A stretch of DNA of 64,000 bases from a virus, in IMG/VR virus record IMGVR_UViG_3300044617_000796, positions 32,001 through 96,000 of that record; one strand, given 5' to 3'. The notes beneath the pieces are model-generated. The model was not told the origin of the DNA. It made no database searches and saw nothing but the letters and a program-made list of their open reading frames with translations. Made by a program: the position numbers and the translations under genes. The stretch's first letter is position 1, and every line of letters starts with the position of its first letter. Below are positions 1 through 64,000 of this stretch, one piece after another.

Positions 1-544
1 CAAGACCACTAGCACCACCACCACCTCCAGCACCATAAGCAAAAGTCGTAAAGTTTCTACCACCATCCCTGCCTTGAAGTGCTGTACCTGCACCACCAAA
101 TCTCGCAGTGCCAGTGCCACCAGCACCACCACCACCCGAACCACCGTTTGCACCATTTTGAGAAGGATACGAACCTCCACCTCCACCGCCCGTTGAAGTT
201 ATTGTGGATAACACAGAGTTAACACCGCTACCGCCGATAGTTGGTGCGTTCGTACCACCATTACCACCTGCACCAATGGTTACTGTAAAACTCACTCCAG
301 CAAATACAGACAACAAAGACTCTGCTGAGTTATTCGCTCCAGATGTAGCACCGACAACAGAAGTTCTATACCCCCCTGCACCACCACCGCCTCCATTTGA
401 ACCACCACCACCACCACCTGCAATTACGAGATATTCAATTACTGATGGAGCTGCTAATACCCAATTAGAACCCATCGCAGCAATTCTCTGCTTATATAAA
501 CTCCATACTCCTGAAGCTGATGATGTTGATGGGAACTGTGCCAT
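1..544 (-). CDS. Gly-rich virion/fibre-like protein, truncated by the window edge (MAQFPSTSSASGVWSLYKQR...EYLVIAGGGGGG)
   Basis: Translated by hand from ATG at 544; EYLVIAGGGGGG..GGGGAGGYR motif as in 3355-4293 and 4293-5267; N-terminus shared with 1798-2415. Confidence 0.75.
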   Translation of the reverse strand, partial: MAQFPSTSSASGVWSLYKQRIAAMGSNWVLAAPSVIEYLVIAGGGGGGSNGGGGGAGGYRTSVVGATSGANNSAESLLSVFAGVSFTVTIGAGGNGGTNAPTIGGSGVNSVLSTITSTGGGGGGSYPSQNGANGGSGGGGAGGTGTARFGGAGTALQGRDGGRNFTTFAYGAGGGGGASGL

Positions 545-549
545 AAATA

Positions 550-774
550 TTATCCAAGCATTGCTGCTATTTCTTCCTCTGTTAAACCCAGAGCCGCAAG
601 TTTTGCAGATCCAGATGCTTTAGCATTTGCTTTTGCGGTTTCAGCAGCATCATTTTCCGCCTGCATTTGAGCCCAGACAGCAGCATCAGCTTCACGCTGT
701 GCAATTTCTTCTGGTGTAAGATCTACTTCCGTTACCACACCAGTTTCACAATTAACAATTATTTTTTTTGACAT
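550..774 (-). CDS. Small virion-associated/fibre chaperone-like protein
   Basis: Tightly packed ORF with SD; acidic helical protein ending KLAALGLTEEEIAAML, similar to 5708-5911. Confidence 0.55.
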   Translation of the reverse strand: MSKKIIVNCETGVVTEVDLTPEEIAQREADAAVWAQMQAENDAAETAKANAKASGSAKLAALGLTEEEIAAMLG

Positions 775-782
775 GTTTTCTC

Positions 783-1289
783 CTATGTATTAAGAATACC
801 ATACAGCGATGCTGATGAAAATTCTGCAAAATTTGTTCCGTATGGATCTAGTACAATAGATGTTATTGCAGTATTAGATAGCCATACCCCGACATGCAAT
901 GCCGTATATGCTGTTGTTCCATTATTTTCAGTGACAGAATCAGTGATTATAGTTTTATAAACAGAGCCAGTGTAGCGAGGTATGTACATCTTACCATTGC
1001 TGAATTGAGATGCTGATGCACTAGATGGGGTAATGCGCATAAGCCAGGGTTGAGATGCAGCAGCACCTGATGCAGCAGAACCATTCCCCTCTGCCAATTT
1101 AAATGAGTAATTTGCAGAGGTTTGATCATTGTTTATAAAAACCTGAAGGGTTGGGTTATCTGTAGTAGCACGACCAGACACTACAAACTCTAAATCGGTA
1201 TATGTTTGTGGTATAGAAGAAAAAGTAATTGTAGACGCTCCTCCAGAACCGACTGTTATTGTTTGGATAAGATTATAAGTAATAGTCAT
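783..1289 (-). CDS. Putative virion structural protein (ITFSSIPQTY family)
   Basis: Paralogous to 1292-1795 and 1798-2415 (NTAITSI...LYG C-terminus). Confidence 0.6.
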   Translation of the reverse strand: MTITYNLIQTITVGSGGASTITFSSIPQTYTDLEFVVSGRATTDNPTLQVFINNDQTSANYSFKLAEGNGSAASGAAASQPWLMRITPSSASASQFSNGKMYIPRYTGSVYKTIITDSVTENNGTTAYTALHVGVWLSNTAITSIVLDPYGTNFAEFSSASLYGILNT

Positions 1290-1291
1290 AA

Positions 1292-1795
1292 TTATGCAGC
1301 CTTAATACCATATAATGTAAACATTGAACCACTATAAAAATAATTAGCCTGTGTAAAAAGTCTAATAGATGTTATTGCAGATGTATTACGCCAAAGATTA
1401 ATCATAGCATTAGTTTCTTGTGTCCAAACACCATGACGACTTAAAACAGTTTTATATCTTGTTGCATTTGAATATCCTATTACATCAATAACTGTTACTC
1501 CAGTAAGGTCTTGATTTGGTAAATATCCAACGCCAGTAAAGCGCATAAAAGACACAGTGTCTGCTCGTGAACTAGATGCAGAAACGGAACCATCATTGGT
1601 TATGCGAGTGCGAGAATAAAGATTAGTGGTGTCACTATTAAATTGACCCTGGAATTCTGTTGTTGCTGCTGATGCACCACCTTTAAACACAATGCGTAAA
1701 TCTGTATATCCACTACCAAAACTGTTAAAAATAACCTCCTGTGTTGTATTATTAGTTAGCGTTACTGTTTCAATTGAATCATATGTTGCAGCCAT
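1292..1795 (-). CDS. Putative virion structural protein (same family)
   Basis: WRNTSAITSI...FTLYGIK motif; tightly packed with neighbours. Confidence 0.6.
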   Translation of the reverse strand: MAATYDSIETVTLTNNTTQEVIFNSFGSGYTDLRIVFKGGASAATTEFQGQFNSDTTNLYSRTRITNDGSVSASSSRADTVSFMRFTGVGYLPNQDLTGVTVIDVIGYSNATRYKTVLSRHGVWTQETNAMINLWRNTSAITSIRLFTQANYFYSGSMFTLYGIKAA

Positions 1796-1797
1796 AA

Positions 1798-2415
1798 TTA
1801 TCCTCTAACCCCATAAAGAGCAATTGAAGAATATTCTAGAAATTCTGTAGCATTTACTGATTTGAATGTAATACTTGTTATTGCAGTATTATTAATCCAT
1901 GCGCTTGAAACAAAATCAATGGTACCTCCGCCATTATAATCACATCCACCAATCGCCCTAGTTACTTTATATTTATTTGTATCTGTATAATCCAAAACAT
2001 CCATAATGAAGATGCCAAACATTTGAGATGTCGGTGAGTTACCAAAAAATAAAGGTAGTTGATTACCTACTGCAGGTGCAGTTCCATATCCAAAAGATGA
2101 AGCTGTTGAACCATCTCCTCTTAAACCATGAAGTGTATAATTTGATAATGTTTGATCACTATTAAAATACACATATGCTGAGTCGTATGTTGAAGCCCTA
2201 TCTGACCTCAAGATTCCACGAATATGTAAATGCTTGTATATCTGAGGGATTGAACTAAATGTTATTACACCATTTGAACCACCAGATGGTGCTGTATAGG
2301 AAGCGATAGATTCAAAGCTATTCAGAGTAGTCCAGTTATCGCCTCTCACAGCCCGTCTTTGTTCACGAAGCTGCCAGCGACCAGATGCGCCAGATGGACT
2401 TGGAAATTGCGCCAT
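1798..2415 (-). CDS. Putative virion structural protein (same family, with MAQFPS N-terminal module)
   Basis: ITFSSIPQIY and WINNTAITSI...ALYG motifs. Confidence 0.6.
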   Translation of the reverse strand: MAQFPSPSGASGRWQLREQRRAVRGDNWTTLNSFESIASYTAPSGGSNGVITFSSIPQIYKHLHIRGILRSDRASTYDSAYVYFNSDQTLSNYTLHGLRGDGSTASSFGYGTAPAVGNQLPLFFGNSPTSQMFGIFIMDVLDYTDTNKYKVTRAIGGCDYNGGGTIDFVSSAWINNTAITSITFKSVNATEFLEYSSIALYGVRG

Positions 2416-2417
2416 AG

Positions 2418-2771
2418 TTACGAGATTTCCTCGTAACTACACACTGCCTCCAGCTTCAGCGTTGTGCTACCGAAAGCACGAAGGGAGTCACCTTCTTCAA
2501 GATAAATAGCTTTTGTTAATACATCCATTGTTGCACCTGCTGGAACAACGAGTTGGTAAGCAATACGATATGCGGTTGATGAACGATACAAGTCAAGAGT
2601 AAGAGAATAGTTAGATGTTCCATCAACATTGGAGACATAAAGTGAGTTAACTTTAAACACCTTCCCGCTACCGCCGCTATTTGTTACAATTGCTGCTGCG
2701 CTTGCGGTAAGAACAGCAACTGCTGTCTTTCCTGTAATTGTTGTTACACCTACAATATTTGGTGCTGCCAT
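2418..2771 (-). CDS. Putative minor virion protein
   Basis: Beta-rich 117 aa, resembles 6568-6906 and 8018-8350. Confidence 0.55.
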   Translation of the reverse strand: MAAPNIVGVTTITGKTAVAVLTASAAAIVTNSGGSGKVFKVNSLYVSNVDGTSNYSLTLDLYRSSTAYRIAYQLVVPAGATMDVLTKAIYLEEGDSLRAFGSTTLKLEAVCSYEEIS

Positions 2772-2774
2772 AAT

Positions 2775-3299
2775 CTATCCTCCAAAAACAATTGACATTG
2801 CAATTGCTTTACCTGTTGATGCAGGTGTAAAACCTAAGTTTGTTGCAGCAACATTGGCTGCTAATTGTGTATTCGTAATTGTTGCATTTGCAATCTGTGT
2901 ATTTGTAATTGTTGCATTTGCAACTTGTGTTGCCGTAATCGTAGCATTTGCTATTTGTGTAGCGGTGATTGTCGCATTTGCAATGTGCGCACTTGTGATA
3001 GCTGTATTTGCAATATGCGCACTTGTAATAGTTGCGTTTGCAATTTTTGCGGATGTAACCGCAGCATTTGCGATCTGTGTATCTGTAATGGTAGTGTTTG
3101 CAATTTGTGTAGCGGTAATCGTAGCATTTGCAATTTTTGCGGCTGTAATTGTTGTATTTGCAATCAAATCATTGGTGATTGAACCATTTGACATCGCTTG
3201 CACAAAAGCTTGCCAGGTATCACCTGTCCATGTCCAGCTTCTTCCGCCAGATGTAAAGACATCATTTGTTGCTGGGGAATCTGGGAAGTTAATTGCCAT
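2775..3299 (-). CDS. Fibre-like protein with decapeptide repeats (ITATQIANAT)
   Basis: About 11 tandem 10-aa repeats; SD AGGAGA and -10 TAGAAT upstream. Confidence 0.7.
   Translation of the reverse strand: MAINFPDSPATNDVFTSGGRSWTWTGDTWQAFVQAMSNGSITNDLIANTTITAAKIANATITATQIANTTITDTQIANAAVTSAKIANATITSAHIANTAITSAHIANATITATQIANATITATQVANATITNTQIANATITNTQLAANVAATNLGFTPASTGKAIAMSIVFGG
2860..3185. repeat. 30-bp coding tandem repeat
   Basis: Degenerate gcatttgcaat..tgtg...gtaat units encoding the decapeptide repeats. Confidence 0.8.
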
Positions 3300-3354
3300 T
3301 ATGTCTCCTATTCTACCACTTATGCGGTTTTAAATCTAATATGGGTAATAGCCA

Positions 3355-4293
3355 TTATGGGACCACCAAGCTCCCCGAACCAGTAAATGTGTGAATGATG
3401 TAACCACCAAACGAAGTGACAGTACCGCCAGTAGCAATTTGATAGTTACTTAAATACCTGACAATAACAATACCTGAACCACCACCTCCACTCGCACCAC
3501 CACCAGAACCAGTATTTATTGCACCAGCAGAACCAGATGCACCACCAATACCACTTGCACTACTAGTGTTGCTGTTGCCAGAACCGCCTGCGGCTCTGAA
3601 TGTAGGAGTTCCAGTAATAGAAGATTGAAGTCCACCACCACCAGTTGCAGTAGCATTACCTGATGCGTTTGTTGCAGTTCCACCTACGGCACCTGCACCA
3701 CCACCTCCGCCACCTCCGTCAATTAATGCCGCACTGATACCTGTACCACCTGCGTAACCTTGAGTCGGAGAAACTGCTGCACCACCAGTGCCACCGCTAC
3801 CACCACCAGCTTTACCTGAACCACCACCACCAGAACCGCCAGCGGTTCCGTTGACTGGGTTTCCAGAACCACCAGCACCGCCGCCAGTTGAGGTGATAGA
3901 GCCGAAAACGGAATTTTGACCGCTGGCATTTGCAGCACCACCACCACCTACTGTTACGGTATATGTTCCTGGGCTAAGAACTAAAGATGATTCAGCTGAA
4001 CCTCCACCTCCAGTTGTTTCTCCAGTTACCGAATTACGATAACCACCTGCACCACCACCACCACCAAATGTGGTTCCACCACCACCACCGCCTGCAACAA
4101 CTAGATATTGAACTGTTAGATTTGTTGAATGCAATACTCCAGCAGACCATGCAGAACCCAGCCAAACTCTCATAACATTAGTATCTGTTTCAAAAATAAC
4201 CTGACCCGTATAAGGACTAGCAGGGCGTGTTGTGCTGGTGCAAACAGCGGGTTGAATAATTGATTGTGCTCCAGTAATATTGTTAATAGCCAT
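3355..4293 (-). CDS. Gly-rich virion/fibre-like protein
   Basis: N-terminal CTSTTRP..PYTGQVIFETDT module; YLVVAGGGGGG; C-terminal GSGIVIVRY...IHTFT. Confidence 0.7.
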   Translation of the reverse strand: MAINNITGAQSIIQPAVCTSTTRPASPYTGQVIFETDTNVMRVWLGSAWSAGVLHSTNLTVQYLVVAGGGGGGTTFGGGGGAGGYRNSVTGETTGGGGSAESSLVLSPGTYTVTVGGGGAANASGQNSVFGSITSTGGGAGGSGNPVNGTAGGSGGGGSGKAGGGSGGTGGAAVSPTQGYAGGTGISAALIDGGGGGGGAGAVGGTATNASGNATATGGGGLQSSITGTPTFRAAGGSGNSNTSSASGIGGASGSAGAINTGSGGGASGGGGSGIVIVRYLSNYQIATGGTVTSFGGYIIHTFTGSGSLVVP

Positions 4294-5267
4294 TATGAGA
4301 TCACCAAGCTCCCCGATGCGGTAAATGTATGAACTGTGTATAGACCTGAAGTTGTTTTAGTTCCACCAGTAATAGTAAGTCCAGTAACAAGAGCTGTTAA
4401 ATAACGAATGATAACAATTCCTGAACCACCTGCACCACCAGAAGGTGTTGCACCACCAAAACCGCCAGCACCACCACCGCCACCACCAGTATTCGCTGTG
4501 CCAGCAGTACCAGCAGCAGCCCCATTTGAACCAGCACCACCACCACCCGAACCACCAGCACCCCCAGTAGAACTGCCTGTGCCACCACCACCGCCTGCTC
4601 TTGTTACTGCAGAACCAGTGATTGATGAGGAAAGACCAGCACCACCTGCACCGCCAATATTATTGGCGCTTGTTGTCCCACCTACTGCACTCGCACCACC
4701 GCCGCCAGCATAACTACCGCTTATACTGTTACCACCAGCAAAACCTTGTGATGTAGTTCTCGCACCGCCAGTTGTACTAATATTGTTTGCACCGCCGCCA
4801 GAGCCACCAGTGCCAGATGCATTTAAACCTGCTCCCCGACCACCACCTTTAGAAACAATACCAAAAATTTCGCTATCCAAACCCACAGTATCTGATGCAC
4901 CACCAGCACCAACCGTAACGGCGTATGTGCCAACATCAAAACTAAGTGCAAAAGGAGATTCTAGCGTTCCACCACCACCAGTTGCTTCTCCAGCAACAGA
5001 TGAGCGATAACCACCCGCTCCACCACCACCGCCGCTGTAAGTAGAACCATCTGTTCTTCCACCGCCTCCACCACCTGCGATTATAAGGTATTCAACATTA
5101 AATGTTGTTCCATGTGTATACCCAGTTGACCATTCAGAACCCAACCAAACTTTCATTCGGTTAGTATCTGTTTCAAAAATAACTTGACCTAAATAAGGAT
5201 TAGAAGGTCGTGCGGTTGATAAACAAACGCCAGCCTGAATACCTTGAGTAGTCGTTGTAATAGCCAT
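4293..5267 (-). CDS. Gly-rich virion/fibre-like protein (start reassigned to ATG 5267)
   Basis: TAATG overlap with upstream ORF; same architecture as 3355-4293. Confidence 0.7.
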   Translation of the reverse strand: MAITTTTQGIQAGVCLSTARPSNPYLGQVIFETDTNRMKVWLGSEWSTGYTHGTTFNVEYLIIAGGGGGGRTDGSTYSGGGGGAGGYRSSVAGEATGGGGTLESPFALSFDVGTYAVTVGAGGASDTVGLDSEIFGIVSKGGGRGAGLNASGTGGSGGGANNISTTGGARTTSQGFAGGNSISGSYAGGGGASAVGGTTSANNIGGAGGAGLSSSITGSAVTRAGGGGGTGSSTGGAGGSGGGGAGSNGAAAGTAGTANTGGGGGGAGGFGGATPSGGAGGSGIVIIRYLTALVTGLTITGGTKTTSGLYTVHTFTASGSLVIS

Positions 5268-5425
5268 TAGAGTGTTTGTCCTACTGACCAAGCACTGCCC
5301 AGCCAAACTTTCAATAGATTTGTATCAGTCTCGTAAATCATTTGCCCAACATAAGGTGCTTCAGGGCGTGTAGTGCTAGTGCAAACACCATTTTTTGTTT
5401 GTCCTCGTGCTACCTTGATACCCAT
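5267..5425 (-). CDS. 52-aa stand-alone module (MGIKVARGQTKNGVCTSTTRPEAPYVGQMIYETDTNLLKVWLGSAWSVGQTL), missing from the ORF track
   Basis: Translated by hand; TAATG overlaps at both ends; homologous to the N-termini of neighbours. Confidence 0.75.
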   Translation of the reverse strand: MGIKVARGQTKNGVCTSTTRPEAPYVGQMIYETDTNLLKVWLGSAWSVGQTL

Positions 5426-5706
5426 TACGGTTCAACAACCTCATCTTCTGATGTATCTTCTGTTGAGTAAGATGGTGCAATAAATTTATCAAGCTGTGAA
5501 TCATAACGATAACCAACACCCGCATAATATCCACGGAAATTATTATTGTATGATGTTTGTCTCCATTCACCATCTAGACCAATTGAAGCAATAAATGCTT
5601 GACCAACTGGTTCTGATTCTGGGAACTCCAGGTTCCCGCAATCTTCGTTGGAGACAACAATAACTTGTACTACTGTGTCTCCTGTTATTTTTGCAAAATG
5701 TGCCAT
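5425..5706 (-). CDS. Small protein accompanying the Gly-rich fibre genes (MAHFAKI...W.QTSYN)
   Basis: Tightly packed ORF; motif recurs in phage fibre loci. Confidence 0.55.
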   Translation of the reverse strand: MAHFAKITGDTVVQVIVVSNEDCGNLEFPESEPVGQAFIASIGLDGEWRQTSYNNNFRGYYAGVGYRYDSQLDKFIAPSYSTEDTSEDEVVEP

Positions 5707-5707
5707 A

Positions 5708-5911
5708 TTATTCTCCTAACAATAGTTGTGCTTCTTCTTCTGTAATACCCAATTTTTCTAACAAAGCCTGTCTTGCGGTTGCTTTAACGGCTTGCGCTTG
5801 GGTGCGTTGCACGACTTTGGCTTGTTGTGCTTGTAGTTCGCTGTCAGTCATTTCTCTTTCAGTTGTTTGACCTGTTGCGTGGTTATAGGTGCTAACGATT
5901 GGATTTGTCAT
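5708..5911 (-). CDS. Small virion-associated/chaperone-like protein
   Basis: Similar to 550-774 (LLEKLGITEEEAQLL). Confidence 0.5.
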   Translation of the reverse strand: MTNPIVSTYNHATGQTTEREMTDSELQAQQAKVVQRTQAQAVKATARQALLEKLGITEEEAQLLLGE

Positions 5912-5917
5912 AGTTCC

Positions 5918-6568
5918 TCAACTGTTGCTGTAGCCGTAAAGCTTGTAAGTTCCGTCATCAAAGTTTCCTGCGCCGCTTACAAAAATAGAAAAACCATCAA
6001 ACGAAGTTGTTGCGTTAAAATATCCCATGTAAACACCTGCGTTTTCGCTGTAATTGTATGCGCTATGGAAAGTTGTTAGCGCAGTAAGTTGCGGCGAACC
6101 TATCTGTATAACGAAACTGGCGGCGCTGTTTGCGCCAGAAATACCACCAACACCAAAAGCATCATCCGCTGTATTGGCTGCGGGTGATACAGAACTCGTG
6201 TAACCGTTTAAAATTGATGCCCATTTATAGTTTGTAGTTGTGTTTGTTGTGCCGCCAGTACGCATACCCAACTCAAACAAATACGCACCAGCGGTTGTCA
6301 CTGATGCGTTATTTATCATCAGCAAATAATTGCTATAGGTAGAGGTAAAAACGCTGTCCACATTTCTTGTAGCCGTACCCGACAATGTGCCACCAGTAAT
6401 GTACTGCAAACCGTTTTGTGTAACCCAAGCCGAACCGTTATATGCCGCCAAACGAGTCGTATCAGTCTCATAAATAAGTTGACCAGTAAATGGTGAGGAG
6501 GGCTTGGTTGTGCTCGTGCACACACCAGGTCTTTGTGAACCTATACCGATGCCGCTTGAGTAACCCAT
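5918..6568 (-). CDS. Putative virion protein (CTSTTKP module plus beta domain)
   Basis: N-terminal module shared with the Gly-rich proteins; C-terminal YKLYGY. Confidence 0.6.
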   Translation of the reverse strand: MGYSSGIGIGSQRPGVCTSTTKPSSPFTGQLIYETDTTRLAAYNGSAWVTQNGLQYITGGTLSGTATRNVDSVFTSTYSNYLLMINNASVTTAGAYLFELGMRTGGTTNTTTNYKWASILNGYTSSVSPAANTADDAFGVGGISGANSAASFVIQIGSPQLTALTTFHSAYNYSENAGVYMGYFNATTSFDGFSIFVSGAGNFDDGTYKLYGYSNS

Positions 6569-6906
6569 TACGCTGTCTGCTTTTCCCAGCCGACAACAGT
6601 AACTGTTACCTTGGCTGCTGTGTCCGATAGTCCTTGTAGTGTCTCACCTGCGTTCAGTACCAAAGCGGTATCCCAAATCATTACATCATTGGCACCAATA
6701 GGTAGTGCTGAAAGCAAGCGGTTTGCAGCAGTAGCTGCAGAACCAATCGCCAGTGTTACTGTGCGATCAATTGTGTCTGTGTTGGTAATAATTATCTGCT
6801 TGATAACTTCTGCATAGCCAGTCGCTGCTGTACAAATAGTTGTTGTTGTATTGCCTAGTTGAGTTGGTCCACCCAGTCTAGATTCAACTCTGTCTCCTAC
6901 TGCCAT
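6568..6906 (-). CDS. Putative minor virion protein
   Basis: Paralog-like to 8018-8350. Confidence 0.55.
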   Translation of the reverse strand: MAVGDRVESRLGGPTQLGNTTTTICTAATGYAEVIKQIIITNTDTIDRTVTLAIGSAATAANRLLSALPIGANDVMIWDTALVLNAGETLQGLSDTAAKVTVTVVGWEKQTA

Positions 6907-6909
6907 ACT

Positions 6910-8025
6910 TTACGCTCCTATATCCATAATAATCAAAGCCGCATTTCTTGTGTCAGTCATAACATCTGAACTGACTGTTGCATTAATCCATGCGCTACCA
7001 TTCCATTGTAGCACTTGACCAGAACTTGCGCTAGTGATTGTTACATCACCAACATCATCAAGGGCATTAATTGTTGGAATTGATGCCCATTCAAGACCTG
7101 TTGTGGTTGATGAATTTGCTTTTAAAAAATAACCATTAGTTCCGACTGCTAGTCTGTCTAAAGTATTGTCAGCGGTGCCTACGAGTAAATCACCTTTTGC
7201 ATTAATAATTGACAAAAGGCTATTTATTGCTAATGCACCAACTTCAACCCAAACTGAGTCGTAGTAAACATAGGTACCGCCATCTGATGAGTCATACCAG
7301 AACTGACCAGGAATTGGGTTAGAAGGAGCAGTATCTCCTACATAGGCAGCTGTACCGCTTGCTCCAATTTCAATCCAATGAGAATCATAATAAACATAAG
7401 TAGCGGCAGTATCTGACTCAAACCAGACTTGACCAGCAACTGGGCTTGTTGGAGCAGTGTCAGATATTGTTGCACCGCCAGCTCCCAGGTCTGTGTAGTT
7501 TGTTCCATCATTTGTGAACTGCCATTTATCTGTGGATTCATCCCAGCGAATAAAGACATTCGTAGAAGTGCCTCGTTCAATCTCAATACCCGAATTTAAT
7601 GTCGGAGAACTAGTCTCGCCAGAATTAAGAAGGATAAAACTATCTTCAACATTAAGATTGGCGGTATTAAGAGTAGTAGTGTTTCCGCTAACAATCAAAT
7701 CACCAGACACTGTTAGATTGGCAAATGTCACATCCGAGTTTGCCAAGGTGAGTGTACCGCTCGCATCTGGGAGGCTGACGGTCCTATCGGCTGTTGGGTC
7801 AACAACGGTTAGGATTGTTTCAAAACCATCAGCCGTACTACCTTCAAAATAAATCACATGGGGTTCTGGAAGATAGATGCCATGAATAACTGGGGTTTGA
7901 CCAGTTGCTGTAATCGTTGGTCCATTAATAATCGGAGTAGTAAGTGTTTTGTTAGAAAGCGTTTGGGTGCTATCTAAATCAACAGAGAGTGTATCGTTAA
8001 TTAAATCTTTATTAAGATTAGGCAT
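6910..8025 (-). CDS. Tail/fibre-like protein
   Basis: TQTLSNKTLT, duplicated AP.SP..GQ.W..SD...YVYYD..W.E.G, KGDLLVGTAD and GQVLQWNGSAW fibre motifs. Confidence 0.7.
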   Translation of the reverse strand: MPNLNKDLINDTLSVDLDSTQTLSNKTLTTPIINGPTITATGQTPVIHGIYLPEPHVIYFEGSTADGFETILTVVDPTADRTVSLPDASGTLTLANSDVTFANLTVSGDLIVSGNTTTLNTANLNVEDSFILLNSGETSSPTLNSGIEIERGTSTNVFIRWDESTDKWQFTNDGTNYTDLGAGGATISDTAPTSPVAGQVWFESDTAATYVYYDSHWIEIGASGTAAYVGDTAPSNPIPGQFWYDSSDGGTYVYYDSVWVEVGALAINSLLSIINAKGDLLVGTADNTLDRLAVGTNGYFLKANSSTTTGLEWASIPTINALDDVGDVTITSASSGQVLQWNGSAWINATVSSDVMTDTRNAALIIMDIGA

Positions 8026-8350
8026 ATTCTACACCGCTAATTGTAAATGTCACAGCGTTAGCTGTAACTTGATCAACATAGATTTTACTATTAGCAGGTA
8101 TGACTATAGATGTATTATAGTAAACAACATTATTTGCCAACACATTCACATTGCTTATGACCTTGTTATTTGCTGCAGCAGTTGCTGCTCCAACAAGAAT
8201 GTGAATGCTACATACAGCATTAGATGCAGTTGCATTGCAAAGATTAATATTTTTGATAATTGAATAATTACCAACAACATTAGCTGTTGTGTAGGCGTTA
8301 GTAGCCTGCTCGTTTCCAATATAAAAACTTTTTGGTGTTAAGTTAGCCAT
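8018..8350 (-). CDS. Putative minor virion protein
   Basis: Overlaps neighbour in the structural operon; beta-rich. Confidence 0.55.
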   Translation of the reverse strand: MANLTPKSFYIGNEQATNAYTTANVVGNYSIIKNINLCNATASNAVCSIHILVGAATAAANNKVISNVNVLANNVVYYNTSIVIPANSKIYVDQVTANAVTFTISGVEYA

Positions 8351-8692
8351 TTATGCCCCCATCCATACTAAAACTTCATTATCATATGTTGTAGTATTCA
8401 TATCCTGGATAACCGCTGCGTCAAGAACATGGTCAACATAAACTCCAGATGTGTGAGCTATCGCTGTTGTGCCATCATAACCCCTCTGCTCAACAGCAAG
8501 GGTGTTTGATGATCTTGAAGAGATTAAAACTTTTTCTTCGCCAGCAGAACCACGGTTAATAACAATAACAAATGGATTGTTCCCACTAGGGTATGTTGAA
8601 CCATCCAACACAGCAATGCTTGCAGCTGTATTTGAAATGTTGGCAGATAATGTTGTTCTCAATACAGAACCACTAAATTCTCTTCTCAACAT
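8351..8692 (-). CDS. Putative minor virion protein
   Basis: TTLSANI...RGYDGTTAIAHTSG motif typical of phage structural proteins. Confidence 0.55.
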   Translation of the reverse strand: MLRREFSGSVLRTTLSANISNTAASIAVLDGSTYPSGNNPFVIVINRGSAGEEKVLISSRSSNTLAVEQRGYDGTTAIAHTSGVYVDHVLDAAVIQDMNTTTYDNEVLVWMGA

Positions 8693-8700
8693 AATCCTCC

Positions 8701-9084
8701 TTAATCAATACTTACAGAAAGACTGCCTGTTGCAATTCTTAATGTGTCACCCGCATCTGTGGTTTTGTTAGTTGTTAGACCACCGTACAGCAACATGTTG
8801 CCAGATGTAATTGCGTCAAAAATTCCAATTGCTACTGTCGTAGCAGCTGGCATGCCAGCAAAGTCAATGTTACTATCATTTGTTGTAGCACCAGAAGATG
8901 CAGCGCCAAAAGTAGCCGCTTGACGAGCATACGAACCGCCAGTTACTTCTGTTCCACCACCAGCTTCGCCTGGGGTAACAGTAAAGAGACCTACATAAAC
9001 AGCCGATGGCTTTGTATATGTTGTTGTACCAAGAAAGTGATCAATCAATTTGCTTTCAAGATAGTTTGTTAGATTGCCTGCCAC
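8701..9084 (-). CDS. Putative virion structural protein
   Basis: LTNYLE..L.DH, GTEVTGGSYARQ and IFDA.TSGN.L motifs. Confidence 0.6.
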   Translation of the reverse strand: MAGNLTNYLESKLIDHFLGTTTYTKPSAVYVGLFTVTPGEAGGGTEVTGGSYARQAATFGAASSGATTNDSNIDFAGMPAATTVAIGIFDAITSGNMLLYGGLTTNKTTDAGDTLRIATGSLSVSID

Positions 9085-9086
9085 TA

Positions 9087-9467
9087 TTAATCCTCCAGAT
9101 TATTATAATACATTTCCTTTTCTTCGTCATTAGGCAATCTAAAGTTTTCAAGAGATAGAAGCTGTTTGGCTTCCTCTAATGGGACTTCTGCCATTTTTCT
9201 TCTTTGAGAAAAGCGAAATCCAGAACTAGTTGAATAACCAGCTCCGCTTTCAAATAAAACCAGTACAGTTCCATTGCTAGTGATAGTTTCTTGAACTGGT
9301 CTTTCGTGAACAGTTCCTTCTTGCACTACACCATCACCGTCACCGTCAACTGCATCTTCTTTAAATTCAACTGGTTCTGTAACTTTCTTTGCTACAGCTT
9401 TTTTAGCTACAGCTTTCTTCGGTTTATTAATTTTTTCGGATGTTACACTTGTTTCGTTGTTAGTCAT
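9087..9467 (-). CDS. Capsid-adjacent protein with a C-terminal GYSTSSG domain (start reassigned; probably leaderless)
   Basis: GTGG-TAGGAT ends 7 nt before ATG 9467; domain shared with glycosyltransferase 60533-61780. Confidence 0.6.
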   Translation of the reverse strand: MTNNETSVTSEKINKPKKAVAKKAVAKKVTEPVEFKEDAVDGDGDGVVQEGTVHERPVQETITSNGTVLVLFESGAGYSTSSGFRFSQRRKMAEVPLEEAKQLLSLENFRLPNDEEKEMYYNNLED

Positions 9468-9540
9468 AATATCAATCCTACCACTCATAACCATATAAAT
9501 CAATTGACTTCCTATGGATAATTTTACTTCAGTATAGATA

Positions 9541-9568
9541 AAAGGCGGGGCTTGAATTAGCCCCGCCC
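9541..9568 (-). terminator. Intrinsic terminator after the capsid gene
   Basis: GGCGGGGCT/AGCCCCGCC stem followed by TTTT on the minus strand. Confidence 0.75.
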
Positions 9569-9591
9569 AATATCTACTTTAATTGTTTAAA

Positions 9592-10638
9592 TTAGAGTGA
9601 ACGCAACTTAACATTCTTACCGATTACATATGAATCAGCATTTTCAATGTTGTTTGCAACTCTCATGTACTGTGTGTACTCAATTGTGTCAGTCTTTGGC
9701 TTGAACTGGCGATACACTGTAATGTCACGGTGGATACCAATTACACGGTTGTTAGGGAATGTGAGTTCCACAAAACCATGCGAGCCTGCTGTGCCTGAGT
9801 AGTCACCAGCTGCAGTTTCTGGCATCAAAGGTACTTCAACAAGAGGAATACCGAATGGTGAAAGACCAGTTGCACCTGGACCACCATTTGCTCTCATTGA
9901 ACCTTGCAAGAACGCCATTTCACCAGCTGTTGACATTGGAGCAGGTGCGCCTGCTGTTGCCTCAGTTGCCGAGTTTGGATTACCCAAGCTATAAATTGAA
10001 TCCTGAACAAGTCCTGGACCTGTGAAGAATCGCAATTCATTGCGGCGCTGCAAGTACTTGCTTGGCAAGGTACGAAGAACTTTGTCAAAGACCGAACGGG
10101 AAATGTTATTTCCTCCGAAGTCTACAACATCTCCGCTTGTTCTTGCAAGCTTATTGAAGCCATCCAAAGCCTTAAGAAGACCGTTGTTTGACGATGTGTT
10201 ACCGTTGATAAACAAGTCATCAAGGTCGTTTGCTGTCTGGCGAGCCATGATCTGTGCGATATGGTCTTCCAGTGAAGCGCCCTCAATGTTGTCTTCCAAC
10301 GATTCTGTTGAAATATTCCAGTCAAGACGAAGCTTTACAGTTGAAAGCGATACCTTGCTGAATGTGACAGCTGCGTTTGTGCCATCATCTGTTGCTTCGG
10401 TTGCCTTTGCAAGCAAACGAGTGCCGACAGACACCTTGTCAATGTCCATCTGTGGAGTACGCATACGAATTACTCGTGCGTTCTTCATCAATACTGATTG
10501 ATCAACAACAAAGTCAAGGAAGCGATTTGCTTGCTCTGGGTAGAGAAGTCCACCACCACCACTGACTGGGCTGCTGTTTGAAACTACCGCAGTAGTTACC
10601 TCATTGGCTTTTGCCAAAATTTCTTCTTGTGTTGCCAT
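9592..10638 (-). CDS. Major capsid protein (HK97 fold)
   Basis: GGGLL.PEQANRF, ISTESLEDNIEG and ANDLDDLFINGN motifs; downstream of protease and portal. Confidence 0.9.
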   Translation of the reverse strand: MATQEEILAKANEVTTAVVSNSSPVSGGGGLLYPEQANRFLDFVVDQSVLMKNARVIRMRTPQMDIDKVSVGTRLLAKATEATDDGTNAAVTFSKVSLSTVKLRLDWNISTESLEDNIEGASLEDHIAQIMARQTANDLDDLFINGNTSSNNGLLKALDGFNKLARTSGDVVDFGGNNISRSVFDKVLRTLPSKYLQRRNELRFFTGPGLVQDSIYSLGNPNSATEATAGAPAPMSTAGEMAFLQGSMRANGGPGATGLSPFGIPLVEVPLMPETAAGDYSGTAGSHGFVELTFPNNRVIGIHRDITVYRQFKPKTDTIEYTQYMRVANNIENADSYVIGKNVKLRSL

Positions 10639-10658
10639 AGTAGTTTTTCCTCCTTACC

Positions 10659-12482
10659 TTATGACCTATAACCTAGGGAGTTAATTAACTCCTGTGGCAA
10701 ATATGTATTTCTCCAGAATGAAGTAGGTGCAGACTTGGCAAGTGCCTCTTCTGCTACTTCTTCATCATCTTCTGGATCTACGCTCTTTTTTACAGCGCCA
10801 GCTGCGGCAAATGCCTCAACCTTTTCTGTTTGCTCAGCGAGAGCCAACTCTGCTGTTTCCAGCTTTTGTTGAAGCTCAGTACTCTGAACCTCAAAACCCT
10901 TAGCAACTGCTTCAATTTTTTCCTGAACAGAGGCTTCAACTTCTTCCTTGATTGAAGTAGCAAAACTAGCCAGTTTTTCATCAACAACAGCACTCAGAGC
11001 ATCTTTAAGAACATTAATGTCCATTTCTTCCTCCTGTGTGTCTCCACTTACTTCAACGGAAGTTGAAGTTGTTTCTTCTGCGACATCTGGAACAAGCCAT
11101 CCAATAAACTTTTTCAATAGACTAAGCTTATTAATTTCTTGTTCATTCATGTCAGAGATCTTATCATAAGTATCATTTAATTGCAATTCAGAGTCTTGCT
11201 GAATAATAGAATCCATTTTCTCAATCATCTCCTTAATTGTATCAAAAAGCTCACCGTCTTGTAAGGACATTTCGCTTTTTGTTGTCTTTTGAGCAGGGTT
11301 ATTTGGAACACAATTTGGAACCATGTTTCCATCCGCACCCTTCTTTTCACCTTCTTGGTGATAACCTTCCCCGCAGGGACTGTCTTCTTTCTTAATTTTC
11401 TTTTTTGGCTTAAACTTTGGGGAGCCAGATGGAAAAGGAGGAACAGTCGGTGATGCGATACCGTTTCTTGCTGGATACTTAGATTCTGCATTTTCTGTTG
11501 TTACAGACGCATCTTTCTCAACATCTTCACAAGAATTGCAACCACAGTCACAGCCTTGATCCTTCATTAATTCCAAAACGACATCCAACAAATCTTCGTC
11601 AAAATCATTTTCTAAGAAACCTTTTTTCTTTGAGTTCGCATAGCGCTCAAGCAATCTACGACCTTTCGCAGCCAGCTTTGCTGCATCCGATCTGTCCTGA
11701 GGAACAGGCTCACCCCACGCCGCTGCTGAAAGCGCAAGCCGTGTAGGTTCACCATTTGGCTTCTTCATTGGTCCAGATGGGTTTGTAAAAAATCTTGTAA
11801 GGAACGATCCCTTGCGGCGCATTTTTTCTGGAGTATCAGCAGCACCACGGACACCTGGCTTTAAGTTTGCACCTTCTGTTTCTTTGAAGTGCCTTCTTCC
11901 AGCAGCAGTAAGACCACCTTTTGGATCTTTAATAGGTTGCTTTGCTTTCGCCAATTGGCAATCAAGGTCGCAATCAAGAGCGTATTTAAGCAAGCCTTCA
12001 TCATTTACTTTAATAATATCAATAATGGCTAAAGCGTTGGCTGGGTTATCTACAAGACTAAGCTCGCCAAGAACATACTTTTTAATAATATTGACTGGCT
12101 TACCACGAAACATCTTGTCAGCCGATTCTGACTTTTCAATTACTTTGCCGCCAATTGAGAAAGAACGGAGAGTTCCGTCAAGAACTTTCTGCCAGGTATC
12201 TTCAGCCCCCTTGGAGATGTAAGCTTCTACTTTAACAGCATTATAGGATGTTCCATCAGCGCCAGTAATAACAACTGGCTCATATTTGACAGCCTTGCCT
12301 ACTGCAACAGGGGCGTGCATTTCTCTAATGTTGCCGCCCCAGTTTGCAAAAGCTTCCTTGGATGCCTCAAAGTCAACAATATCACCAGCCTTGTCAATAT
12401 TGTCTGCAGTGGCAATGCCGACTACAATCCGTTGTTCCCGCTTAATCATATCAATTGGGAATGAAATATTAAAATCCGACAT
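10659..12482 (-). CDS. Prohead maturation protease fused to passenger domains and a scaffold
   Basis: D..GD.VD, IREMH, SFSIGG and ELSLVD.PAN HK97-type protease motifs; acidic coiled-coil C-terminus. Confidence 0.85.
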   Translation of the reverse strand: MSDFNISFPIDMIKREQRIVVGIATADNIDKAGDIVDFEASKEAFANWGGNIREMHAPVAVGKAVKYEPVVITGADGTSYNAVKVEAYISKGAEDTWQKVLDGTLRSFSIGGKVIEKSESADKMFRGKPVNIIKKYVLGELSLVDNPANALAIIDIIKVNDEGLLKYALDCDLDCQLAKAKQPIKDPKGGLTAAGRRHFKETEGANLKPGVRGAADTPEKMRRKGSFLTRFFTNPSGPMKKPNGEPTRLALSAAAWGEPVPQDRSDAAKLAAKGRRLLERYANSKKKGFLENDFDEDLLDVVLELMKDQGCDCGCNSCEDVEKDASVTTENAESKYPARNGIASPTVPPFPSGSPKFKPKKKIKKEDSPCGEGYHQEGEKKGADGNMVPNCVPNNPAQKTTKSEMSLQDGELFDTIKEMIEKMDSIIQQDSELQLNDTYDKISDMNEQEINKLSLLKKFIGWLVPDVAEETTSTSVEVSGDTQEEEMDINVLKDALSAVVDEKLASFATSIKEEVEASVQEKIEAVAKGFEVQSTELQQKLETAELALAEQTEKVEAFAAAGAVKKSVDPEDDEEVAEEALAKSAPTSFWRNTYLPQELINSLGYRS

Positions 12483-12549
12483 TTAACCCTCGTAATTTAC
12501 AAGCATATATCATATTGACAATTATTGCAAATTATCCTAATCCTTCTGA

Positions 12550-12801
12550 TCAGCCTAACGCAAAAACTGCTACAGCAGAAGAGGCGGTGACTACCTGAAT
12601 GGTTGTATAATCGCCATCAATTTCTATATATTCCGTAGACTCTGCTGGAAGGAGGATTGTATATTGATCATTAAGCTTAATATCAACATCAGTAGCTCCC
12701 TTGTTGTAAACATACAGCTCACTTGTATGTTGTCCAATATTTACAACTCCATCTGCTGTCACTAAATTCTTGTTTGAATATACCAAACTACTTTCACTCA
12801 T
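12550..12801 (-). CDS. Hypothetical head-region protein (start reassigned)
   Basis: SD AGGAG before ATG 12801. Confidence 0.55.
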   Translation of the reverse strand: MSESSLVYSNKNLVTADGVVNIGQHTSELYVYNKGATDVDIKLNDQYTILLPAESTEYIEIDGDYTTIQVVTASSAVAVFALG

Positions 12802-14455
12802 TGTATTCTCCTTGATTAAACTTACTGGTTGAATCATTGTTCACTCCAGAATCTTGATTTTGACCACGCTCTGCTTGGGCTCCATCTGCTCTTGGGTCGC
12901 TTGTTGCCCCATCACCTGTTGGTGACTTAGGCGGTTCTGATGCAGAGTTGTTATCATTTCCAAAAGGAGCACCAGGACCATTTTTGCCTGAATCGTTTTG
13001 TTCTTTCTTAACATTCGTTGGGAATGGAAGAACTTCATCGCCATCATATCTTTCTGGAAGACCGATCTGGCTTCTGACTTCGTTTGGCGTAATAACTTCT
13101 GTCCTAAGATATCTATCGTTAATTCTTGACTGGATGTCTTCGTCAACCAAGTCAATCTTCTTAAGATGAATCTGCATTAGATCAGTAAACTCACCAACAA
13201 TCCTATTTAGTTTTTTTTCAATAATTGCCTGATCTGGTCCAATCACTTGCATCTTAAAACTCTTATCCGCATCTCTTGACACAGCCAGGTTTGCATTGTC
13301 ATAAACTCCAACTTTCGGGGCAGGGACTCTGTTTGCTACAAGAATTTCATCTCTGTTTGATTTACGATATTTATCAAATGATGAATCCTGAATTCCAGCT
13401 TCAAGTTTTTCAAACTTAATGTCAGTATTTGTTCCAAGGCTGGCAGGAAGTGGAATTACCAATGTCCCATGATTACGACCTTTAACTTCATTTCTAAAGT
13501 AGTTAATCAATTCCTGTTTTGACTTATTACTAAGCTTTGCACCCTTAAGAATAATTGCATAACGGGGAATTGCTTTGTTTTCAAAATAATCAATGTTATA
13601 TTCTTTTGCAAATTTATCACCAATGATCGCTGTTGCGGCTGACACTGCGGAAGGAATTCCATAGTATGTATTGTTTGGTGAATAAATTTTAAAGTGGATT
13701 AATTCGTTAGGTTTTGGATCGTTATTAATTGGGTCTGGAGTTTCTTTATCTTGAAACTGTCTAAAAAACACCGCTTGGATTTTATTTGTTTTTGCAATCT
13801 GCACATAACCGTCACGCTTTCTGCGAACACGAACTAGCGTTGCAGGGACATGTCCGATGTAACCAATCTTGCCAGCATTGTTTCTACCAATTTCAAGATA
13901 TCCGTTCCCTACAGTTAAAACATCTTGCCAAACACGAACCATTGTCTCAATCAATGTTTCTTCAATATTTAAACTTTCAAATGTTTCATCAAGATCTTCT
14001 TTTAAATCCTGATACTGCTGGCGAAGTCTTGTAAGTTTTTCTTCACCAGCTTGCGCTTTTTCAATTCTTCTTTTAGCCTTTAGTGTCTCTTGAAACTCGT
14101 AACCAAGACCAACTGTGTTCATAACTCTTGCATTAATAGCTGCATAATGAATTGCGCTTTGATCATACAAGCCAGCCAGCGTGTCTAGATCGTAAGGAGG
14201 GTTTACAATGTCGTAAAGTGAATATCCACTTACAACTTCTGGATCAACATATTTTGACTTGGTACCGTCTTCTCCTTCATGTTTCTTTTGAAGACGCACA
14301 GCTTTGCGCTTCATTTTTGGAGAAAGGCTGTCAATTTTTACTAAATCAAACGGATCAAATGTTTCAACTTTACTTGTGAACCCCATGTATGAAATATCAT
14401 CAATTTCTTGATCAAGAATAATTGTTTCTTCAACCAACTCTGTTTTACTTTCCAT
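12794..14455 (-). CDS. Portal protein
   Basis: GNGYLEI.RN, YYGIP, YFENKAIP, RDEILVANRVP and ITPNEVR..IGL motifs; SD before ATG 14455. Confidence 0.9.
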   Translation of the reverse strand: MESKTELVEETIILDQEIDDISYMGFTSKVETFDPFDLVKIDSLSPKMKRKAVRLQKKHEGEDGTKSKYVDPEVVSGYSLYDIVNPPYDLDTLAGLYDQSAIHYAAINARVMNTVGLGYEFQETLKAKRRIEKAQAGEEKLTRLRQQYQDLKEDLDETFESLNIEETLIETMVRVWQDVLTVGNGYLEIGRNNAGKIGYIGHVPATLVRVRRKRDGYVQIAKTNKIQAVFFRQFQDKETPDPINNDPKPNELIHFKIYSPNNTYYGIPSAVSAATAIIGDKFAKEYNIDYFENKAIPRYAIILKGAKLSNKSKQELINYFRNEVKGRNHGTLVIPLPASLGTNTDIKFEKLEAGIQDSSFDKYRKSNRDEILVANRVPAPKVGVYDNANLAVSRDADKSFKMQVIGPDQAIIEKKLNRIVGEFTDLMQIHLKKIDLVDEDIQSRINDRYLRTEVITPNEVRSQIGLPERYDGDEVLPFPTNVKKEQNDSGKNGPGAPFGNDNNSASEPPKSPTGDGATSDPRADGAQAERGQNQDSGVNNDSTSKFNQGEYNE

Positions 14456-14792
14456 TAGCGCTCCTGTTTGAGAAATGATCGTCATACATATCTTCAAATG
14501 GATCAGCTATCAAACCATCATTCAACCTTTCAACCTGATCATCCTTTTCTGATGCTGAGATTTTTCTTGCACCAGCAACCCACTTAACTAAACCATCAGC
14601 ATCACCGCTCCAGTAGCGACCAGCTTCCAAAACCCTTCTTTCAACATCTAGGTCATACATAAGACCTTCGGCGCACAGCACGCCTCCATCTCCATCTGAA
14701 AGGGCTTCATCTTTTGAAGTAAAGTAAACACACACACCGTGAGGTCTTTCTGGAACCCAGATGTTTTTGCTTTTAATCATATTTGACGACAT
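14445..14792 (-). CDS. Hypothetical protein upstream of portal
   Basis: TATAAT ends 7 nt before ATG; overlaps portal start. Confidence 0.6.
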   Translation of the reverse strand: MSSNMIKSKNIWVPERPHGVCVYFTSKDEALSDGDGGVLCAEGLMYDLDVERRVLEAGRYWSGDADGLVKWVAGARKISASEKDDQVERLNDGLIADPFEDMYDDHFSNRSANGK

Positions 14793-14845
14793 ACGGTAAA
14801 TTATACACCACTTTTATTAAAAAATGATACACAAGTGTTCAGATA

Positions 14846-16774
14846 TCAACGAATTGGGCATGCGCCTGTAGCACAGTCATCTAATTCAATTGATAAATCG
14901 CTTGACATCTGTTGCAATGGTACAGAAAGGTTGAGTTTTGACAATGTTTTGTCATACTCTTCCTTTGTAATCTCCTCGTAAGGGGGCAAAGGGAAGTTAT
15001 GGTCTACATGCAAAAGGAACGATACAGACTTGACACTCTTATCATAATTCTTTGCCAGCCATTCTTGAATAGCTGGGAGTTCCTCTTTGCGGTAATAAAC
15101 TGTCACTGAAACCGCATTATCTGCCCACTCAGCCTGCATCTTCTTAACCCATTCAAGTTGCTCAATAGCAGTCATGTTTGCTGCCAACACTGCACCCTCT
15201 GGTGATTTGCATGGGAACTCAACAACATATCGGCTGTGATCTTCTCTACCATCAAGCCCCATATCCCAAGTAACTTTATAACCACGCTTCCTGCATGCGT
15301 CAACAAGCGGGTCAACCGAACTAAACCGAACCCTGCGAATGTAGTACTGAGCAAAGGCTGGGTGAATTCCAGGAGTAACACCTGGAAGTAAGGACAGCGT
15401 TCCAGATGGCTGGACAGTAGTCAAGCGAACAGACTCAGGGAAGCCTTGTTCACGAGAGTAGTCTTTATCCAGCGCCCGCAAGTATTCATAAGCCGTTTTC
15501 AGCCATCCAATTTGAACCTCTGTGCACTGCAAAATTCCAGTTACAGACTGTCCAAGTCTTGCGTTCTTATGAACAACAGTGTTTGTTTTTTCATATGGGT
15601 ACGAAAGCCTTGTGATCTGCTTTTGCACCATGTACAAAAGTCTTGAGATTTCCATGAGTTGTGCTAGCGATTCAATGTTTGGCAAAAAGATTGTTGCAAG
15701 GTTGCATGACTCACCATCTGCAAGTGCAATCTCTGCGCATGGGTTGAAACCCTCAATAGTTGGGTCTGGCATCTTCTCGCCCAATCTTCCGTGTGTTCTT
15801 GCAAGCTTTCTATTCAACAAACCGTATGGCTCGCCAGTTCCGTCATAACCTTTCCAGAACTCTGCAACAATTTCATCATACGAGTCGGCATAGATAGAGT
15901 TGTTTGAGTTTGCTCTCCATGCAGGAACATTGCCGCTACCCCAATTCTTTGCTCTAATAAACAACATGTCATCAGGGTCTCCAATTGCAATCTGCGCCGA
16001 TCTGCGTGATGAACCAGAGACAACAATTCTTCCAATGATGTTGCAAATATCAAGAACATCAATTGAACGAAGCTTCTTTCCAACTCTCTGATCTAAAACT
16101 TTTGAAATATCTACAATGCCATCTACAAGCGCACCAGAGCCAGAGGCTGTTCCACCAAATGTCTTGAGTGGTGTTCCAAACTCACGAATCAACAAAGTTG
16201 AGTATGTAAAAGATTTACCAGTTACAAAGTAGGACTCAAGAACTTTATGGAGCAATTCCCTCCAGCCCTGTCTTGAGTCTGGAACAATAAAATCTGCGTC
16301 ATTTGTTTTTTCGGCTGTAATGTAATCTACTTTTTTAACCTTTGGCAAATCATGAATCTTTGAACGCTCAACAGAAAAACCAACCCCACCGCCAAGCATC
16401 AAGTAATCAAACAGAAGTTCAAAATCTTCAATCTTCTCAATGTTTGTAAAAAAACAATTATTAAGAGAAGTTCCTGAGAACTTCTTTACAAGAGGCGTAC
16501 CAAGTTGCCAGAGGGCTCTGCCAGAAACTGAGCACCTAAGGTTGAACATGTGATCAAACAAAGCTTCCGCTTCAGATTGCGTAAATGGAACTCCAATTTC
16601 AATAGCGCCATCAATAATTCTCTTGATTGTTTCAACCCAGGTCTCACTTCTGTCGGTTCCTTCAACTTTACGACTATATGTTCTTAAATAAACTACTTCT
16701 CCAAGACCACCAAAACCCCAAGGTGCGGTTCTTGAATTATAGCTATTAATAAAATCTGTTGTAAAAATTGACAT
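14846..16774 (-). CDS. nrdJ: Adenosylcobalamin-dependent (class II, monomeric type) ribonucleotide reductase
   Basis: RTYSR, LNNCFF, GGGVGFS, NPCAEI, SCNL, TTVQPSGT motifs and C-terminal CATGACPIR. Confidence 0.9.
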   Translation of the reverse strand: MSIFTTDFINSYNSRTAPWGFGGLGEVVYLRTYSRKVEGTDRSETWVETIKRIIDGAIEIGVPFTQSEAEALFDHMFNLRCSVSGRALWQLGTPLVKKFSGTSLNNCFFTNIEKIEDFELLFDYLMLGGGVGFSVERSKIHDLPKVKKVDYITAEKTNDADFIVPDSRQGWRELLHKVLESYFVTGKSFTYSTLLIREFGTPLKTFGGTASGSGALVDGIVDISKVLDQRVGKKLRSIDVLDICNIIGRIVVSGSSRRSAQIAIGDPDDMLFIRAKNWGSGNVPAWRANSNNSIYADSYDEIVAEFWKGYDGTGEPYGLLNRKLARTHGRLGEKMPDPTIEGFNPCAEIALADGESCNLATIFLPNIESLAQLMEISRLLYMVQKQITRLSYPYEKTNTVVHKNARLGQSVTGILQCTEVQIGWLKTAYEYLRALDKDYSREQGFPESVRLTTVQPSGTLSLLPGVTPGIHPAFAQYYIRRVRFSSVDPLVDACRKRGYKVTWDMGLDGREDHSRYVVEFPCKSPEGAVLAANMTAIEQLEWVKKMQAEWADNAVSVTVYYRKEELPAIQEWLAKNYDKSVKSVSFLLHVDHNFPLPPYEEITKEEYDKTLSKLNLSVPLQQMSSDLSIELDDCATGACPIR

Positions 16775-16846
16775 GACATACCTCCAAAAGTAAGAACAAC
16801 CATCTTACCCTGCGGGCAGACTCGGTGCAACCAAAAATACTTAGGT

Positions 16847-17860
16847 CTAAGAGAAATTATTTTCGTAGAAAACTATTCTTTCAAGAATTTTATCTGCAAC
16901 GCTTGACCAAGAGTGCTCGTTGTGCAGTGTGCGTGCAGATTGAATTGTATATTTTTTAAACTCATCATATTCAGAAACAACATGAGTCATAAGATCCATC
17001 AATTGTTCCATATCAGGATAAGCCCATAACCCTGTGTCTTCACCGTACTGATGGCTATTCCAATCCGCATTACCCATCTTGCATGAAAGAGGTATTGAAT
17101 ATTTTGCAAAATCACTACATCCAGTTGCATCTGTCACAATTGTTGGCATACCAGTACAAATTGCTTCAAAAGGTATCATACCAAAACCTTCACCACTAGT
17201 TGGGTAAACAAGGCAATGACATTTGTGATAGAGCTTAACTAAATCCTCCGTGCTTAAGTTATCTGGAATACCGTATATTTGAGGATGCTGAATAGCTGGA
17301 ACAAGATTGTTGTCAATATAAACTTCTGCCTGGCAAAAACCATTGTATTTAAGTACAAGCTTAAAGTCATCATTACCTTCATAAAGATCAAGAAATGCAT
17401 CAACAACCATTTGCGCATTTTTTCTTTTTGAATCACCGCCAACATGCAAGAAATTAAATGTCCCTGTGACTTCTCTATCAATTATTTTGAATTCATCAGA
17501 GATGCCGTGCGGAATAACATGAATGTTATGATGCACATTGTTTTGAATATATACATCTTTTACAAAATTAGATGTAGCCCATATCTCATCCATTTGTTGC
17601 ATGTTGTATTTCCAACCAACTGGGATTTTGGTTGACTCCCAAGGAGTATATCCTACCTTGTATAAACTCTGCATTTGATAGTAATGAGGCTGACAGAAGT
17701 TAACATGGAAAGGTATTTCATTCCTATTGTAGAACACAGCTACATCTTTCTCTCTAAGAGCAGCAATAGTGCTAATAGCCGCATTGCTATAGCCTTGACT
17801 ATACCAATGGACACCACTAACATCAATACTACCAGGACTAAACCAGCTGATTTTTTTCAT
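16847..17860 (-). CDS. Glycosyltransferase (GT4/GT-B)
   Basis: WESTKIP, RKN and YPTSGEGFGMIPFEA motifs. Confidence 0.85.
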   Translation of the reverse strand: MKKISWFSPGSIDVSGVHWYSQGYSNAAISTIAALREKDVAVFYNRNEIPFHVNFCQPHYYQMQSLYKVGYTPWESTKIPVGWKYNMQQMDEIWATSNFVKDVYIQNNVHHNIHVIPHGISDEFKIIDREVTGTFNFLHVGGDSKRKNAQMVVDAFLDLYEGNDDFKLVLKYNGFCQAEVYIDNNLVPAIQHPQIYGIPDNLSTEDLVKLYHKCHCLVYPTSGEGFGMIPFEAICTGMPTIVTDATGCSDFAKYSIPLSCKMGNADWNSHQYGEDTGLWAYPDMEQLMDLMTHVVSEYDEFKKYTIQSARTLHNEHSWSSVADKILERIVFYENNFS

Positions 17861-17866
17861 AAAATA

Positions 17867-18112
17867 CTATGTGCGCTTTCGCTTTTTTTTTGGTTCCTCA
17901 ATTGTTCCATTAAAGTCTAAACAGTTTACACCATTTTTAAAAAAAATTTCTGCGTCTTTTTCAGAAATCTCGCAGGTGACTGGGATGTGTGTGAACATAC
18001 ATCTTGAAGCTGCTACATAGTAATCATTCATTTTTATGATTGAGATGAAATCGGAGTCCATTATGGCAGCACCGCTGCATTCATCAGACTCAACAATCCC
18101 GACAATTCTCAT
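17867..18112 (-). CDS. Hypothetical protein (leaderless)
   Basis: GTGG-TATACT ends 6 nt before ATG. Confidence 0.5.
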   Translation of the reverse strand: MRIVGIVESDECSGAAIMDSDFISIIKMNDYYVAASRCMFTHIPVTCEISEKDAEIFFKNGVNCLDFNGTIEEPKKKRKRT

Positions 18113-18312
18113 AACTGAAGTATACCACCGTATTCTTTATACTAAGAGTACCAAGTGTACTAGTATACTTAATTGTTTATAAGTATATAAGTATATAGAG
18201 TACCTCGCTCGCTTTGCATGCGAAGCATACCAGTATTTTGCGACTTTTGCATCACTTTTGCAATTTTTTTTTATTCAATCAAATCTGGGAAAAGATGGTG
18301 TATCATATACCT

Positions 18313-18489
18313 ATGAACTTCTTTTACTTTGTAATTTACGCCGCTTATTTGGTACTTAATGCATTAATGTTTAAACTCGCAATTAGCTGGGGTTTTGAAC
18401 ACCAAATTGGTTGGAAGTCTGCTTTGATGTTTTCTTTCTTAGCAAGCAGTTTTGCTCTATTCCATAAAAATCGTGCTAAACCCGAATGA
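18313..18489 (+). CDS. Small two-TM membrane protein (start reassigned)
   Basis: Hydrophobic segments; TATCAT ends 6 nt before ATG 18313. Confidence 0.5.
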   Translation: MNFFYFVIYAAYLVLNALMFKLAISWGFEHQIGWKSALMFSFLASSFALFHKNRAKPE

Positions 18490-18874
18490 CATTGATTTCT
18501 CATATCTAGAAGGTAAGAGAGTACTTGTTCTCTCAGATACAAGCTATAGACATGAGTATATAGTTAACTTTATTGAGAAGCTTAACAAATCTAAAGTTTA
18601 TATTTATATATCTCCAGCTACAACTTCTAGGTTTATTAAACTGTGGACAAAGACTGCAATTGATAAGAATGCTGAAATTATTTACGATAAACATTATGAA
18701 TATTTTTATACAAATAAAATTGATGATTATGAAATATGCATTATACTTGGTAAAAAGAAATCAAAAGAAACTCCCATATTAACTAGATTAGTTCGTGACA
18801 TGCTTTTGACTTATAAGAATATAACAATTGTTACAGAAAAAGGAATTGATTGCGATGAGAATTATACCGTATGA
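18452..18874 (+). CDS. Hypothetical protein
   Basis: Overlapping operon arrangement; start uncertain. Confidence 0.45.
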   Translation: MLYSIKIVLNPNDIDFSYLEGKRVLVLSDTSYRHEYIVNFIEKLNKSKVYIYISPATTSRFIKLWTKTAIDKNAEIIYDKHYEYFYTNKIDDYEICIILGKKKSKETPILTRLVRDMLLTYKNITIVTEKGIDCDENYTV

Positions 18875-19103
18875 TGGCGAAGAAAATTTAGAAGATATTG
18901 AGAGCCTTTCTATTGTGATTAAAGCTGTTCCATTTGAAGGAAGTTTTGTTCCAGCCTTCTTTATACAAAGTCCAGAAGATAATTATCCAATGACGCTGGA
19001 TGAAGTTAATTCTTTAATGGATGGAGTTGAAATTGCAAGAAACTCTTTAGATCACATTATTGCTTATTTAATAAGACAAGACTTTGATGGAGGAAGTTTG
19101 TAA
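18855..19103 (+). CDS. Hypothetical protein
   Basis: AAGGA upstream of ATG; TAATG overlap with next ORF. Confidence 0.5.
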   Translation: MRIIPYDGEENLEDIESLSIVIKAVPFEGSFVPAFFIQSPEDNYPMTLDEVNSLMDGVEIARNSLDHIIAYLIRQDFDGGSL

Positions 19104-19390
19104 TGTTGTTGGGTGGTTTAAAAAAAGACTTTCCTTATCCAGATAAATTGTGCCCGTATTGCAATTGGTTGCTTGTGCCAGTTAATGCAATACATTGGCA
19201 AGAGGATATATATCAATACAAAGCTTTATATTTAGACAAGAATCCCGACTGTCCTGCTTATAATGAAGGTGCAAGACGGGCTTATGCTCGGATATACTAT
19301 ACATCAGAGGATGCCTTCTTTTACTTCAAAGATGTTCAAATGCCAGTACAGCGCTGGACTCAAGAGGAGCTATATTCGTATTACCAATAA
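19103..19390 (+). CDS. Hypothetical protein with CxxC
   Basis: ORF with SD GGAGG. Confidence 0.5.
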   Translation: MLLGGLKKDFPYPDKLCPYCNWLLVPVNAIHWQEDIYQYKALYLDKNPDCPAYNEGARRAYARIYYTSEDAFFYFKDVQMPVQRWTQEELYSYYQ

Positions 19391-19409
19391 TATGGTAAAA
19401 TATTAGATT

Positions 19410-20240
19410 ATGTCATCAAATAACAACCCCGAAAATAATCTGTCAGAAGAAGAAATTGAGTATGCAATCAAATCTTTGAAGGAATGGTTCAAGGAAAAAT
19501 GGGTTGATATTTCAAGACCAAAGCCTGGTGGTGGGTTTGAACCATGTGGTCGTGCAGATGCAGCATCTGGTAAATATCCAAAATGTGTACCCGCTTCAAG
19601 AGCAGCAAGAATGACACCAGAGCAAATTGCCTCGGCTGTCAGAAGAAAAAGAACCGCAGAGTCTACTCAGCAAAGACAAGATAAGAAGCCAATAAATGTT
19701 TCAACAGAAAAAGCTGAAACAAGAAACATTCCAACAGACCCAGCCTTATACGCTAGAGTTAAAGCAGCAGCTAAAGCTAAATTTGATGTTTACCCATCGG
19801 CATACGCAAACGCATGGCTTGTCCGTGAATATAAAAAAAGAGGCGGAGGCTATAGAACAGTAAGTAAAGGCTTTGATGTTTATAAAGTTGCAGAAGATCT
19901 AGCGGAAGAAGAGGCAGCTCTTGCTGATGCTCTTGTAACTATTGCCAGAAATTATGGAAAGTTTAACGAAGATGAAACTGGCATCTGGGCTGGCTATGAG
20001 AGCGCTGCAGAAAATGAAGTCAAAAATATTGGTGTTAAGTGCTCTAATTGTGTTCTTTACGAAGGCGATGGGGTTTGTGAAATTATTGCTCAAAAAGTTG
20101 AGGATGAGGGAATGTGTAGATTTGCCATCATTCCAGATGGCGTTGTTAAGCCAGAGGAAGAAGATGACGATATGGAAGATGAAATGGGTAAAAGTGTTGA
20201 ATCTAGCCTCGCTGATGAGGTTATAGAAAATTTACTATGA
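19410..20240 (+). CDS. Multi-module protein (WFKEKWVD/KYPKCVP; YPSAYANAW; Cys-rich HiPIP-like), possible internal head polyprotein
   Basis: Three small modules joined by xxK-(S/A/G) linkers. Confidence 0.55.
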   Translation: MSSNNNPENNLSEEEIEYAIKSLKEWFKEKWVDISRPKPGGGFEPCGRADAASGKYPKCVPASRAARMTPEQIASAVRRKRTAESTQQRQDKKPINVSTEKAETRNIPTDPALYARVKAAAKAKFDVYPSAYANAWLVREYKKRGGGYRTVSKGFDVYKVAEDLAEEEAALADALVTIARNYGKFNEDETGIWAGYESAAENEVKNIGVKCSNCVLYEGDGVCEIIAQKVEDEGMCRFAIIPDGVVKPEEEDDDMEDEMGKSVESSLADEVIENLL

Positions 20241-20277
20241 TATGCTATTAAGCATATCTTAAATACAAGGAGAATAT

Positions 20278-20661
20278 ATGAAAGACAATATGAAGAAAAT
20301 GGTCTCTGACCATACCGCAATGAAATCTTGGCATGAATCAGCAGCAAAGACTGCTGCTGAGCAGATGCAAGACCATGTTAAAGCTGCTGCATGGCACAGC
20401 TCGCAGGTTGATATTATCAAGGGAATGATTCAAGAAGTTCCTCTTGACCCAGAGAAAAAGAGCTCTAGTATCCCAGCCGCTGGCTCAGCATCCACCCCAA
20501 CTTCTGGTGCTGGAAAGACATCACCAACAAAGGAAGTTCCTCTTGACCCAAAAACTGTTAAGAAGGGCGATCTTGTAGAAATGCTTTCGCAACACGAAGA
20601 ACAGTTTGGGAAGTTTGACATGCCAGTAGAAGACATCGCAAGCTTCTTGCTCGCAGAGTAA
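20278..20661 (+). CDS. Hypothetical protein with duplicated EVPLDP motif
   Basis: SD AGGAG; internal repeat. Confidence 0.55.
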   Translation: MKDNMKKMVSDHTAMKSWHESAAKTAAEQMQDHVKAAAWHSSQVDIIKGMIQEVPLDPEKKSSSIPAAGSASTPTSGAGKTSPTKEVPLDPKTVKKGDLVEMLSQHEEQFGKFDMPVEDIASFLLAE

Positions 20662-20670
20662 TGGCTAGAG

Positions 20671-20862
20671 TTGGAAACGATCACTGTTGCGCTAATTGCT
20701 GCTGTAGGAGGAATCCTGGCGGCTCTGGTGCAAAAGAGCAGAGTGGAAAACAAAAACGATCATGGTATAGTCGCTTCTTTACTTCAAGATCTTCATGAAG
20801 ATGTTGCCAAAGTAGAAGATAAACTAGACAATCACATTGATTGGCATTTAAAGAGAAAATAA
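20671..20862 (+). CDS. Small single-TM plus coiled-coil protein (holin-like)
   Basis: N-terminal TM helix; C-terminal KLDNHIDWH. Confidence 0.45.
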   Translation: METITVALIAAVGGILAALVQKSRVENKNDHGIVASLLQDLHEDVAKVEDKLDNHIDWHLKRK

Positions 20863-20866
20863 ATTT

Positions 20867-20938
20867 TAACGGGCGTTTCTTGACTGTAGTATTCCGAAAG
20901 GTTGCTGTAGGTACAGGGAGCGCCCGTTATTTATTTTT
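20867..20938 (+). terminator. Long hairpin plus T-tract (terminator or small RNA)
   Basis: 15-bp and 8-bp stems with G-U pairs, GAAA loop, then TTTATTTTT. Confidence 0.55.
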
Positions 20939-21005
20939 ATAAAAACTGCTTGATTTCCATTTTTATAAATGGTAAGATTTCATTCTTCAATAGAAAGGAT
21001 GCAAA

Positions 21006-21461
21006 ATGTCAGAAGAAATTGTCAACGAGGAAGAAACCAGCTTTACTAGTACAGCCGAGTTCTCTAGGGTATATGATCAATTGATTTCCAAGATTCCAGT
21101 AAATGACCACAGAGTAGCCTCATGTGTTATCTACGGTCACTACAGACAATGGAATGTACAAAAGACATGCAAGTATTACGGAATTTCCATTGAAGAATAT
21201 AATCATTATTCAGAAATATTTAACTTCAAACAAAGGATGGTAAAAGAAATGACTGGTAGAAAATCAAAGCAAGACAACATCGTTAATTTTTTAAAAGTAA
21301 ATGTTGGCAAAGTTGTTACCCCAGTACAAGTAGCTACTGACACACAAATTTCACTTCCAACATTTTACAATTTTTACAACGCAAATCGTTCTTACTTTAA
21401 GAAGGTAAAGCGTGGTCATTTTGAAATTGTAAATCCAGAAATGGAAAGAGCTAACGCTTAA
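21006..21461 (+). CDS. Putative DNA-binding (HTH) protein
   Basis: TPVQVATDTQISLPTFYNF HTH-like segment; promoter-like TTGATT...TGGTAAGAT upstream. Confidence 0.5.
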   Translation: MSEEIVNEEETSFTSTAEFSRVYDQLISKIPVNDHRVASCVIYGHYRQWNVQKTCKYYGISIEEYNHYSEIFNFKQRMVKEMTGRKSKQDNIVNFLKVNVGKVVTPVQVATDTQISLPTFYNFYNANRSYFKKVKRGHFEIVNPEMERANA

Positions 21462-21470
21462 TCGGGATAT

Positions 21471-21695
21471 ATGAGCAACCAACAATGGTCATGGTTATTA
21501 GCATCAATGGGCATTGTTGGGATGTTCTTTATCGGTAAGAAAAAATGGGAAGCTTTTTTGTGGATGATCTGCGTAGAATGTTTTTGGACATACTACGCAG
21601 TAATCACAAAGCAATATGGTTTCATATTAGGATCATTTGCATACGGAATTGTTTATTTAAGAAACGCTTTTATATGGAGAAGAAATGACAGATAA
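21471..21695 (+). CDS. Small membrane protein (PnuC-like half)
   Basis: Three hydrophobic segments, W-rich, QYGF motif. Confidence 0.45.
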   Translation: MSNQQWSWLLASMGIVGMFFIGKKKWEAFLWMICVECFWTYYAVITKQYGFILGSFAYGIVYLRNAFIWRRNDR

Positions 21696-21939
21696 TTTTT
21701 ATGACCCAGAGAAAAACTACAACCCCTGGGCGGTTGAAAGAAGTTTTGAAGATTGGCTTCTTCTTGGAATAAACAACGGTTGGATTTCTAGACCAGTTTG
21801 TTCAACACATGATGGATTACCAAGCACTCGTGACGAAGATGTTGAGTGGGATGAGGGCGGAGACCCATGTGTTTATGCAGTACGCCTTTTTGCTGATGAG
21901 AGTGAAAAGAAAGCTGTGGAAGATAACTGTGGTATATAA
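21685..21939 (+). CDS. Hypothetical protein (GW.S.PVC.THDG.P)
   Basis: Overlapping ORF with SD. Confidence 0.55.
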   Translation: MTDNFYDPEKNYNPWAVERSFEDWLLLGINNGWISRPVCSTHDGLPSTRDEDVEWDEGGDPCVYAVRLFADESEKKAVEDNCGI

Positions 21940-21940
21940 A

Positions 21941-22432
21941 ATGGCAAGACAGCCAGCAAAGGTTGAAGAGATGGATGCTTGGGTTATCCGCTATGTAAAT
22001 AAACTTAAGAACATGATGGGTTTATCCAATTGGACAATTTTAATGCAAGCAAAGCCATCTAGTGCTGATGCTTTAGGAGAGACAGAGGTTATTCACGGTC
22101 AACACCTAGCAAAGATGTATCTACACAAAGACTTCAGAAAAGACTCCCCAGAAGATATTCGTGCAACAATTGTTCATGAGTTACTTCATTGCCACTTGGC
22201 TGTTCTTGAAGAGGCGGTGCATGAAGTTCTTAAGCCAGACTCGGATGATGCAAAAGCAAAAGCTGTGCACAAGATGGTTATCTCCCTTATTGAATATGAG
22301 AACGAAAGAATTATTGACAGTCTTGCAGAATCAATGGGTAAATGGATGCCTGTTCCTGATATGCCCAAGGCAAGGGAGAAAAAGAAAGCAGTAAAGAAAG
22401 TGGTGAAGAAACAGGTAAGAGGCAAAAAGTAA
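21941..22432 (+). CDS. HExxH metallopeptidase-like protein (start reassigned)
   Basis: TIVHELLHCH motif. Confidence 0.6.
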   Translation: MARQPAKVEEMDAWVIRYVNKLKNMMGLSNWTILMQAKPSSADALGETEVIHGQHLAKMYLHKDFRKDSPEDIRATIVHELLHCHLAVLEEAVHEVLKPDSDDAKAKAVHKMVISLIEYENERIIDSLAESMGKWMPVPDMPKAREKKKAVKKVVKKQVRGKK

Positions 22433-23031
22433 TGCAAATTCCAGACAATATGGTTAAGCATATTCAAAAAATATTTGATGGTGAATATGATGTCCCGTAT
22501 GAAAATCCAAATCCAGTAATTTTAGATATCGGTGGTAATGTTGGTGGTTTTTGTTTATGGGCTAATAAAAGATGGAAGAATTCAAAAATTTATTCATACG
22601 AACCAATTAAAAAAAATTTTGAGTATTTAAAAACAAATACAAAAGATCTTGAAAATATTATGGTTATGAATCTTGCAATAGGTTCAAAAACAGAACAAAG
22701 AAGAATGTATTATGGAGCTCACAATGTTGGTGAGTGCAGTTTTCAACATGGCGCTGAACAGATTGAAGAAGGCGAAGATGTTTCTGTTGTAGCAGCAAAC
22801 CTACTCCCAAAAGCAAACATTGTGAAAATTGATACCGAAGGTGCTGAGATTGAGATATTAGAAAATATGGTTATCAAACCAGATGTTTATTTGATTGAAT
22901 ACCACTCAGCATATAACAGAAGAAGAATTGATAATATATTACATGACTACACTTTGGTATCTGCAGATATTGCCCATCCAGATTACGGCATTGTAAAGTA
23001 TTTCTTATCAAGTAAAATAAAATATGAATAA
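22432..23031 (+). CDS. FkbM-family SAM-dependent methyltransferase
   Basis: ILDIGGNVG, YEP and KIDTEGAE motifs. Confidence 0.85.
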   Translation: MQIPDNMVKHIQKIFDGEYDVPYENPNPVILDIGGNVGGFCLWANKRWKNSKIYSYEPIKKNFEYLKTNTKDLENIMVMNLAIGSKTEQRRMYYGAHNVGECSFQHGAEQIEEGEDVSVVAANLLPKANIVKIDTEGAEIEILENMVIKPDVYLIEYHSAYNRRRIDNILHDYTLVSADIAHPDYGIVKYFLSSKIKYE

Positions 23032-23032
23032 C

Positions 23033-23104
23033 GCCCCTTTAGCTCAGCGGTAGAGCACTTCACTTGTAATGAAGCGGTCCTCGGTTCAATTCCGAGAGGG
23101 GGCT
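23033..23104 (+). tRNA. tRNA-Thr(UGU)
   Basis: Cloverleaf: GCCCCTT/AGGGGGC acceptor, CTTCA-CT-TGT-AA-TGAAG anticodon arm, TTCAATT T-loop; CCA not encoded. Confidence 0.92.
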
Positions 23105-23126
23105 CTGATATAAGGAGTAATATAAT

Positions 23127-23762
23127 ATGCCAGAACTAAATGCAAATATTCCACCAATTGAATGCTATGTGCGTGGTAACTTTTTACGCAATCAAGTTGA
23201 TAGCCATGATGTTAAATTTCCATGTGTAATTTTTGGAGTAGCATCAATACCAGATAGAGCGCCAGTGTTTCATTTCTTAATGGAAGATGGTGGTGTTTGG
23301 TGGAGAGCTCCAATAAATGCCTTTTGCTCATCCCTAGATAGCCCTGAAGTTGATCTACATGATTTGGTTATGTGGAACAGTTTTTCTTCCCACATCACAG
23401 TTACAACTTTTGAACACATGCGTGGTATGTCTATGACCTATCTTGACAGGCGTAAAAACAAAGTTGATGGCAAATACATGTTCACACTAGATTGGCACAC
23501 CCCCGATTCAAATATCGTAAACACTGGTTATTCAATTAACCCAGGTCAGCATAAGTGTGGTCATGTAATAAACAGAAAAGATGGCAACTTTGCTATTCAG
23601 CCAAATAACAGGGTTAGACTATGGGATCCTTCTTATACAACAAAGAAAGACGAAAGGTTGATTGAGAGATTGATCAATACAAAAGTCTGGGATGTGGAAG
23701 ATGGCGATAAATGGGTGACATCAGATGATGACCGATACGATTATGACATCATCTCTGAATAA
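23127..23762 (+). CDS. Phage hypothetical protein (QHKCGH...G.FA.QPNNR)
   Basis: SD AAGGAG; 211-aa ORF. Confidence 0.65.
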   Translation: MPELNANIPPIECYVRGNFLRNQVDSHDVKFPCVIFGVASIPDRAPVFHFLMEDGGVWWRAPINAFCSSLDSPEVDLHDLVMWNSFSSHITVTTFEHMRGMSMTYLDRRKNKVDGKYMFTLDWHTPDSNIVNTGYSINPGQHKCGHVINRKDGNFAIQPNNRVRLWDPSYTTKKDERLIERLINTKVWDVEDGDKWVTSDDDRYDYDIISE

Positions 23763-23865
23763 TTTTGAGGGGGTGAATAATGTCAAAACAAGATAAGATT
23801 ACACATGCAGTGTATTTCACACTTCACGCAATTACAATTGCTATACTGTTGATCAAGTAATACAA

Positions 23866-23941
23866 TGGCGAGTAGCTCAGTTGGCAGAGCAAGGGACTGT
23901 TAATCCCTGGGTCGTAGGTTCAAACCCTACCTCGCCAGCCA
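23866..23941 (+). tRNA. tRNA-Asn(GUU) with encoded CCA
   Basis: TGGCGAG/CTCGCCA acceptor, AGGGA-CT-GTT-AA-TCCCT anticodon arm, TTCAAAC T-loop, G-CCA end. Confidence 0.93.
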
Positions 23942-24498
23942 TGAACATTATAGATAATTTTATCCCAGAGATGGAGCAAAATGATTTTGAGCAATATGTT
24001 GCTACATCTCATTTTCCATACAGGCTGTACAATACCCACATTTATTCAGATTCAGAAAATATTGCCTACGAGCACGCCCCGATGCAGTTGTCTCATTTTC
24101 TTTATGAATCTGAATCCGACCAGGCATCCCCACACCTGCCAATCATTACAAAGTTTGTAAAGCAACTTGAGAAGAAATATGGGAAGATTAAATTATTGCG
24201 GGCTAAAGTTAATTTGACTTTCCCATATCCTCCGTATATGAGATATGAACATCAAACCCCCCATATTGACTTGCAATATGATGATGGCAGCCCAGTTGAT
24301 CATAAGGTGCTCCTTTACTACATCAACGACACAGATGGACCGACTTATTTTTTTAATGATAAAAAAGAAATGAGTGACACGGTTTATCCCAAAAAAGGTC
24401 GTGCTGTGATTTTTGATGGCAGCGAAATTCACGCTGCGTCTAATCCTGTTAAGAATCCATTCAGGTTTATACTTAATGTAGACTTCAAGGTTCTATAG
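23941..24498 (+). CDS. 2OG-Fe(II) oxygenase (start reassigned to ATG 23941)
   Basis: MNIIDNF N-terminus, PHID, YYINDTDGPT, HAAS and RFILN motifs; the upstream ORF extension is tRNA sequence. Confidence 0.8.
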   Translation: MNIIDNFIPEMEQNDFEQYVATSHFPYRLYNTHIYSDSENIAYEHAPMQLSHFLYESESDQASPHLPIITKFVKQLEKKYGKIKLLRAKVNLTFPYPPYMRYEHQTPHIDLQYDDGSPVDHKVLLYYINDTDGPTYFFNDKKEMSDTVYPKKGRAVIFDGSEIHAASNPVKNPFRFILNVDFKVL

Positions 24499-24683
24499 TG
24501 GATAAAAACAAAATGCTTAAAATGGATAAAGAAACTTTTAACGAACTCAAGCAGCTGGAGGCGGAACGGGATAGATGGCGGGATATTGCCAACAACCTCC
24601 TCCAGGAATGGTGCGCCAACTATGGAATCAGTCGGGAACGAGCTATTGAGAAATACTTCCCCGAATTTAAGGAATTGGGATGA
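24498..24683 (+). CDS. Hypothetical protein
   Basis: Overlaps previous stop; LEAERDRWR coiled coil. Confidence 0.4.
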   Translation: MDKNKMLKMDKETFNELKQLEAERDRWRDIANNLLQEWCANYGISRERAIEKYFPEFKELG

Positions 24684-24856
24684 TTTGGATTTGGTGGATG
24701 ACTCAGTTGACTTTCATATTCTTATCAGAGATGTTAATCCACATACTTACAGCAATTGTTCTAATTGAGGTGTATCGTAATCGGCGGCTTATCTTACAGT
24801 GGCGCAAAACGGATAAATACTAACTAAAGGATTGTTTACTTGTGGCTATTGCGAGT

Positions 24857-25102
24857 TTATAATTCTATAAAAATGCATTCACCAGGGCACTCTTCGGCGG
24901 CTTCAATAACATCTTCCAACCGATCATCGGGAAAAGATGCTAAACCAGCTGCGCCTTCGGGGTTTCCTCGGAGCTTGGAATAAACCTTCCCGCTCTCTTG
25001 GACATAGGCTAACCCATCCTCCAGCATGGTGAAAACATCGGGTGCTATCTCGGCGCACAGTCCATCTCCAGTACATAGGTCTTGGTCAATCCAAACTCTC
25101 AT
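24857..25102 (-). CDS. Single-cluster ferredoxin (CxxDxxC...CP)
   Basis: WIDQDLCTGDGLCAEIAPDVF...AAEECPGECI. Confidence 0.9.
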   Translation of the reverse strand: MRVWIDQDLCTGDGLCAEIAPDVFTMLEDGLAYVQESGKVYSKLRGNPEGAAGLASFPDDRLEDVIEAAEECPGECIFIEL

Positions 25103-25500
25103 TTGCTCTTGCGCTTTGCAAGTAGGGCATCAAAGTCTTTCACCTTGGTCTCCCCCATGTATCCCCAAGCGTAGCCCTCGTCAATGAGCTGCTCGTTCAA
25201 GGACTTGGCTGCGCCATCAAGGTATACCCAACCTAAAATGCGCCCGTACTTTTCGGTGCTATCGGGAAGCTCTGTTTTTATAATAACTGTTTTGGCTGAA
25301 TCTATCGCACTCTTCACTTTATTTTTAACCTCAAGCCCCAGAGCCTTCTCTCGCAGGTCTTTGGTGCGTGACTCAGGGGTGTCTATTCCAGCCAGTCGGA
25401 CTCGTTGTGCGAAAGAGATATTAAAACCCAGATCAATGTCCACATCAATCGTGTCACCGTCTACTACCTTTGTTACTTTTTTGATATTATATTCGTACAT
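25099..25500 (-). CDS. Thermonuclease (SNase-like)
   Basis: VVDGDTID, VRLAGIDTPE and KYGRILG motifs. Confidence 0.88.
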   Translation of the reverse strand: MYEYNIKKVTKVVDGDTIDVDIDLGFNISFAQRVRLAGIDTPESRTKDLREKALGLEVKNKVKSAIDSAKTVIIKTELPDSTEKYGRILGWVYLDGAAKSLNEQLIDEGYAWGYMGETKVKDFDALLAKRKSK

Positions 25501-25531
25501 TTATCAAGTATAGCAGGTATACTATAAGACT

Positions 25532-25705
25532 ATGGCTATCTATCATTACCGCTGCCACAACCAGCACACCTACGAAGAGTCTAGAAAGATGTCTGAAGAA
25601 CCTAGAGTAGTTACATGTCCTGAGTGCGACCTACCTCTGAAACAAATATTCTCCCCGCCAGGAATCAACTTCAAAGGTCATGGCTTCTACCGTAACTCTC
25701 GGTAA
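25532..25705 (+). CDS. FmdB-family zinc-ribbon protein (57 aa, missing from the ORF track)
   Basis: Translated by hand: MAIYHYRCHNQH...CPECDLPLKQIFSPPGINFKGHGFYRNSR. Confidence 0.8.
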   Translation: MAIYHYRCHNQHTYEESRKMSEEPRVVTCPECDLPLKQIFSPPGINFKGHGFYRNSR

Positions 25706-25756
25706 TACACCCAATCATTATTACTACCCCGCAAATTAGTATCTGTGTATACTGAT

Positions 25757-25831
25757 AAAGGCAGCGAAAGCTAACCTTAGGACCGTTATAGGTGCAGATG
25801 CCTCTGGGCTCAACCCCCAGGGGCATGTGCA
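25757..25831 (+). ncRNA. Candidate small structured RNA
   Basis: TATACT at 25748; GAAA-capped hairpin plus an 11-bp GC-rich hairpin; no credible ORF. Confidence 0.3.
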
Positions 25832-26047
25832 TGTGTAGCGGTCTTTTTTATTCTCCCCCAAACTTTTATACTCCTATACCCGCCCTGAACCTTCCTATCC
25901 CAAATTTGAGTATACATTTTATGAATGTTACTTTTACTTTTAGACGCACTGGAAAATCCTGTGTTCACTAGGGTCAATCGCTGGAGTGCGATTCTGCTTA
26001 AGCAAAGAATTGTACACCAGCGATTGGGAAAGCGGATACAAAGGAAA

Positions 26048-26079
26048 TTGAATACACATTTTCTCTCAAATGCTATTGT
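26048..26079 (+). promoter_or_regulatory. Cassette 1 promoter (box B + extended -10 TGC-TATTGT)
   Basis: TGn-TANNNT with -10 exactly 20 nt after the TTGAAT hexamer, as in all eight cassettes. Confidence 0.65.
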
Positions 26080-26120
26080 AATTTGTGTCAAGGCAATCCC
26101 GCCGAGACAGAGAGGACAGT

Positions 26121-26354
26121 ATGATTACTGAACACTGGACACGACAGAATGAGTTGCGTGAGCGTGAGCGCATGGCACTACGCTTGCTCAACCATATCCT
26201 GTCAATGACAATACCCGTTGAGGCTAATGACGATTGGTCTTGCGTCAAGTTCAACCTCAAATTAGAGGGCGGTTCCATTACCGTAATGACAGGCGCACAA
26301 TATCACCCGTCATGCAATATGTACGAGGTCATGGAATACGAGGTACAGCGATGA
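26121..26354 (+). CDS. Cassette 1 gene a, hypothetical
   Basis: SD GAGG before ATG 26121. Confidence 0.65.
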   Translation: MITEHWTRQNELRERERMALRLLNHILSMTIPVEANDDWSCVKFNLKLEGGSITVMTGAQYHPSCNMYEVMEYEVQR

Positions 26355-26443
26355 AGTACCTACCACGCATTGGCTTCGGCATTGTGATTGGTTGCTTGGT
26401 TCTGATGATTGTTCAGACCATCGCCCACGCCTTTACAATGTGA
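26351..26443 (+). CDS. Cassette 1 gene b, 30-aa single-TM peptide
   Basis: ATGA overlap, GAGG upstream; MKYLPRIGFGIVIGCLVLMIVQTIAHAFTM. Confidence 0.5.
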   Translation: MKYLPRIGFGIVIGCLVLMIVQTIAHAFTM

Positions 26444-26447
26444 GCCC

Positions 26448-26492
26448 GAACCCCGAATGCCTCCCCCCTGAGGCATTCGGGGTTCTTTTTTT
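26448..26492 (+). terminator. Cassette 1 terminator
   Basis: 16-bp perfect stem plus T7. Confidence 0.9.
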
Positions 26493-26631
26493 GTCCCTGC
26501 ACCCGCCCTATCGCATGTCTGTTCCAATGAACTTTAATACACTCACAACACACATGCGATCGGGTGGTGGGCAAGGGCGCTTCAGCATTGCAATTGCACA
26601 CCAACTGTTGAGGATCAGAGCATGAACGAGA

Positions 26632-26663
26632 TTGAATACACATTTTTCCTCACATGGTATGTT
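26632..26663 (+). promoter_or_regulatory. Cassette 2 promoter (TGG-TATGTT)
   Basis: Box B + 20 nt + -10. Confidence 0.7.
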
Positions 26664-26708
26664 TATTGTTATCGGAACACACCTAACCCCGATGAAAGGA
26701 CAAAGACC

Positions 26709-27017
26709 ATGAGTGAAAGAATATGTTCATATCATAGTTGGAACTACTTGTATGAAGTGCACCCAAGCGGTAAGTACTTCATTGCATACCAGTTCAGTTA
26801 CGACAATAAAGAGAGACAAGTTATTGCCGTAGTTGACCGCTATGTAACAGATGACAAGTGGGCTGCTATGCGTTGGTGCAGGGCACAGTATGACCTTGAG
26901 GTTGAACCTTGGGACAGAAGTGCTGAAGCCAACGAGATTAGGGAGAGTGCAAGGGTTGCCTTGCATGAACTCCACGAGTTGGAGAAAGAACAGGACAGGT
27001 ATCGTATCTACGGGTGA
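26709..27017 (+). CDS. Cassette 2 gene, hypothetical
   Basis: SD AAGGA before ATG 26709. Confidence 0.65.
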   Translation: MSERICSYHSWNYLYEVHPSGKYFIAYQFSYDNKERQVIAVVDRYVTDDKWAAMRWCRAQYDLEVEPWDRSAEANEIRESARVALHELHELEKEQDRYRIYG

Positions 27018-27022
27018 TACCA

Positions 27023-27050
27023 TCTCCCCTCGCCTTTGGGCGGGGGGAGA
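27023..27050 (+). terminator. Cassette 2 hairpin (lacks T-tract)
   Basis: 12-bp stem nearly identical to the cassette 6 terminator stem. Confidence 0.55.
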
Positions 27051-27182
27051 ACCCCGACCTAATTGCGAACGATCATACATGTTTTTTAATACACATTCTC
27101 ACAAGAAAAAATCATTGGTGTGCGGAGCTGCTTCAGCGAAAGATTTGTGCACCAACGAATAGGGCACATGCTCTCAACAGCG

Positions 27183-27214
27183 TTTAATACACATTTTTTA
27201 CAAGATGGTATGTT
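27183..27214 (+). promoter_or_regulatory. Cassette 3 promoter (TGG-TATGTT)
   Basis: Box B + 20 nt + -10. Confidence 0.7.
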
Positions 27215-27260
27215 TATTTATGTCAAGGACACTCCCTAACACCTTGACAGGGAGATAGCA

Positions 27261-27452
27261 ATGAAAAAGCGGACAGAAGTTAGTCCAAACCACCCAGTCG
27301 CAAGACTGACACTGGAACAACAATTCATGGTTGTTGCAGGCGCACTCAATCGTGCTACCCAGCAGGGCAACACGAAAGGCATTCAGGGCTTGGCAATGAT
27401 GCTCAAGGGTTACGAGGAAGCAATAGCCAAGAAGAACCAAGAAGCCAAGTAA
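27261..27452 (+). CDS. Cassette 3 gene, hypothetical helical protein
   Basis: SD GGGAG. Confidence 0.65.
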   Translation: MKKRTEVSPNHPVARLTLEQQFMVVAGALNRATQQGNTKGIQGLAMMLKGYEEAIAKKNQEAK

Positions 27453-27469
27453 TACCCTAATCCCCCCAG

Positions 27470-27505
27470 TCCCCTCAAGCCGAAAGGCTTGGGGGGATTT
27501 TTTTT
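27470..27505 (+). terminator. Cassette 3 terminator
   Basis: 12-bp stem, GAAA loop, T8. Confidence 0.9.
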
Positions 27506-27643
27506 GCCTAAACACCAGCGTTCTCACATGACCATACCCTTTATCTTTAATACACATTCTCATCACACAAGAACGGTGGTGTGCAAAGCTGCTTCAGCAA
27601 AAGATTTGTACGCCAACGAATGAGGTACACACTATCAACTCTC

Positions 27644-27675
27644 TTTAATACACATTTTCCATCAGATGGTATGGT
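27644..27675 (+). promoter_or_regulatory. Cassette 4 promoter (TGG-TATGGT)
   Basis: Box B + 20 nt + -10. Confidence 0.7.
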
Positions 27676-27719
27676 TATCTTGTTCCTAGCAATCCCGCTA
27701 GGACAGATTGGAGATAGCA

Positions 27720-27941
27720 ATGAAAATTATGGTTACTATCCAAACCCCGACTTGCCCCGAATGCGGGCATTGGGGCGAGATCCAAATGACCCGTGATGAA
27801 TGGGAGTTTGGCAAGACGGCTAGTTGGCAGGGCGAACTCATTCAGAATTGTTTCCCTACCCTTACCCCAGCCCAGCGTGAGCAACTCATGAATGGCTACC
27901 ATTCAGAGTGTTGGGATAAGATGTTTGCGAGTGCAGAATGA
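27720..27941 (+). CDS. Cassette 4 gene a, zinc-binding-like (CPEC...IQ..FP.L....RE.L..G.H..CWD)
   Basis: SD GGAG before ATG 27720. Confidence 0.7.
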   Translation: MKIMVTIQTPTCPECGHWGEIQMTRDEWEFGKTASWQGELIQNCFPTLTPAQREQLMNGYHSECWDKMFASAE

Positions 27942-28177
27942 GCCCGCAATTACTGGAGACTATCCTCCACGCCGTAGCAGACCTACGGATACCCAAGACT
28001 GACGGGGTAATCATTGAGGCTCTCAAGATACCCCGTGAGATATTCCAGCAAGACGGTGTAGAGTGCCGTAAATACAAGCGGAGTGTTGAGCATCAGATAC
28101 GCACTCACCCCGCTATCAAGCCAGTACTTGTCTGGTGGACAGTACACGGTGACTGCTACTTGACAAGAGCAGACTGA
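27938..28177 (+). CDS. Cassette 4 gene b, hypothetical
   Basis: ATGA overlap; ends just before the terminator. Confidence 0.6.
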   Translation: MSPQLLETILHAVADLRIPKTDGVIIEALKIPREIFQQDGVECRKYKRSVEHQIRTHPAIKPVLVWWTVHGDCYLTRAD

Positions 28178-28182
28178 AACTT

Positions 28183-28216
28183 CCCCCTCGTGCCTTCGGG
28201 TGCGAGGGGGTTTTTT
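28183..28216 (+). terminator. Cassette 4 terminator
   Basis: 12-bp stem, cTTCGg loop, T6. Confidence 0.9.
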
Positions 28217-28356
28217 CATGTCCAACACCAGTCTTTCCGTATGCCATTGCCCATTGTCTTGAATACACATTCTCATACGAAAAAAAGAATGGTGTACGGA
28301 GCTGCTTCAGCAAAAGCTTTGTGCACCAGCCGAAGGGGTACACACTCTCAACTACA

Positions 28357-28388
28357 TTGAATACACATTTTTCATGATATGTTATGTT
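28357..28388 (+). promoter_or_regulatory. Cassette 5 promoter (TGT-TATGTT)
   Basis: Box B + 20 nt + -10. Confidence 0.7.
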
Positions 28389-28435
28389 TATTCATGTCAG
28401 CGATTATCCTAACCCCGCTGGCAAGGAGAAAGCAA

Positions 28436-28693
28436 ATGAAACGAGTACCTAAAGGCTCTGTCAAGGTAATGAAGCGTGGGCGCAGTAAGTTCCATGACCC
28501 GTACCTTGCCAAGTGCGTCAAGGCAGTAAGCAACACTTATGATATTGTTGCAACACAAAGGGCAGTACCGAACACGATAGCCAACAAAAACCGTGTTCGT
28601 TCCCGCATTATGAGCCTTGCAGGAAACAAAAAACTTGGCGTGAATTGGTACGCTGAGGGCAAACTTGTAGTGCCAGTAATCACCAAGAAATAA
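28436..28693 (+). CDS. Cassette 5 gene, basic RGR-motif protein (paralog of cassette 7 and 8 genes)
   Basis: SD AAGGAG; KRGRSKFHD...GVNWYAEGKLVV. Confidence 0.7.
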   Translation: MKRVPKGSVKVMKRGRSKFHDPYLAKCVKAVSNTYDIVATQRAVPNTIANKNRVRSRIMSLAGNKKLGVNWYAEGKLVVPVITKK

Positions 28694-28709
28694 GGTCGCT
28701 TCTCCAGCG

Positions 28710-28743
28710 AACCCCCAAGCCTACGGGCTTGGGGGTTTTTTTT
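28710..28743 (+). terminator. Cassette 5 terminator
   Basis: 12-bp stem, cTACGg loop, T-tract. Confidence 0.9.
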
Positions 28744-28884
28744 GTGCCTGAACGCCAGCGCCATAGCAAAGTCATAACCAGTTGGTTGAGCACATGTTCT
28801 CTCTCTTGATATGTCGTTGGCGTGCGGATTGGGTTTACCAAACAATTTGAACGACAACGAAAAGGGTACAGGGTCTCAACGGCA

Positions 28885-28916
28885 TTGAATACACATTTTT
28901 GATGACATGGTATGTT
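28885..28916 (+). promoter_or_regulatory. Cassette 6 promoter (TGG-TATGTT)
   Basis: Box B + 20 nt + -10. Confidence 0.7.
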
Positions 28917-28962
28917 TATAGATGTCAAGGACATTCCATACCCCCTTGACAAGGAGATAGCA

Positions 28963-29229
28963 ATGACACACCTACCCGAACACCCAAGAGCACTCACGAT
29001 TGCTCATGAGGATGTTGTCAAAGTTGCCTTGCAACTGAAAGACAACCTCATCACCAGAGGCGAGATGAATGCTCAGATGCTCAGCATTGTGGTTGGCATG
29101 AAAGTTGCCCTGCGCCAAGAGTTCATTGGCGAAGTGCAGGACAAGTTGAGCGACATTGAGCAACTGTTCACAGATGTTCAAGGCTCAATTGAGGAAATGG
29201 ATTACCTCACACTCTTCCAACCAGAGTGA
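28963..29229 (+). CDS. Cassette 6 gene, acidic helical hypothetical protein
   Basis: SD AAGGAG before ATG 28963. Confidence 0.65.
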   Translation: MTHLPEHPRALTIAHEDVVKVALQLKDNLITRGEMNAQMLSIVVGMKVALRQEFIGEVQDKLSDIEQLFTDVQGSIEEMDYLTLFQPE

Positions 29230-29244
29230 TTGTTCCTTCCCCCG

Positions 29245-29279
29245 CTCCCCTCGCCTTCGGGCGGGGGGAGTTTTTTTTT
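29245..29279 (+). terminator. Cassette 6 terminator
   Basis: 11-bp stem, cTTCGg loop, T9. Confidence 0.9.
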
Positions 29280-29418
29280 GCCTGAACTCCAACTTTTCCC
29301 ATATGCCATGTCTCTTTGCTTGAGTACACATTCTCACACTGGAAAAAAAGCTGGTGGGCGGATCTGCTTTAGCAAAAGATTTGCACTCCAGCCAATGAGG
29401 AAGCGAAACGAAACCAGG

Positions 29419-29450
29419 TTGAATACATATTTTTAGCGTAATGCTATATT
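29419..29450 (+). promoter_or_regulatory. Cassette 7 promoter (TGC-TATATT)
   Basis: Box B + 20 nt + -10. Confidence 0.7.
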
Positions 29451-29516
29451 TATCTCATGCCAAAGCGATTAGGCTGAGGCAACACACTGCGGTGTGTATA
29501 ACCAAGGAGATAAGCA

Positions 29517-29828
29517 ATGCCAAAGGTAAACCTAAGCGACCTCAAAGGTCAGTTATCATCTCGTGGGCGAGCCCCGTATGACAACCCTGAACTTGAGGCT
29601 GAAATCAAGAGCCTTGACCCAGCCATTGATGGTGATGCAACCATCTATGAGGGCAGTCAAGGAGACCCATCAAGCGAGGACTACACGAACCACAAAGCAA
29701 TGTGGCGTGGGCGTGCCGAGACAATTGCCGACAAGAACGGCATTGCCATCAGCGTGCAGTGGCTCACCACTGGTCAGATGGTTATCTCGCTTGCCAAGCC
29801 TGCAAAGGGCAAGAGCAAGCGCAAGTAA
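29517..29828 (+). CDS. Cassette 7 gene, RGR-motif protein
   Basis: SD AAGGAG; close paralog of 30149-30454. Confidence 0.75.
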   Translation: MPKVNLSDLKGQLSSRGRAPYDNPELEAEIKSLDPAIDGDATIYEGSQGDPSSEDYTNHKAMWRGRAETIADKNGIAISVQWLTTGQMVISLAKPAKGKSKRK

Positions 29829-29850
29829 CCGCATCTCCTGCGGTTAGTAT

Positions 29851-29885
29851 AGAACCCCCGTACTTCGGTACGGGGGTTCTTTTTT
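29851..29885 (+). terminator. Cassette 7 terminator
   Basis: 13-bp perfect stem, cTTCGg loop, T-tract. Confidence 0.92.
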
Positions 29886-30050
29886 GCTGGCGTTCATCCC
29901 GTGCTGAAGCACAATGAACGCCAGCTTTGCGACACATGCCATTCTCTCATTTTTAGTACAGATTCTCAATCCCATTCCCTGGCGGGCGTGCGATTGCGCT
30001 TTAGCGATGCAATTGCACACCCGCTGTTGGGGTACCAATACGAAACCGAA

Positions 30051-30082
30051 TTGAATACATATTTTCACCATAATGGTATGTT
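30051..30082 (+). promoter_or_regulatory. Cassette 8 promoter (TGG-TATGTT)
   Basis: Box B + 20 nt + -10. Confidence 0.7.
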
Positions 30083-30148
30083 TATTTATGTCAAAGGCAA
30101 TACCGCCGAGACACACTCATACCGAGTGTTGAACATGGGAGAATACCT

Positions 30149-30454
30149 ATGGCAAAGATAAACCTCAATGACTTGCAAGGCATGCTGTCCAAGCGTGGGC
30201 GTGAGGCGTTCCACGATGAGACACTACAAGCCGAGATTGTTAGCCTTGACCCAAAGGTTGAGGGTGACGCATTCATTTGGGATGACGCACAGGGTAATCC
30301 AAACGATGAGGATTACACAAACCACAAGGCTAAGTATCGTGGTCGTGTTGAAACCATTGCAGAGCGCAACAATGTCGCTGTGTCCGTTCAATGGACTACA
30401 GACGGGCGTTGCGTAGTCTCACTCGCCAAGCCTGCCAAAGGCAAGCGCAAGTAA
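30149..30454 (+). CDS. Cassette 8 gene, RGR-motif protein
   Basis: SD GGGAG; paralog of 29517-29828. Confidence 0.75.
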   Translation: MAKINLNDLQGMLSKRGREAFHDETLQAEIVSLDPKVEGDAFIWDDAQGNPNDEDYTNHKAKYRGRVETIAERNNVAVSVQWTTDGRCVVSLAKPAKGKRK

Positions 30455-30475
30455 CCCTTACCCCGTAAGGCGTGT

Positions 30476-30510
30476 AGAAGCCCCGTACTTCGGTACGGGG
30501 CTTCTTTTTT
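30476..30510 (+). terminator. Cassette 8 terminator
   Basis: 13-bp perfect stem with a compensatory change relative to cassette 7, cTTCGg loop, T-tract. Confidence 0.92.
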
Positions 30511-31330
30511 GCTGGTGTTCATCCCGTGCTAAAGCACAATGAACACCAGTTATCAGAAGGCTTATCGTTACCATTTTTAATATACATATTCCTAATCATA
30601 AAGATGGCGGGTGTCCCAAAAAGAAATGCATTTGTTTTTGTACACCCGCAAAATATAATTAATTTATCGCTTAACTTTATTACATATTTCTAATCATAAC
30701 TATAAGATTACATATGGCTTTCAAAATGTATTCCAAAATCTCATAGATAAATACTTATCTAAGGGAGGAAGGTAAAAGTTTACGCACATTTTATTTTTGT
30801 TAATCAAATGGGCTGGGAAAGACTTAGCCTGTCTCTCTACCTATCGCCTCAGATTACATCAGTGTAATCAAACACTTATACTATTCCTAAATCTATGCAT
30901 CAACCCGTCATTATTCTGGGTCATCAATCGGTTATAGTATTACGCCCCTATATAGTCTAAAAGAGGGGGAATATGTTTGTATTATTCTTATAGATACCCA
31001 GTAATAGGGTATTTACATAGGGGAATCTAAATAGATCTCAATATCTGAGCTTTTTTGCCCAATTGTTGACCATTTTGGTAGTATTTCTATTAAAAATATT
31101 ATTAATTAGTGAAAAAAAGACAAAAAAAACACCCAAAAATAAGCTTATTTTAAGCCTATAAATGGGTGTTTTCCTTATGTACTATGTGATATATCAGCTA
31201 TATATTATTGATACATCTATGATATGCCTATGATATGAACTCCTGCTATATAGAATATATCTTATACATATTGGAGCGTGTCTCTCTCATACGCTAATGG
31301 TTTTTGACACTTATTTTCTATCAATTCAAA

Positions 31331-31702
31331 TTAGTTAGAAGTATCTTTATATCTAAATGGAATCACATTATCTGGAAGTTCTGGTTTCCAGTCTGCTGTA
31401 TCATGTCTATGAGGATAGTCTTCACTATCTTCATTCTTTAATCTATTACCATAGGCTGGATGATTGTCTAATATCTCATCAATATCATCAGCCCGCCTTT
31501 TAAAATACTCTTTCATATACCCTAGGGATATGAGAGACATTTCAATTTCAGCTAATCTATTGATATCATCAGTCTCTGGCTTTAGTCTTTCCATAAAGTC
31601 TAGGATATTCTCTACCCCAATCTTTAAAGCAAAGACTTCCATCCAAGAACCCCAATATTCATTTGGTTCATTATCGTCATGGAAATTGTTTTTGTTAGAC
31701 AT
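31331..31702 (-). CDS. Hypothetical protein (C-terminal NVIPF motif)
   Basis: Last ORF of the minus-strand block; SD GGAG. Confidence 0.55.
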   Translation of the reverse strand: MSNKNNFHDDNEPNEYWGSWMEVFALKIGVENILDFMERLKPETDDINRLAEIEMSLISLGYMKEYFKRRADDIDEILDNHPAYGNRLKNEDSEDYPHRHDTADWKPELPDNVIPFRYKDTSN

Positions 31703-31901
31703 TACTCTCCATCCTCTCTATTTTAATCTTGAGGTCTAGAAACCTCATTGTTTTTCTATTTATTACTTTATCAAAGAAAACGAGCATCGCTTCATTTTTC
31801 CCATAATCCTTAGATAGATCTTCCATTTTAAACTCTATTTCTTGTATTTCTAAGGCTAGGATGAGCAATTCTTTTTGCATTTCTTCTACCTGGTTAGTCA
31901 T
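31695..31901 (-). CDS. Hypothetical protein
   Basis: Overlapping ORF. Confidence 0.45.
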   Translation of the reverse strand: MTNQVEEMQKELLILALEIQEIEFKMEDLSKDYGKNEAMLVFFDKVINRKTMRFLDLKIKIERMESNV

Positions 31902-32344
31902 TATTTTTCGTCACCTTCCCGCTTTTTTCCATATATATAAAGAGCTATTCCAATGCCAAAGGTTAGGCTATATACAATAGTCCAACCTACTATTAATGTT
32001 TGGTACATTACCTATTCCAATACCTTTCTTCTTTATCCTGACCGCCATAGCCACGATGATTATCAACACTATGCTTTGCAATTAAATTAACGACAATACC
32101 TAAAGCAATGAAAACACCTATGATTATAGCCATCGTTATCCCTCACAATCATGACCATAAGCCATGTCCTCTTCACCTAACATTTTGTCACATTCAAAGC
32201 AAATATCATAAAACAATTCCCCTGTTTCTGGGTCTTGTAATGCTTTAACTGCGTCTATTTTTACCTTTGTCATTCGGTCTTTATTTTCTTGATATTTCAT
32301 ATTTTATCCTTAGTATTATTTGTGGTTTATATTAGGTCTAATAA

Positions 32345-32932
32345 TTATACTATTTCTTCCATTATCTTAATAAATGCAGGATAGTAATCAGTTGCAATGA
32401 AGCGATTACTTTCTTCTCTCAATGCAGTTCTAAAGTCATATCCAGTTACAAAATCTTTCATGACATCTTCCTGAAATTTTACAACTTTTGGATAAATCTC
32501 TTCTTTTAAGAACCAGTTACCGTATTCTTCTCGGTACTCAATAAGATCAAACTTTCCGTTCTCATCAAAGTATTTCTCCATAATTGGGTAAAGTGTTTCC
32601 AATCTTTCAAAATGGATATCATGAATTCTTTGAGCTATTCCTAGCATCAAAACACTTCTTACATCCATATTCCAATCAGGGTTAGACTGAGCAACAACAT
32701 CAATAACATCACTACTGCTTGCTGGTCTATCTTCAATTTCATAATCATAAAGATCGGGGTCAATGATTTGACCTACTGCACACTTATAACCAAAGTCATT
32801 AAAATATGCACAAGACCCTATTTCTTCTTCAAGTTCACCAGTCCATTCACTTTCGTAAGTTTTATAACTAGGCTTACCCTGTTGAATTAGCTTTTCTTTA
32901 ATTTTTAAAAGGATATCTTTATCTGTTACCAT
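32345..32932 (-). CDS. Hypothetical protein (KCAVG family; paralog of 37427-37819)
   Basis: L..Q.K.S...C.Y....G..CAVG..I motif. Confidence 0.6.
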   Translation of the reverse strand: MVTDKDILLKIKEKLIQQGKPSYKTYESEWTGELEEEIGSCAYFNDFGYKCAVGQIIDPDLYDYEIEDRPASSSDVIDVVAQSNPDWNMDVRSVLMLGIAQRIHDIHFERLETLYPIMEKYFDENGKFDLIEYREEYGNWFLKEEIYPKVVKFQEDVMKDFVTGYDFRTALREESNRFIATDYYPAFIKIMEEIV

Positions 32933-32937
32933 TTTAA

Positions 32938-33273
32938 TTATGCCTTCGCTTTCTCTTTGACTAGGATACTGATAGCGTGATTCTTCCTCAGATAGTCTTC
33001 CACTTCGGATAGATTAAATTGACTCTCATGGATATTGCAAACATGACCGTTGTTATATCGGCTAAGGATAGTGCTGCAGTGAACATGGGCACATACTTTT
33101 GTATTTAACTTATCCCTATCAATGTTCATTTCAGCAAGAAAAGAATTAACTCTGTTTAGTTGCCTTTCTCTTCTTTTCTTGTTATATTCAGTAATAAGCT
33201 GAGGATCGCCCTTTGCTTTCTCATATTCGCCATTTACTCTTTTCTTCTTTGGACTAGTCATTTCTCCATGCAC
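32938..33273 (-). CDS. Protein with C4-type zinc finger (C....C.T.LSRYN....C..H)
   Basis: Motif shared with 58454-58762. Confidence 0.55.
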   Translation of the reverse strand: MHGEMTSPKKKRVNGEYEKAKGDPQLITEYNKKRRERQLNRVNSFLAEMNIDRDKLNTKVCAHVHCSTILSRYNNGHVCNIHESQFNLSEVEDYLRKNHAISILVKEKAKA

Positions 33274-33375
33274 CTTTCCCTTTTGATTCTTTTCTAATTT
33301 TTAAATTAATTAAAATAATAAAAGCAATGCCAACAGTGTAAACAATGCCAATGATATTATCAATACTCATATTAT

Positions 33376-33612
33376 TTACTTTCCTTCCATATCTTCTGGA
33401 AGTGGTGGTAATATGTAATAAGATTGCTCATCTTTAAAACCAAAGAAAGCACCAGGTCCATTACCTTCTTCATCTTGTGAAGCATAAATAAAAGAACCAT
33501 CATCTAAAACAATAGAAACTCCAAAATGAGGACTATCATCCCAACCTTCTTTTTCTCTAAGGTCATCGCTTAATCTTACAACTCCGACTATCTTTCTGCC
33601 TATTAAATTCAT
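33376..33612 (-). CDS. Hypothetical protein (SQDEEGNGPG motif)
   Basis: ORF with SD GAGG. Confidence 0.55.
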   Translation of the reverse strand: MNLIGRKIVGVVRLSDDLREKEGWDDSPHFGVSIVLDDGSFIYASQDEEGNGPGAFFGFKDEQSYYILPPLPEDMEGK

Positions 33613-33638
33613 TTTTTTGCCTCTTCCATTTCTTGTTG

Positions 33639-34682
33639 TTATTTCTTGAATTTTACTTTTGCTTCCGTAATATCATCAACACCAATAATATTATTTGTTG
33701 AAGATGCTTTAATTTCAGCCATTCTTAGTTCATGTCTATCTCTACCTTGTAAAATAGGCATTATGTAATTTAAAACTTGATCAGTGTTTTTTGCAGTGAT
33801 TTTTTGTTGTTCAAGATTAAATTCACGCTCATCTTTTAATTGACTATCAGTATATCCAAGTCTGTCTTTAAGAACATCGTGATCAATTTTCTTTAAGGCT
33901 TGTTCGTGTTCGTTGTCTAGTTTTGTTTTAGCAAGTTCTTTTAATTCATATTCACGAGCATTGCGTTCGTGTTCTTTGTCTGCTTTTTTTATTTTGAAAT
34001 TAAGCATTTGTTGTATTAGTGTACAAATAAACGCCATTGCTAGAATAGACATGATTATAATAAATTCAGATACTTTTAATCCAAACATAAGTGCTTGTTC
34101 CTTTTCTTGTTTTGGTGTTGTTGTTATTGTTTTTGGCACAACAATTTTCTTTTCTTTTACAATTGTTGTTGTTTCTGGGATTGTTGTTATTGTTTTTGGC
34201 ACAACAATTTTCTTTTCTTTTACAATTGTTGTTGTTTCTGGGATTGTTGTTGTGTTGAAAGCAAGATAATTATTTGTATAATGCAATATTAGACCATTAT
34301 CCCATTTGGTTCCAAGTGAATTAGGTCTAGTATCGGTCCATGTCCATTTCATGGATGAAGATTCCATTAATGCGTGAACCCAAAATACTTCCATTTTTCC
34401 AGCAGGGAGATTAAAAACATAATCAGTTTGATTTGGGTAAATTGTTATCCAAACTTTTGTTTCATCAGGTCCTTTACAGTTATTAGCTACGCAAATTCTA
34501 TATTCTTTAACATCAGGAATAGTTTCCCAAGATATTTTAATTTGTTCAGCATTAATAGATTCAATAGTTACTTTAAATGAAGTTTTCATTCCTGTTGAAT
34601 CAGCAAAAGCTGCTGTAGAAAATAACAATCCAATAAAAGAAAAGATAATAGGTACAAATATTTTTATATTATTAAATTTCAT
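33639..34682 (-). CDS. Membrane protein: signal peptide, FN3-like beta domain, Thr-rich repeat, TM, coiled coil
   Basis: Hydrophobic N-terminus ending AAFA; 20-aa duplication; FIIIMSILAMAFICTLI TM. Confidence 0.6.
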   Translation of the reverse strand: MKFNNIKIFVPIIFSFIGLLFSTAAFADSTGMKTSFKVTIESINAEQIKISWETIPDVKEYRICVANNCKGPDETKVWITIYPNQTDYVFNLPAGKMEVFWVHALMESSSMKWTWTDTRPNSLGTKWDNGLILHYTNNYLAFNTTTIPETTTIVKEKKIVVPKTITTIPETTTIVKEKKIVVPKTITTTPKQEKEQALMFGLKVSEFIIIMSILAMAFICTLIQQMLNFKIKKADKEHERNAREYELKELAKTKLDNEHEQALKKIDHDVLKDRLGYTDSQLKDEREFNLEQQKITAKNTDQVLNYIMPILQGRDRHELRMAEIKASSTNNIIGVDDITEAKVKFKK

Positions 34683-34885
34683 TACTTATTTTCTTTTAGG
34701 TGGTCTTTATATTCTAAATGTATCATTTTCCAGTATTTCTTTAATTCTGCATTTGTAGCTTCAGATGAATCTATGCCATTAGATACAGTATGCTGAAAAT
34801 CTAAAAGAATTTCAGCATAATCATCATCACATCCAAGTGCATCTTTTACCATACTTCTCCAATAGGCTGGGTATTTATTTTTCAT
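34682..34885 (-). CDS. Hypothetical protein
   Basis: Overlapping ORF. Confidence 0.5.
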   Translation of the reverse strand: MKNKYPAYWRSMVKDALGCDDDYAEILLDFQHTVSNGIDSSEATNAELKKYWKMIHLEYKDHLKENK

Positions 34886-35511
34886 GATATTACTGCTTCC
34901 TGTTCAATGTAATATGGTTCGTCATTTATATTAGCTAAACCAATTTCTCCATTCATAATTCTTGTAAGCACATCTACTGCTGTAAGATAATCAATGGTAC
35001 TAAAGTCAATAGTAAGTTCACTTTCCCACCAATCAATTCCTTCTTCATTAGCAGCATCCATTGAGCCATAATCTTCTAATTCCAAATCGTACCTTTCAGG
35101 CTCATTTTCCATTAGCCATTTCCAGATACAATTGCTATCGCCATAGTAAAGATTTTTACCTTCTTGATATGTTAAGCCCAAGAAATTATTTGATGTTTGT
35201 TCAAATGCATTCATTTGATCAGAATGGTTGTCTACTGATAACCATTTTGGTGCTTTCCATTCACTAGCAATTGCTGTAGCAAATCCTGCAATACAACCCA
35301 TTGATGTACAATTGAAAATGTCTGTACCTTCATCAATACGATTGACTCTTGATGCTGGATACTGGCTTGCTAATCTATCATCTTCAAATACATATTGTTC
35401 AAATCTTTCATCATTAAGTTTGCCAATGAAAGCGGACATATTAAACTTCTTTTGTCCGTCAATCTTAATAGCATCAATTACTCTTTGCATGTTTTCTTTA
35501 TTCATTTTCAA
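34882..35511 (-). CDS. Hypothetical protein (C.SMGCIAG motif)
   Basis: 209-aa overlapping ORF. Confidence 0.6.
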   Translation of the reverse strand: MKMNKENMQRVIDAIKIDGQKKFNMSAFIGKLNDERFEQYVFEDDRLASQYPASRVNRIDEGTDIFNCTSMGCIAGFATAIASEWKAPKWLSVDNHSDQMNAFEQTSNNFLGLTYQEGKNLYYGDSNCIWKWLMENEPERYDLELEDYGSMDAANEEGIDWWESELTIDFSTIDYLTAVDVLTRIMNGEIGLANINDEPYYIEQEAVIS

Positions 35512-35740
35512 TCCATCCTTCGTATTCGTTGATTGTATCTACAATTTGATCGTATATTCTTGCTTGTATATGCTCAGTCATATCATCAAATTCATTGACT
35601 ACTTTTGACCAAGCTTCTTCTTTTATTCCTTTGTCATATGCGCTTTCAAATAACTCTTTACCCCACCAAGCAATACAAATTTCTTCATCTTGGTCAAGAT
35701 AATCGTTAAGCATTTTCACTGCTTCTTTTACAGTTGTCAT
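35498..35740 (-). CDS. Hypothetical protein
   Basis: Tightly packed ORF. Confidence 0.5.
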   Translation of the reverse strand: MTTVKEAVKMLNDYLDQDEEICIAWWGKELFESAYDKGIKEEAWSKVVNEFDDMTEHIQARIYDQIVDTINEYEGWIENE

Positions 35741-35741
35741 A

Positions 35742-36059
35742 TTAAAATACCAAAGCTTCTTGTACTCTTAAGAAATCAAGAACTTTGAGCCAGCCCATAT
35801 TGTTATTAGCACCCAACTCAAGGAAATCACTTTCTAATTTGTCATTCAATCCAAGATCTGCTAGCTCTTTAATATAAGCAACAAATTCTGGTTTGTCTGT
35901 TTGAAAATGCTTTGTTTCATTTGTTAATGGGTTTCTAACATAGACAAACTTTTGATCCACACAAGGCATCAAAAGACTATAATTAGAATTAGCTGCACTT
36001 TGAATTGCAATTTCTTTCTCTGAACGCTTGTCTGTTCTTACAATTTTCTTACTAGCCAT
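35742..36059 (-). CDS. Hypothetical protein
   Basis: Tightly packed ORF. Confidence 0.5.
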   Translation of the reverse strand: MASKKIVRTDKRSEKEIAIQSAANSNYSLLMPCVDQKFVYVRNPLTNETKHFQTDKPEFVAYIKELADLGLNDKLESDFLELGANNNMGWLKVLDFLRVQEALVF

Positions 36060-36060
36060 A

Positions 36061-36267
36061 TTAATCTCTTTCCTCTAGTTCTACTGATATGTCTAAGATT
36101 TGACCTACTAAAAGGTCTTTTTGATATTGAGAAATGTCTGGAATTAACTCAAACATTTTCTCTATTGCTTCTTCTTCAAGTGGTTCAATATCTTCTGATT
36201 CACTTTCCCAGCGGTTGATTGAAACACTATGATAAGGGAATACAATTATTGCTGTGTATTTATTCAT
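36061..36267 (-). CDS. Hypothetical protein
   Basis: Overlapping ORF. Confidence 0.45.
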   Translation of the reverse strand: MNKYTAIIVFPYHSVSINRWESESEDIEPLEEEAIEKMFELIPDISQYQKDLLVGQILDISVELEERD

Positions 36268-36503
36268 TTTTTACTCCCAACTAATATTGCATATGTTGTT
36301 GATAGTTGTGCATGAACTAATGCTTCAGTTAATGCTGGATCAGTAATTGTTGGAATACTTCTTGGATCAAATTCAATACTAGCCATTAATTCTTTTGCAT
36401 GATTAGCATGAATAATAGACAAGTCTTTATATTCATAATCTAGCTCTAGCTTTCTTTCCCAAGAAATATTAACATCATTATAACTATATCTAATTCTTGT
36501 CAT
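36264..36503 (-). CDS. Hypothetical protein
   Basis: Overlapping ORF. Confidence 0.45.
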   Translation of the reverse strand: MTRIRYSYNDVNISWERKLELDYEYKDLSIIHANHAKELMASIEFDPRSIPTITDPALTEALVHAQLSTTYAILVGSKK

Positions 36504-36744
36504 TATTAATACTCAATCTTTCTTGTAGCATTTGTAATATCCTTGTATCTTCTTCCATAATTTTGCCTTCCTCTAGCTTTATCCATTCACCAGTTCCCAT
36601 ATTAAAGACTGGGGTAGGATAAAAGACTTCAACATTTTCAAGATCTAGATCAAAATTAATTCTGTCTTCTTTATCAATCCATCCCTTTACAATAAAGTGA
36701 TGTTCTTTTCTATGGATATCTCCATGTCTAATTCCGCTCATCAT
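36490..36744 (-). CDS. Hypothetical protein (start reassigned)
   Basis: SD AAGGA before ATG 36744. Confidence 0.45.
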   Translation of the reverse strand: MMSGIRHGDIHRKEHHFIVKGWIDKEDRINFDLDLENVEVFYPTPVFNMGTGEWIKLEEGKIMEEDTRILQMLQERLSINNDKN

Positions 36745-37144
36745 ATTCCTTTCTTTGCATCTTGAAAAGAATATTCTTTGCTTCTTCCATAGCAAGATAG
36801 ATATCATGAAAAATCATATCTAAATGTTCTCCATCTTGATCATAAAGATCAAACCAAGGATTCATAATTACTTGTGACCCAGGTTCTGATTCATTAAATA
36901 TATCTGATAGATCACTATCATTAGTAATACCATTATCTACTAGCTCATAGCAATCCCTTATTGTTTCACCGTTATATTCAAGCAACATATCCCCATCACA
37001 ATAGATAGCAATGAATTTATCTTTAAGATCAACATTGCTAACAGTCATTACTAGGTTTGATGTTTGACCTTGACAATAAAATTCAGGTGATGTTGTATCT
37101 TCTGTAAAATCAAACTTTGTTTCAAATGTTGTTATTGCGCTCAT
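36728..37144 (-). CDS. Hypothetical protein (NPWF motif)
   Basis: Overlapping ORF. Confidence 0.55.
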   Translation of the reverse strand: MSAITTFETKFDFTEDTTSPEFYCQGQTSNLVMTVSNVDLKDKFIAIYCDGDMLLEYNGETIRDCYELVDNGITNDSDLSDIFNESEPGSQVIMNPWFDLYDQDGEHLDMIFHDIYLAMEEAKNILFKMQRKEYDERN

Positions 37145-37424
37145 CTGTTATCCTTTCAATAGCTTCATGAAATGCAATCAGTTTTTTTGCAACTGCTTCC
37201 ACTTCTTTTTCGTTTAGAGTTTCTACAGCCTCATTAAATGATTCAATCAATCTTTCAGCATCTGAAAGATAGATACCATCACCTTGGTATTCAGATATAT
37301 ACTCTTCATATTTGGTATTGAATACTGTTCTATCTTCCATGAACCATTCTTCAGCTTCAACATTATGAAACCAGGTATTATTATCTGTGTCATAACCTAG
37401 GATGTAATTATATATTAACGCCAT
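37122..37424 (-). CDS. Hypothetical acidic protein
   Basis: Overlapping ORF. Confidence 0.5.
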   Translation of the reverse strand: MALIYNYILGYDTDNNTWFHNVEAEEWFMEDRTVFNTKYEEYISEYQGDGIYLSDAERLIESFNEAVETLNEKEVEAVAKKLIAFHEAIERITDERNNNI

Positions 37425-37426
37425 GA

Positions 37427-37819
37427 TTAACCTGCCTGTATATATTCGTTGTTTTCTCCACCAAAATAACTTTCAAGATATTCTAATTTTAAAGACCATT
37501 GATCAGGCTCATACTCATCATGAATATTTTGCAATTCACTAAGCAAACTTATATTGTAATTCCAATTAGTAATTGAATTCTCAATTGCTTCTTTAACTCT
37601 TGGATCATTTGGGGAACTATTTTCAAACTCTTCTGAGTAGAATCTATCATCTATTAAACAACCAACAGCACACATCAATGGTTTACCCTCTTCATTTTGT
37701 GTACGATAATAACAAGACAATGAATAAGGTTCTGTTGATTTTTCATTCTGATTTAAAAGATGTTGTTTAACATAATTAAATACATCATAATCTGTTTCTA
37801 AGTTTATAAGCACCATCAC
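37427..37819 (-). CDS. Hypothetical protein (CAVGCLI family)
   Basis: Paralog of 32345-32932. Confidence 0.6.
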   Translation of the reverse strand: MMVLINLETDYDVFNYVKQHLLNQNEKSTEPYSLSCYYRTQNEEGKPLMCAVGCLIDDRFYSEEFENSSPNDPRVKEAIENSITNWNYNISLLSELQNIHDEYEPDQWSLKLEYLESYFGGENNEYIQAG

Positions 37820-38130
37820 TTAACCTTTCCATATTTAATTTTTGTAACGATATCATTAGCCCATCTCTGAACATCTTGTTGTGCAGTTTCACCAAGAAAA
37901 GCATCTTCCCAGAAATCACCATTTAATTTGTCAGTAATTTCAGCTTTTTGATATCCACCACTCATGATTTCTTGCTTACCTAGACCATAGATATAGCCTG
38001 CATCTGCTTCAAAATAAACGACTTCAATATACCATTTATCAAAAACAGAATTTTCTCGGTATTCAACAACATTTGTTTCATACCAATCGGATACTCTTGG
38101 ATACATGTTTATTTGACTTGGCTTAATCAT
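37816..38130 (-). CDS. Hypothetical protein (F.GETA..DV.RW motif)
   Basis: Overlapping ORF. Confidence 0.5.
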   Translation of the reverse strand: MIKPSQINMYPRVSDWYETNVVEYRENSVFDKWYIEVVYFEADAGYIYGLGKQEIMSGGYQKAEITDKLNGDFWEDAFLGETAQQDVQRWANDIVTKIKYGKVK

Positions 38131-38576
38131 GCGAATACTTCCTTTTCAAATTGTTCTTCTAGTTTCTTTAAACGATATTGCATTTGTGTAGCTGTAAGAT
38201 CAACTCTTTGATTACGAATTACATTCTTAATCCATTGATTTCTAGTAAGAGTTGAATGGTTTGTATGCAAACCAATATATTTAACCAACTCTTTTGCTTC
38301 TACTGGCTTATCTTTATAAGTATCTTCTTCTTCAACATACTCTGATGTAAGGAATGTACTATACATTTCTTCACACAATTTCAATCTTACATACCATTCA
38401 CTTACATTCTTATAAGTAATTGAACCAAGCGCAACCATACCGCCAGCAAAGATTAAACCTTTAAGACGAGGTTTTACATCTTTATAGGTATCACCAAATT
38501 GCTTGTATTCTGTATACGCTTCGTCAAAATTATCTTTGTACATTGCAATATCTGAAATATCGTAATTCAATGGCAT
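38127..38576 (-). CDS. Hypothetical protein (start reassigned to MPLNYD)
   Basis: AAGAGAG upstream; follows stop of previous ORF. Confidence 0.55.
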   Translation of the reverse strand: MPLNYDISDIAMYKDNFDEAYTEYKQFGDTYKDVKPRLKGLIFAGGMVALGSITYKNVSEWYVRLKLCEEMYSTFLTSEYVEEEDTYKDKPVEAKELVKYIGLHTNHSTLTRNQWIKNVIRNQRVDLTATQMQYRLKKLEEQFEKEVFA

Positions 38577-38577
38577 G

Positions 38578-38778
38578 TTATTTACTCTCTTTCTTGTTTG
38601 TTGGTTTTTTATGTGGTACTGTTTTGTAAACAATTACATTATCAATATGGACATTGCCATAACTCTTTACAAGCTTTGCTTGCTGGATAGCTTTTTCTTT
38701 TGTTGTATTCAGCGTTCTGATTTGAATTATATTTTCTTCCTTCATCAGAATTAGTGCGTAGTTTTCTTTAGTTGTCAT
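38578..38778 (-). CDS. Hypothetical protein
   Basis: Overlapping ORF. Confidence 0.4.
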   Translation of the reverse strand: MTTKENYALILMKEENIIQIRTLNTTKEKAIQQAKLVKSYGNVHIDNVIVYKTVPHKKPTNKKESK

Positions 38779-39137
38779 TTAATCATTCCAATCATAGTTT
38801 CCATTAGTTTTTCATTATCTTCATCAGTTAAATCAGTTTGATTACCATATCTATCTTCCTTGATTAAAACAGCTGTACCAGCAATATAATCATTAAAAGA
38901 TTTTAATTTATAACCATCTTCTTTTAGACAATCAATCCAGAATTGTGTTGCGATAAGATTTCCATCTTTTGTGAACTTGCCTTCCTCATTAATATAGAAA
39001 GCTAGTCTATTTTCTTTACTTACAGTTACACGCTCAACATAGCCTCCAACCATTTTTTGTAATTCTTCAAGAGTCAACTCTTCTTTTGTATCTTCTTTTA
39101 GAATTGAATTATCTTCTGTGATTACTGCATATCTCAT
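38775..39137 (-). CDS. DUF3846-like protein
   Basis: LEELQKMVGGYVE...INEEGK...N..AT...I.G..VL motif. Confidence 0.7.
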   Translation of the reverse strand: MRYAVITEDNSILKEDTKEELTLEELQKMVGGYVERVTVSKENRLAFYINEEGKFTKDGNLIATQFWIDCLKEDGYKLKSFNDYIAGTAVLIKEDRYGNQTDLTDEDNEKLMETMIGMIK

Positions 39138-39172
39138 TTAACTTTCCTTTCGTAGCTTAGTTTATATATAGA

Positions 39173-39335
39173 AAAAGTGGTATAAGAAAGAATTAGGCAA
39201 GAAACATTAAGTCGGATACTATGAACCTAAACGACACTTTGACGATTACTAATAAACCTACAAAATTAGTACATCGCATATTTCTCTTAGACTGAAAGGG
39301 TTAGCCTTAGCCTAATTCTTTCCTATACCACTTTT
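39173..39335 (-). ncRNA. Candidate structured RNA closed by a 26-bp stem
   Basis: 26-nt inverted arms with one difference that forms a G-U pair on the minus strand. Confidence 0.45.
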
Positions 39336-39438
39336 AATTAAGAATGATCATGAACTCCGATTTATTTGAATGTGTGTACCCAAGAAATTGAGTATACATT
39401 TTCACTAAACCTAAGAGTTTATAATGACAATATCTTAG

Positions 39439-39512
39439 CGTATCCGATAGGACTTGAACCTACAACCTAAACATTAGAAGTGTTTTGCTCTATCCAATTG
39501 AGCTACGGATAC
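39439..39512 (-). tRNA. tRNA-Arg(UCU)
   Basis: GTATCCG/CGGATAC acceptor, AAACA-CT-TCT-AA-TGTTT anticodon arm, TTCAAGT T-loop; CCA not encoded. Confidence 0.9.
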
Positions 39513-39587
39513 ATAAACATATTGGTTAAACTCGTCTTTTGCATATGTTAGACAAATAGTTGTTTTCCAGGCTTTAACCAAACCTGT

Positions 39588-39672
39588 TTTTAATACCAGA
39601 GTATAATCAGATATGAGGATTATACATACTTTTTCAATGACCAAAAAGAACAAGTATTTTCTGGTATTAAAA
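39588..39672. ncRNA. Candidate three-way-junction RNA
   Basis: 13-bp closing stem with 8-bp and 6-bp internal hairpins. Confidence 0.35.
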
Positions 39673-39820
39673 CTTTACTCCCAGGTTATATAACCTTTTT
39701 CATTTATATAAGTTGGAAGACCCATGCTTTTAAGTTGTTCATATGTGAACTTAGCTTTTTGATTACTATTGATATGATCAACATAGCCTTGATTTCTTTC
39801 GGCTTCTGTTATCTCTGTAT

Positions 39821-40282
39821 CTATTCCCATGATATAACCCCTGATTTCATTGTCATTTCTTTACCATTAAATGCGTATTGATAATGAGTTCCATCTTCAC
39901 CTTGCCAATTTAGATATCCGCCTGCTTTTACATATGGGGCAATTACTTGTAAAAACAAATCTTCAGCACCAGTTTTATTGTCATACCAAAGACTAATCAT
40001 ATTGCCATCTGCATCAAACTTAATATCTTCAAAGCCAAGGGCATAAAGGATAGTTTGCATATCTTTACATGTCTCAGGATAATTAGCATCCATCCAACTA
40101 AACCATCTATTTGGATGATAATTTATTCCTTCAGGTCTTGTTTCAGATACACCTGCACCCCAACTACCACCAGTTTTTAAATCATCTCTGTCATTAAGTT
40201 TGCACATTGCCTCATAGCAATATTCAAAATCATCTTTTGATACAAAGATATCTGCTTCGGTTATTCTTGTGTAGTATCCCAT
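39821..40282 (-). CDS. Hypothetical protein (W.GEDG motif)
   Basis: SD AAGGAG. Confidence 0.6.
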   Translation of the reverse strand: MGYYTRITEADIFVSKDDFEYCYEAMCKLNDRDDLKTGGSWGAGVSETRPEGINYHPNRWFSWMDANYPETCKDMQTILYALGFEDIKFDADGNMISLWYDNKTGAEDLFLQVIAPYVKAGGYLNWQGEDGTHYQYAFNGKEMTMKSGVISWE

Positions 40283-40297
40283 CGGATACTCCTTTCT

Positions 40298-40834
40298 CTA
40301 GTTACTTATTTTCCAATTCATTAACTTACCTTTTGAATTGTCCATAATATATTTTGCAACACTTAAGTTGCAATCTAATTCTAATAGACCATTCAAATCT
40401 GTACCGCAAACATTTTTAGTTACTGTTTGCCATGAGCTATTAATTTGCAGCAAGCCTCTATCAATTGAACCATTCTTATTTAATGTCCAAATAACTTTAC
40501 CACTTGCATCAAATTTTGCATTTATTGCTTTTGGATTACATCCACTTTCTCTCCAAGCAATATATGAAAATACCTGCACAGGTAATTTATATTCTTTGAA
40601 CTTAGAATGAAACTGAGGACAACGCTTATTCTTATCCGCAGGAACTCTATCATCTAACCAATCAGGTCTATCAATAGCCATTGGTTTAGTGTTAATCTCT
40701 GCTATATCAATGACTACTGAATATGAGTTTGGATTAACAACACTTACACTTTCATTAGAAGCGTAAGCGATTGTGCCTACGACTGCTATATACATACTTA
40801 TAATTACACTTATTAAAGAACTTTTTGTCTTCAT
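40298..40834 (-). CDS. Secreted lytic transglycosylase (SLT/lysozyme-like)
   Basis: Signal peptide; IAWRESGCNP.A.N and D.GLLQIN motifs. Confidence 0.8.
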   Translation of the reverse strand: MKTKSSLISVIISMYIAVVGTIAYASNESVSVVNPNSYSVVIDIAEINTKPMAIDRPDWLDDRVPADKNKRCPQFHSKFKEYKLPVQVFSYIAWRESGCNPKAINAKFDASGKVIWTLNKNGSIDRGLLQINSSWQTVTKNVCGTDLNGLLELDCNLSVAKYIMDNSKGKLMNWKISN

Positions 40835-40971
40835 TTTGCCTCCACAGTTTAGGTTTTGCGATTATTTCGCATTAGCATAGCTTTAGATGCAAAACGAGGG
40901 CAATCTACAAATTTGCTCGCTCGCTTTACAGATTTTTTATCTTATAATAAACCTCCAGGTTGTATTAAACT

Positions 40972-41313
40972 TTATTGACCAAGTGTTCTTTTGAATTCTT
41001 CAAAAGCTTTCTTAGTAAATGAAGGACTCAAAGGAAGAATTTCTTTGAGGCTCTCTCTATTTTCATTATAGTATCCTGCATATGCAGAAAAAACCTCTTC
41101 AACTTCTTTTTCCAAAGAGGTTGCCATACAAGTTAATAGCATTTCAAAATGCACTAAAAATCCAAACAATATGCCTGGAATAAAAGATTCATCATCAAGT
41201 TCATCATCATAAGTTGACAATAAACCTTGCATATCTACAATCCCTTTATGTGCAAATGCTGTAAACAATTGCATTGTATAATCTGTATACAAGTATTCAT
41301 CATTATCATTCAT
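40972..41313 (-). CDS. Hypothetical protein
   Basis: ORF with SD AGGTG. Confidence 0.5.
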   Translation of the reverse strand: MNDNDEYLYTDYTMQLFTAFAHKGIVDMQGLLSTYDDELDDESFIPGILFGFLVHFEMLLTCMATSLEKEVEEVFSAYAGYYNENRESLKEILPLSPSFTKKAFEEFKRTLGQ

Positions 41314-41361
41314 TATTTAACACCTTTCAAAAAGTTATATCTTTCAATTGTAACAAAAATG

Positions 41362-41703
41362 TTATAATTCGTCAAGTTCTTCATCTACAAGCTTGGCATT
41401 TAGTTCAACAATATCAGCAGGGACTTCACCTTTTTTGATCAAGTCATTATGATAGCCAATATTTTTCTCTATCTCCCTAGATGTAGATGAATTTGGATTG
41501 TAAAAATATTCACGAACATGACCAACTGTTTTTTCACCAACAGTATACTCAAAAATTCTAGCAAACCAATTTGATGGTTTGAATCCGTGTTGTCTTTCAC
41601 ATATCCTATTAGCAATAGATACTGCCGACATTACATTATCAGCATCATCTACTCTAATAGGTATCCTGAACTCAACGATATAGTAGTTATCAAATTTAGG
41701 CAT
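41362..41703 (-). CDS. Hypothetical protein (start reassigned to MPKFDN)
   Basis: TAATG overlap with an upstream small hydrophobic ORF. Confidence 0.5.
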   Translation of the reverse strand: MPKFDNYYIVEFRIPIRVDDADNVMSAVSIANRICERQHGFKPSNWFARIFEYTVGEKTVGHVREYFYNPNSSTSREIEKNIGYHNDLIKKGEVPADIVELNAKLVDEELDEL

Positions 41704-41823
41704 TACTTCAACTTTGATCCCATTAAAACCACTGTTATTGCAACTAACATAAAAGCAATAGCAGGAAATAATATCAAGAAATATAATACCCAAATACCAG
41801 CAATCCAATACTTCATATAACTC

Positions 41824-43473
41824 CTACAGTTTATTGATTGTTAAAAGCTCTGGATCATCAATTGAAAAGCTAATTCCCATTGATTTGCCATCGCTTGATG
41901 GAATTAATTGACCATTCATTTGGCTTGATAAAACAGATACATTCTGATCTTCATTAGTAACAAAGAATTTCTTCTTACCAATTTGCATGATCAACCCACC
42001 AATTTCTGTTTCGTAAATCTGATAGTTCAAACCACCAAATTCACCAAGGTCTTCAATATTAACCCAGAAACCAGCTTCGTTCACATTCAAAATGTTGTTC
42101 TCATATGAATCAACAATCAATCTACCGATCCGATTATCTGCCAGGTTTCTGAATTCTCTGAACATACTATCAGTAATTCCAGTTGAATAGTGATCGTACT
42201 CATGAATAATCGTAGATACAATTTCATAGATATTAGAATTGGTAGCATGACTATGTTCAATAACAATTTGACGCTCACTAATGTCTTTACCAACATTAAA
42301 GGTATAACCAAGCGCATCGTTTGATTTTGACTTGAACACACCCAATGGCTTATTCATTTTCAAAAGTCCTGGCTCATATGATTCAGCAATTTTCAAAGCT
42401 TTAATAAGTTTAGGAAATTTACTGATATCAAGATCAATATCATAAGTAAATTCTTCAGTTATGAGTTCGCCAGCTAAATCAACTTTTGCTTCCTTTAGAA
42501 GACTATAGAAACCTTCAGATAAACACTTAACTGGGTTACTGCCTCTGTTCTTAATAAAGGAATCAATTCCTGGAATTAATGATTCAGTAGGGCTAAGCAA
42601 TACTGCGTTATCGCCATAGATTTTATTGAATACAATATTCCATTCACGGCAAGGACTGACATAATGGTATGTTGATTCTGAAATAACATCAAATTCCCAA
42701 ACTCTATTTTGTTTATCAATAACAAGTTTGAAAATCTTCTTGATTTCATCCTCATTGTCAAGCCTTGCAATAACCTTTGCGATTTCGTATGAAACACTAT
42801 ATATGCTTTTGATCTGCCTATCCTCATTCAATACGGCATTATTAATCTCATAGTTATACATATTGTTTCGTTCATCGCCTTCGTGAACCATTACTGATTT
42901 GCAATAAATACGCAATGGTCCTTCTATTGCTTCAAGCATTGAAGATTGGTTTGGTTTGTTACCATAAACAGAAATTACTTTATGATCGTCACAGAAGAAA
43001 AAATTATGGTTGTTATAAACTTCCATAATACCTGGGGATGCAGTAATATAAACACTGAATTCACCAGGTTTAGCTTTTTCAATTGATTCAACAATCTCTC
43101 GCTTCCATTCCCCGCTATCCTTAGCATTAGAAACAGCCTCACGATAAATTTGAAACTCATCTTCCCAGCTCATAATTCCAGCTTCCAATGTAAATGAAGA
43201 TGGCTTTACGAATCCATTACAGTAATCGTAGTAGATTGAGTTGATGCCATTCTCATCAATTGATTTGTACTTTAGAATGTAATCGCCTTCACTATCGCTA
43301 CCAGTAAAGACCCATTCCAAACCCATTCTTAAGGCTGCAATTGGAGCATACTTAATTCCAGAACCAAATTGACCAATGGTATCTGGATTATCCCGTTTAG
43401 TTGATAGACCAAGTTTTTCCAAACTTAGTCTATTAACTGAATCAGTGTAATTTGTTATTTTGATGTAGGACAT
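41824..43473 (-). CDS. GHKL-type ATPase-like protein with C-terminal HExxH
   Basis: LG.STKR...IGQFGSG.K, REAVSNAKD and IIHEYDH motifs. Confidence 0.65.
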   Translation of the reverse strand: MSYIKITNYTDSVNRLSLEKLGLSTKRDNPDTIGQFGSGIKYAPIAALRMGLEWVFTGSDSEGDYILKYKSIDENGINSIYYDYCNGFVKPSSFTLEAGIMSWEDEFQIYREAVSNAKDSGEWKREIVESIEKAKPGEFSVYITASPGIMEVYNNHNFFFCDDHKVISVYGNKPNQSSMLEAIEGPLRIYCKSVMVHEGDERNNMYNYEINNAVLNEDRQIKSIYSVSYEIAKVIARLDNEDEIKKIFKLVIDKQNRVWEFDVISESTYHYVSPCREWNIVFNKIYGDNAVLLSPTESLIPGIDSFIKNRGSNPVKCLSEGFYSLLKEAKVDLAGELITEEFTYDIDLDISKFPKLIKALKIAESYEPGLLKMNKPLGVFKSKSNDALGYTFNVGKDISERQIVIEHSHATNSNIYEIVSTIIHEYDHYSTGITDSMFREFRNLADNRIGRLIVDSYENNILNVNEAGFWVNIEDLGEFGGLNYQIYETEIGGLIMQIGKKKFFVTNEDQNVSVLSSQMNGQLIPSSDGKSMGISFSIDDPELLTINKL

Positions 43474-43487
43474 TTTTTAACCTCTTT

Positions 43488-44117
43488 CTATTTCAATGAT
43501 AATGATGTAAGGATACGGCTCTTATTGTATTCAGTATATTGTAGAGCATCAAGAACTTCGCTAATTTCTAGAATAGAAAATGAACGAAGCATTACTTTTT
43601 CTTCTTCAATAACAGTTGGTTGGACAATACCTTCTGTTTGCTTCTTCATATAACCTTCAATAATGGCTTCTACTGATTTGATATATAGACTACCAGTATG
43701 GCAAGGAGAATCATAATTAAAAGATGTAAGCAATTCGTCAGCTAATGCTATAGCATCAGGTTCATCTAAATAATTACCTACTTCACGAGCAATGTCTTTA
43801 TAATCAAGATTGCTTGCAATTGTATCCATATCCAAATAATCTTCTAAATCAATAGAATTAAGAACACCTTCAACTTCATCGTTCCAGTCATGATTGCTAA
43901 GACCTGATTCAATCACATCTTCAAAATCGTAATTCTGAATGATTTGCTCAACCTGATCGTCAGTCATTGTATAGTCTTTAAACATTTCAATTAACTGTTC
44001 TGATGGGAATGTCATTGTTGCTACGACATCTTTTACTTTTGCTGCTTCCATTTTATTTTCTCCAATCGGTGTGTTTATATAATTCCCTGCTACTTCTGTT
44101 CTCTCTAAATATTCCAT
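43488..44117 (-). CDS. Acidic hypothetical protein
   Basis: D/E-rich repeated helices; start uncertain. Confidence 0.55.
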   Translation of the reverse strand: MEYLERTEVAGNYINTPIGENKMEAAKVKDVVATMTFPSEQLIEMFKDYTMTDDQVEQIIQNYDFEDVIESGLSNHDWNDEVEGVLNSIDLEDYLDMDTIASNLDYKDIAREVGNYLDEPDAIALADELLTSFNYDSPCHTGSLYIKSVEAIIEGYMKKQTEGIVQPTVIEEEKVMLRSFSILEISEVLDALQYTEYNKSRILTSLSLK

Positions 44118-44512
44118 TAGAAATACCTTTCAGCTTCCCATTCAACATATCTAAACATTGCTGAACCTTCATTAATTTTTCTTCTTGCACCATCAAACCA
44201 ATCTAAGAAAACATATTGTGCTGATTCAACAACATTGTCTTCATTAATAATTGCTTCAATATGTGACGAAGGACCACCACCACTTAATTCAATTGTTAAT
44301 AGTCTCTTCATACTTGAGCCAGCTGCATATTCATAAATTGTTTGATTATCAATTTCTTCATCTTCAACTTGCTTAAGCAATTCTTTATCGTCTTCATCAT
44401 CTTCATCAAGATCGTCATCATATACCCTAAACATAAGTTCAAGATAATCATCTGCTCTACGATATTCTTCTTCAATACGCTCTTGACATGTTTTTTGTTT
44501 TGTATTTGACAT
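44117..44512 (-). CDS. Hypothetical protein (LSGGGPS...DWFDGA)
   Basis: TAATG overlaps. Confidence 0.6.
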   Translation of the reverse strand: MSNTKQKTCQERIEEEYRRADDYLELMFRVYDDDLDEDDEDDKELLKQVEDEEIDNQTIYEYAAGSSMKRLLTIELSGGGPSSHIEAIINEDNVVESAQYVFLDWFDGARRKINEGSAMFRYVEWEAERYF

Positions 44513-45000
44513 TACATCTCCTCTATATAGTTAATATAATCTTTATATGTTTCTTTTGTTGGATATTGAATTGTTAGCCTGATAAACTCAAGCAAACATT
44601 TAATTTTGTCTTTGAAGGACAAAAACTTTTCTATTTCAAGATACTCTTCAAATGTATCTGCATGTGTTTTATAAACAAACTTACCTTGATCATAAGATGT
44701 AAATGGCTTTAACCAACCATTACTTCTACCATCTGTAGAGAACCCAGAATAACCATAAGCAACTGCAATATTCATTGCTTTATCAAAGAAATAATATTGC
44801 ACCGCTTCATAAATAATTTCATTTGTTTCATCTGAGTTCAGAGGGTTAAAATTCAGATGATGCATTTTAATATTAATAGCCAAACGACCATTGTGAATAT
44901 CTTTATCTCTGTCAATACTAGACCAGTTATATTGAACCCTTTCTTTTTTATAAAATTCAATATCTCTATTATCTGAGTATACATTTTTCATATAAGACAT
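44512..45000 (-). CDS. Hypothetical protein (GRSNGWL motif)
   Basis: Tightly packed ORF. Confidence 0.55.
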   Translation of the reverse strand: MSYMKNVYSDNRDIEFYKKERVQYNWSSIDRDKDIHNGRLAINIKMHHLNFNPLNSDETNEIIYEAVQYYFFDKAMNIAVAYGYSGFSTDGRSNGWLKPFTSYDQGKFVYKTHADTFEEYLEIEKFLSFKDKIKCLLEFIRLTIQYPTKETYKDYINYIEEM

Positions 45001-45002
45001 AA

Positions 45003-45392
45003 TCAGTACCCATCCCATCTATCTTTTTCATATGATGTTTCACATTCAGGACATTCAAAATAAACTGTTCCTCTATATTCTTCTTTTAATATTTCACCTG
45101 AGAAATCACAAGGTAATTCAGTAATTTTATCTGAATGATAAAAGCCATTGATTTCACTCATTAATTTCTTAAGGCGAGTTTCAATTGAATACTCACTGAT
45201 ATTGCCATTTCTTTTAAATTCATTAAACAAAGAAAGTGCATGATCACTAAGTTTGTACAACTCTTTTCTTGTAATTAGTACATATTCCATGTCTGCGCTG
45301 CAATCAAAATGTTCTTCAAATTCATTGCCCCCAGCAATTTCATATTCATTACCAGTAACTCCTGGTGGATAATTACTCATAGCTTTCTCCAA
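45003..45392 (-). CDS. Hypothetical protein (NYPPGVTG; C-terminal CPEC)
   Basis: ORF; likely true start is MSNY. Confidence 0.55.
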   Translation of the reverse strand: MEKAMSNYPPGVTGNEYEIAGGNEFEEHFDCSADMEYVLITRKELYKLSDHALSLFNEFKRNGNISEYSIETRLKKLMSEINGFYHSDKITELPCDFSGEILKEEYRGTVYFECPECETSYEKDRWDGY

Positions 45393-45443
45393 TCTTTTCT
45401 TATTGGGGCTAGATTAGTGATCAGCCTAACCTAGCCCCAAAGC

Positions 45444-45764
45444 TTATTTTGATTTTTTTATTTGTGTTATTGTTTTGTTTATAACAATTGGGACTATTTC
45501 AGAATAGTCAATTACATTATAAACTTTCTTAATTGAATTTCTTTCACGAGAAGAAAAGCCTCCCCAAACACCATGCTCTATGTTTTCATTTAAAGCATAA
45601 GATAAGCATTCGGTTTGAACTTTGCAATCACCACAAAATTCTCTTGCTTTACTAATTTTCTTTGTGCTGTACCTTCCATTTTCAGTTTCAAAAAAGAAAA
45701 TATCTAATGGATGTTTTTTGCATTTAGCAAAATCTCTCCACTCTTCCCGTCTAGTTTTAGCCAT
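45444..45764 (-). CDS. whiB: WhiB-family transcriptional regulator
   Basis: W...AKC...FF...A...C..C.V...CL.YAL.....GVWGG.S..ER. Confidence 0.92.
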   Translation of the reverse strand: MAKTRREEWRDFAKCKKHPLDIFFFETENGRYSTKKISKAREFCGDCKVQTECLSYALNENIEHGVWGGFSSRERNSIKKVYNVIDYSEIVPIVINKTITQIKKSK

Positions 45765-45767
45765 TAA

Positions 45768-46136
45768 TTACTCCTTATCTTTGTCTTCGTAATAAGGCAT
45801 GTTTGGATTTTCATGCAACTGATTCATGGTACCTTCTTGATATGCTTTATGATACTCATCCATATCAATTTCAGCTAACTCAATAATTGTTGACAAGTGA
45901 TGTAACAAAGATAGTATAACGCTAACACTTCTATCGTCATCAAGTTCACCTTCAACATCGCAAGCAATATTAAGTATTGACATTGATAACTGAGCTCTAC
46001 TTGTTTTATCTTCATAGTTTGTTGTACATAACTTATTCAGAACTGATTGCATTATTACTACAAAATCAGTTTCATCACTAAATCCAGTAGGAATTCTATC
46101 CTTACCAGCATCATCTAAATCATCTAAATTAAACAT
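45768..46136 (-). CDS. Hypothetical protein (start reassigned)
   Basis: SD AAGGAG before ATG 46136. Confidence 0.5.
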   Translation of the reverse strand: MFNLDDLDDAGKDRIPTGFSDETDFVVIMQSVLNKLCTTNYEDKTSRAQLSMSILNIACDVEGELDDDRSVSVILSLLHHLSTIIELAEIDMDEYHKAYQEGTMNQLHENPNMPYYEDKDKE

Positions 46137-46143
46137 ATTCTCC

Positions 46144-46749
46144 TTAGTTTGCGTATAGGTCAAAATCAATATCTGTTACTTCTTCTGGAACATAATGATG
46201 TTCCCATTGATCATGTTGTCTAATTTCACCATTAGCAAATATCAATTGCCCAGCAAAACACATTCCTGGTTCTTCATAATGAATATAACCATTTAGTGTA
46301 GGAAATTGTTTAACAATAGCTTCTGCTAATTCATCACAACCAGGAGCCCATGCTGTATCATATTCAAAATGAATACTTGCATTACCTGTTAATACAGAAA
46401 CACCATTTTCAAAATCAACATCACCATCTTCTAGATGTGGATAATTAATTTTTGTTTCATAGGAAATGCTTTCAGCATTCATATTGTAATCACCCCATTT
46501 AGTTCCCCATTTACTATTGCACCAATCGTACCAGTTATCATGACCATATTTATTAATCAAATCTACATTGCCTTCTTTTGAAGGTGATGTAGTTCCTTCT
46601 AATTCTTTCGGCATTGGGATCAATGATTCAAATAGATTGTATTCATTTTCATCTTTATCATCACCATCATTTTTTACAAGGGCGATGAATTTTTCTACAT
46701 CATCAATTGGACCAGTTATTCCTAACCTGTTACTGCAATGATTTGGCAT
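46144..46749 (-). CDS. DUF1281/YubB-like protein
   Basis: MPNHC.N.L, NWYDWC..KWGTKW, DTAW.P and Y.EPG motifs. Confidence 0.7.
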   Translation of the reverse strand: MPNHCSNRLGITGPIDDVEKFIALVKNDGDDKDENEYNLFESLIPMPKELEGTTSPSKEGNVDLINKYGHDNWYDWCNSKWGTKWGDYNMNAESISYETKINYPHLEDGDVDFENGVSVLTGNASIHFEYDTAWAPGCDELAEAIVKQFPTLNGYIHYEEPGMCFAGQLIFANGEIRQHDQWEHHYVPEEVTDIDFDLYAN

Positions 46750-46750
46750 T

Positions 46751-47434
46751 TTAAAACTCCATTTCTAGTTGATTCGGATTATATTTTGATATTTCATTTA
46801 CTGAAAACTTTGGTCTTTCTAAACTAACTTCATCGCAGAAATCAAACCATTTCTGATAATTTTCTGCACTCCAATATTGCAAATTATAGATTGCCATCAT
46901 GACATCATTATCTTTAAATCCTGATCTAACATCAATATCCATATTTATATTTAGCTCATGATAAACTTCAGAAGCCCAGTCTGGATTATTGACAATATCT
47001 ACATAGCCAGGACTGATGTAATTCCAAAATTCAATACTGTCAATATTGTCATCATCAATCATTTTGTCGTATGTTTCTTCATCAGCAACTGGATAGTCAT
47101 CTAATTTGTCTAACCATTCCATTGCTAAATAGAATGAAGATGCGATAACTTTTTTGTCTGTATCATCTTCATAAACACGACAAACTAATCTATCAACATT
47201 ACCAACAGCCCAATGTGCATAGTTTTCAATTCTGAAATCTTCAGGAAAAATGCCCATCAATTCTTCAGTAATATATTTGAAGTTTGCTTTTTCTAATGCA
47301 TCAGAGTCTCTATTCTGATCAATATTAGTAAAGCCCCAAGTATCAAACATATCTTTGCTACCCCAATAACCGAATTCTTCTGGTTTAGTTGTAGCTTGTC
47401 TAGCAAATTCTTCTATGTTTTCAACATATGACAT
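46751..47434 (-). CDS. Hypothetical protein (HWAVG...L.DYP..DEE)
   Basis: SD AGGAG. Confidence 0.6.
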   Translation of the reverse strand: MSYVENIEEFARQATTKPEEFGYWGSKDMFDTWGFTNIDQNRDSDALEKANFKYITEELMGIFPEDFRIENYAHWAVGNVDRLVCRVYEDDTDKKVIASSFYLAMEWLDKLDDYPVADEETYDKMIDDDNIDSIEFWNYISPGYVDIVNNPDWASEVYHELNINMDIDVRSGFKDNDVMMAIYNLQYWSAENYQKWFDFCDEVSLERPKFSVNEISKYNPNQLEMEF

Positions 47435-47457
47435 ACCATCTCCTATTCAGGTATATT

Positions 47458-47489
47458 AAAATGGGGCTACTGATTTCTCAGTAGCCCCA
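47458..47489 (-). terminator. Intrinsic terminator
   Basis: TGGGGCTACTGA/TCAGTAGCCCCA stem followed by TTTT on the minus strand. Confidence 0.75.
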
Positions 47490-47502
47490 GATTGATTATT
47501 TA

Positions 47503-47973
47503 TTATTGTTGTTCTTGGTTATAGCATTCAATTAATTCTGCAATTGCTTCAGCAAGATCGCCTCTTGCATCACCATAATCAAAAACTGCATTCTCTTTAT
47601 CATCTTCAAAAGAAATTGCACTTCCAATTTTATTGTCAGTAGTTGCGTTTACGGTAAGCATAACCCTTCTTCTTTCTGGATGCTTAGAGGGTGCTATTTG
47701 TTCATCTTCATTATCACCATCTTTAATTGGTGCCGCCCAACCACAAGTTACAAATGTAAAGAAGTTATAACCTTTCATTTTCCAAATGGTATTGAATGGG
47801 TTAAGCATTTCATAAACATCTCCGTTCTCAGAGATTTTATCAAATGTGATTTGGTTATTCTCATCCATCTTAACACCATACATCAATGCTTTACCCATAT
47901 TATAATCGGCAGGCATTTGTTTTTGAATTGTTTCTACTACTTCTTTGAATTCTGATTCTGTCAATGTTTTCAC
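47503..47973 (-). CDS. Hypothetical protein (GWAAP...PSKHPERRRV)
   Basis: Tightly packed ORF. Confidence 0.6.
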   Translation of the reverse strand: MKTLTESEFKEVVETIQKQMPADYNMGKALMYGVKMDENNQITFDKISENGDVYEMLNPFNTIWKMKGYNFFTFVTCGWAAPIKDGDNEDEQIAPSKHPERRRVMLTVNATTDNKIGSAISFEDDKENAVFDYGDARGDLAEAIAELIECYNQEQQ

Positions 47974-47974
47974 T

Positions 47975-48310
47975 TCAGTTTCCTTTGTTTGCTTTTTCGG
48001 ATATTTTTTCTTTTGCTATTTCATCCCAATTTCTTGGAAGATTCCATTCTACTTTTAATGCCAAAGTTTCTTCTTCTTCAACTTCATCATTATAAGTAAT
48101 AATAACTTCACCATAAGAACCAAAGTCATGCTGTTGCCAATGCTTTTTAAATTGCATTCCTTTATGATTTGCCACTTCTGGGTACATTCTATTTAACTGA
48201 TCAATGTAGGTTTCCATCTCTTTACTACATTGTTCACGAAAATTATCATCACCAACTTGAGCACAATTTTCATCTCCAGGTGTTGGTCCTAAATATAAAT
48301 AATCAATCAT
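47975..48310 (-). CDS. Hypothetical protein (GPTP..E.CAQVG; HDFG.Y.EV)
   Basis: ORF with SD GAGG. Confidence 0.6.
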   Translation of the reverse strand: MIDYLYLGPTPGDENCAQVGDDNFREQCSKEMETYIDQLNRMYPEVANHKGMQFKKHWQQHDFGSYGEVIITYNDEVEEEETLALKVEWNLPRNWDEIAKEKISEKANKGN

Positions 48311-48436
48311 TTTCTTCTACCTCTCCGATTTCTTCTATTTTCCAATATTCATCAGGCATATCTTTTTGAGTCCAGCCTGTCTTTTCAGTCCAGTAATACT
48401 GAGGTTCAGCTATTTGCTTTACCCATCTCAATACTT

Positions 48437-48904
48437 TTACTTTTCCCATTCCCCATCCTTATTTTGCTTTTCCAATATAATTTTTCCAGCTGACATATAT
48501 TTCATTTGTTCTTTGCCAAAATCATAACTCCATGCCCAATCACAACATAAATCATCTTCATACTTTGATGGATGCAGACCACTTAGGTTTTTAGTTTTAT
48601 TTGGGAACAATGCAAATAATTTAACTGTGCAATCATGACAAGCATTTACTTTGATAATGTCTTTCTCTGACATACAATCAAAGAATTCGTCATAACCACC
48701 TACTAATTCAAAACTTACACCACCATCTAATTGATTAATCAAAGTGTTAGGAAACATAAAATCAGTATCTACTTCAGTTTCTTCAGCAGAAACCATATCA
48801 TTTGATTCATCATCCCAAACTCTATTCCAGAATACTGGTTTTATTTTTTCACCACAACCATCACATTCACGCCAATCTTTTTTATTTAAAATTACTTTGC
48901 TCAT
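48437..48904 (-). CDS. Cys-rich hypothetical protein
   Basis: CDGC and CHDC motifs. Confidence 0.55.
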   Translation of the reverse strand: MSKVILNKKDWRECDGCGEKIKPVFWNRVWDDESNDMVSAEETEVDTDFMFPNTLINQLDGGVSFELVGGYDEFFDCMSEKDIIKVNACHDCTVKLFALFPNKTKNLSGLHPSKYEDDLCCDWAWSYDFGKEQMKYMSAGKIILEKQNKDGEWEK

Positions 48905-48977
48905 ATTTTATCCTTTACTAAGATAGTGATTATTAATAACATCATTGAAAGAAGAAGGATTAAGTCCATCGTTCTTA

Positions 48978-49373
48978 TTAAATTTCTTGCCAGATTCTTT
49001 GATAGTGCATGGTTTCTTCATCATTCTTTACTAGCCATAAAGAAATAACTTCTTTTCCAAGTTTACTATCATCACTGCCAATATATGGGTATGTCAATTG
49101 AATTGCATATTTGTATTTAGATATGAATTTCAAAGTTGATTGATTTTGATCAACATACTTTGTAATGTTATAATCTGTTTCAAGATAATCTTTAACTTTG
49201 CCAATAAAAACATATTTGAAATACTTCTTATCAACTAGACGAGGAGTAAATCCATCATTATTTTTATCGTTCTCAATAAGCCAAAGACGCTCAAGATGAA
49301 TAAAGATTTCACCCTCTTCTGAATTTTTAAATTCTTTTAAAATGTTCATCTGAATTTCAACTCCATTTCCCAT
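48978..49373 (-). CDS. Hypothetical protein
   Basis: ORF. Confidence 0.5.
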   Translation of the reverse strand: MGNGVEIQMNILKEFKNSEEGEIFIHLERLWLIENDKNNDGFTPRLVDKKYFKYVFIGKVKDYLETDYNITKYVDQNQSTLKFISKYKYAIQLTYPYIGSDDSKLGKEVISLWLVKNDEETMHYQRIWQEI

Positions 49374-49470
49374 ATCTTCCAGCTTGGATTTTCATCAATA
49401 TCTAATTCCCAATCATAAATTTCTTCACGCTCATAGTTTTCTAAATTTCTATTATCCATGATTATTCCTT

Positions 49471-49701
49471 TCAATCAATTTGTTCTAATAGATCGGCTCT
49501 TACATTTAGTGATTTTAACTCTGTTTTCTTAACCCAGAAATAATTACTTTTATGTAGTAATGCTGGGGTATATATTTTCCTAAATGCTCTCTCTGAAACA
49601 TCTAGTCCAATTTTTTGACACTTATCAGCTAAGCAATATTCATAGCCTGCTTCAAATCTTTCTTCAATAAATTCTAGTTCACAATATATGCATTGAGCCA
49701 T
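49471..49701 (-). CDS. Small zinc-finger-like protein (CIYC...CL...C; HKSNY)
   Basis: Overlapping ORF. Confidence 0.55.
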   Translation of the reverse strand: MAQCIYCELEFIEERFEAGYEYCLADKCQKIGLDVSERAFRKIYTPALLHKSNYFWVKKTELKSLNVRADLLEQID

Positions 49702-49897
49702 TTATCATTCTTTCTACTTGATCTTTTAATTCAAAAACTTGAGACTGAAGATTGATAATAGTTTTAGTATTTGATTCAACAATATCCATAAGAACACTTG
49801 TTCGTTGATCAAATTCTTTTGCTAATTCAATAGTATTTAAACTTTCAATAGCAACCTTACCATTTTCTTTAGTATCAATCATATTCCATTTATTCAT
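49679..49897 (-). CDS. Coiled-coil hypothetical protein
   Basis: TAATG overlap. Confidence 0.45.
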   Translation of the reverse strand: MNKWNMIDTKENGKVAIESLNTIELAKEFDQRTSVLMDIVESNTKTIINLQSQVFELKDQVERMINGSMHIL

Positions 49898-50097
49898 TAC
49901 ATTTCCTCTTTCAATAGAATTTTACAAATCTTTATTGCTTTATCTAGATTACGATTACCCTCATTAAGAATTTCACCATTACGCATAATCCAACGATAAT
50001 CTTTTCTTCTAGAAATAGGGATATTCATTGAAGTAGTTAATTTTTCCAACTCATTCAATAATTGATTTATTTGAATTTTGTCTAGTTTATCTTTCAC
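49897..50097 (-). CDS. Hypothetical protein
   Basis: Overlapping ORF. Confidence 0.5.
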   Translation of the reverse strand: MKDKLDKIQINQLLNELEKLTTSMNIPISRRKDYRWIMRNGEILNEGNRNLDKAIKICKILLKEEM

Positions 50098-50597
50098 TTC
50101 ATCCTCGCTAATTTCTTAACATTTGAATTAATGCGCTTATCAGTTTCTACTTTTTTAATTTCTGCTTTTTTGACATAAGAATTCAATTGATCAATATTTA
50201 ATTGACTTGCTTCTTCAATATAACCATCAATTAATACATCAATACCCATTGATAAAATATCAATTACTGCTTTTACTTTTTCAATCTTTGACAAACGAAT
50301 AAACCTACGGTCATCACCAAGATTATAATCTACACCTTGTCTTGCTTTACGAATAGCAGTAATTTTAATCAATGCTTTTAGCATAACAATTTCTTCTTCT
50401 GTTTCATAAGTTTCACAAACTAAATCAAATGATGTATGAATTATTTCTTTGGCTTGTGGTTTTCTTCGGCTTAAGTTTGTCAAATCATTAAGGTTTACTT
50501 TAATAAAACCTTCACGCTCAACCTTAGGCAATGGAATATGATATGCGTCAATGGTATCAATAAGACCACTGATATCATTTAAATTAATCTTTGTCAT
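50094..50597 (-). CDS. Hypothetical protein with two K(I/V)NLND motifs
   Basis: Motif shared with the cassette 7/8 N-termini. Confidence 0.55.
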   Translation of the reverse strand: MTKINLNDISGLIDTIDAYHIPLPKVEREGFIKVNLNDLTNLSRRKPQAKEIIHTSFDLVCETYETEEEIVMLKALIKITAIRKARQGVDYNLGDDRRFIRLSKIEKVKAVIDILSMGIDVLIDGYIEEASQLNIDQLNSYVKKAEIKKVETDKRINSNVKKLARMK

Positions 50598-51040
50598 GAG
50601 TTTCCCTTTTCGTTATAATAGTTGTTATAATATTCTTGTGTATATTGCTCTGTGTCAATTTTATTGTTATCTACTGACCAATTAAAATAATCTTGCTCTT
50701 TTCTAATATCAAGCAATGACACACCATTTACTTTTGTGTTATGGATATCTGTTCCAGCAAGCCTATCTTTATTTATTGTAATAACTTTTGAATTAGTTGG
50801 AAACAATACTTTATCAAATTCAAATATAATATCGTCTGGCTTATTTGGATTGTAATCAATATCAATAACCTTAAAAGGAATCAAACGCTCTCTCTTTAAC
50901 AAAGAGATTGTATCAAAGTAAACTTCTTTACCAGCATCATAGATACCGATCCAATTAATTACATCTCCAACTTCTAAATTAGAAGCTGGGGTAAGATATT
51001 TATAATTACCATCTTTTGTAATTTCAGAGTGGGTTTTCAT
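50594..51040 (-). CDS. Hypothetical protein
   Basis: ORF with SD AAGG. Confidence 0.5.
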   Translation of the reverse strand: MKTHSEITKDGNYKYLTPASNLEVGDVINWIGIYDAGKEVYFDTISLLKRERLIPFKVIDIDYNPNKPDDIIFEFDKVLFPTNSKVITINKDRLAGTDIHNTKVNGVSLLDIRKEQDYFNWSVDNNKIDTEQYTQEYYNNYYNEKGNS

Positions 51041-51055
51041 TATTTATACCTTTCG

Positions 51056-51412
51056 TTATTTAATAAGATTAGCGGGATTGATATAACTTGAACCAACGAC
51101 TGCCTTAGCGTTATGCTTACGCTTTGGACCAAATACTCGTTTGGAATAATCTGAACCATCAGGATAAACTACTTGTACGCCATTTTTTTTGCAATCAATT
51201 AGAAATAACAATTGTAATAATTGATCAACATCAATTTCGTTATCTTTGTCGGTAACGGCAAACATACGGGTATCGTGATTATTAAACTCATACTTAAACT
51301 TAACAATAGTCCCATAATTTAGATGACCATTTTCTATTTCTAAACCTAATAAACGAGTACGAATATGATTATCGTCAAGATTATCATCAGATTGTAAATT
51401 AAGATTTGACAT
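51056..51412 (-). CDS. Hypothetical protein, first gene of the minus-strand block
   Basis: SD AAGGAG. Confidence 0.55.
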   Translation of the reverse strand: MSNLNLQSDDNLDDNHIRTRLLGLEIENGHLNYGTIVKFKYEFNNHDTRMFAVTDKDNEIDVDQLLQLLFLIDCKKNGVQVVYPDGSDYSKRVFGPKRKHNAKAVVGSSYINPANLIK

Positions 51413-51851
51413 AATTATCTCCTTTAGTATTTAGTTATTTATTTAGTTAATCAATTAATTATTTATTTCGGGACAGAAAAAAACCATAACATGAGTTTAT
51501 CAGTTAATTTTATTGAAACTACAGTAAGTGAAAAAGAATTTAAAAATTCTTTTTTTGGTGAGGAGAAACGACAATTGAATGTGCGTTAAAATGTGATCGC
51601 TTTGATAAATAGATTATGAAAGCGTTAGCTGAACAGATCAAAGCTCGCTTATGATATCTAATCCACGATCATGAGATTAGATTTAATGTGAAAACTACTT
51701 TTAAAATCGTTAATAGATTGCTAAAGTCAATGGTTTGAAATACCATTAAAATTATTAACACCACCCTAATTTTATCATTATACTACGAAATTGAGTATAT
51801 ATTTTTCCTGGGTCTGATGTTTTACTACTGATTTACATTTTCCAGTAGATT

Positions 51852-52676
51852 TTACTTTTTATCTGAGTATGTAGCATTTCTTTCTAAGAAACTCATCATA
51901 GTTCCTTCATATCTCATACGACCTAGGTGAGTCATTTTAATTGCAGGATCAACCCAAACTTTTCCTTGAATATCCTGCCAATATCTACAGAAACCATAGT
52001 CTTCAGATAAGAATCTATTAAGGTGTGGATCAATGTATGAATTAAAGAATGCGTATGTCCAGTCTCTTTCTTCATCATTTAGTGAACCAGTATCATCGTT
52101 ATACTTTAGATGTGGATATGCTTCAATAAGTTTTGTAAATACTTCTCTCTTAATAAGCATAAATCCAGTTCCAGCGTCAAAAATTTCAATAGCGCCATTG
52201 CTAACACTAAGGGAGTTATTCTCTTTATCCTTAACTGCGTTAACAACATATCTCAAACTATTGCTCATTAGTTCATCTGTTGGTATTCCAGCTTTTACAT
52301 TTTGCTCTACAAGTTCCCAATTAATAGACTTAATTGGATAAGCACCAGTCATGATTTCTTTATCATGCCATAACATCTTAATAACATCTTCAGGTTCCCA
52401 GGCAATATCAGCATCAATAAACATCATATGAGTTAAATTTTCTTGTGCCATAAATTTAGCCGACATGCTATTTCTAGCTCTATTAATTAAAGAGTCAGTA
52501 ATTGTCGCTACAGCAAACCTAATGTTATGATCTCTAAAATACATTAGAGTCTTAATAAGGCTCATCATTGTTGGTTCGCTAATTTGTTGATCATAGCAAG
52601 GAATAGCAAAAAGAACATTCCAGCTCTTCAATTGTTCATTATCAATTTCTATTGTTTGTGTTTCAAAAAGTCCCAT
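51852..52676 (-). CDS. GT-A-fold glycosyltransferase-like protein
   Basis: SLINRARN, FIDADI, GTGFMLIKR and SEDYGFC..W motifs; TATACT ends 6 nt before ATG 52676. Confidence 0.7.
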   Translation of the reverse strand: MGLFETQTIEIDNEQLKSWNVLFAIPCYDQQISEPTMMSLIKTLMYFRDHNIRFAVATITDSLINRARNSMSAKFMAQENLTHMMFIDADIAWEPEDVIKMLWHDKEIMTGAYPIKSINWELVEQNVKAGIPTDELMSNSLRYVVNAVKDKENNSLSVSNGAIEIFDAGTGFMLIKREVFTKLIEAYPHLKYNDDTGSLNDEERDWTYAFFNSYIDPHLNRFLSEDYGFCRYWQDIQGKVWVDPAIKMTHLGRMRYEGTMMSFLERNATYSDKK

Positions 52677-52691
52677 GCCAATAGTATACAT

Positions 52692-52730
52692 AAAAAAATG
52701 GGCTGAGATTGCTCCCAGCCCATTTTTATT
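52692..52730. terminator. Bidirectional terminator
   Basis: A7-TGGGCTG...CAGCCCA-T5. Confidence 0.75.
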
Positions 52731-52750
52731 TATTTTTTTGTAATTTATAA

Positions 52751-53098
52751 TTACTTAGTTTTTACAGCGCTCTTGACATTCTTAATGTCTTTAGCTTTTA
52801 CAACTCCCTTTACGGGGGCAATTGTAGTCTCTAATTCTGACACCTTAGGGACACGGAAAAACAATGTCTGCTTTGTCTTATCAAAATGAATTTGAACATT
52901 AAAATTCAACTTCTTAGCTTGGGCACGAATTCTCTGCTGCATTGAATTGTACTTCTTGCCTGGCTGAATACCTTCAATTGAGTAAGGCTTGCCGTTCTCA
53001 TTTGAAAGAATTAGTGTGTCAATAATTGTCTGCAACTCTGCCGATGTACGACCAGTTCTAGAAATTACTGGGAAATTCATTGCTTCTTTGATTTGCAT
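52751..53098 (-). CDS. Basic putative DNA-binding protein
   Basis: SD AGGAG; SRTGR motif; K-rich. Confidence 0.55.
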   Translation of the reverse strand: MQIKEAMNFPVISRTGRTSAELQTIIDTLILSNENGKPYSIEGIQPGKKYNSMQQRIRAQAKKLNFNVQIHFDKTKQTLFFRVPKVSELETTIAPVKGVVKAKDIKNVKSAVKTK

Positions 53099-53196
53099 TT
53101 TATTCTCCTAATTATGTGGATTTGTACTGCCAATTGGCATGTCATAGACATTATCACCAACAAAACGCAAAGATGCAGTTTTCTGCATTTTTTTAA

Positions 53197-53334
53197 TTAA
53201 AAATCTTTTTCGTTAATTTTCTGGGCAGCATTTAACTGAGCTATTAAGATAGCATTCTGAGTAGTTAACTCTGCAATTTTATCTGATAAAATCTTAATAA
53301 CAAGCTGGACATCAACTTGAGTTTCATTTTTCAT
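53197..53334 (-). CDS. 45-aa coiled-coil protein (missing from the ORF track)
   Basis: ATGA overlap with terminase stop; MKNETQVDVQLVIKILSDKIAELTTQNAILIAQL. Confidence 0.5.
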   Translation of the reverse strand: MKNETQVDVQLVIKILSDKIAELTTQNAILIAQLNAAQKINEKDF

Positions 53335-55070
53335 ATACTCTCCAACCATTTCTCTCCGTCTTGAATTTCAGTTTTGGTTTGCGTATAACCTGGGACAAAC
53401 CCTCCCAAATCGTTATTATACACTCTCACCGTACCAAATTCCTCCACATCATCATATTTTTCACTATCTGCATCAAACCCAATTATTTCTATTTCAACAT
53501 CTTGTTCCATTGCCATGTTCTCAATTGCGTTAAATACAGAACCAGCCAATGCGTCAGCTAAATCTTTTGAGCCAGCGTTAGGGTGATCAATCTTATTATT
53601 AGAGAACAGTCTTAACTTTAAAAGCTCTTCCTCTACTAAGATTTGATTCCAATAGCCCCTAAGTCTTGTATCATAAATTGAGGTCATCAATGTATCATAA
53701 TCAGTTTTCTTAACTGAGTGAAAGTCTGCGTTAATACCTTGTGCTCTTAAACTTTGAATCATTTCAATTGATTGCCAACGGTCAAATGTTACTTTTGCTA
53801 CATCAAACCTCTTGCATAAATCAACTATCAATTGCCTTACTGATGCAAAATTAATCTCTTCTCCTGGTGCTGCTTTCCATGAGTGAATTAAATCAATATT
53901 AATGATTGGTAAGTATTCAACTCCCATTGATGTTGTAATTTCTTTAAACCCAGCACAATGAGACATACATAGAGCTGTTCTATCTCTTTTAAATCCAAGG
54001 TCAATATGAATATACCTTCTGTGCCCATCTGTATTATTAAACCACTTATGAAATCTTCCTTCTTCATCTAATGGATCATCAGCATACAAAAAAGCTTTTC
54101 TAACTTTTTCTTCATCTCTAAAATATGCGTCTTCCATTGTTGGAGGTTCACATTCAAATCTTGATGCTGCTTCAATTGGATTTCTAATATACTCTGATTC
54201 CAATTGTTCTCTTTTAATTGTAGGATTAACTTCCCAAGTAGCAGCTTTAATTGACCAAGTTTTTGGCTCTTTCTTCTCTCTAGAATTAAAATATCTTTGT
54301 TGAATAAAGTCACCTTTATAGCGAGGGAAAGACAATAGAATTACTTTACCTATTTCTGGGAATCTGGACATGACAGATAATTTACTCATGTTATAAATTG
54401 CAGATGCCGATCCTTTTGATCTAATCTCACCTTTTAATTCACTATCTGTTTTAAAGGCTGAGATTTCATCCAAGATTACTGTTAATACTTCATAACCTTC
54501 CCAACCTTCTGATTCAGAGTGACCAGAGAATAATCTTACTGGGCGAGAAAAGAAAAATATTTCTGATACTCTAGGTTCAAATCCAACATTATTAAAGAAA
54601 GGAGAAGATAGCAAAAGGTTCTTTAATGGTTCAAAGAACACTCTCTGAGCCTGCTGAGCGTTAACAGCCAGGTTTAACAAGTCAATATAAACACCGTGAG
54701 CTTTACCGTAATAACCCAAAGGGTCTCTTAAGCAATGCAATAAGTAAACTGTATAAGCCATAGATATTCTTGCACAATGGTCTTTTCCTGATCCTTTGCC
54801 TAACATGCAAATTACTTCATTGTCTGTATACTTGTTGTAATACTCTAGACCTTCTTTTTCTCCATAAAGTTTTTGCAAAGTCGGTAATTTCAAAATCTGT
54901 GTGCTATGCTTTACGATCTCAAGCTGAATTTCAGATAGGGGTGGTAATCCTAAATAATGTTTATCTTGAACAAAAGTTTCAATAGAGACAGGTTCTTCCA
55001 TAAGTTCATCCTGACGGAGTAACCTATCAAAATCATTAAACTCAAGATTAATGCCGAGGAAATCAGACAT
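53331..55070 (-). CDS. terL: Terminase large subunit
   Basis: Walker A GKGSGKD, Walker B VILDE, HIDLG nuclease, TFDRW and IDHP..GSKDLADA motifs. Confidence 0.9.
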   Translation of the reverse strand: MSDFLGINLEFNDFDRLLRQDELMEEPVSIETFVQDKHYLGLPPLSEIQLEIVKHSTQILKLPTLQKLYGEKEGLEYYNKYTDNEVICMLGKGSGKDHCARISMAYTVYLLHCLRDPLGYYGKAHGVYIDLLNLAVNAQQAQRVFFEPLKNLLLSSPFFNNVGFEPRVSEIFFFSRPVRLFSGHSESEGWEGYEVLTVILDEISAFKTDSELKGEIRSKGSASAIYNMSKLSVMSRFPEIGKVILLSFPRYKGDFIQQRYFNSREKKEPKTWSIKAATWEVNPTIKREQLESEYIRNPIEAASRFECEPPTMEDAYFRDEEKVRKAFLYADDPLDEEGRFHKWFNNTDGHRRYIHIDLGFKRDRTALCMSHCAGFKEITTSMGVEYLPIINIDLIHSWKAAPGEEINFASVRQLIVDLCKRFDVAKVTFDRWQSIEMIQSLRAQGINADFHSVKKTDYDTLMTSIYDTRLRGYWNQILVEEELLKLRLFSNNKIDHPNAGSKDLADALAGSVFNAIENMAMEQDVEIEIIGFDADSEKYDDVEEFGTVRVYNNDLGGFVPGYTQTKTEIQDGEKWLESI

Positions 55071-55082
55071 ATATCAATTCCT

Positions 55083-55248
55083 CTTTTTTACATAGGGCGA
55101 TTTGAAAAGATCTCAAAATATGAGCTTTTTCCCATATGCGATTTCTAAAAGATCTCAAAATATGAGCATTTTTGCATAGGGCGATCCAAAAAGATCTCAA
55201 AATATGAACTTTTTTACATATGCGATTTTGAAAAGATCTCAAATTATG
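55083..55248. repeat. 4 x 42-bp tandem repeat between putative terS and terL
   Basis: AGATCTC at 55108, 55150, 55192 and 55234. Confidence 0.92.
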
Positions 55249-55249
55249 A

Positions 55250-55843
55250 TTAATTTTCATCATCATCATGTTCAATTGCATCCTCAACAATTTTTGTTAC
55301 TTTACCACTCATAATTTCAAATGCAATTTCAAGTTCCTTACGGACTTCATTTGCAATATCTGGGTACTTTGAAATAACATCACGCAAAATCTTTGACAAG
55401 ATCTGATTAACATTCTCTGCCTTTTGCATTCTGGCAATGTATTCACCGTCAGTTTGGTTCCCGCCCATAAGCTTGTGCAGCTGAGCTTTCTTTGTTGCCA
55501 AATCTCCAGCCAATTTAATAGCCTGGATTCTGGCTGCAACCATCCCATTGTCTGTTGCAATAGTAATAGTCTCCCAGGCTTCTTTGCTTAATTCATCAAA
55601 CTCAGTAAGAGCTTTGATTGTATTAAACTGAACTTTTTCAAGGAAAAATGGGTCTTCTTCAATTGTTTGATTTAAAATCAATTTATATTCTTCAATATAT
55701 TCTTTTATTTCATTTACAGGAATAGACATGAGAGTTGATATCTCTCTCATTGAATAACCCTTTACATGCAAAAGACCGACTTGTTCAACATCTTTAATTT
55801 TCTCAATCAAGCTTTTCGTTTTAACTAATTCAATATCTGACAT
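55250..55843 (-). CDS. Probable terminase small subunit (N-terminal HTH)
   Basis: KGYSMREISTLMSIP HTH; helical; directly upstream of terL. Confidence 0.55.
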   Translation of the reverse strand: MSDIELVKTKSLIEKIKDVEQVGLLHVKGYSMREISTLMSIPVNEIKEYIEEYKLILNQTIEEDPFFLEKVQFNTIKALTEFDELSKEAWETITIATDNGMVAARIQAIKLAGDLATKKAQLHKLMGGNQTDGEYIARMQKAENVNQILSKILRDVISKYPDIANEVRKELEIAFEIMSGKVTKIVEDAIEHDDDEN

Positions 55844-56856
55844 AATCTATCTATATACCTCTCCGACACTTTTTCCCATGTCATGTTTTCATTTATATAT
55901 AATGCCGACATGTATGTGCGGTTGGAAATTTCTTCGTAATTGTTTACTGTATACAACATTTTATCACATAAATCGTCAAAATCTGGCTTTGCCCAGTGCC
56001 CTGTGTCTTGATATATGCCAGACATTTTATAATCCGACATTGAGTAATCAAGCGGAATAGAGAGATGAGCAAACTCAGTACAAGCAGAAAAGTTTGTGCA
56101 TATTGTTGGTATGCCCTTCGCTATGCCCTGGAATGGGAGCAGCCCCCACCCTTCTCCACTTGTAGGGTATAATACGCAATCTACTTTATCGTAAATACGA
56201 CCAAGTTCTTCTGCGCTGACTTCCCAATCAATTATATTAATCTGCGGATGATCAAGCTTGTCCTTCATCCCGTTGATAATTGATCTCGCATCAGCTGGTC
56301 CTTTGGATTTATAAATCATTTGGTACTGGTCATTCCCACCAAACAGTTTAATGAATGCGTCAACAGCCACCTGGGAGTTTTTCCTCGTAGATGGGGAGCC
56401 GATACTTAAGAAAGTAAATGGTCCTTTCCTGATTCTCTTACGAGGAAAATATATCTCAGGGTCAACGCCTAATTGAAAATTATAAACTGGTTTTGTAACT
56501 CCACTGTTTATAAAAACAGACCGCATGAAATCAGATGCAGTCCAGATTTCATCCATTCTGTTTAAATCATCTATCCACCCACCTGGAAGCTGGTTAGTCT
56601 CCCAGTACGAGAACCCAATCTTATAATCGCCATACTTGCCATAAGATTCTGGCAGGCAGTGATTGATCACCACACCTTCATGAATATCGTTTGTTCTTGC
56701 ATACCCAATCTGAAGCCCGCTAATTTCTTGCGGACTTTCATTTTCAATCTTACGAAAATCTAACCCGCTCTTACTAATGTGCTTTGTTAGATGATATGAA
56801 GCATCGCCATAACCTTCGCCAATTCTTGACGAACCATTATCTGTCCAAGTGATCAT
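55825..56856 (-). CDS. Glycosyltransferase (GT4/GT-B)
   Basis: WETNQLP, RKN and YPTSGEGWGLLP motifs. Confidence 0.85.
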   Translation of the reverse strand: MITWTDNGSSRIGEGYGDASYHLTKHISKSGLDFRKIENESPQEISGLQIGYARTNDIHEGVVINHCLPESYGKYGDYKIGFSYWETNQLPGGWIDDLNRMDEIWTASDFMRSVFINSGVTKPVYNFQLGVDPEIYFPRKRIRKGPFTFLSIGSPSTRKNSQVAVDAFIKLFGGNDQYQMIYKSKGPADARSIINGMKDKLDHPQINIIDWEVSAEELGRIYDKVDCVLYPTSGEGWGLLPFQGIAKGIPTICTNFSACTEFAHLSIPLDYSMSDYKMSGIYQDTGHWAKPDFDDLCDKMLYTVNNYEEISNRTYMSALYINENMTWEKVSERYIDRLCQILN

Positions 56857-57608
56857 TCTTCTACTTGAAACGCAATCTTTTTCCCAGCAGCATCTGCAGC
56901 CTCTCTTAGCTTAGGCAAGGGTAATCCGTGAACTTTTGTATATTCAACTCGGTAATTAAACCAACCTTCAACAGCTCTCCACATTCGGTCATCTGTTTTA
57001 TCCGCCAGATCTTCTAATTCTTCTGGCGTGAGTAAGAAACTCAGCACACCTAACGGCATATAAACAACAACATCATAATTTGAGTCCTTGTCTTTTGAAT
57101 ATCTACTTAGCAAATTCTGGAATTGCTGGACCATACCCTCAACTGGTGTCCCAGAAAAGTGTTCTACAATGCCATAAACATTTCTTTCTCTAGGGCAAAC
57201 ATCGTCAACACCGACAAAAGCCCCATAACTTCTGCACACCAAAGGTCTAAACCCATAGATAGTGCAACCGTCTTTGTAGAAAGCGCATTTCCTTTCAGTT
57301 TCACCACCGAACTGCCATGTCTCATCATACATCGCCTCCTTTAAAGAATTAACTACTGAATTAAACCATTCATCCGCAAAATCCTTACCTTTGTTTTCCA
57401 AATGCAAATAAAATTGCTGGGTAATATTGAATGCAATATTGGCACACTCTGTCATGTGAATTGTTAAACCAATTGAGCAGCAATTACCAGAGCCAAGACA
57501 TTTGTATTTTGTTTTATTCTGGCTTGCCTCAATCATTCTTGCTTGGTTATAAACCATGTCAAGCTCTGCGAAAATCCCTAAATCTCCTGCCGCTACTTTT
57601 CTTTGCAT
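56853..57608 (-). CDS. YkgJ-like Cys-cluster (Zn/Fe-S) protein
   Basis: C.GSG.CC...CAFY..GCTIY..RP.VCR. Confidence 0.7.
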   Translation of the reverse strand: MQRKVAAGDLGIFAELDMVYNQARMIEASQNKTKYKCLGSGNCCSIGLTIHMTECANIAFNITQQFYLHLENKGKDFADEWFNSVVNSLKEAMYDETWQFGGETERKCAFYKDGCTIYGFRPLVCRSYGAFVGVDDVCPRERNVYGIVEHFSGTPVEGMVQQFQNLLSRYSKDKDSNYDVVVYMPLGVLSFLLTPEELEDLADKTDDRMWRAVEGWFNYRVEYTKVHGLPLPKLREAADAAGKKIAFQVEE

Positions 57609-57901
57609 TATCTACCCATACCCTTCTTTTTTTGTTGCATTGATTTTCTCCTATCACGCTTCATTTGTTCAGCCTTCCTTTGCATTGGCGATTTTGGCTT
57701 CTTGGAAGTAGCAGACAAGTTCCTTCCCTTGCCCCTGAATTTTAATAGATCGTACTTGTTACACCAGTTATAAAGACCTTGCGGAGTGATTTCAACATTG
57801 TAAGTTTGCTTTAATAACTTCACAATGTCAGTTAAGTTCATCCGCTTCTTTACATAGTGCTCATAAAGCCAGCTTTTGTCTTTATAAGGTTCAAGAGCCA
57901 T
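57608..57901 (-). CDS. Small basic HTH-like protein
   Basis: YKDKSWLYEHYV...DI...T.QGLYNW. Confidence 0.55.
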   Translation of the reverse strand: MALEPYKDKSWLYEHYVKKRMNLTDIVKLLKQTYNVEITPQGLYNWCNKYDLLKFRGKGRNLSATSKKPKSPMQRKAEQMKRDRRKSMQQKKKGMGR

Positions 57902-58454
57902 TAGATACCACCATTAAATAATACCAAAGACCAATGCCAATTGCGTCAACAATGTCATCATCTTTCAAATTTTCCTCTTCCATCTGGAAGTAATCAGTAA
58001 TAATATCCCTGACACGATCTTTTCTTTCTTTCTTCTTCTTAGCCTCTGTGTCAAAAACCATTTTATCTGTTTTAGATATATTTTTATACCCGATTCCTCG
58101 CTTCCAAAGAATCGGGTTAATGTCCATAACTTTAAAACAATAACCCTGAACAATTCCCCAGGTGTAGCCAATTATATAAGATATAACCCTGCTTGTTTGA
58201 AAATTTTGTATATAAACTGATTGCTCAATAATAGTTACGCTAGGATTATGCTTCTTACAAATTTCCTTTAAACCAGCATTAATTTCATTAAATTTTATAG
58301 AAATATCATTTGTTTTTGTAAATTTGATTTTACCGCAATCAACAAGCTTTAGACCGTTGTTAAAATCAATAACAGCCCAACCTAAAGAATGAGATGATGG
58401 ATCTATTGATAAAATTCTTTTATCATGAGAATTAACTATGTTCTTAAGATTCAT
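57891..58454 (-). CDS. RuvC-like Holliday junction resolvase
   Basis: ILSIDPS...GWAV, IIEQ and DD..DAIGIG motifs. Confidence 0.8.
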   Translation of the reverse strand: MNLKNIVNSHDKRILSIDPSSHSLGWAVIDFNNGLKLVDCGKIKFTKTNDISIKFNEINAGLKEICKKHNPSVTIIEQSVYIQNFQTSRVISYIIGYTWGIVQGYCFKVMDINPILWKRGIGYKNISKTDKMVFDTEAKKKKERKDRVRDIITDYFQMEEENLKDDDIVDAIGIGLWYYLMVVSNGS

Positions 58455-58762
58455 TACAGACTATCCCTGACGGAGCCTTCTTCCCAACCCCAACCGACCA
58501 GCCTTTGAACATATCTTTCTCTTTTACATTTTTCACAGATATTTTCTTTATTATACCGTGACAATATAGTTTCACAACTTTTTGTTTTACAAATTCTTTT
58601 TTTATTTATATTAGCTTTTTTTTCATAATAATTACTTAATAGCTTTGCATTTGTAACAATTCTTCTACATTCTGCTGAACAATAAATACTATTATAAGAT
58701 TTAGCCTTAAACGGTCTACTGCAATCTAAATTTTTACATGTCCTTTCGTCATCATTAATCAC
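58454..58762 (-). CDS. Zinc-finger protein (start reassigned to GTG 58762)
   Basis: C....C...YCS..C and C....C.T.LSRYN....C..C motifs. Confidence 0.65.
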   Translation of the reverse strand: MINDDERTCKNLDCSRPFKAKSYNSIYCSAECRRIVTNAKLLSNYYEKKANINKKRICKTKSCETILSRYNKENICEKCKRERYVQRLVGWGWEEGSVRDSL

Positions 58763-59495
58763 TGTCTCCCCAGCATAAAGCAGCCACATTACAATCTGAA
58801 CAATGCTTAGATGTTCTCTTGTACGGTCTGTCGGGGATATTACCGCTAGTGTAATTCCCATAAATATCTCTGTATTTCTTAAAGAGCTTGTCTATGAAAG
58901 CCTGGTCTTTTTCAATATAAATAGGAAGAATTTCTTGATTATTCTTGCATTCATAAATAACAAAACCGCCATCTAAATTCAAGCACTCCATATAAATCTG
59001 CGCTTGTCTGTAATGCTCATCCTTTGGCTTGTTGTGCAGTTTTCTATAATGGAAACCTTCTGAGCTGATTGACTTTAATTCAATCAACTTCTCCCCATGC
59101 CAGTTAATAATTCCATCTGCCGTTCCTTCAATCGGGGGCGATGAATAAGTAACAGGAATTTCTTCGGCTACCAGTATGCCCATCTCTCTAAAATATCCGT
59201 ATAGCCTGTCATGAACAGCATGACCATTATCAAAGATTCTAAGCGTTTGCGCTCTAAAGTCTGGAGTTACGCTAACCCCATCAAACATATAATACCAATA
59301 GCGTGAACATTGGTTGGTATAGCTTGGGTGAAAACCCTTAACTTTTTTAAATTCTGGCTTATTTCTTTCCGTCAGACTTTCGTCAATAGCTTTATTTAAA
59401 CTATCTACTAACTGAGCGGTAGTAAAGCTCTCCTCTGGAACTTCCACTGCGACTTCTACTGGCTTTGGATTCCTCAATACTTTTAGTGATTTCAT
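58755..59495 (-). CDS. Cas4-like PD-(D/E)XK exonuclease
   Basis: C.R..Y, G..VH, G.ADG, ELKS, Q...YM and C..C.....C motifs. Confidence 0.82.
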   Translation of the reverse strand: MKSLKVLRNPKPVEVAVEVPEESFTTAQLVDSLNKAIDESLTERNKPEFKKVKGFHPSYTNQCSRYWYYMFDGVSVTPDFRAQTLRIFDNGHAVHDRLYGYFREMGILVAEEIPVTYSSPPIEGTADGIINWHGEKLIELKSISSEGFHYRKLHNKPKDEHYRQAQIYMECLNLDGGFVIYECKNNQEILPIYIEKDQAFIDKLFKKYRDIYGNYTSGNIPDRPYKRTSKHCSDCNVAALCWGDSD

Positions 59496-59812
59496 TACAT
59501 TCCGCCTTTCGCAGCGAGTTTAAGTGCATTTATGTTTTCACCTAATGCTTCATACATGGTTTTCCATATATCATTAACAAACTTATCTTGATCATTCATA
59601 ACCGCAGACTTTCTTTTAAAAGCTTGTGATTTAATAATCATCAATGTTCTGTACGCCGCTAATATATTAGCATACTTAACAGCCTGCCCGCCTAGATAAT
59701 GGTCTGGGTTGTGGATAATGTCTTCAACTATCCTTATACATTCTATAAATTCCTCCGCTTTATCGCCCATTTGCTCAGCAAGAACTTCTTTATTAATTAT
59801 AATATCTGGCAT
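59495..59812 (-). CDS. Hypothetical protein
   Basis: TAATG overlaps. Confidence 0.55.
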   Translation of the reverse strand: MPDIIINKEVLAEQMGDKAEEFIECIRIVEDIIHNPDHYLGGQAVKYANILAAYRTLMIIKSQAFKRKSAVMNDQDKFVNDIWKTMYEALGENINALKLAAKGGM

Positions 59813-59977
59813 TACATATCCTTTCTAAGATCTTCTGTTTTAACTAAAGCTTGATATGGCGGATAGACTTTTGCAATCCCAACAAACCAAAATATAAGAT
59901 TTACACCAATGGCAAATTCATCATGATCAAGGTTTATACCAAGACTCTTGTGACCAGATAGTTTATCGCAACAAAAT

Positions 59978-60280
59978 TTAAACTTCATATTCGCTTCCTT
60001 TAATTAAATCCTGGAGTACATCCCAATCAATTATAGCGACTTTCGTTTGGGAATTCTCACCAAACACAACGGAAATACACGGGTATTTATAATTAGCGTT
60101 AAAAGCGTCTTTTCTCATCTTCTCCCAGGCTTTGAGAGTTAGCGTAAAAGTTTTTTCATTATGCTTGTAATCAACTAAAAACTTGTGAAGAGAGGCATCG
60201 CCTTTCTTAAGTCCACGACCTGAATTCTTGACAGCTTTTGCTTTGTCACGCTTAATTTCTTCTTTTTCAGTTCTTTTCAC
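59978..60280 (-). CDS. Hjc-like (PD-(D/E)XK) resolvase/endonuclease
   Basis: NSGRG..KGD...LVDYK motif. Confidence 0.6.
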   Translation of the reverse strand: MKRTEKEEIKRDKAKAVKNSGRGLKKGDASLHKFLVDYKHNEKTFTLTLKAWEKMRKDAFNANYKYPCISVVFGENSQTKVAIIDWDVLQDLIKGSEYEV

Positions 60281-60461
60281 TAATAAGTTCTTTCAGTCGG
60301 TCTCGGTCAGATTTCATTAGAATGTATTGTACACGAAGAATTGCAAGTCTGTTTTCATTTTCTTCAATTCTTTTCTTTAAATCATTAATTTCTTTAGCGT
60401 AATCCATTTTCTTTTTAAACATAATAAACCACCTAATCATCCTCAGACTCCTTGTCACCAC
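60267..60461 (-). CDS. Small coiled-coil protein
   Basis: Overlapping ORF; start uncertain. Confidence 0.4.
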   Translation of the reverse strand: MVTRSLRMIRWFIMFKKKMDYAKEINDLKKRIEENENRLAILRVQYILMKSDRDRLKELISEKN

Positions 60462-60532
60462 ACTCAGGGTTTTCGGGGATGGGCTTGGGACAGAAGCATT
60501 TATAGGATCTCACACCTATGATAATCATGCAA

Positions 60533-61780
60533 TCACTCTCCTAAGTGTTTCGTAATCTCTTGGTCTGTTGGTTGTCTAAAATTAGAATTCATAATTAAAT
60601 AATTATATTCTTCGTCAGACACCTTCTGCACTGGATTTTCTTTTGAAAATTTTACACCAGAGCTTGTGCTATACCCAGAGCCTCTTTGAAAATATATATA
60701 TTTCACCCTAGACACTTTGCCCACAGGCTCAAACATTTCCACCCCAACACGCTTAATCAAAGATTTAAGCATCTTATCGCATTGAGATTGCCAGTTGTAT
60801 TCTTTAATAACTTTAGGGGCTTGCTTATAATAGTAATCACATTGAGCATCAAAATTATCAACTGCGTTCTTCATCAACTCAACGGTTGAGTCAAAATCTG
60901 GAAGGATGACATCGCCAGTGTGATAACCAGAGTGCTGTGTTTTACCAAGAGTTGATTCAATAATATTCTTACCAAGATATTTCTCATACGAACACCATTT
61001 GCTTGTTGAGATAGTAGGCATACCTGTTGCTAACGCCTGAAGAGGTATCAACCCAAACCCTTCACCTTCTGTCGGATAAATTAGGATATCATGATCGTGA
61101 TATAGCTGAACCATCTCTTCTTGCGAAAGTGTTTTAAATATTCTCTTAACATTACTTTCATCACCTTGATTAAAAAGGTCCATAACACTGTAGCCAATTG
61201 AATCACCAACCCCGTGATGCTTCAATGTAAGCTCAACATCCTTACTCCCCCTAAATAACTCAAGAAATGCTGTCTTAACAAGGTCTGCTCTTTTACGAGG
61301 ACTGTCTGAGTCAACATGAAGAAATCTAATCTTCTTCCGATTTCCTCTTTTAAAAGGTGTCCACATATCATCAACACCTAATTCAAAAATATATGTAGGT
61401 GTATCAATGCCTGAATTGCGAATCGCATCAACAGAGAATTGATTGCCTACCCAGATTTCATCAAATGTTTTCATGGTGGGAATCCACCAATCCCAAGCCT
61501 TTGTAGCTTCTAAGTATGTGCCATTAATCTTATATTGGTGATCATGGTGTTTCTTGAACCCTGGTTGCCTAAAATCATGACCAGTGACAGGGTTATGCCA
61601 TTCTGGTTCCATATAAAACATTTGAATCTGAGCGGATGGGTCATTATCCACGACTTCTAATTGTTTACCACGATAAGTAAACTGATTAAAATGTTTTACA
61701 ATATTGTCGTAGCCATAAGCATACCCAAACACACCGCCCGCATCTTTAATATGCTGATCAGTATGAATTGAAAATATCAA
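60533..61780 (-). CDS. Glycosyltransferase (GT4/GT-B) with an extra C-terminal GYSTSSG domain
   Basis: YPTEGEGFGLIPLQA motif; C-terminal ~55 aa match 9087-9467. Confidence 0.85.
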   Translation of the reverse strand: MIFSIHTDQHIKDAGGVFGYAYGYDNIVKHFNQFTYRGKQLEVVDNDPSAQIQMFYMEPEWHNPVTGHDFRQPGFKKHHDHQYKINGTYLEATKAWDWWIPTMKTFDEIWVGNQFSVDAIRNSGIDTPTYIFELGVDDMWTPFKRGNRKKIRFLHVDSDSPRKRADLVKTAFLELFRGSKDVELTLKHHGVGDSIGYSVMDLFNQGDESNVKRIFKTLSQEEMVQLYHDHDILIYPTEGEGFGLIPLQALATGMPTISTSKWCSYEKYLGKNIIESTLGKTQHSGYHTGDVILPDFDSTVELMKNAVDNFDAQCDYYYKQAPKVIKEYNWQSQCDKMLKSLIKRVGVEMFEPVGKVSRVKYIYFQRGSGYSTSSGVKFSKENPVQKVSDEEYNYLIMNSNFRQPTDQEITKHLGE

Positions 61781-61929
61781 TTACAACACCTCGTTCTTTA
61801 GCGCCTTCCATGCTTCATCAACTTTCTCTTTCAACTGAGATGTGTCAGTTTCTGGGTACGCACTGAGATATGCATCCTCAGCTTTTACATAATTACGAAC
61901 TATTTCTCGTAACCGCTTAAGATCATCAC

Positions 61930-62844
61930 TCATGAGTTAATCTTTTTAAGAATCTCTTTTGATTGTTTATCAGTCAATTCAATTGAGCCCATGCCATTCC
62001 ATTTGCTTTCCTCATAGGAATACCAAGCGCCCTTGCGTTGAATAATATCCATCTCAATAGCAATATCAATGATCTCACGATTTTGGTCAATTCTGCCCTC
62101 TTGCGGAAGTACATAATAATAACCTGTTGCGCCGATTGTAGGAATCTGTTTTGTTTTTTCAACAGTCCAGGTCGCTCGTTGTGAGGTAATCATGTTGTTC
62201 TCTTCACGCTCCATTTCGCTCTTTGACATGGAAAGAAACAGCTTGACGATGTTGTGCATGTTGTGATGAACCGTGTTTCCCATTTTGGCTTTTGTTACCG
62301 CAAACATTCCGCTCAAGTCAACTGTTTGGTGAGCAACGAATAGCATAATGTTACGCTCTTTATGGAGATAGTTCACCAACTTCTGCAGCAGATATCCTTG
62401 CGAGCGTGACTGCAAGCCCATTGCTTTACCACCTTCAGGCTTATCGTAAAACTCTTCCTTAATGATGTTAGATAGTGAGTCAAACAAGAAGATGTGCTTC
62501 TCCTTGTCATCTGTCAAATACCCAATCAAGTTCTTCATAATGTCTTCTACGATGGTAGATTGGATGATTACTACATCCTCAATGTTTATGCCGCACTTAG
62601 CTGCATACGCATCATTATATGATGACTCCGAATCAATGATAACAGGGCGATACCCAAGCTTTTGAGCTTCAGCAATAATGCGAAAACACATGGTTGTCTT
62701 ACCTACCGATGGCGTACCCCAGAATAAATGAGTCGCACCAGTATTAAGACCACCGCCTAAAGCACGATTTAAACCGATGCTAGGGGTTGGAATAACATCA
62801 TGAATAGGCATTGTCTGCCCTTTGCGTTTATCTACAATTAACAT
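61930..62844 (-). CDS. recA: RecA/UvsX-like recombinase
   Basis: LN.ALGGGL, Walker A GTPSVGKTT, IDSE, FDSL and GAWYSY motifs. Confidence 0.85.
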   Translation of the reverse strand: MLIVDKRKGQTMPIHDVIPTPSIGLNRALGGGLNTGATHLFWGTPSVGKTTMCFRIIAEAQKLGYRPVIIDSESSYNDAYAAKCGINIEDVVIIQSTIVEDIMKNLIGYLTDDKEKHIFLFDSLSNIIKEEFYDKPEGGKAMGLQSRSQGYLLQKLVNYLHKERNIMLFVAHQTVDLSGMFAVTKAKMGNTVHHNMHNIVKLFLSMSKSEMEREENNMITSQRATWTVEKTKQIPTIGATGYYYVLPQEGRIDQNREIIDIAIEMDIIQRKGAWYSYEESKWNGMGSIELTDKQSKEILKKINS

Positions 62845-62853
62845 ATTTCTCCT

Positions 62854-63288
62854 TTATTGAAACATTCTATCTAGAATTCTTGATTTAATAATTGTTGTTG
62901 AAATGTGTTCGCTATACGGAACAAAGATTACTTTAATGTTATGTTCATCAAGCCATTCCTGGGTAAAGCCCATTTGTTTATGGTAGTCCTTGGTCTCCCA
63001 ATCTGAACCAACAACAATGACATCTGCTTTCGCCTCTAGGATAGCAGGTTTTGAATCAGCTCCGCCTGTGTTAATGATAACTTTGTCCACCCATTTGCAA
63101 GAAGATACAACTTCCATTCTTTCAAATAATTCACAAATTGGCGGTTCTTTATACTGAGCACAGAACTCACTTGGGTTAACCGACACCACTACTTGACCAC
63201 CGACACCAGCTATATTCTTACATCTCTCTAACAATCGGCTATGACCCGAATGAAAAAGATCAAATGTTCCACCTGTATATACAATCAT
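62854..63288 (-). CDS. Cytidylyltransferase (TagD-like)
   Basis: YTGGTFDLFHSGH, ER...V..CK.VD.V, GSDW and ISTT motifs. Confidence 0.85.
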   Translation of the reverse strand: MIVYTGGTFDLFHSGHSRLLERCKNIAGVGGQVVVSVNPSEFCAQYKEPPICELFERMEVVSSCKWVDKVIINTGGADSKPAILEAKADVIVVGSDWETKDYHKQMGFTQEWLDEHNIKVIFVPYSEHISTTIIKSRILDRMFQ

Positions 63289-64000
63289 TTTTTCTCCATT
63301 GACGCACTAACGAAATTCCATTTATTTGCATTATGAAATGTAAACTTCTCAACCCCATCAATACCAGAAAGAGCATCGCAGTATTCAAACATCACATTGT
63401 CAAAATCTTTAAATTCAAAAAGGTTTGTATCATTTACTAAAACAGTTGGAGCATTCGGGATGCTTACTGTTTCGCAATTAATTCCAGACCAAGCTAAAAC
63501 ATTCCTTGAGTCAAGATGCTTTGTTCCAATTTTAAAATCCATTACATCTCTTTTCCAAATATTCATACTTGCTAATGTCGCAGCAATCACATACGATTTA
63601 TCATTAAGGCTGTTTATCAATTCAACCATTGTACCAGAAAACCCAGGCTTTAATTCCCCAGAGTAAGGGGCGTATTGCATTATTCTATCAACACCATTCA
63701 ACATAGGCAGTAATGTCGCAATAGCACCTGGGAGTAGAACATCATCATCACCCAGCACCCACACATACTCACCAGTGCCAGATGTTAACCCATGTAGGCA
63801 ATTGCCATCACAACCTATGTTTTGTTTTCTTACTGAATACTCTGTTATATATTCCTTGTACGGGTATAAAAGATCGCCAGCAAAAGCATCTTGGTCGTTG
63901 TCAGATATAATTAATTCAATATCATTTGTAAATTGATTAACAATACTCTCCACACACTGCACAACTGATTCACGCTTGTATGTTGGTATGTAAATAGTTA
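63285..64000 (-). CDS. GT2-family glycosyltransferase, 5'-truncated
   Basis: IYIPTYKR at the window edge, ISDN and YVWVLGDDD motifs. Confidence 0.75.
   Translation of the reverse strand, partial: TIYIPTYKRESVVQCVESIVNQFTNDIELIISDNDQDAFAGDLLYPYKEYITEYSVRKQNIGCDGNCLHGLTSGTGEYVWVLGDDDVLLPGAIATLLPMLNGVDRIMQYAPYSGELKPGFSGTMVELINSLNDKSYVIAATLASMNIWKRDVMDFKIGTKHLDSRNVLAWSGINCETVSIPNAPTVLVNDTNLFEFKDFDNVMFEYCDALSGIDGVEKFTFHNANKWNFVSASMEKK

Follow-up and report, generated by a model that had tools for sequence, protein, structure and literature searches.

A PeSL-like array of self-contained gene cassettes in a freshwater phage is probably shuffled by short-homology recombination

The 64,000-nt stretch of viral DNA analysed here (the window) carries, between positions 25906 and 30716, eight gene units followed by a ninth element without cargo. 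We regard this region as probably being a hyperplastic array of autonomous, likely early cassettes, resembling the PeSL cassettes of T4-type phages, that is shuffled by short-homology recombination and is not an integron. As proposed in the original prediction, the units share one order: box A, a 45-nt hairpin, box B, an extended -10, a 5' stem-loop, a Shine-Dalgarno (SD) sequence, one or two orphan ORFs and a terminator. The phage, recovered from lake water, has a genome of 108.8 kb (108,840 bp) rated 100% complete by CheckV and appears to be a lytic, siphovirus-type virus of ~109 kb. Its hosts are probably freshwater actinobacteria, because it carries two WhiB genes and because its portal and terminase are 41-47% identical to those of large Streptomyces phages.

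Box B reads TTKAATACAYATTT and is followed, 12 nt later, by TAWGKT with TGn in front of it. Its eight copies start at positions 26048, 26632, 27183, 27644, 28357, 28885, 29419 and 30051, that is, at successive spacings of 584, 551, 461, 713, 528, 534 and 632 nt. Box A lies 98-99 nt 5' of box B; units 3, 4, 5 and 7 have a clear copy and units 2, 6 and 8 a degenerate one, and reading of the elements revealed no -10 next to box A. The hairpin occupies the interval from -70 to -26 relative to box B in all nine elements. The box itself (13-15 bp) is partly dyad-symmetric, spans about -38 to -24 and takes the place of a usable -35. A stem-loop opens every leader, and a GGAG-type SD and ATG come after it. 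A TAnnnT extended -10, a weak -35 and a strong SD match known actinobacterial expression signals.

All features of the array lie on the + strand. At its head are a Zn-ribbon (FmdB-like) gene (25532-25705; Pfam PF09723, 2.1e-9), which has this position in every lineage and was found by tblastn just 5' of the first element in the relatives L009, L010, L013, L067 and L133, and a site termed P0 (25906-25934), where a variant of the box is followed 10 nt later by TGnTACTTT. P0, a putative promoter upstream of hairpin 1, is kept in the window phage (W) and in L009, L010, L013, L067, L133 and L136. Box A had been described as unrecognisable at its expected place in unit 1, and indeed none was found there; the box-like site at 25906 lies 142 nt upstream of box B. 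Element 1 (25978-26120) comprises a hairpin (25978-26022), box B (26048-26062), the -10 (26074-26079) and a leader with its 5' stem-loop (26085-26120); its cargo (26121-26443), with homologs in L009 (52-54%), consists of a 77-aa ORF (26121-26354) and an overlapping 30-aa hydrophobic ORF (26351-26443), and is followed by terminator 1 (26448-26492; this and terminators 3-8 come from a terminator scan). Element 2 (26533-26708; degenerate box A 26533-26548, hairpin 26562-26606, box B 26632-26646, -10 26658-26663, leader) precedes a 102-aa ORF of family F4 (26709-27017), a family also present in L009 and L013, and a GC-rich hairpin of repeat family D10 without a T-run (27020-27050). Element 3 (27085-27260; box A 27085-27099, hairpin 27113-27157, box B 27183-27197, -10 27209-27214, leader) precedes a 63-aa ORF (27261-27452) and terminator 3 (27468-27507). 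Cassette 4, behind element 4 (27546-27719; box A 27546-27560, hairpin 27574-27618, box B 27644-27658, -10 27670-27675, leader), has two genes (27720-28177), encoding the 73-aa CxxC protein F2 (27720-27941) and the 79-aa F8 (27938-28177), and terminator 4 (28183-28216). Element 5 (28259-28435; box A 28259-28273, hairpin 28287-28331, box B 28357-28371, -10 28383-28388, leader) is followed by an 85-aa distant member of family F1 (28436-28693) and terminator 5 (28709-28745), and element 6 (28787-28962; degenerate box A 28787-28801, hairpin 28815-28859, box B 28885-28899, -10 28911-28916, leader) by an 88-aa ORF (28963-29229) and terminator 6 (29244-29280). The last two cassettes have 61-nt leaders and encode F1 paralogs: element 7 (29320-29516; box A 29320-29334, hairpin 29349-29393, box B 29419-29433, -10 29445-29450) precedes a 103-aa ORF (29517-29828), and element 8 (29953-30148; degenerate box A 29953-29967, hairpin 29981-30025, box B 30051-30065, -10 30077-30082) a 101-aa ORF (30149-30454). 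Each of the two ends in a terminator with an extra palindromic hairpin, both of repeat family D7: 29851-29925 in cassette 7 (terminator 29851-29886, hairpin 29886-29925; this is the full upstream copy of the hairpin-spacer-box module) and 30476-30549 in cassette 8 (30476-30511 and 30510-30549). The terminal element 9 (30577-30716) retains a box A-like sequence (30577-30591), a hairpin (30605-30649), a box B-like sequence (30676-30690) and TATAAG (30701-30706).

This module is confined to the array. In the 108,840-bp genome, a degenerate box pattern had 12 matches on the + strand, every one within the array, and none on the - strand, and the reversed control gave no match. A covariance model built from 50 copies of the element scored the eight elements at 88-105 bits and the ninth at 33.8 bits (E 4e-5), and its search of the rest of the phage genome gave no convincing match outside the array. 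The ninth element had been predicted to be decayed and cargo-less; it does lack cargo, but its retention in all three lineages, including in L009, L010, L013 and L102, argues against simple decay. Of the eight cassettes, all but cassette 2 end in an intrinsic terminator, and the terminator scan found 19 terminator-like sites vs 5.3 +/- 2.4 in shuffles. The sequence thus supports the view, also part of the original prediction, that each unit is a self-contained expression unit with its own promoter module; the strength and timing of the promoters and the start sites are predictions, and from the promoter type and the orphan cargo we infer an early or host-takeover role.

The array occurs at the equivalent locus in four other IMG/VR contigs and in at least eight metagenome contigs. 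These independent assemblies exclude the assembly artefact that had been considered as an option. Relatives differ by gain or loss of whole cassettes, ORF replacements and single-gene indels; the array is thus shufflable, as predicted, and the fixed gene order that would have spoken for a plain early region was not seen. The F13 cassette, for instance, is present in L009 and L010 and missing from the window phage, whose element 1 is chimeric, joining the two L009 elements on either side of F13 and changing from one to the other between box B and the start site. In place of F8, L009 has an unrelated ORF, and in L010 F8 belongs to another cassette.

Such turnover bears on an alternative, namely that the array is a static, promoter-rich early region built up by tandem duplication from a single ancestral cassette, whose cargo then became unrecognisably different, and in which the repeat is conserved solely as a good promoter, with no special mobility. 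The occurrence of F1 paralogs in three of the eight cassettes, and of two to four of them at the 3' end of every complete array, is what duplication would leave behind, as is the collinearity of the last two cassettes in all lineages. Yet the cargo includes unrelated types (the 30-aa hydrophobic peptide, the CxxC protein and the alpha/beta F1 fold), and the order and content of cassettes vary among relatives. Moreover, F6 is 88% identical between L010 and L013 over the whole segment from +61, with most 25-nt windows at 96-100%, inside elements that are only ~50% identical; the junctions of this swap lie at the SD and directly 3' of the stop codon. This contrast reveals recent lateral exchange, and L067 and L133 show a second ORF-precise lateral swap with its junction at +63. 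Finally, elements cluster by lineage and not by cargo: their identity is 0.67-0.84 within a lineage and 0.48-0.57 when W- or L010-type elements are compared with L013-type elements upstream of orthologous cargo. Within the window, moreover, the 78-nt repeat copies spanning the terminators of cassettes 7 and 8 (29847-29924 and 30472-30549) are 92% identical vs just 60% for the two proteins. Judging from these identities, the elements evolve in concert within lineages. A static array is thus already largely refuted, and we consider it improbable.

Six informative exchange junctions could be mapped, three from whole-cassette indels and three from ORF swaps. The three cassette indels crossed over within the interval from box B to the start site, including that between L010 and L102, and that between L013 and L087 switched between -3 and +21; the ORF swaps broke at the SD or start codon. 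As three cassette indels cross over between box B and the start site, the repeat is a recombination substrate, as originally proposed, and this interval could be a hot spot instead of reflecting plain homology. The F8 single-gene indel and the replacement of the second ORF of cassette 4 lack an element at one or both ends, so that illegitimate or gene-boundary recombination also contributes.

The integron analogy drawn in the original prediction fared less well. It would have the hairpin fold as single-stranded DNA in the manner of attC, with an unrecognised recombinase cutting out and inserting single cassettes at that site. There is one hairpin per cassette, whole cassettes are gained and lost, eight of the 14 hairpin pairs covary, and the structure is strand-specific (70 G.T vs 7 A.C; minimum free energy -17.9 kcal/mol on the + strand vs -12.8). 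However, none of the six junctions falls within the hairpin, and the lone breakpoint at its 5' edge (W/L009 unit 7, -69) reflects divergence of the box A flank only. The promoters and terminators belong to the cassettes themselves, and each hairpin keeps a constant distance upstream of its promoter, suggestive of a link with promoter function. The elements, when read, showed no attC-like R/L core in the hairpin, and a prokaryote genome scan gave no arrays among the matches listed. Just as no integrase had been seen in the window, tyrosine, serine and Y1-HUH recombinase domains (PF00589, PF00239, PF07508, PF01797) had no match in this genome rated complete; a recombinase of an unrecognised family is possible because most proteins of this phage carry no annotation. 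The integron-like reading is therefore already disfavoured, and in our opinion highly improbable.

We thus favor shuffling of autonomous cassettes by general recombination. Host RNA polymerase would read each cassette from its extended -10 promoter (TGn-TAWGKT), and the 13-15-bp box would most likely be the site of one dedicated regulator switching all cassettes jointly. The mRNA would start about 7 nt 3' of the -10, open with a protective 5' stem-loop, carry a strong SD, encode one or two small orphan proteins and end at its own terminator. Because every cassette is preceded by a common module of ~210 bp, crossover between modules is possible, and could be carried out by the RecA, RuvC-like and Cas4-like enzymes of the phage. 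The RecA and resolvase genes noted originally are indeed present on the - strand, as a RecA/UvsX-like recombinase (61933-62844; Pfam RecA 5.6e-21; PHROG UvsX-like) and a RuvC-like junction resolvase (57894-58454; PF02075, 3.9e-8), together with a Cas4/RecB-family exonuclease (58758-59495; PHROGs 1706 and 1990). The longest identical stretches between modules run from box B to the start site and over the SD-ATG block; crossovers there may delete, duplicate, replace or laterally import cassettes or single ORFs, and may homogenise the modules within a lineage. Two features are not predicted by a purely regulatory-plus-homology model: the GC3 of the array ORFs, about twice that of other phage genes, and the covarying, strand-specific hairpin at invariant spacing.

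Two roles of the hairpin, both compatible with the preferred explanation, may be envisaged, each of them tentatively. Acting as RNA, it may be a processing, insulation or antitermination signal in transcripts from P0 or from terminator readthrough, which would hold one hairpin between each pair of cassettes, for a double-strand-specific RNase or a phage RNA-binding protein; the RNase III sites between T7 early genes are a precedent. The sense-strand bias with G.U pairs, the imperfect stem of ~18-20 bp with its conserved internal mismatch, the retention in all lineages of P0, which would place hairpin 1 in a leader, and the missing T-run after cassette 2 are consistent with this possibility. 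On the other hand, strong canonical terminators precede seven of the eight hairpins, no -10 accompanies box A, Rfam gave no match, and a processing site needs no invariant distance to the promoter, yet this distance is kept in 50 of 50 copies. No more probable, in our estimation, is an action on DNA within the promoter module, in which the + strand stem-loop would be extruded from negatively supercoiled or transiently single-stranded DNA and one protein complex would bind hairpin and box B, whose centres are about 53 bp apart, and activate or silence the promoter. Phage N4 hairpin promoters and the p4/p6 complexes of phi29 are the closest precedents. From the hairpin through box B to the -10, the spacing does not vary over three lineages despite a spacer only 33% identical between them; the hairpin is homogenised along with the promoter and not the cargo, and no promoter is evident upstream of the hairpin stretch. 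Extruding a 45-nt imperfect hairpin stably from duplex DNA would nevertheless be energetically costly, and the phage yielded no candidate binding protein, sigma factor or phage RNA polymerase (one search's control was uninformative).

Among known systems, integrons (attC and IntI) share with this region a co-oriented array of small cassettes, structured, strand-biased imperfect hairpins and variable content between relatives, but here there is no IntI/tyrosine recombinase and no attI or Pc arrangement, each cassette brings its own promoter, the hairpin lies 5' of the promoter and not 3' of the ORF, and exchange junctions fall outside it. Morons of lambdoid and other temperate phages are promoter-gene-terminator units inserted between phage genes, likewise independent transcription units with accessory cargo; they are, however, single insertions with unrelated regulatory sequences, whereas 8-10 units here share a homogenised module in an array. 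T4 middle promoters combine a MotA box centred at -30 with a sigma-70 -10, and in both cases a box replaces the -35, 12-13 bp 5' of a TAnnnT -10; the box here differs in sequence and is partly dyad-symmetric, its dependence on a factor is presumptive, and we know of no MotA or AsiA homolog in the window phage. The SAS and extended SAS (ESAS) of Cluster K mycobacteriophages, of unknown function and lineage-specific consensus, are actinophage-specific, one-orientation repeats with an SD just 5' of the ATG of non-structural genes, often with an imperfect inverted repeat upstream (Pope et al. 2011, PMC3203893). The 5' stem-loop and GGAGA(T/A)AGCAATG block described here behave alike and are also a crossover point, but the motif sequences differ, and SAS/ESAS are scattered across half a genome, uncoupled from a promoter box, upstream hairpin or terminator. 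The stoperators of Cluster A mycobacteriophages are likewise numerous asymmetric 13-bp sites in actinophage intergenic regions, in one orientation relative to transcription, through which one regulator, the immunity repressor of temperate phages, controls many units (PMC9283540, PMC6550527); these are genome-wide, while the sites here are confined to one array, with no repressor or integrase seen. The PeSL (promoter-early stem-loop) cassettes in hyperplastic regions of T4-type phages (Arbiol et al. 2010, PMC2839356; Comeau et al. 2014, PMC4122927), the other precedent named originally, fit best: there too, a terminator stem-loop and a strong host-type promoter recur between orphan ORFs, the crossovers of indels and replacements that distinguish close relatives fall inside the repeats, and general phage recombination machinery is used with no dedicated recombinase, in keeping with the homologous or short-homology recombination by a RecA/RuvC/exonuclease set suggested by the present pattern. 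The array described here differs in belonging to an unrelated phage lineage and host (actinobacterial, siphovirus-type) with no sequence similarity, in a module about four times larger, in a duplicated, non-canonical box in place of the -35, in a second hairpin, not part of a terminator, with strand specificity and fixed spacing, in the gathering of its copies in one contiguous array where PeSLs are dispersed, and in the strongly deviant GC3 of its cargo.

The array occupies the plus strand from 25906 to 30716 of the window and consists of eight small-gene cassettes followed by a ninth, terminal element devoid of cargo; every part listed in the original prediction was found at its stated place. 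Box B starts at 26048, 26632, 27183, 27644, 28357, 28885, 29419 and 30051, and its 13-nt core is followed 13 nt downstream by an extended -10 motif (TGn-TAWGKT). An imperfect 45-nt hairpin spans positions -70 to -26 relative to box B in all nine elements. Box A lies 98-99 nt upstream of box B; four units have a clear copy and three a degenerate one, and unit 1, as had been claimed, has none at the expected position. Leaders of 36-61 nt open with a stem-loop and close with a GGAG-type Shine-Dalgarno (SD) sequence and the ATG, and canonical intrinsic terminators end seven of the eight cassettes. A degenerate pattern built on the boxes matched the whole genome 12 times on the plus strand, each time within the array, and not once on the minus strand or as a reversed control. 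In a covariance-model search of the kind proposed as a check, the eight elements scored 88-105 bits and the ninth 34 bits, with nothing convincing in the rest of the genome outside the array. The module itself resembles an ancient tandem duplication of hairpin, spacer and box; all that is left of the upstream copy is the 3' arm (CACCAGC) and a box in decay, except after cassettes 7 and 8, where its full palindromic hairpin survives. At the head of the array, a promoter-like site that we refer to as P0 (25906-25934) combines a box variant with TGnTACTTT, lies 142-146 nt before the first box B and is conserved in all lineages; if active, it would be expected to transcribe the first hairpin.

Relatives were recovered with one cargo protein, two DNA patterns and the covariance model. 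The array is present in four other IMG/VR contigs, represented by L009, L010, L013 and L011/L035, and in at least eight metagenome contigs (L067, L071, L081, L085, L087, L102, L133 and L136). The remaining pattern matches were single chance matches, including all of those among the matches listed from 185,579 prokaryote genomes, and no prophage or host copy of the array was found among these listed matches. Wherever the start of the array was captured, a conserved Zn-ribbon gene and a conserved P0 precede it, and wherever its end was captured, the conserved cargo-less element gives way to a conserved AT-rich non-coding stretch. Because the same borders recur in independent assemblies, the array is no assembly artefact; it represents a fixed locus of long standing in a narrow phage lineage. 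The non-coding stretch (30716-31240) carries an invariant inverted repeat, ATTACA-N4-TGTAAT (about 30875-30892), a terminator-like site, GAGCTTTTTT (about 31055), as well as a bidirectional terminator (about 31130-31180). This stretch could serve as an origin, or could encode a non-coding RNA transcribed from the ninth element. On the upstream side, the Zn-ribbon gene (25532-25705) has a TATACT only 8 nt before its ATG and no SD (25500-25535), and its mRNA looks leaderless, a type of transcript common in actinobacteria. Further upstream are a SNase-type nuclease gene adjoining the array (25102-25500, minus strand), a 4Fe-4S ferredoxin gene (24860-25102, minus strand) and a gene (23127-23759, plus strand) whose matches in cyanophages and pelagiphages, at most 58% identical, are annotated as PurM or "ferredoxin".

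The source record, an IMG/VR virus of 108,840 bp rated complete by CheckV and of which the window covers bases 32001-96000, encodes the gene set of a tailed phage, with a portal, a protease/capsid, a terminase, a 4375-aa tape-measure protein, a DnaE-type polymerase and a ribonucleotide reductase. Its portal and terminase share 41-47% identity with their counterparts in ~130-kb Streptomyces phages, and it carries two WhiB-family genes, both on the minus strand (45447-45764 of the window and G000:C1:103294-103470 of the whole genome record), from a family essentially confined to actinobacteria and their phages. The related contigs come from environmental metagenomes (JGI, ENA), sampled, to judge from the record identifiers, in lakes and estuaries. 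From the portal and terminase kinship, the WhiB genes and the sample origin, we infer that the host is most likely a low-GC freshwater actinobacterium. The tape-measure open reading frame (L163; G000:C1:4812-17939, outside the window) has an N-terminal phage minor-tail domain, and its length of 4375 aa in a single piece implies an exceptionally long tail; an N4-like virion polymerase, briefly considered for this reading frame, was rejected given that it is the tape-measure protein. Three GT4-type paralogs and one GT2 glycosyltransferase (16850-17860, 55828-56856, 60536-61780 and 63288-63962, all on the minus strand), together with a cytidylyltransferase (62857-63288), are suggestive of phage-directed glycosylation.

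The reading of the locus as a shufflable expression array is supported by the relatives, whose gene layouts, as defined by blastp families, differ. A cassette of family F13 is present in L009 and L010 and missing from the window phage, one of family F17 is present in L067 and missing from L010, and L102 has two cassettes that L010 lacks. Element 1 of the window is a chimera of two L009 elements, matching the one preceding F13 in its upstream flank and hairpin and the one preceding F9 in its leader; the switch falls between box B and the start site. The L010/L102 indel has its junction in this zone too, with homology stopping at +44, and so does the L013/L087 indel, where the switch lies between -3 and +21. 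Other exchanges break at the gene itself. The F6 segments of L010 and L013 are 88% identical throughout from +61, most 25-nt windows reaching 96-100%, and this similarity extends from the SD to about 10 nt beyond the stop codon, against ~50% in the flanking promoter, leader and terminator. The ORF swap between L067 and L133 breaks alike, at +63, and single-gene indels at gene boundaries within a cassette also occur, for example in F8. Altogether, six exchange junctions were mapped: three within the stretch from box B to the start site, the others at the SD or start codon. The hairpin contains none, the breakpoint between the window phage and L009 at its 5' edge (-69) reflecting only a diverged box A flank. 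Mini-circles, which in PeSL-type cassettes arise when neighbouring repeats exchange, were not seen, as terminal overlaps were absent from the small contigs, a contig-level check that is uninformative.

Element identity within one lineage ranges from 0.67 to 0.84, while elements upstream of orthologous cargo in window- or L010-type versus L013-type phages are 0.48-0.57 identical, no better than random cross-lineage pairs. Moreover, the terminator and following hairpin (78 nt) are 92% identical between cassettes 7 and 8, whose proteins share 60%. Since elements group within lineages and this 78-nt flank outpaces protein identity, conversion or unequal exchange, as judged from sequence comparison, homogenises the promoter module while ORFs come and go. 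The leader moves together with its cargo, the leaders of F4 being alike in the window phage and L013 (comparison segment at +41).

Neither Pfam nor PHROG searches assigned the cargo informatively, its homologs are few, and searches of 5.8 billion proteins, the ESM Atlas, Foldseek and VIA returned only uncharacterised viral proteins and weak matches (Z at most 5.2). Every complete array contains F1, alone among the cargo families, with two to four paralogs at its 3' end (in the window, 28436-28693, 29517-29828 and 30149-30454). Its members are predicted to adopt an alpha/beta fold of ~100 aa with an invariant R-G-R and a basic, lysine-rich tail (AlphaFold model, pLDDT 82); a structure search gave no informative match, the best being an uncharacterised viral protein (Foldseek E 6.6e-6). 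The array ORFs (26121-30454) also stand out by a GC3 of 0.49-0.61, versus 0.16-0.44 in the other phage genes sampled, and the same island is seen in L009, L010 and L013. The island may have arisen through GC-biased conversion at a hot spot of recombination, through a codon usage like that of the host in the first-translated genes, or from a gene pool in common with higher-GC phages.

Across 50 distinct copies of the hairpin, double changes affect 8 of its 14 stem pairs, pairing holds in 80% of cells against 29-46% when partners are slid, and G.T pairs outnumber A.C pairs by 70 to 7. Mean folding energies are -17.9 kcal/mol for the plus strand and -12.8 kcal/mol for the minus strand, the former being the more stable in 47 of the 50 copies. 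The G.T excess and the greater plus-strand stability indicate that the sense-strand fold is selected. A role as terminator of antisense transcripts was rejected, because an A-run precedes the hairpin in only three of the eight units and not in relatives, and because the minus-strand fold is the weaker one. The hairpin is located behind a terminator, box A lacks a -10, and P0 ahead of hairpin 1 is the only evident upstream promoter-like site. The hairpin may act as RNA, in transcripts that read through or start at P0. To this reading we give roughly the same weight as to a role at the DNA level, in a fixed promoter complex. The distance between hairpin and box B is invariant in all 50 copies and three lineages even though spacer identity between the L013-type lineage and the other two is only 33%, which argues for a function tied to the promoter. 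In Rfam 15, hairpin and element fall below the gathering score, which only three tRNAs reach in the window; at a permissive threshold the best match in the array had an E of 0.027, all matches remaining far below threshold and none pointing to a credible family. The hairpin is a structurally well-supported element without a known family or obvious transcript. We consider it rather improbable that hairpin and box, held at their fixed distance, represent a new kind of cis-element coupling expression control with cassette exchange. Were this so, a phage or host factor would recognise the strand-specific DNA (or nascent RNA) structure and thereby turn each cassette promoter on or off. That structure would also mark the promoter edge as a recombination hot spot in the absence of a site-specific recombinase, and intense, biased gene conversion would have left the array's doubled GC3 as its footprint.

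As to expression, the putative -10 (TAnnnT with TGn) would suit a sigma-A promoter of actinobacteria, and the TTGAAT within the box, 20 nt away from this -10, is too distant to be a -35. Spanning about -38 to -24, the box is partly dyad-symmetric, with GAAT-N4-ATTC in box A of the window and GAATA-CA-TATTC in L013, which may suggest a dimeric regulator; by analogy, its geometry would resemble that of the MotA box in T4 middle promoters or that of an early shut-off operator. The Zn-ribbon protein encoded at the head, members of the F1 family and both WhiB proteins of the phage are candidate regulators. A Pfam search of the genome gave no match to sigma-70 region 2; T7-type RNA polymerase likewise gave no match in the genome, a result made uninformative by the silence of the control search. 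Two other promoter assignments were ruled out. Box A is not a second promoter, there being no conserved -10 at any fixed distance downstream, and a Bacteroidetes-type -7 promoter (TAnnTTTG) is contradicted by TAAGGT in relatives, the strong SD and the WhiB genes also pointing to actinobacteria.

Arrays of this kind, found here in large phages of abundant, hard-to-culture freshwater actinobacteria, may be a general route by which lytic phages place a set of quickly exchangeable small accessory genes, possibly for host takeover or anti-defence, under a single switch. With more than 50 diverged copies from three lineages, the array constitutes a clean natural data set for concerted evolution and short-homology recombination, possibly also for GC-biased conversion in phages, and the hairpin without a known family is a concrete experimental target.

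With regard to known systems, the integron framing of the original prediction is not supported. Integrons have an IntI-type tyrosine recombinase beside the array, whereas a Pfam profile search of the whole 108,840-bp genome gave no match to PF00589 (tyrosine integrase; the control search gave a signal in 14 of 14 genomes), nor did PF00239 (serine resolvase), PF07508 (large serine recombinase) or PF01797 (Y1 transposase) match. Integron cassettes are mostly promoterless and served by a common Pc; here each has its own predicted promoter and terminator. Crossover in integrons is fixed in the folded attC, at the R box, unlike the mapped junctions, all of which lie outside the hairpin. Finally, attC presents R''-L''/L'-R' cores with extrahelical bases on the bottom strand; the array has an imperfect, strand-specific hairpin with a conserved mismatch, in which no GTTRRRY-type core was seen on reading the copies by eye. 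We give little weight to an attC-like role. The genome does encode a RecA (61933-62844), a RuvC-like resolvase (57894-58454) and a Cas4/RecB-type exonuclease (58758-59495).

To our knowledge, "mobile regulatory cassettes" of the promoter-early stem-loop (PeSL) type are documented essentially only in T4-like myoviruses of Gram-negative hosts. PeSLs are composite terminator/early-promoter repeats that flank ORFans in the hyperplastic regions of T4-type phages, and they recombine through the general recombination system of the phage (PMC2839356, PMC4122927). Like them, the present array repeats a predicted strong host-type promoter and an adjacent predicted stem-loop terminator between genes, holds orphan ORFs in a hypervariable region whose content differs among relatives, and undergoes indel or replacement crossovers within the repeats (W/L009, W being the window phage, L010/L102 and L013/L087). 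It differs in that PeSLs belong to T4-like myoviruses with a shared consensus, whereas the portal and terminase here are akin to those of large Streptomyces phages, the array has no blastn match in 50,697 phage records, and the phage has its 4375-aa tape-measure protein. Cluster K mycobacteriophages possess a start-associated sequence (SAS) with the 13-bp consensus GGGATAGGAGCCC, located 3-7 bp before start codons (PMC3203893); the local block GGAGA(T/A)AGCAATG is another sequence, and the likeness to SAS/ESAS would be one of analogy only. Given the presence of general recombination genes and the absence of site-specific recombinase domains, we file the array as one that works like a PeSL region, is not homologous to one and is not an integron. 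A PeSL-like device built from different parts in an unrelated phage lineage suggests convergent evolution, and the system is a variant of PeSL-type arrays that carries one well-supported structured element.

Follow-up and report, generated by a model that had tools for sequence, protein, structure and literature searches.

A strand-specific, covarying hairpin between terminators and promoters in a gene cassette array of an uncultured freshwater phage

Introduction

In an array of small, singly expressed genes, each with its own promoter and terminator, why should a conserved hairpin stand between the terminator of one gene and the promoter of the next, where no conserved structure would be anticipated? 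The question is raised by a stretch of 64,000 nucleotides (positions 32,001 to 96,000 of IMG/VR record IMGVR_UViG_3300044617_000796; hereafter the window) from the complete 108.8-kb (~109 kb) genome of an uncultured, siphovirus-like freshwater phage. The array is located in a non-structural block of plus-strand genes, and minus-strand genes converge on its distal end. The phage carries two genes for WhiB-type regulators and a capsid 55% identical to that of the Streptomyces cluster BE phages, and its host is therefore probably a freshwater actinobacterium. The genome has a single giant ORF, whose 4,375-aa product matches tape measure proteins. For the single-subunit RNA polymerase, virion- or phage-encoded, that goes with N4-type hairpin promoters, the family PF00940 was unmatched in the phage genome, but its control gave no match anywhere either; no sigma factor gene was found. 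With neither recognized, control of the array would have to act on the host polymerase or on RNA.

In this study, we establish the fold, strand, conservation, geometry and distribution of the hairpin, and we propose that it may be transcribed, bound by a factor and used for attenuation or processing.

Results

The nine hairpins and their conservation

The window contains nine hairpins on the plus strand (Table 1), each an element of about 45 nt with a stem of roughly 13-23 pairs, an A-rich 3' bulge and a loop of 4-5 nt. The diverged apex of the terminal copy, H9, recurs in relatives. Predicted RNA folding energies range from -16.4 to -32.6 kcal/mol on the plus strand and are weaker on the minus strand in nine of nine cases (-9.9 to -30.4 kcal/mol). 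Compared with shuffled sequence, single hairpins have z values of -1.2 to -8.7 and not all of them reach significance, so the case for the element rests on its conservation.

In three related IMG/VR phage contigs and some 40 contigs from metagenomes, no cassette promoter lacks this hairpin ahead of it, and 122 distinct in-register copies were obtained. When 34 copies from four phage genomes were aligned with MAFFT, practically no gaps were needed; in the 15-pair lower stem, 82.4% of the cells are paired and the covariation score reaches 0.347, compared with 27-43% and at most 0.139 after the partners are slid by 1-3 columns. For 82 distinct metagenome copies, whose alignment was fitted to the model, the corresponding values are 79.9% versus 28-43% and 0.333 versus at most 0.115. 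The apical stem covaries as does the lower one. At column pair 14-52, the 122 copies include TA 84 times, GC 26, CG 11 and AT once with no mismatch, where about 53% matches would be expected under independence. The column consensus of these copies is GCTGGNGKGC ... TTGYACACCAGC.

Throughout the core stem, G.T or T.G pairs outnumber A.C or C.A pairs by 166 to 29, which identifies the gene-sense strand as the folding strand; of the 122 copies, 104 have their better fold on the top strand. At column pair 22-44, G.U-type pairs are more frequent than any other state; at 20-46, they are almost as frequent as G-C. These observations support selection on a strand-specific fold. A preliminary description of the locus had listed the nine hairpins with the apex GC-TTNA-GC, replaced by GG-TTTA-CC in the sixth, and an A-rich 3' bulge, all of which inspection and folding of the sequence confirmed; its compensatory switches next to the apex reappear as GC, CG and TA pairs, and the strand specificity and covariation that it proposed held in the larger alignments, the latter above the slid-partner controls.

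The apex takes two clade-specific forms, C-TTMA-G with an AAA or ATA bulge and TGC-GNNTA-GCA with an AA bulge, the loop being conserved inside a clade and different across clades. Together with the covariation of the apical stem, such conservation is what a site read by a trans-acting factor would show.

The hairpin is a real and widespread element found in no RNA family library, with a function that is so far inferred. In a search of the window with Rfam 15, only tRNAs reached the gathering score, and up to E 10 the one overlap with a hairpin was a chance-level match of mir-367 at H1 (E 0.22; 23 bits, where the gathering score is 54). In the relatives L079 and L131, no Rfam 15 match with E up to 0.1 overlapped any hairpin.

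Table 1. Features of the cassette array, numbered from the first nucleotide of the window
Feature	Position	Strand	Remarks
Hairpin H1	25974-26027	+	Extended outer stem; 59.6 bits
Hairpin H2	26561-26607	+	Fold and alignment
Hairpin H3	27112-27158	+	Fold and alignment
Hairpin H4	27574-27618	+	Fold and alignment
Hairpin H5	28290-28328	+	14 + 2 pairs, AAA 3' bulge, TTCA loop
Hairpin H6	28814-28860	+	Apex GG-TTTA-CC
Hairpin H7	29350-29392	+	Fold and alignment
Hairpin H8	29981-30025	+	Fold and alignment
Hairpin H9	30607-30649	+	Terminal unit; diverged A/T-rich apex; no gene after
Inverted copy H'	29889-29928	-	After terminator of gene 29517-29828; perfect 12-bp stem
Second inverted copy H'	30514-30553	-	After terminator of gene 30149-30454
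Promoter boxes B, eight	26048-30063 (starts 26048, 26632, 27183, 27644, 28357, 28885, 29419, 30051)	+	TTGAATACACATT, 13 nt, extended -10 TGG-TATGTT
Degenerate ninth box B	Start 30674	+
Boxes A	27085-30592 (starts 27085, 27546, 28259, 29320, 29952, 30576)	+	TTKAATACACATTCTCA; 98-99 nt before B; no TANNNT -10 element
Degenerate box A copies	Near 26533, 28786	+
Promoter-like site P0	25906-25934	+	TTGAGT, 17 nt, TG-n-TACTTT; read from the sequence
Intrinsic terminators behind cassette genes	26448-30505 (26448-26485, 27468-27499, 28183-28210, 28709-28738, 29244-29271, 29851-29880, 30476-30505)	+
Stem-loop without T-run	27024-27049	+
5'-UTR hairpin, example	27222-27248	+	GTCAAGG...CCTTGAC
5'-UTR hairpin, example	28397-28426		GTCAGCG...CGCTGGC
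KRGR-motif family, encoded	28436-28693, 29517-29828, 30149-30454

Geometry of the cassettes

In each cassette, the terminator and an optional box A come before the hairpin; 29 nt separate the hairpin from box B and its -10 element, after which the 5'-UTR hairpin and the gene follow. Box B is a 13-nt sequence followed, after 13-14 nt, by TANNNT; no TTGACA-like hexamer was found 16-18 bp before the -10 element of these promoters. Such an abnormal box, in a phage with two WhiB-type regulators, makes factor-dependent promoters likely. The 3' arm of the hairpin is separated from box B by 29 nt, rarely 30-31, with an offset of 0 in 202 of 220 units, and the spacer is free in sequence. From the hairpin it is about 65-110 bp to the predicted transcript start of the cassette, at which the 5'-UTR hairpin begins, and about 150 nt to the start codon. 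Boxes A and B are 98-102 bp apart with the hairpin apex midway between them, and about 30 nt before each box A stands GAACNCC, a relic of the hairpin 3' arm.

The promoter-like site P0, about 35 nt before H1, is conserved in four of four genomes and may work as a promoter. In about one quarter of 34 units from four phage contigs, the stem-loop upstream of the hairpin has no T-run. In a diverged relative, most units consist only of a T-run, about 10 nt, the hairpin, 29 nt and box B, an order in which a read-through polymerase would make the hairpin first.

Inverted copies and array proteins

After the last genes of each array, and at the distal end only, the hairpin occurs in inverted orientation, with the clade-specific loop and 3' bulge retained on the opposite strand. 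The copy at 29889-29928 has a legible H-type apex (TTCA loop, 3' bulge) on the minus strand, where it scores 27.1 bits, and is unmatched on the plus strand up to E 1; the second scores 26.4 bits on the minus and 15.6 on the plus strand. No minus-strand terminator was found between these copies and the convergent minus-strand genes. The KRGR-motif proteins of the array match an R3H-like fold only weakly (Z 5.5-7.3).

Discussion

A read-through RNA hairpin as a candidate insulator

We tentatively favor, at somewhat less than an even chance, an RNA hairpin formed on read-through transcripts and recognized at its apex, which would insulate neighboring cassettes. In this reading, small, singly expressed genes are separated by a repeated regulatory cassette whose structured core is the hairpin, and the hairpin RNA would be made only on transcripts arriving from upstream, from P0 at the first unit, past stem-loops lacking a U-tract or by terminator leakage. 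Folded into its bulged stem, this RNA may be recognized at the apex by a clade-specific factor or a double-strand RNase that halts or cuts the transcript before the next promoter, and insulation from cassette to cassette would result. The inverted copies may play a like role against antisense transcripts from the convergent minus-strand genes.

The frequent G.U pairs suit RNA and make a two-strand cruciform unlikely, because the opposite strand would hold A.C. Transcription into the hairpin is plausible given P0 before H1 and the quarter of units without an upstream U-run, for which reason calling the gap presumably untranscribed, as was done at first, is unsafe. In T4-type phages, the stem-loop of a comparable cassette, PeSL, was shown to attenuate transcription from upstream (PMC2839356). 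Two points speak against an RNA role: the hairpin itself is followed by no U-tract, and strong canonical terminators stand just upstream of most units, so that read-through RNA may be rare.

Alternative explanations

The main rival, doubtful in our estimate, is a promoter-coupled single-stranded DNA element: an inverted repeat, its center roughly 85-90 bp from the start predicted for promoter B on the upstream side, that would act on DNA, the non-template top strand folding when opened by upstream negative supercoiling or a single-strand-binding factor, and the structure, or a protein holding it, tuning promoter B jointly with the 13-nt box. The near-invariant spacing across a spacer of free sequence points to such coupling at the DNA level, which an RNA insulator would not need, and GAACNCC, kept before box A with no pairing partner, suggests a role of the arm independent of the hairpin; there the 3' arm and the box, some 30 nt apart, recur as a two-part module with no hairpin. 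The midway position of the apex, the departure of box B from a normal -35 element and the two WhiB-type regulators fit as well, and the excess of G.T over A.C would equally suit a DNA hairpin of the top strand. However, bulged stems in which G.T is the commonest or nearly the commonest state at two column pairs make poor cruciforms, a double-stranded operator cannot account for the perfect complementary covariation at 14-52, and we know of no process by which DNA at this distance (65-110 bp) ahead of a bacterial promoter would stay single-stranded. It is improbable that the small KRGR-family proteins of the array bind the hairpin as single-stranded nucleic acid in a self-contained phage system, where DNA binding would control the adjacent factor-dependent promoter or direct cassette exchange; if so, a widespread lineage of freshwater actinophages would possess an integrase-free, structure-guided cassette system.

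Related arrays differ by whole cassettes or swapped genes with breakpoints on either side of the hairpin (the relative G001 has one extra cassette and swapped genes, the conserved elements between cassettes being kept), and the array, with its cassettes in one direction, looks integron-like, all of which would suit a recombination site for the exchange of cassettes between phages, whether attC-like, otherwise structure-specific or simply a patch of homology. We consider this quite improbable: in the complete genome, neither the tyrosine recombinase family PF00589 (its control matched in 14 of 14 genomes) nor the Y1 HUH transposase family PF01797 (control matched in 6 genomes) was found, RYYYAAC/GTTRRRY cores are absent from the consensus, the sense strand is the one that folds, and ordinary homologous recombination at the 13-nt boxes or terminators, as proposed for PeSLs, requires no hairpin. 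That the element has no function of its own, being a quasi-palindrome left by cassette duplication whose complementarity template-switch repair maintains, is decidedly improbable. The cassettes are paralogous and partly homogenized inside one genome, and box A with its arm relic resembles a decayed duplicate, but such repair yields Watson-Crick pairs rather than lasting G.T, the pair counts of the 34- and 82-copy sets point towards significant covariation, and the flanking spacers have diverged freely while hairpin, apex and spacing were kept across clades. Least probable of all are top-strand hairpins serving as single-strand initiation or end-protection signals, for priming or nuclease control, exposed when the array is the lagging-strand template or when a nearby genome end is resected. 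The use of both strands by H and H' recalls the paired ssi sites of RSF1010-type origins, two independent contigs terminate at window positions 31,209-31,214, about 0.5 kb past the array, and the capsid-related cluster BE phages have terminal repeats of ~11 kb (PMC5764925); nevertheless, an origin or end signal would not need 9-14 hairpin copies, every one of them at a set distance from its promoter.

Significance and comparison with known systems

Should the element be what its features suggest, it would be a new and well-supported structured nucleic-acid motif with more than 120 distinct copies, two covarying stems and clade-specific apices, a third component of the cassettes of promoter and terminator that are believed to drive the shuffling of genes in plastic regions of phages and, beside the ESAS of cluster K mycobacteriophages, a second actinophage case of orientation-specific inverted repeats linked to gene expression. 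Although the phage is uncultured, the compact, modular layout of the array makes its parts open to study with reporters in Streptomyces, Mycobacterium or Corynebacterium.

Among four mechanisms proposed at first, read-through RNA is the most economical, and the other three each miss a defining feature. Integron attC sites are likewise imperfect hairpins with unpaired bases between same-direction cassettes, but no integrase is encoded here, no R''/R' cores (RYYYAAC ... GTTRRRY) flank the stem base in the 122-copy consensus, the sense strand folds, and each cassette has its own box B, -10 element and terminator, whereas attC cassettes are promoterless. A substrate of the IS200/IS605 or REP/RAYT type was rejected for want of a Y1 HUH transposase in the genome. 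The N4 promoter hairpin is short, with a stem of 5-7 bp and a loop of 3 nt, and immediately precedes the start site, an arrangement that a bulged stem of 14-21 pairs with a 4-5-nt loop, about 65-110 bp before the start of a cassette with its own promoter and on the gene-sense strand, does not fit.

The lambdoid nut/boxB and T7 early RNase III sites are phage RNA hairpins whose loop or stem is read by a factor and which control read-through or part neighboring messages. One clade has a GNNUA pentaloop reminiscent of those of boxB, and the irregular ~20-bp stem resembles RNase III substrates. Unlike nut/boxB, the present array has no boxA or N-like protein, its hairpins stand before rather than after each cassette promoter, and nothing lies downstream of the array for antitermination to serve.

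The ESAS of cluster K mycobacteriophages, as described in the accessible text of PMC3203893 and PMC12699233, also occur in one orientation among non-structural genes of an actinophage and are imperfect ~17-bp inverted repeats with a short spacer and a consensus differing by subcluster; their function was still unknown as of 2025. That text places the 17-bp repeats directly before a 13-bp start-associated sequence (PMC3203893), just upstream of the ribosome-binding site within the 5' UTR, and contains no report of covariation or strand bias. The present hairpin is located ahead of the promoter, with about 150 nt between it and the start codon, and has no visible sequence similarity to ESAS, and its identification as one was rejected.

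The closest likeness is to the PeSLs of T4-type phages (PMC2839356, PMC4122927), in which a promoter and a stem-loop with G-T pairs are likewise repeated between small ORFan genes of a plastic region, and close relatives differ by insertion, loss or replacement of units bounded as cassettes. PeSL promoters follow the host sigma-70 consensus and their carriers are T4-like myoviruses, whereas here a non-sigma-70 13-nt box is used by an actinophage-related siphovirus. In addition to a separate canonical terminator, the present cassettes possess a longer hairpin (~45 nt) with a conserved apex and 3' bulge, held at a fixed 29 nt from the promoter box where PeSL positions vary.

Architecture of the cassette array

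Nine plus-strand units stand in a row at 25.8-30.7 kb of the window, and the nine hairpins reported there in the preliminary description (H1 to H9) are all present at their positions. Each unit comprises a G+C-rich intrinsic terminator, often a first box (box A, TTKAATACACATTCTCA), the hairpin, a variable, purine-rich spacer of 29 nt, and a 13-nt promoter box (box B, TTGAATACACATT) with an extended -10 element, TGG-TATGTT, 13 nt downstream of it. From the predicted transcript start runs a smaller second hairpin, and then come a strong ribosome-binding site and one or two small ORFs, for which no family match was found; we infer both the transcript start and the promoter class. The G+C content of the plus-strand array (24,000-30,700) is 43-48.5%, and the window outside it has 29-46%, for the most part 31-40%; the row of units itself reaches 47-48%. 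The contrast suggests a different origin of this block or different constraints on it.

The second hairpin is conserved at the predicted transcript start of every cassette and carries compensatory changes (GTCAAGG/CCTTGAC versus GTCAGCG/CGCTGGC); the start context that comes next, GGAGATAGCAATG, is nearly fixed, and the hairpin is probably a 5'-terminal mRNA stabilizer. At the upstream edge of the array, just before the promoter-like site P0, the sequence forms a very stable hairpin (about 70 nt; fold of 25752-25852, -55 kcal/mol, z -7.7) that has a T-run behind it and is kept in relatives; this may be either a small RNA or a strong terminator for the operon upstream.

Features of the array, its surroundings and its relatives (window coordinates unless indicated)
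Feature	Coordinates	Strand	Description
Tape measure ORF	4812-17939 (genome)	-	4,375 aa, outside the window
Stable hairpin before P0	25779-25846		Followed by a T-run
P0	25906-25934		TTGAGT, 17 nt, TG-n-TACTTT; conserved, promoter-like, about 35 nt before H1
Stem-loop after a gene	27024-27049		No T-run
Transcript-start hairpins (examples)	27222-27248, 28397-28426
KRGR-family genes	28436-28693, 29517-29828, 30149-30454		Array paralogues
Chi octamer in H7	29350-29357		5' arm
Inverted hairpin copies	29889-29928, 30514-30553	-	Complete, perfectly paired, promoter-distal, after the last two genes; apex fits the model on this strand
Inverted copies in L078	1035-1092, 1644-1701, 2261-2312 (locus)
Shared contig end	31,209-31,214		0.5 kb beyond the array
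WhiB-family gene	45,534-45,740	-
WhiB-family gene	103,294-103,470 (genome)	-

Distribution of the hairpin

Not every individual hairpin copy was significant against shuffles, and relatives were therefore sought. A phage DNA search returned no relative; relatives were obtained by pattern scans of IMG/VR and metagenomes, from which several single-hit loci were discarded as chance matches. The same array occurs in three more IMG/VR contigs, one a close relative (G001) and two from a diverged clade (G002 and G003), and in about 40 metagenome contigs. A covariance model built from 34 copies gave 222 matches in these roughly 40 contigs, all within arrays, and no match outside the arrays of the four phage contigs. 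Rfam contained no family for the hairpin at either gathering or permissive thresholds. The hairpin precedes the box in 220 of 358 box occurrences, which are the B-type boxes; 202 of these share one register with the hairpin, and the remainder deviate by one base (16) or two bases (2). Most units of a diverged relative lack box A, and the hairpin there starts about 10 nt past the terminator T-run.

Selection on the fold

The fold of the hairpin is under selection. In an ungapped MAFFT alignment of 34 copies, 82.4% of the cells of the 15-pair lower stem are paired, versus 27-43% when the partners are slid, and the covariation score is 0.347 versus at most 0.139. The 82 distinct metagenome copies, whose alignment was fitted to the model, gave 79.9% versus 28-43% paired and a score of 0.333 versus at most 0.115. 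Pair 14-52 illustrates the pattern: the 122 distinct in-register copies have TA (84), GC (26), CG (11) or AT (1) and no mismatch, where independent half-sites would be expected to match in only about 53%. The apical stem covaries too, with pairs 26-40 and 27-39 of one apex type alternating among GC, CG and TA, and pair 26-38 of the other among GC, TA and GT. The compensatory changes claimed from the window are borne out.

Strand specificity, also proposed from the window, holds as well: as RNA the plus strand of the nine hairpins has folding energies of -16 to -33 kcal/mol, and the minus strand is always less stable. Across the core stem, G.T and T.G pairs number 166 versus 29 for A.C and C.A, and the top strand is the better folder in 104 of the 122 copies, a bias exceeding that of the 5'-UTR hairpin, which is certainly RNA. 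The excess of G.T pairs and the top-strand bias identify the folding strand as the gene-sense strand, and the data are explained neither by a symmetric cruciform nor by a plain double-stranded operator.

The 5' side has the consensus GCTGGNGKGC and the 3' side TTGYACACCAGC; three G-C/C-G pairs are near-invariant, with one or two exceptions among 122 copies, and two of the positions frequently carry purine-purine mismatches. Two apex forms occur, and each genome is uniform for one. The window phage and G001 carry the tetraloop C-TTMA-G and a 3' bulge of AAA or ATA, and 77 of the 122 copies, including those of G002, G003 and L131, have TGC-GNNTA-GCA with an AA bulge. A conserved, clade-specific apex on a stem kept only for pairing is the pattern expected if a co-evolving factor reads the site. 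H7 contains the E. coli Chi octamer, GCTGGTGG, oriented to face an end rightward; it is not conserved in the other copies and was therefore treated as a probable coincidence.

Partial and inverted copies

Box A is similar to box B as far as about position 21 and has no TANNNT -10 element; with the transcript start set at the same distance as for box B, transcription would begin within the 5' arm, and box A was rejected as a promoter. About 30 nt upstream of box A lies a conserved GAACNCC, a relic of a hairpin 3' arm, so that the intergenic region can be read as a tandem of a module consisting of arm, about 30 nt and box. Apart from the inverted copies that follow the last two genes, the full hairpin is retained only in the promoter-proximal module copy. 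These inverted copies recur in relatives in the same arrangement and with the loop type of the respective clade, and in the window (two copies) and L078 (three) they always come next after the terminator of a KRGR-family gene.

In about a quarter of the 34 units of the four phage contigs, the upstream stem-loop lacks a T-run. In the post-gene stem-loop of this kind in the window and its equivalents in relatives, the 3' arm leads directly into AGAACCCC, a sequence that lines up with the GAACNCC relic of other units. From such units, transcription should continue into box A and the hairpin.

The phage, its host and the array proteins

The source IMG/VR virus record, of which the window covers bases 32,001-96,000, is 108,840 bp long and rated complete by CheckV, with recognizable portal, protease, capsid and terminase genes. 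The N-terminal 1,200 residues of a 4,375-aa ORF match tape measure proteins, and the unusual length of this ORF would imply a very long tail. The capsid protein shares 55% identity with its counterparts in Streptomyces cluster BE phages, and two WhiB-family genes are present, a family whose profile matched only Corynebacterium among the control genomes; an actinobacterium is therefore the most likely host. The WhiB proteins are candidate factors for redirecting the polymerase of the host to the 13-nt promoter box, which is non-canonical. We read a freshwater origin from contig accessions that resemble lake surveys. No match to a tyrosine recombinase, a Y1 HUH transposase, sigma-70 region 2 or 4, or RNase III was found in the genome, nor to a T7-type polymerase, whose profile matched no control genome either.

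Three array genes are paralogues sharing the motif KRGR-x-x-F/Y-x-D (hhalign probability 92.6%) and form the most widespread cassette family across related arrays. AlphaFold models of two array proteins (pLDDT 69 and 77) gave weak to middling matches to the R3H, KhpB and IF3-C-like nucleic-acid-binding folds (Z 4-7.3), which offers a possible lead.

G001 and metagenome locus L095, which are independent, end at most 5 bp apart, where the sequence is A+T-rich and lacks any ORF of at least 60 aa. These ends resemble assembly breaks and were rejected as transcript ends; a physical end of the genome, or the border of a terminal repeat, may lie at this position. Cluster BE phages have terminal repeats of about 11 kb (PMC5764925), a size like that of the plus-strand block at 19.4-30.7 kb.

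Possible roles of the hairpin

The reading we favour, tentatively, is that the hairpin acts in read-through RNA and insulates the cassettes from one another. The hairpin would form on read-through transcripts, which would be halted or cut ahead of the next promoter by some factor or by a double-strand RNase. Such a role is favoured by G.U-type pairs being the commonest or nearly so at two stem positions, by the conserved apex and bulge, by plausible sources of transcription into the hairpin, and by its place as the first sequence past the terminator. The inverted copies, correctly oriented, sit exactly at the point of entry expected for antisense transcripts of the convergent minus-strand genes, and no minus-strand terminator was found between the two. 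There is also a precedent in the promoter/stem-loop (PeSL) cassettes of T4-type phages, in which a stem-loop adjoining the promoter attenuates upstream transcription (PMC2839356). Insulation by RNA requires neither the near-invariant distance to box B across a spacer of free sequence nor the 3'-arm motif kept without its partner before box A; both speak for a promoter-coupled element of top-strand DNA, a rather unlikely alternative resting mainly on geometry. For each of the single-stranded DNA families proposed earlier (attC-like site, HUH substrate, N4-type signal), a defining feature is missing. Most of the remaining probability is shared by recombination, by priming or end functions, and by the lack of any function.

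Several other explanations were rejected. Invariant stem bases with 3-nt periodicity could reflect coding, but stop codons interrupt even the best frame in 20% of copies. By inspection, start codons vary in a small ORF past the purine-rich tail of the hairpin, and the spacings of arms and boxes do not fit sigma-54, ECF or Bacteroidetes promoters. Antitermination of the nut or put kind was dismissed because the plus strand has no feature beyond the array. Hairpin variants showed no clear bias in linkage to the upstream or to the downstream gene after allowing for indels.

Comparison with known systems

As a whole, the array would work in the manner of PeSL cassettes. It is not a member of that group: its promoter departs from the sigma-70 consensus, its terminator is separate, and T4 is no relative of the phage. 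The hairpin recalls the inverted repeats known as ESAS in cluster K mycobacteriophages, whose function was still unexplained in 2025 (PMC3203893, PMC12699233): the two are alike in size, in orientation bias and in a consensus that varies with the subcluster. ESAS lie in the 5' UTR, whereas the window hairpin precedes the promoter. The array belongs to a known kind, phage regulatory cassettes with structured elements, to which it adds a new and well-supported hairpin element.
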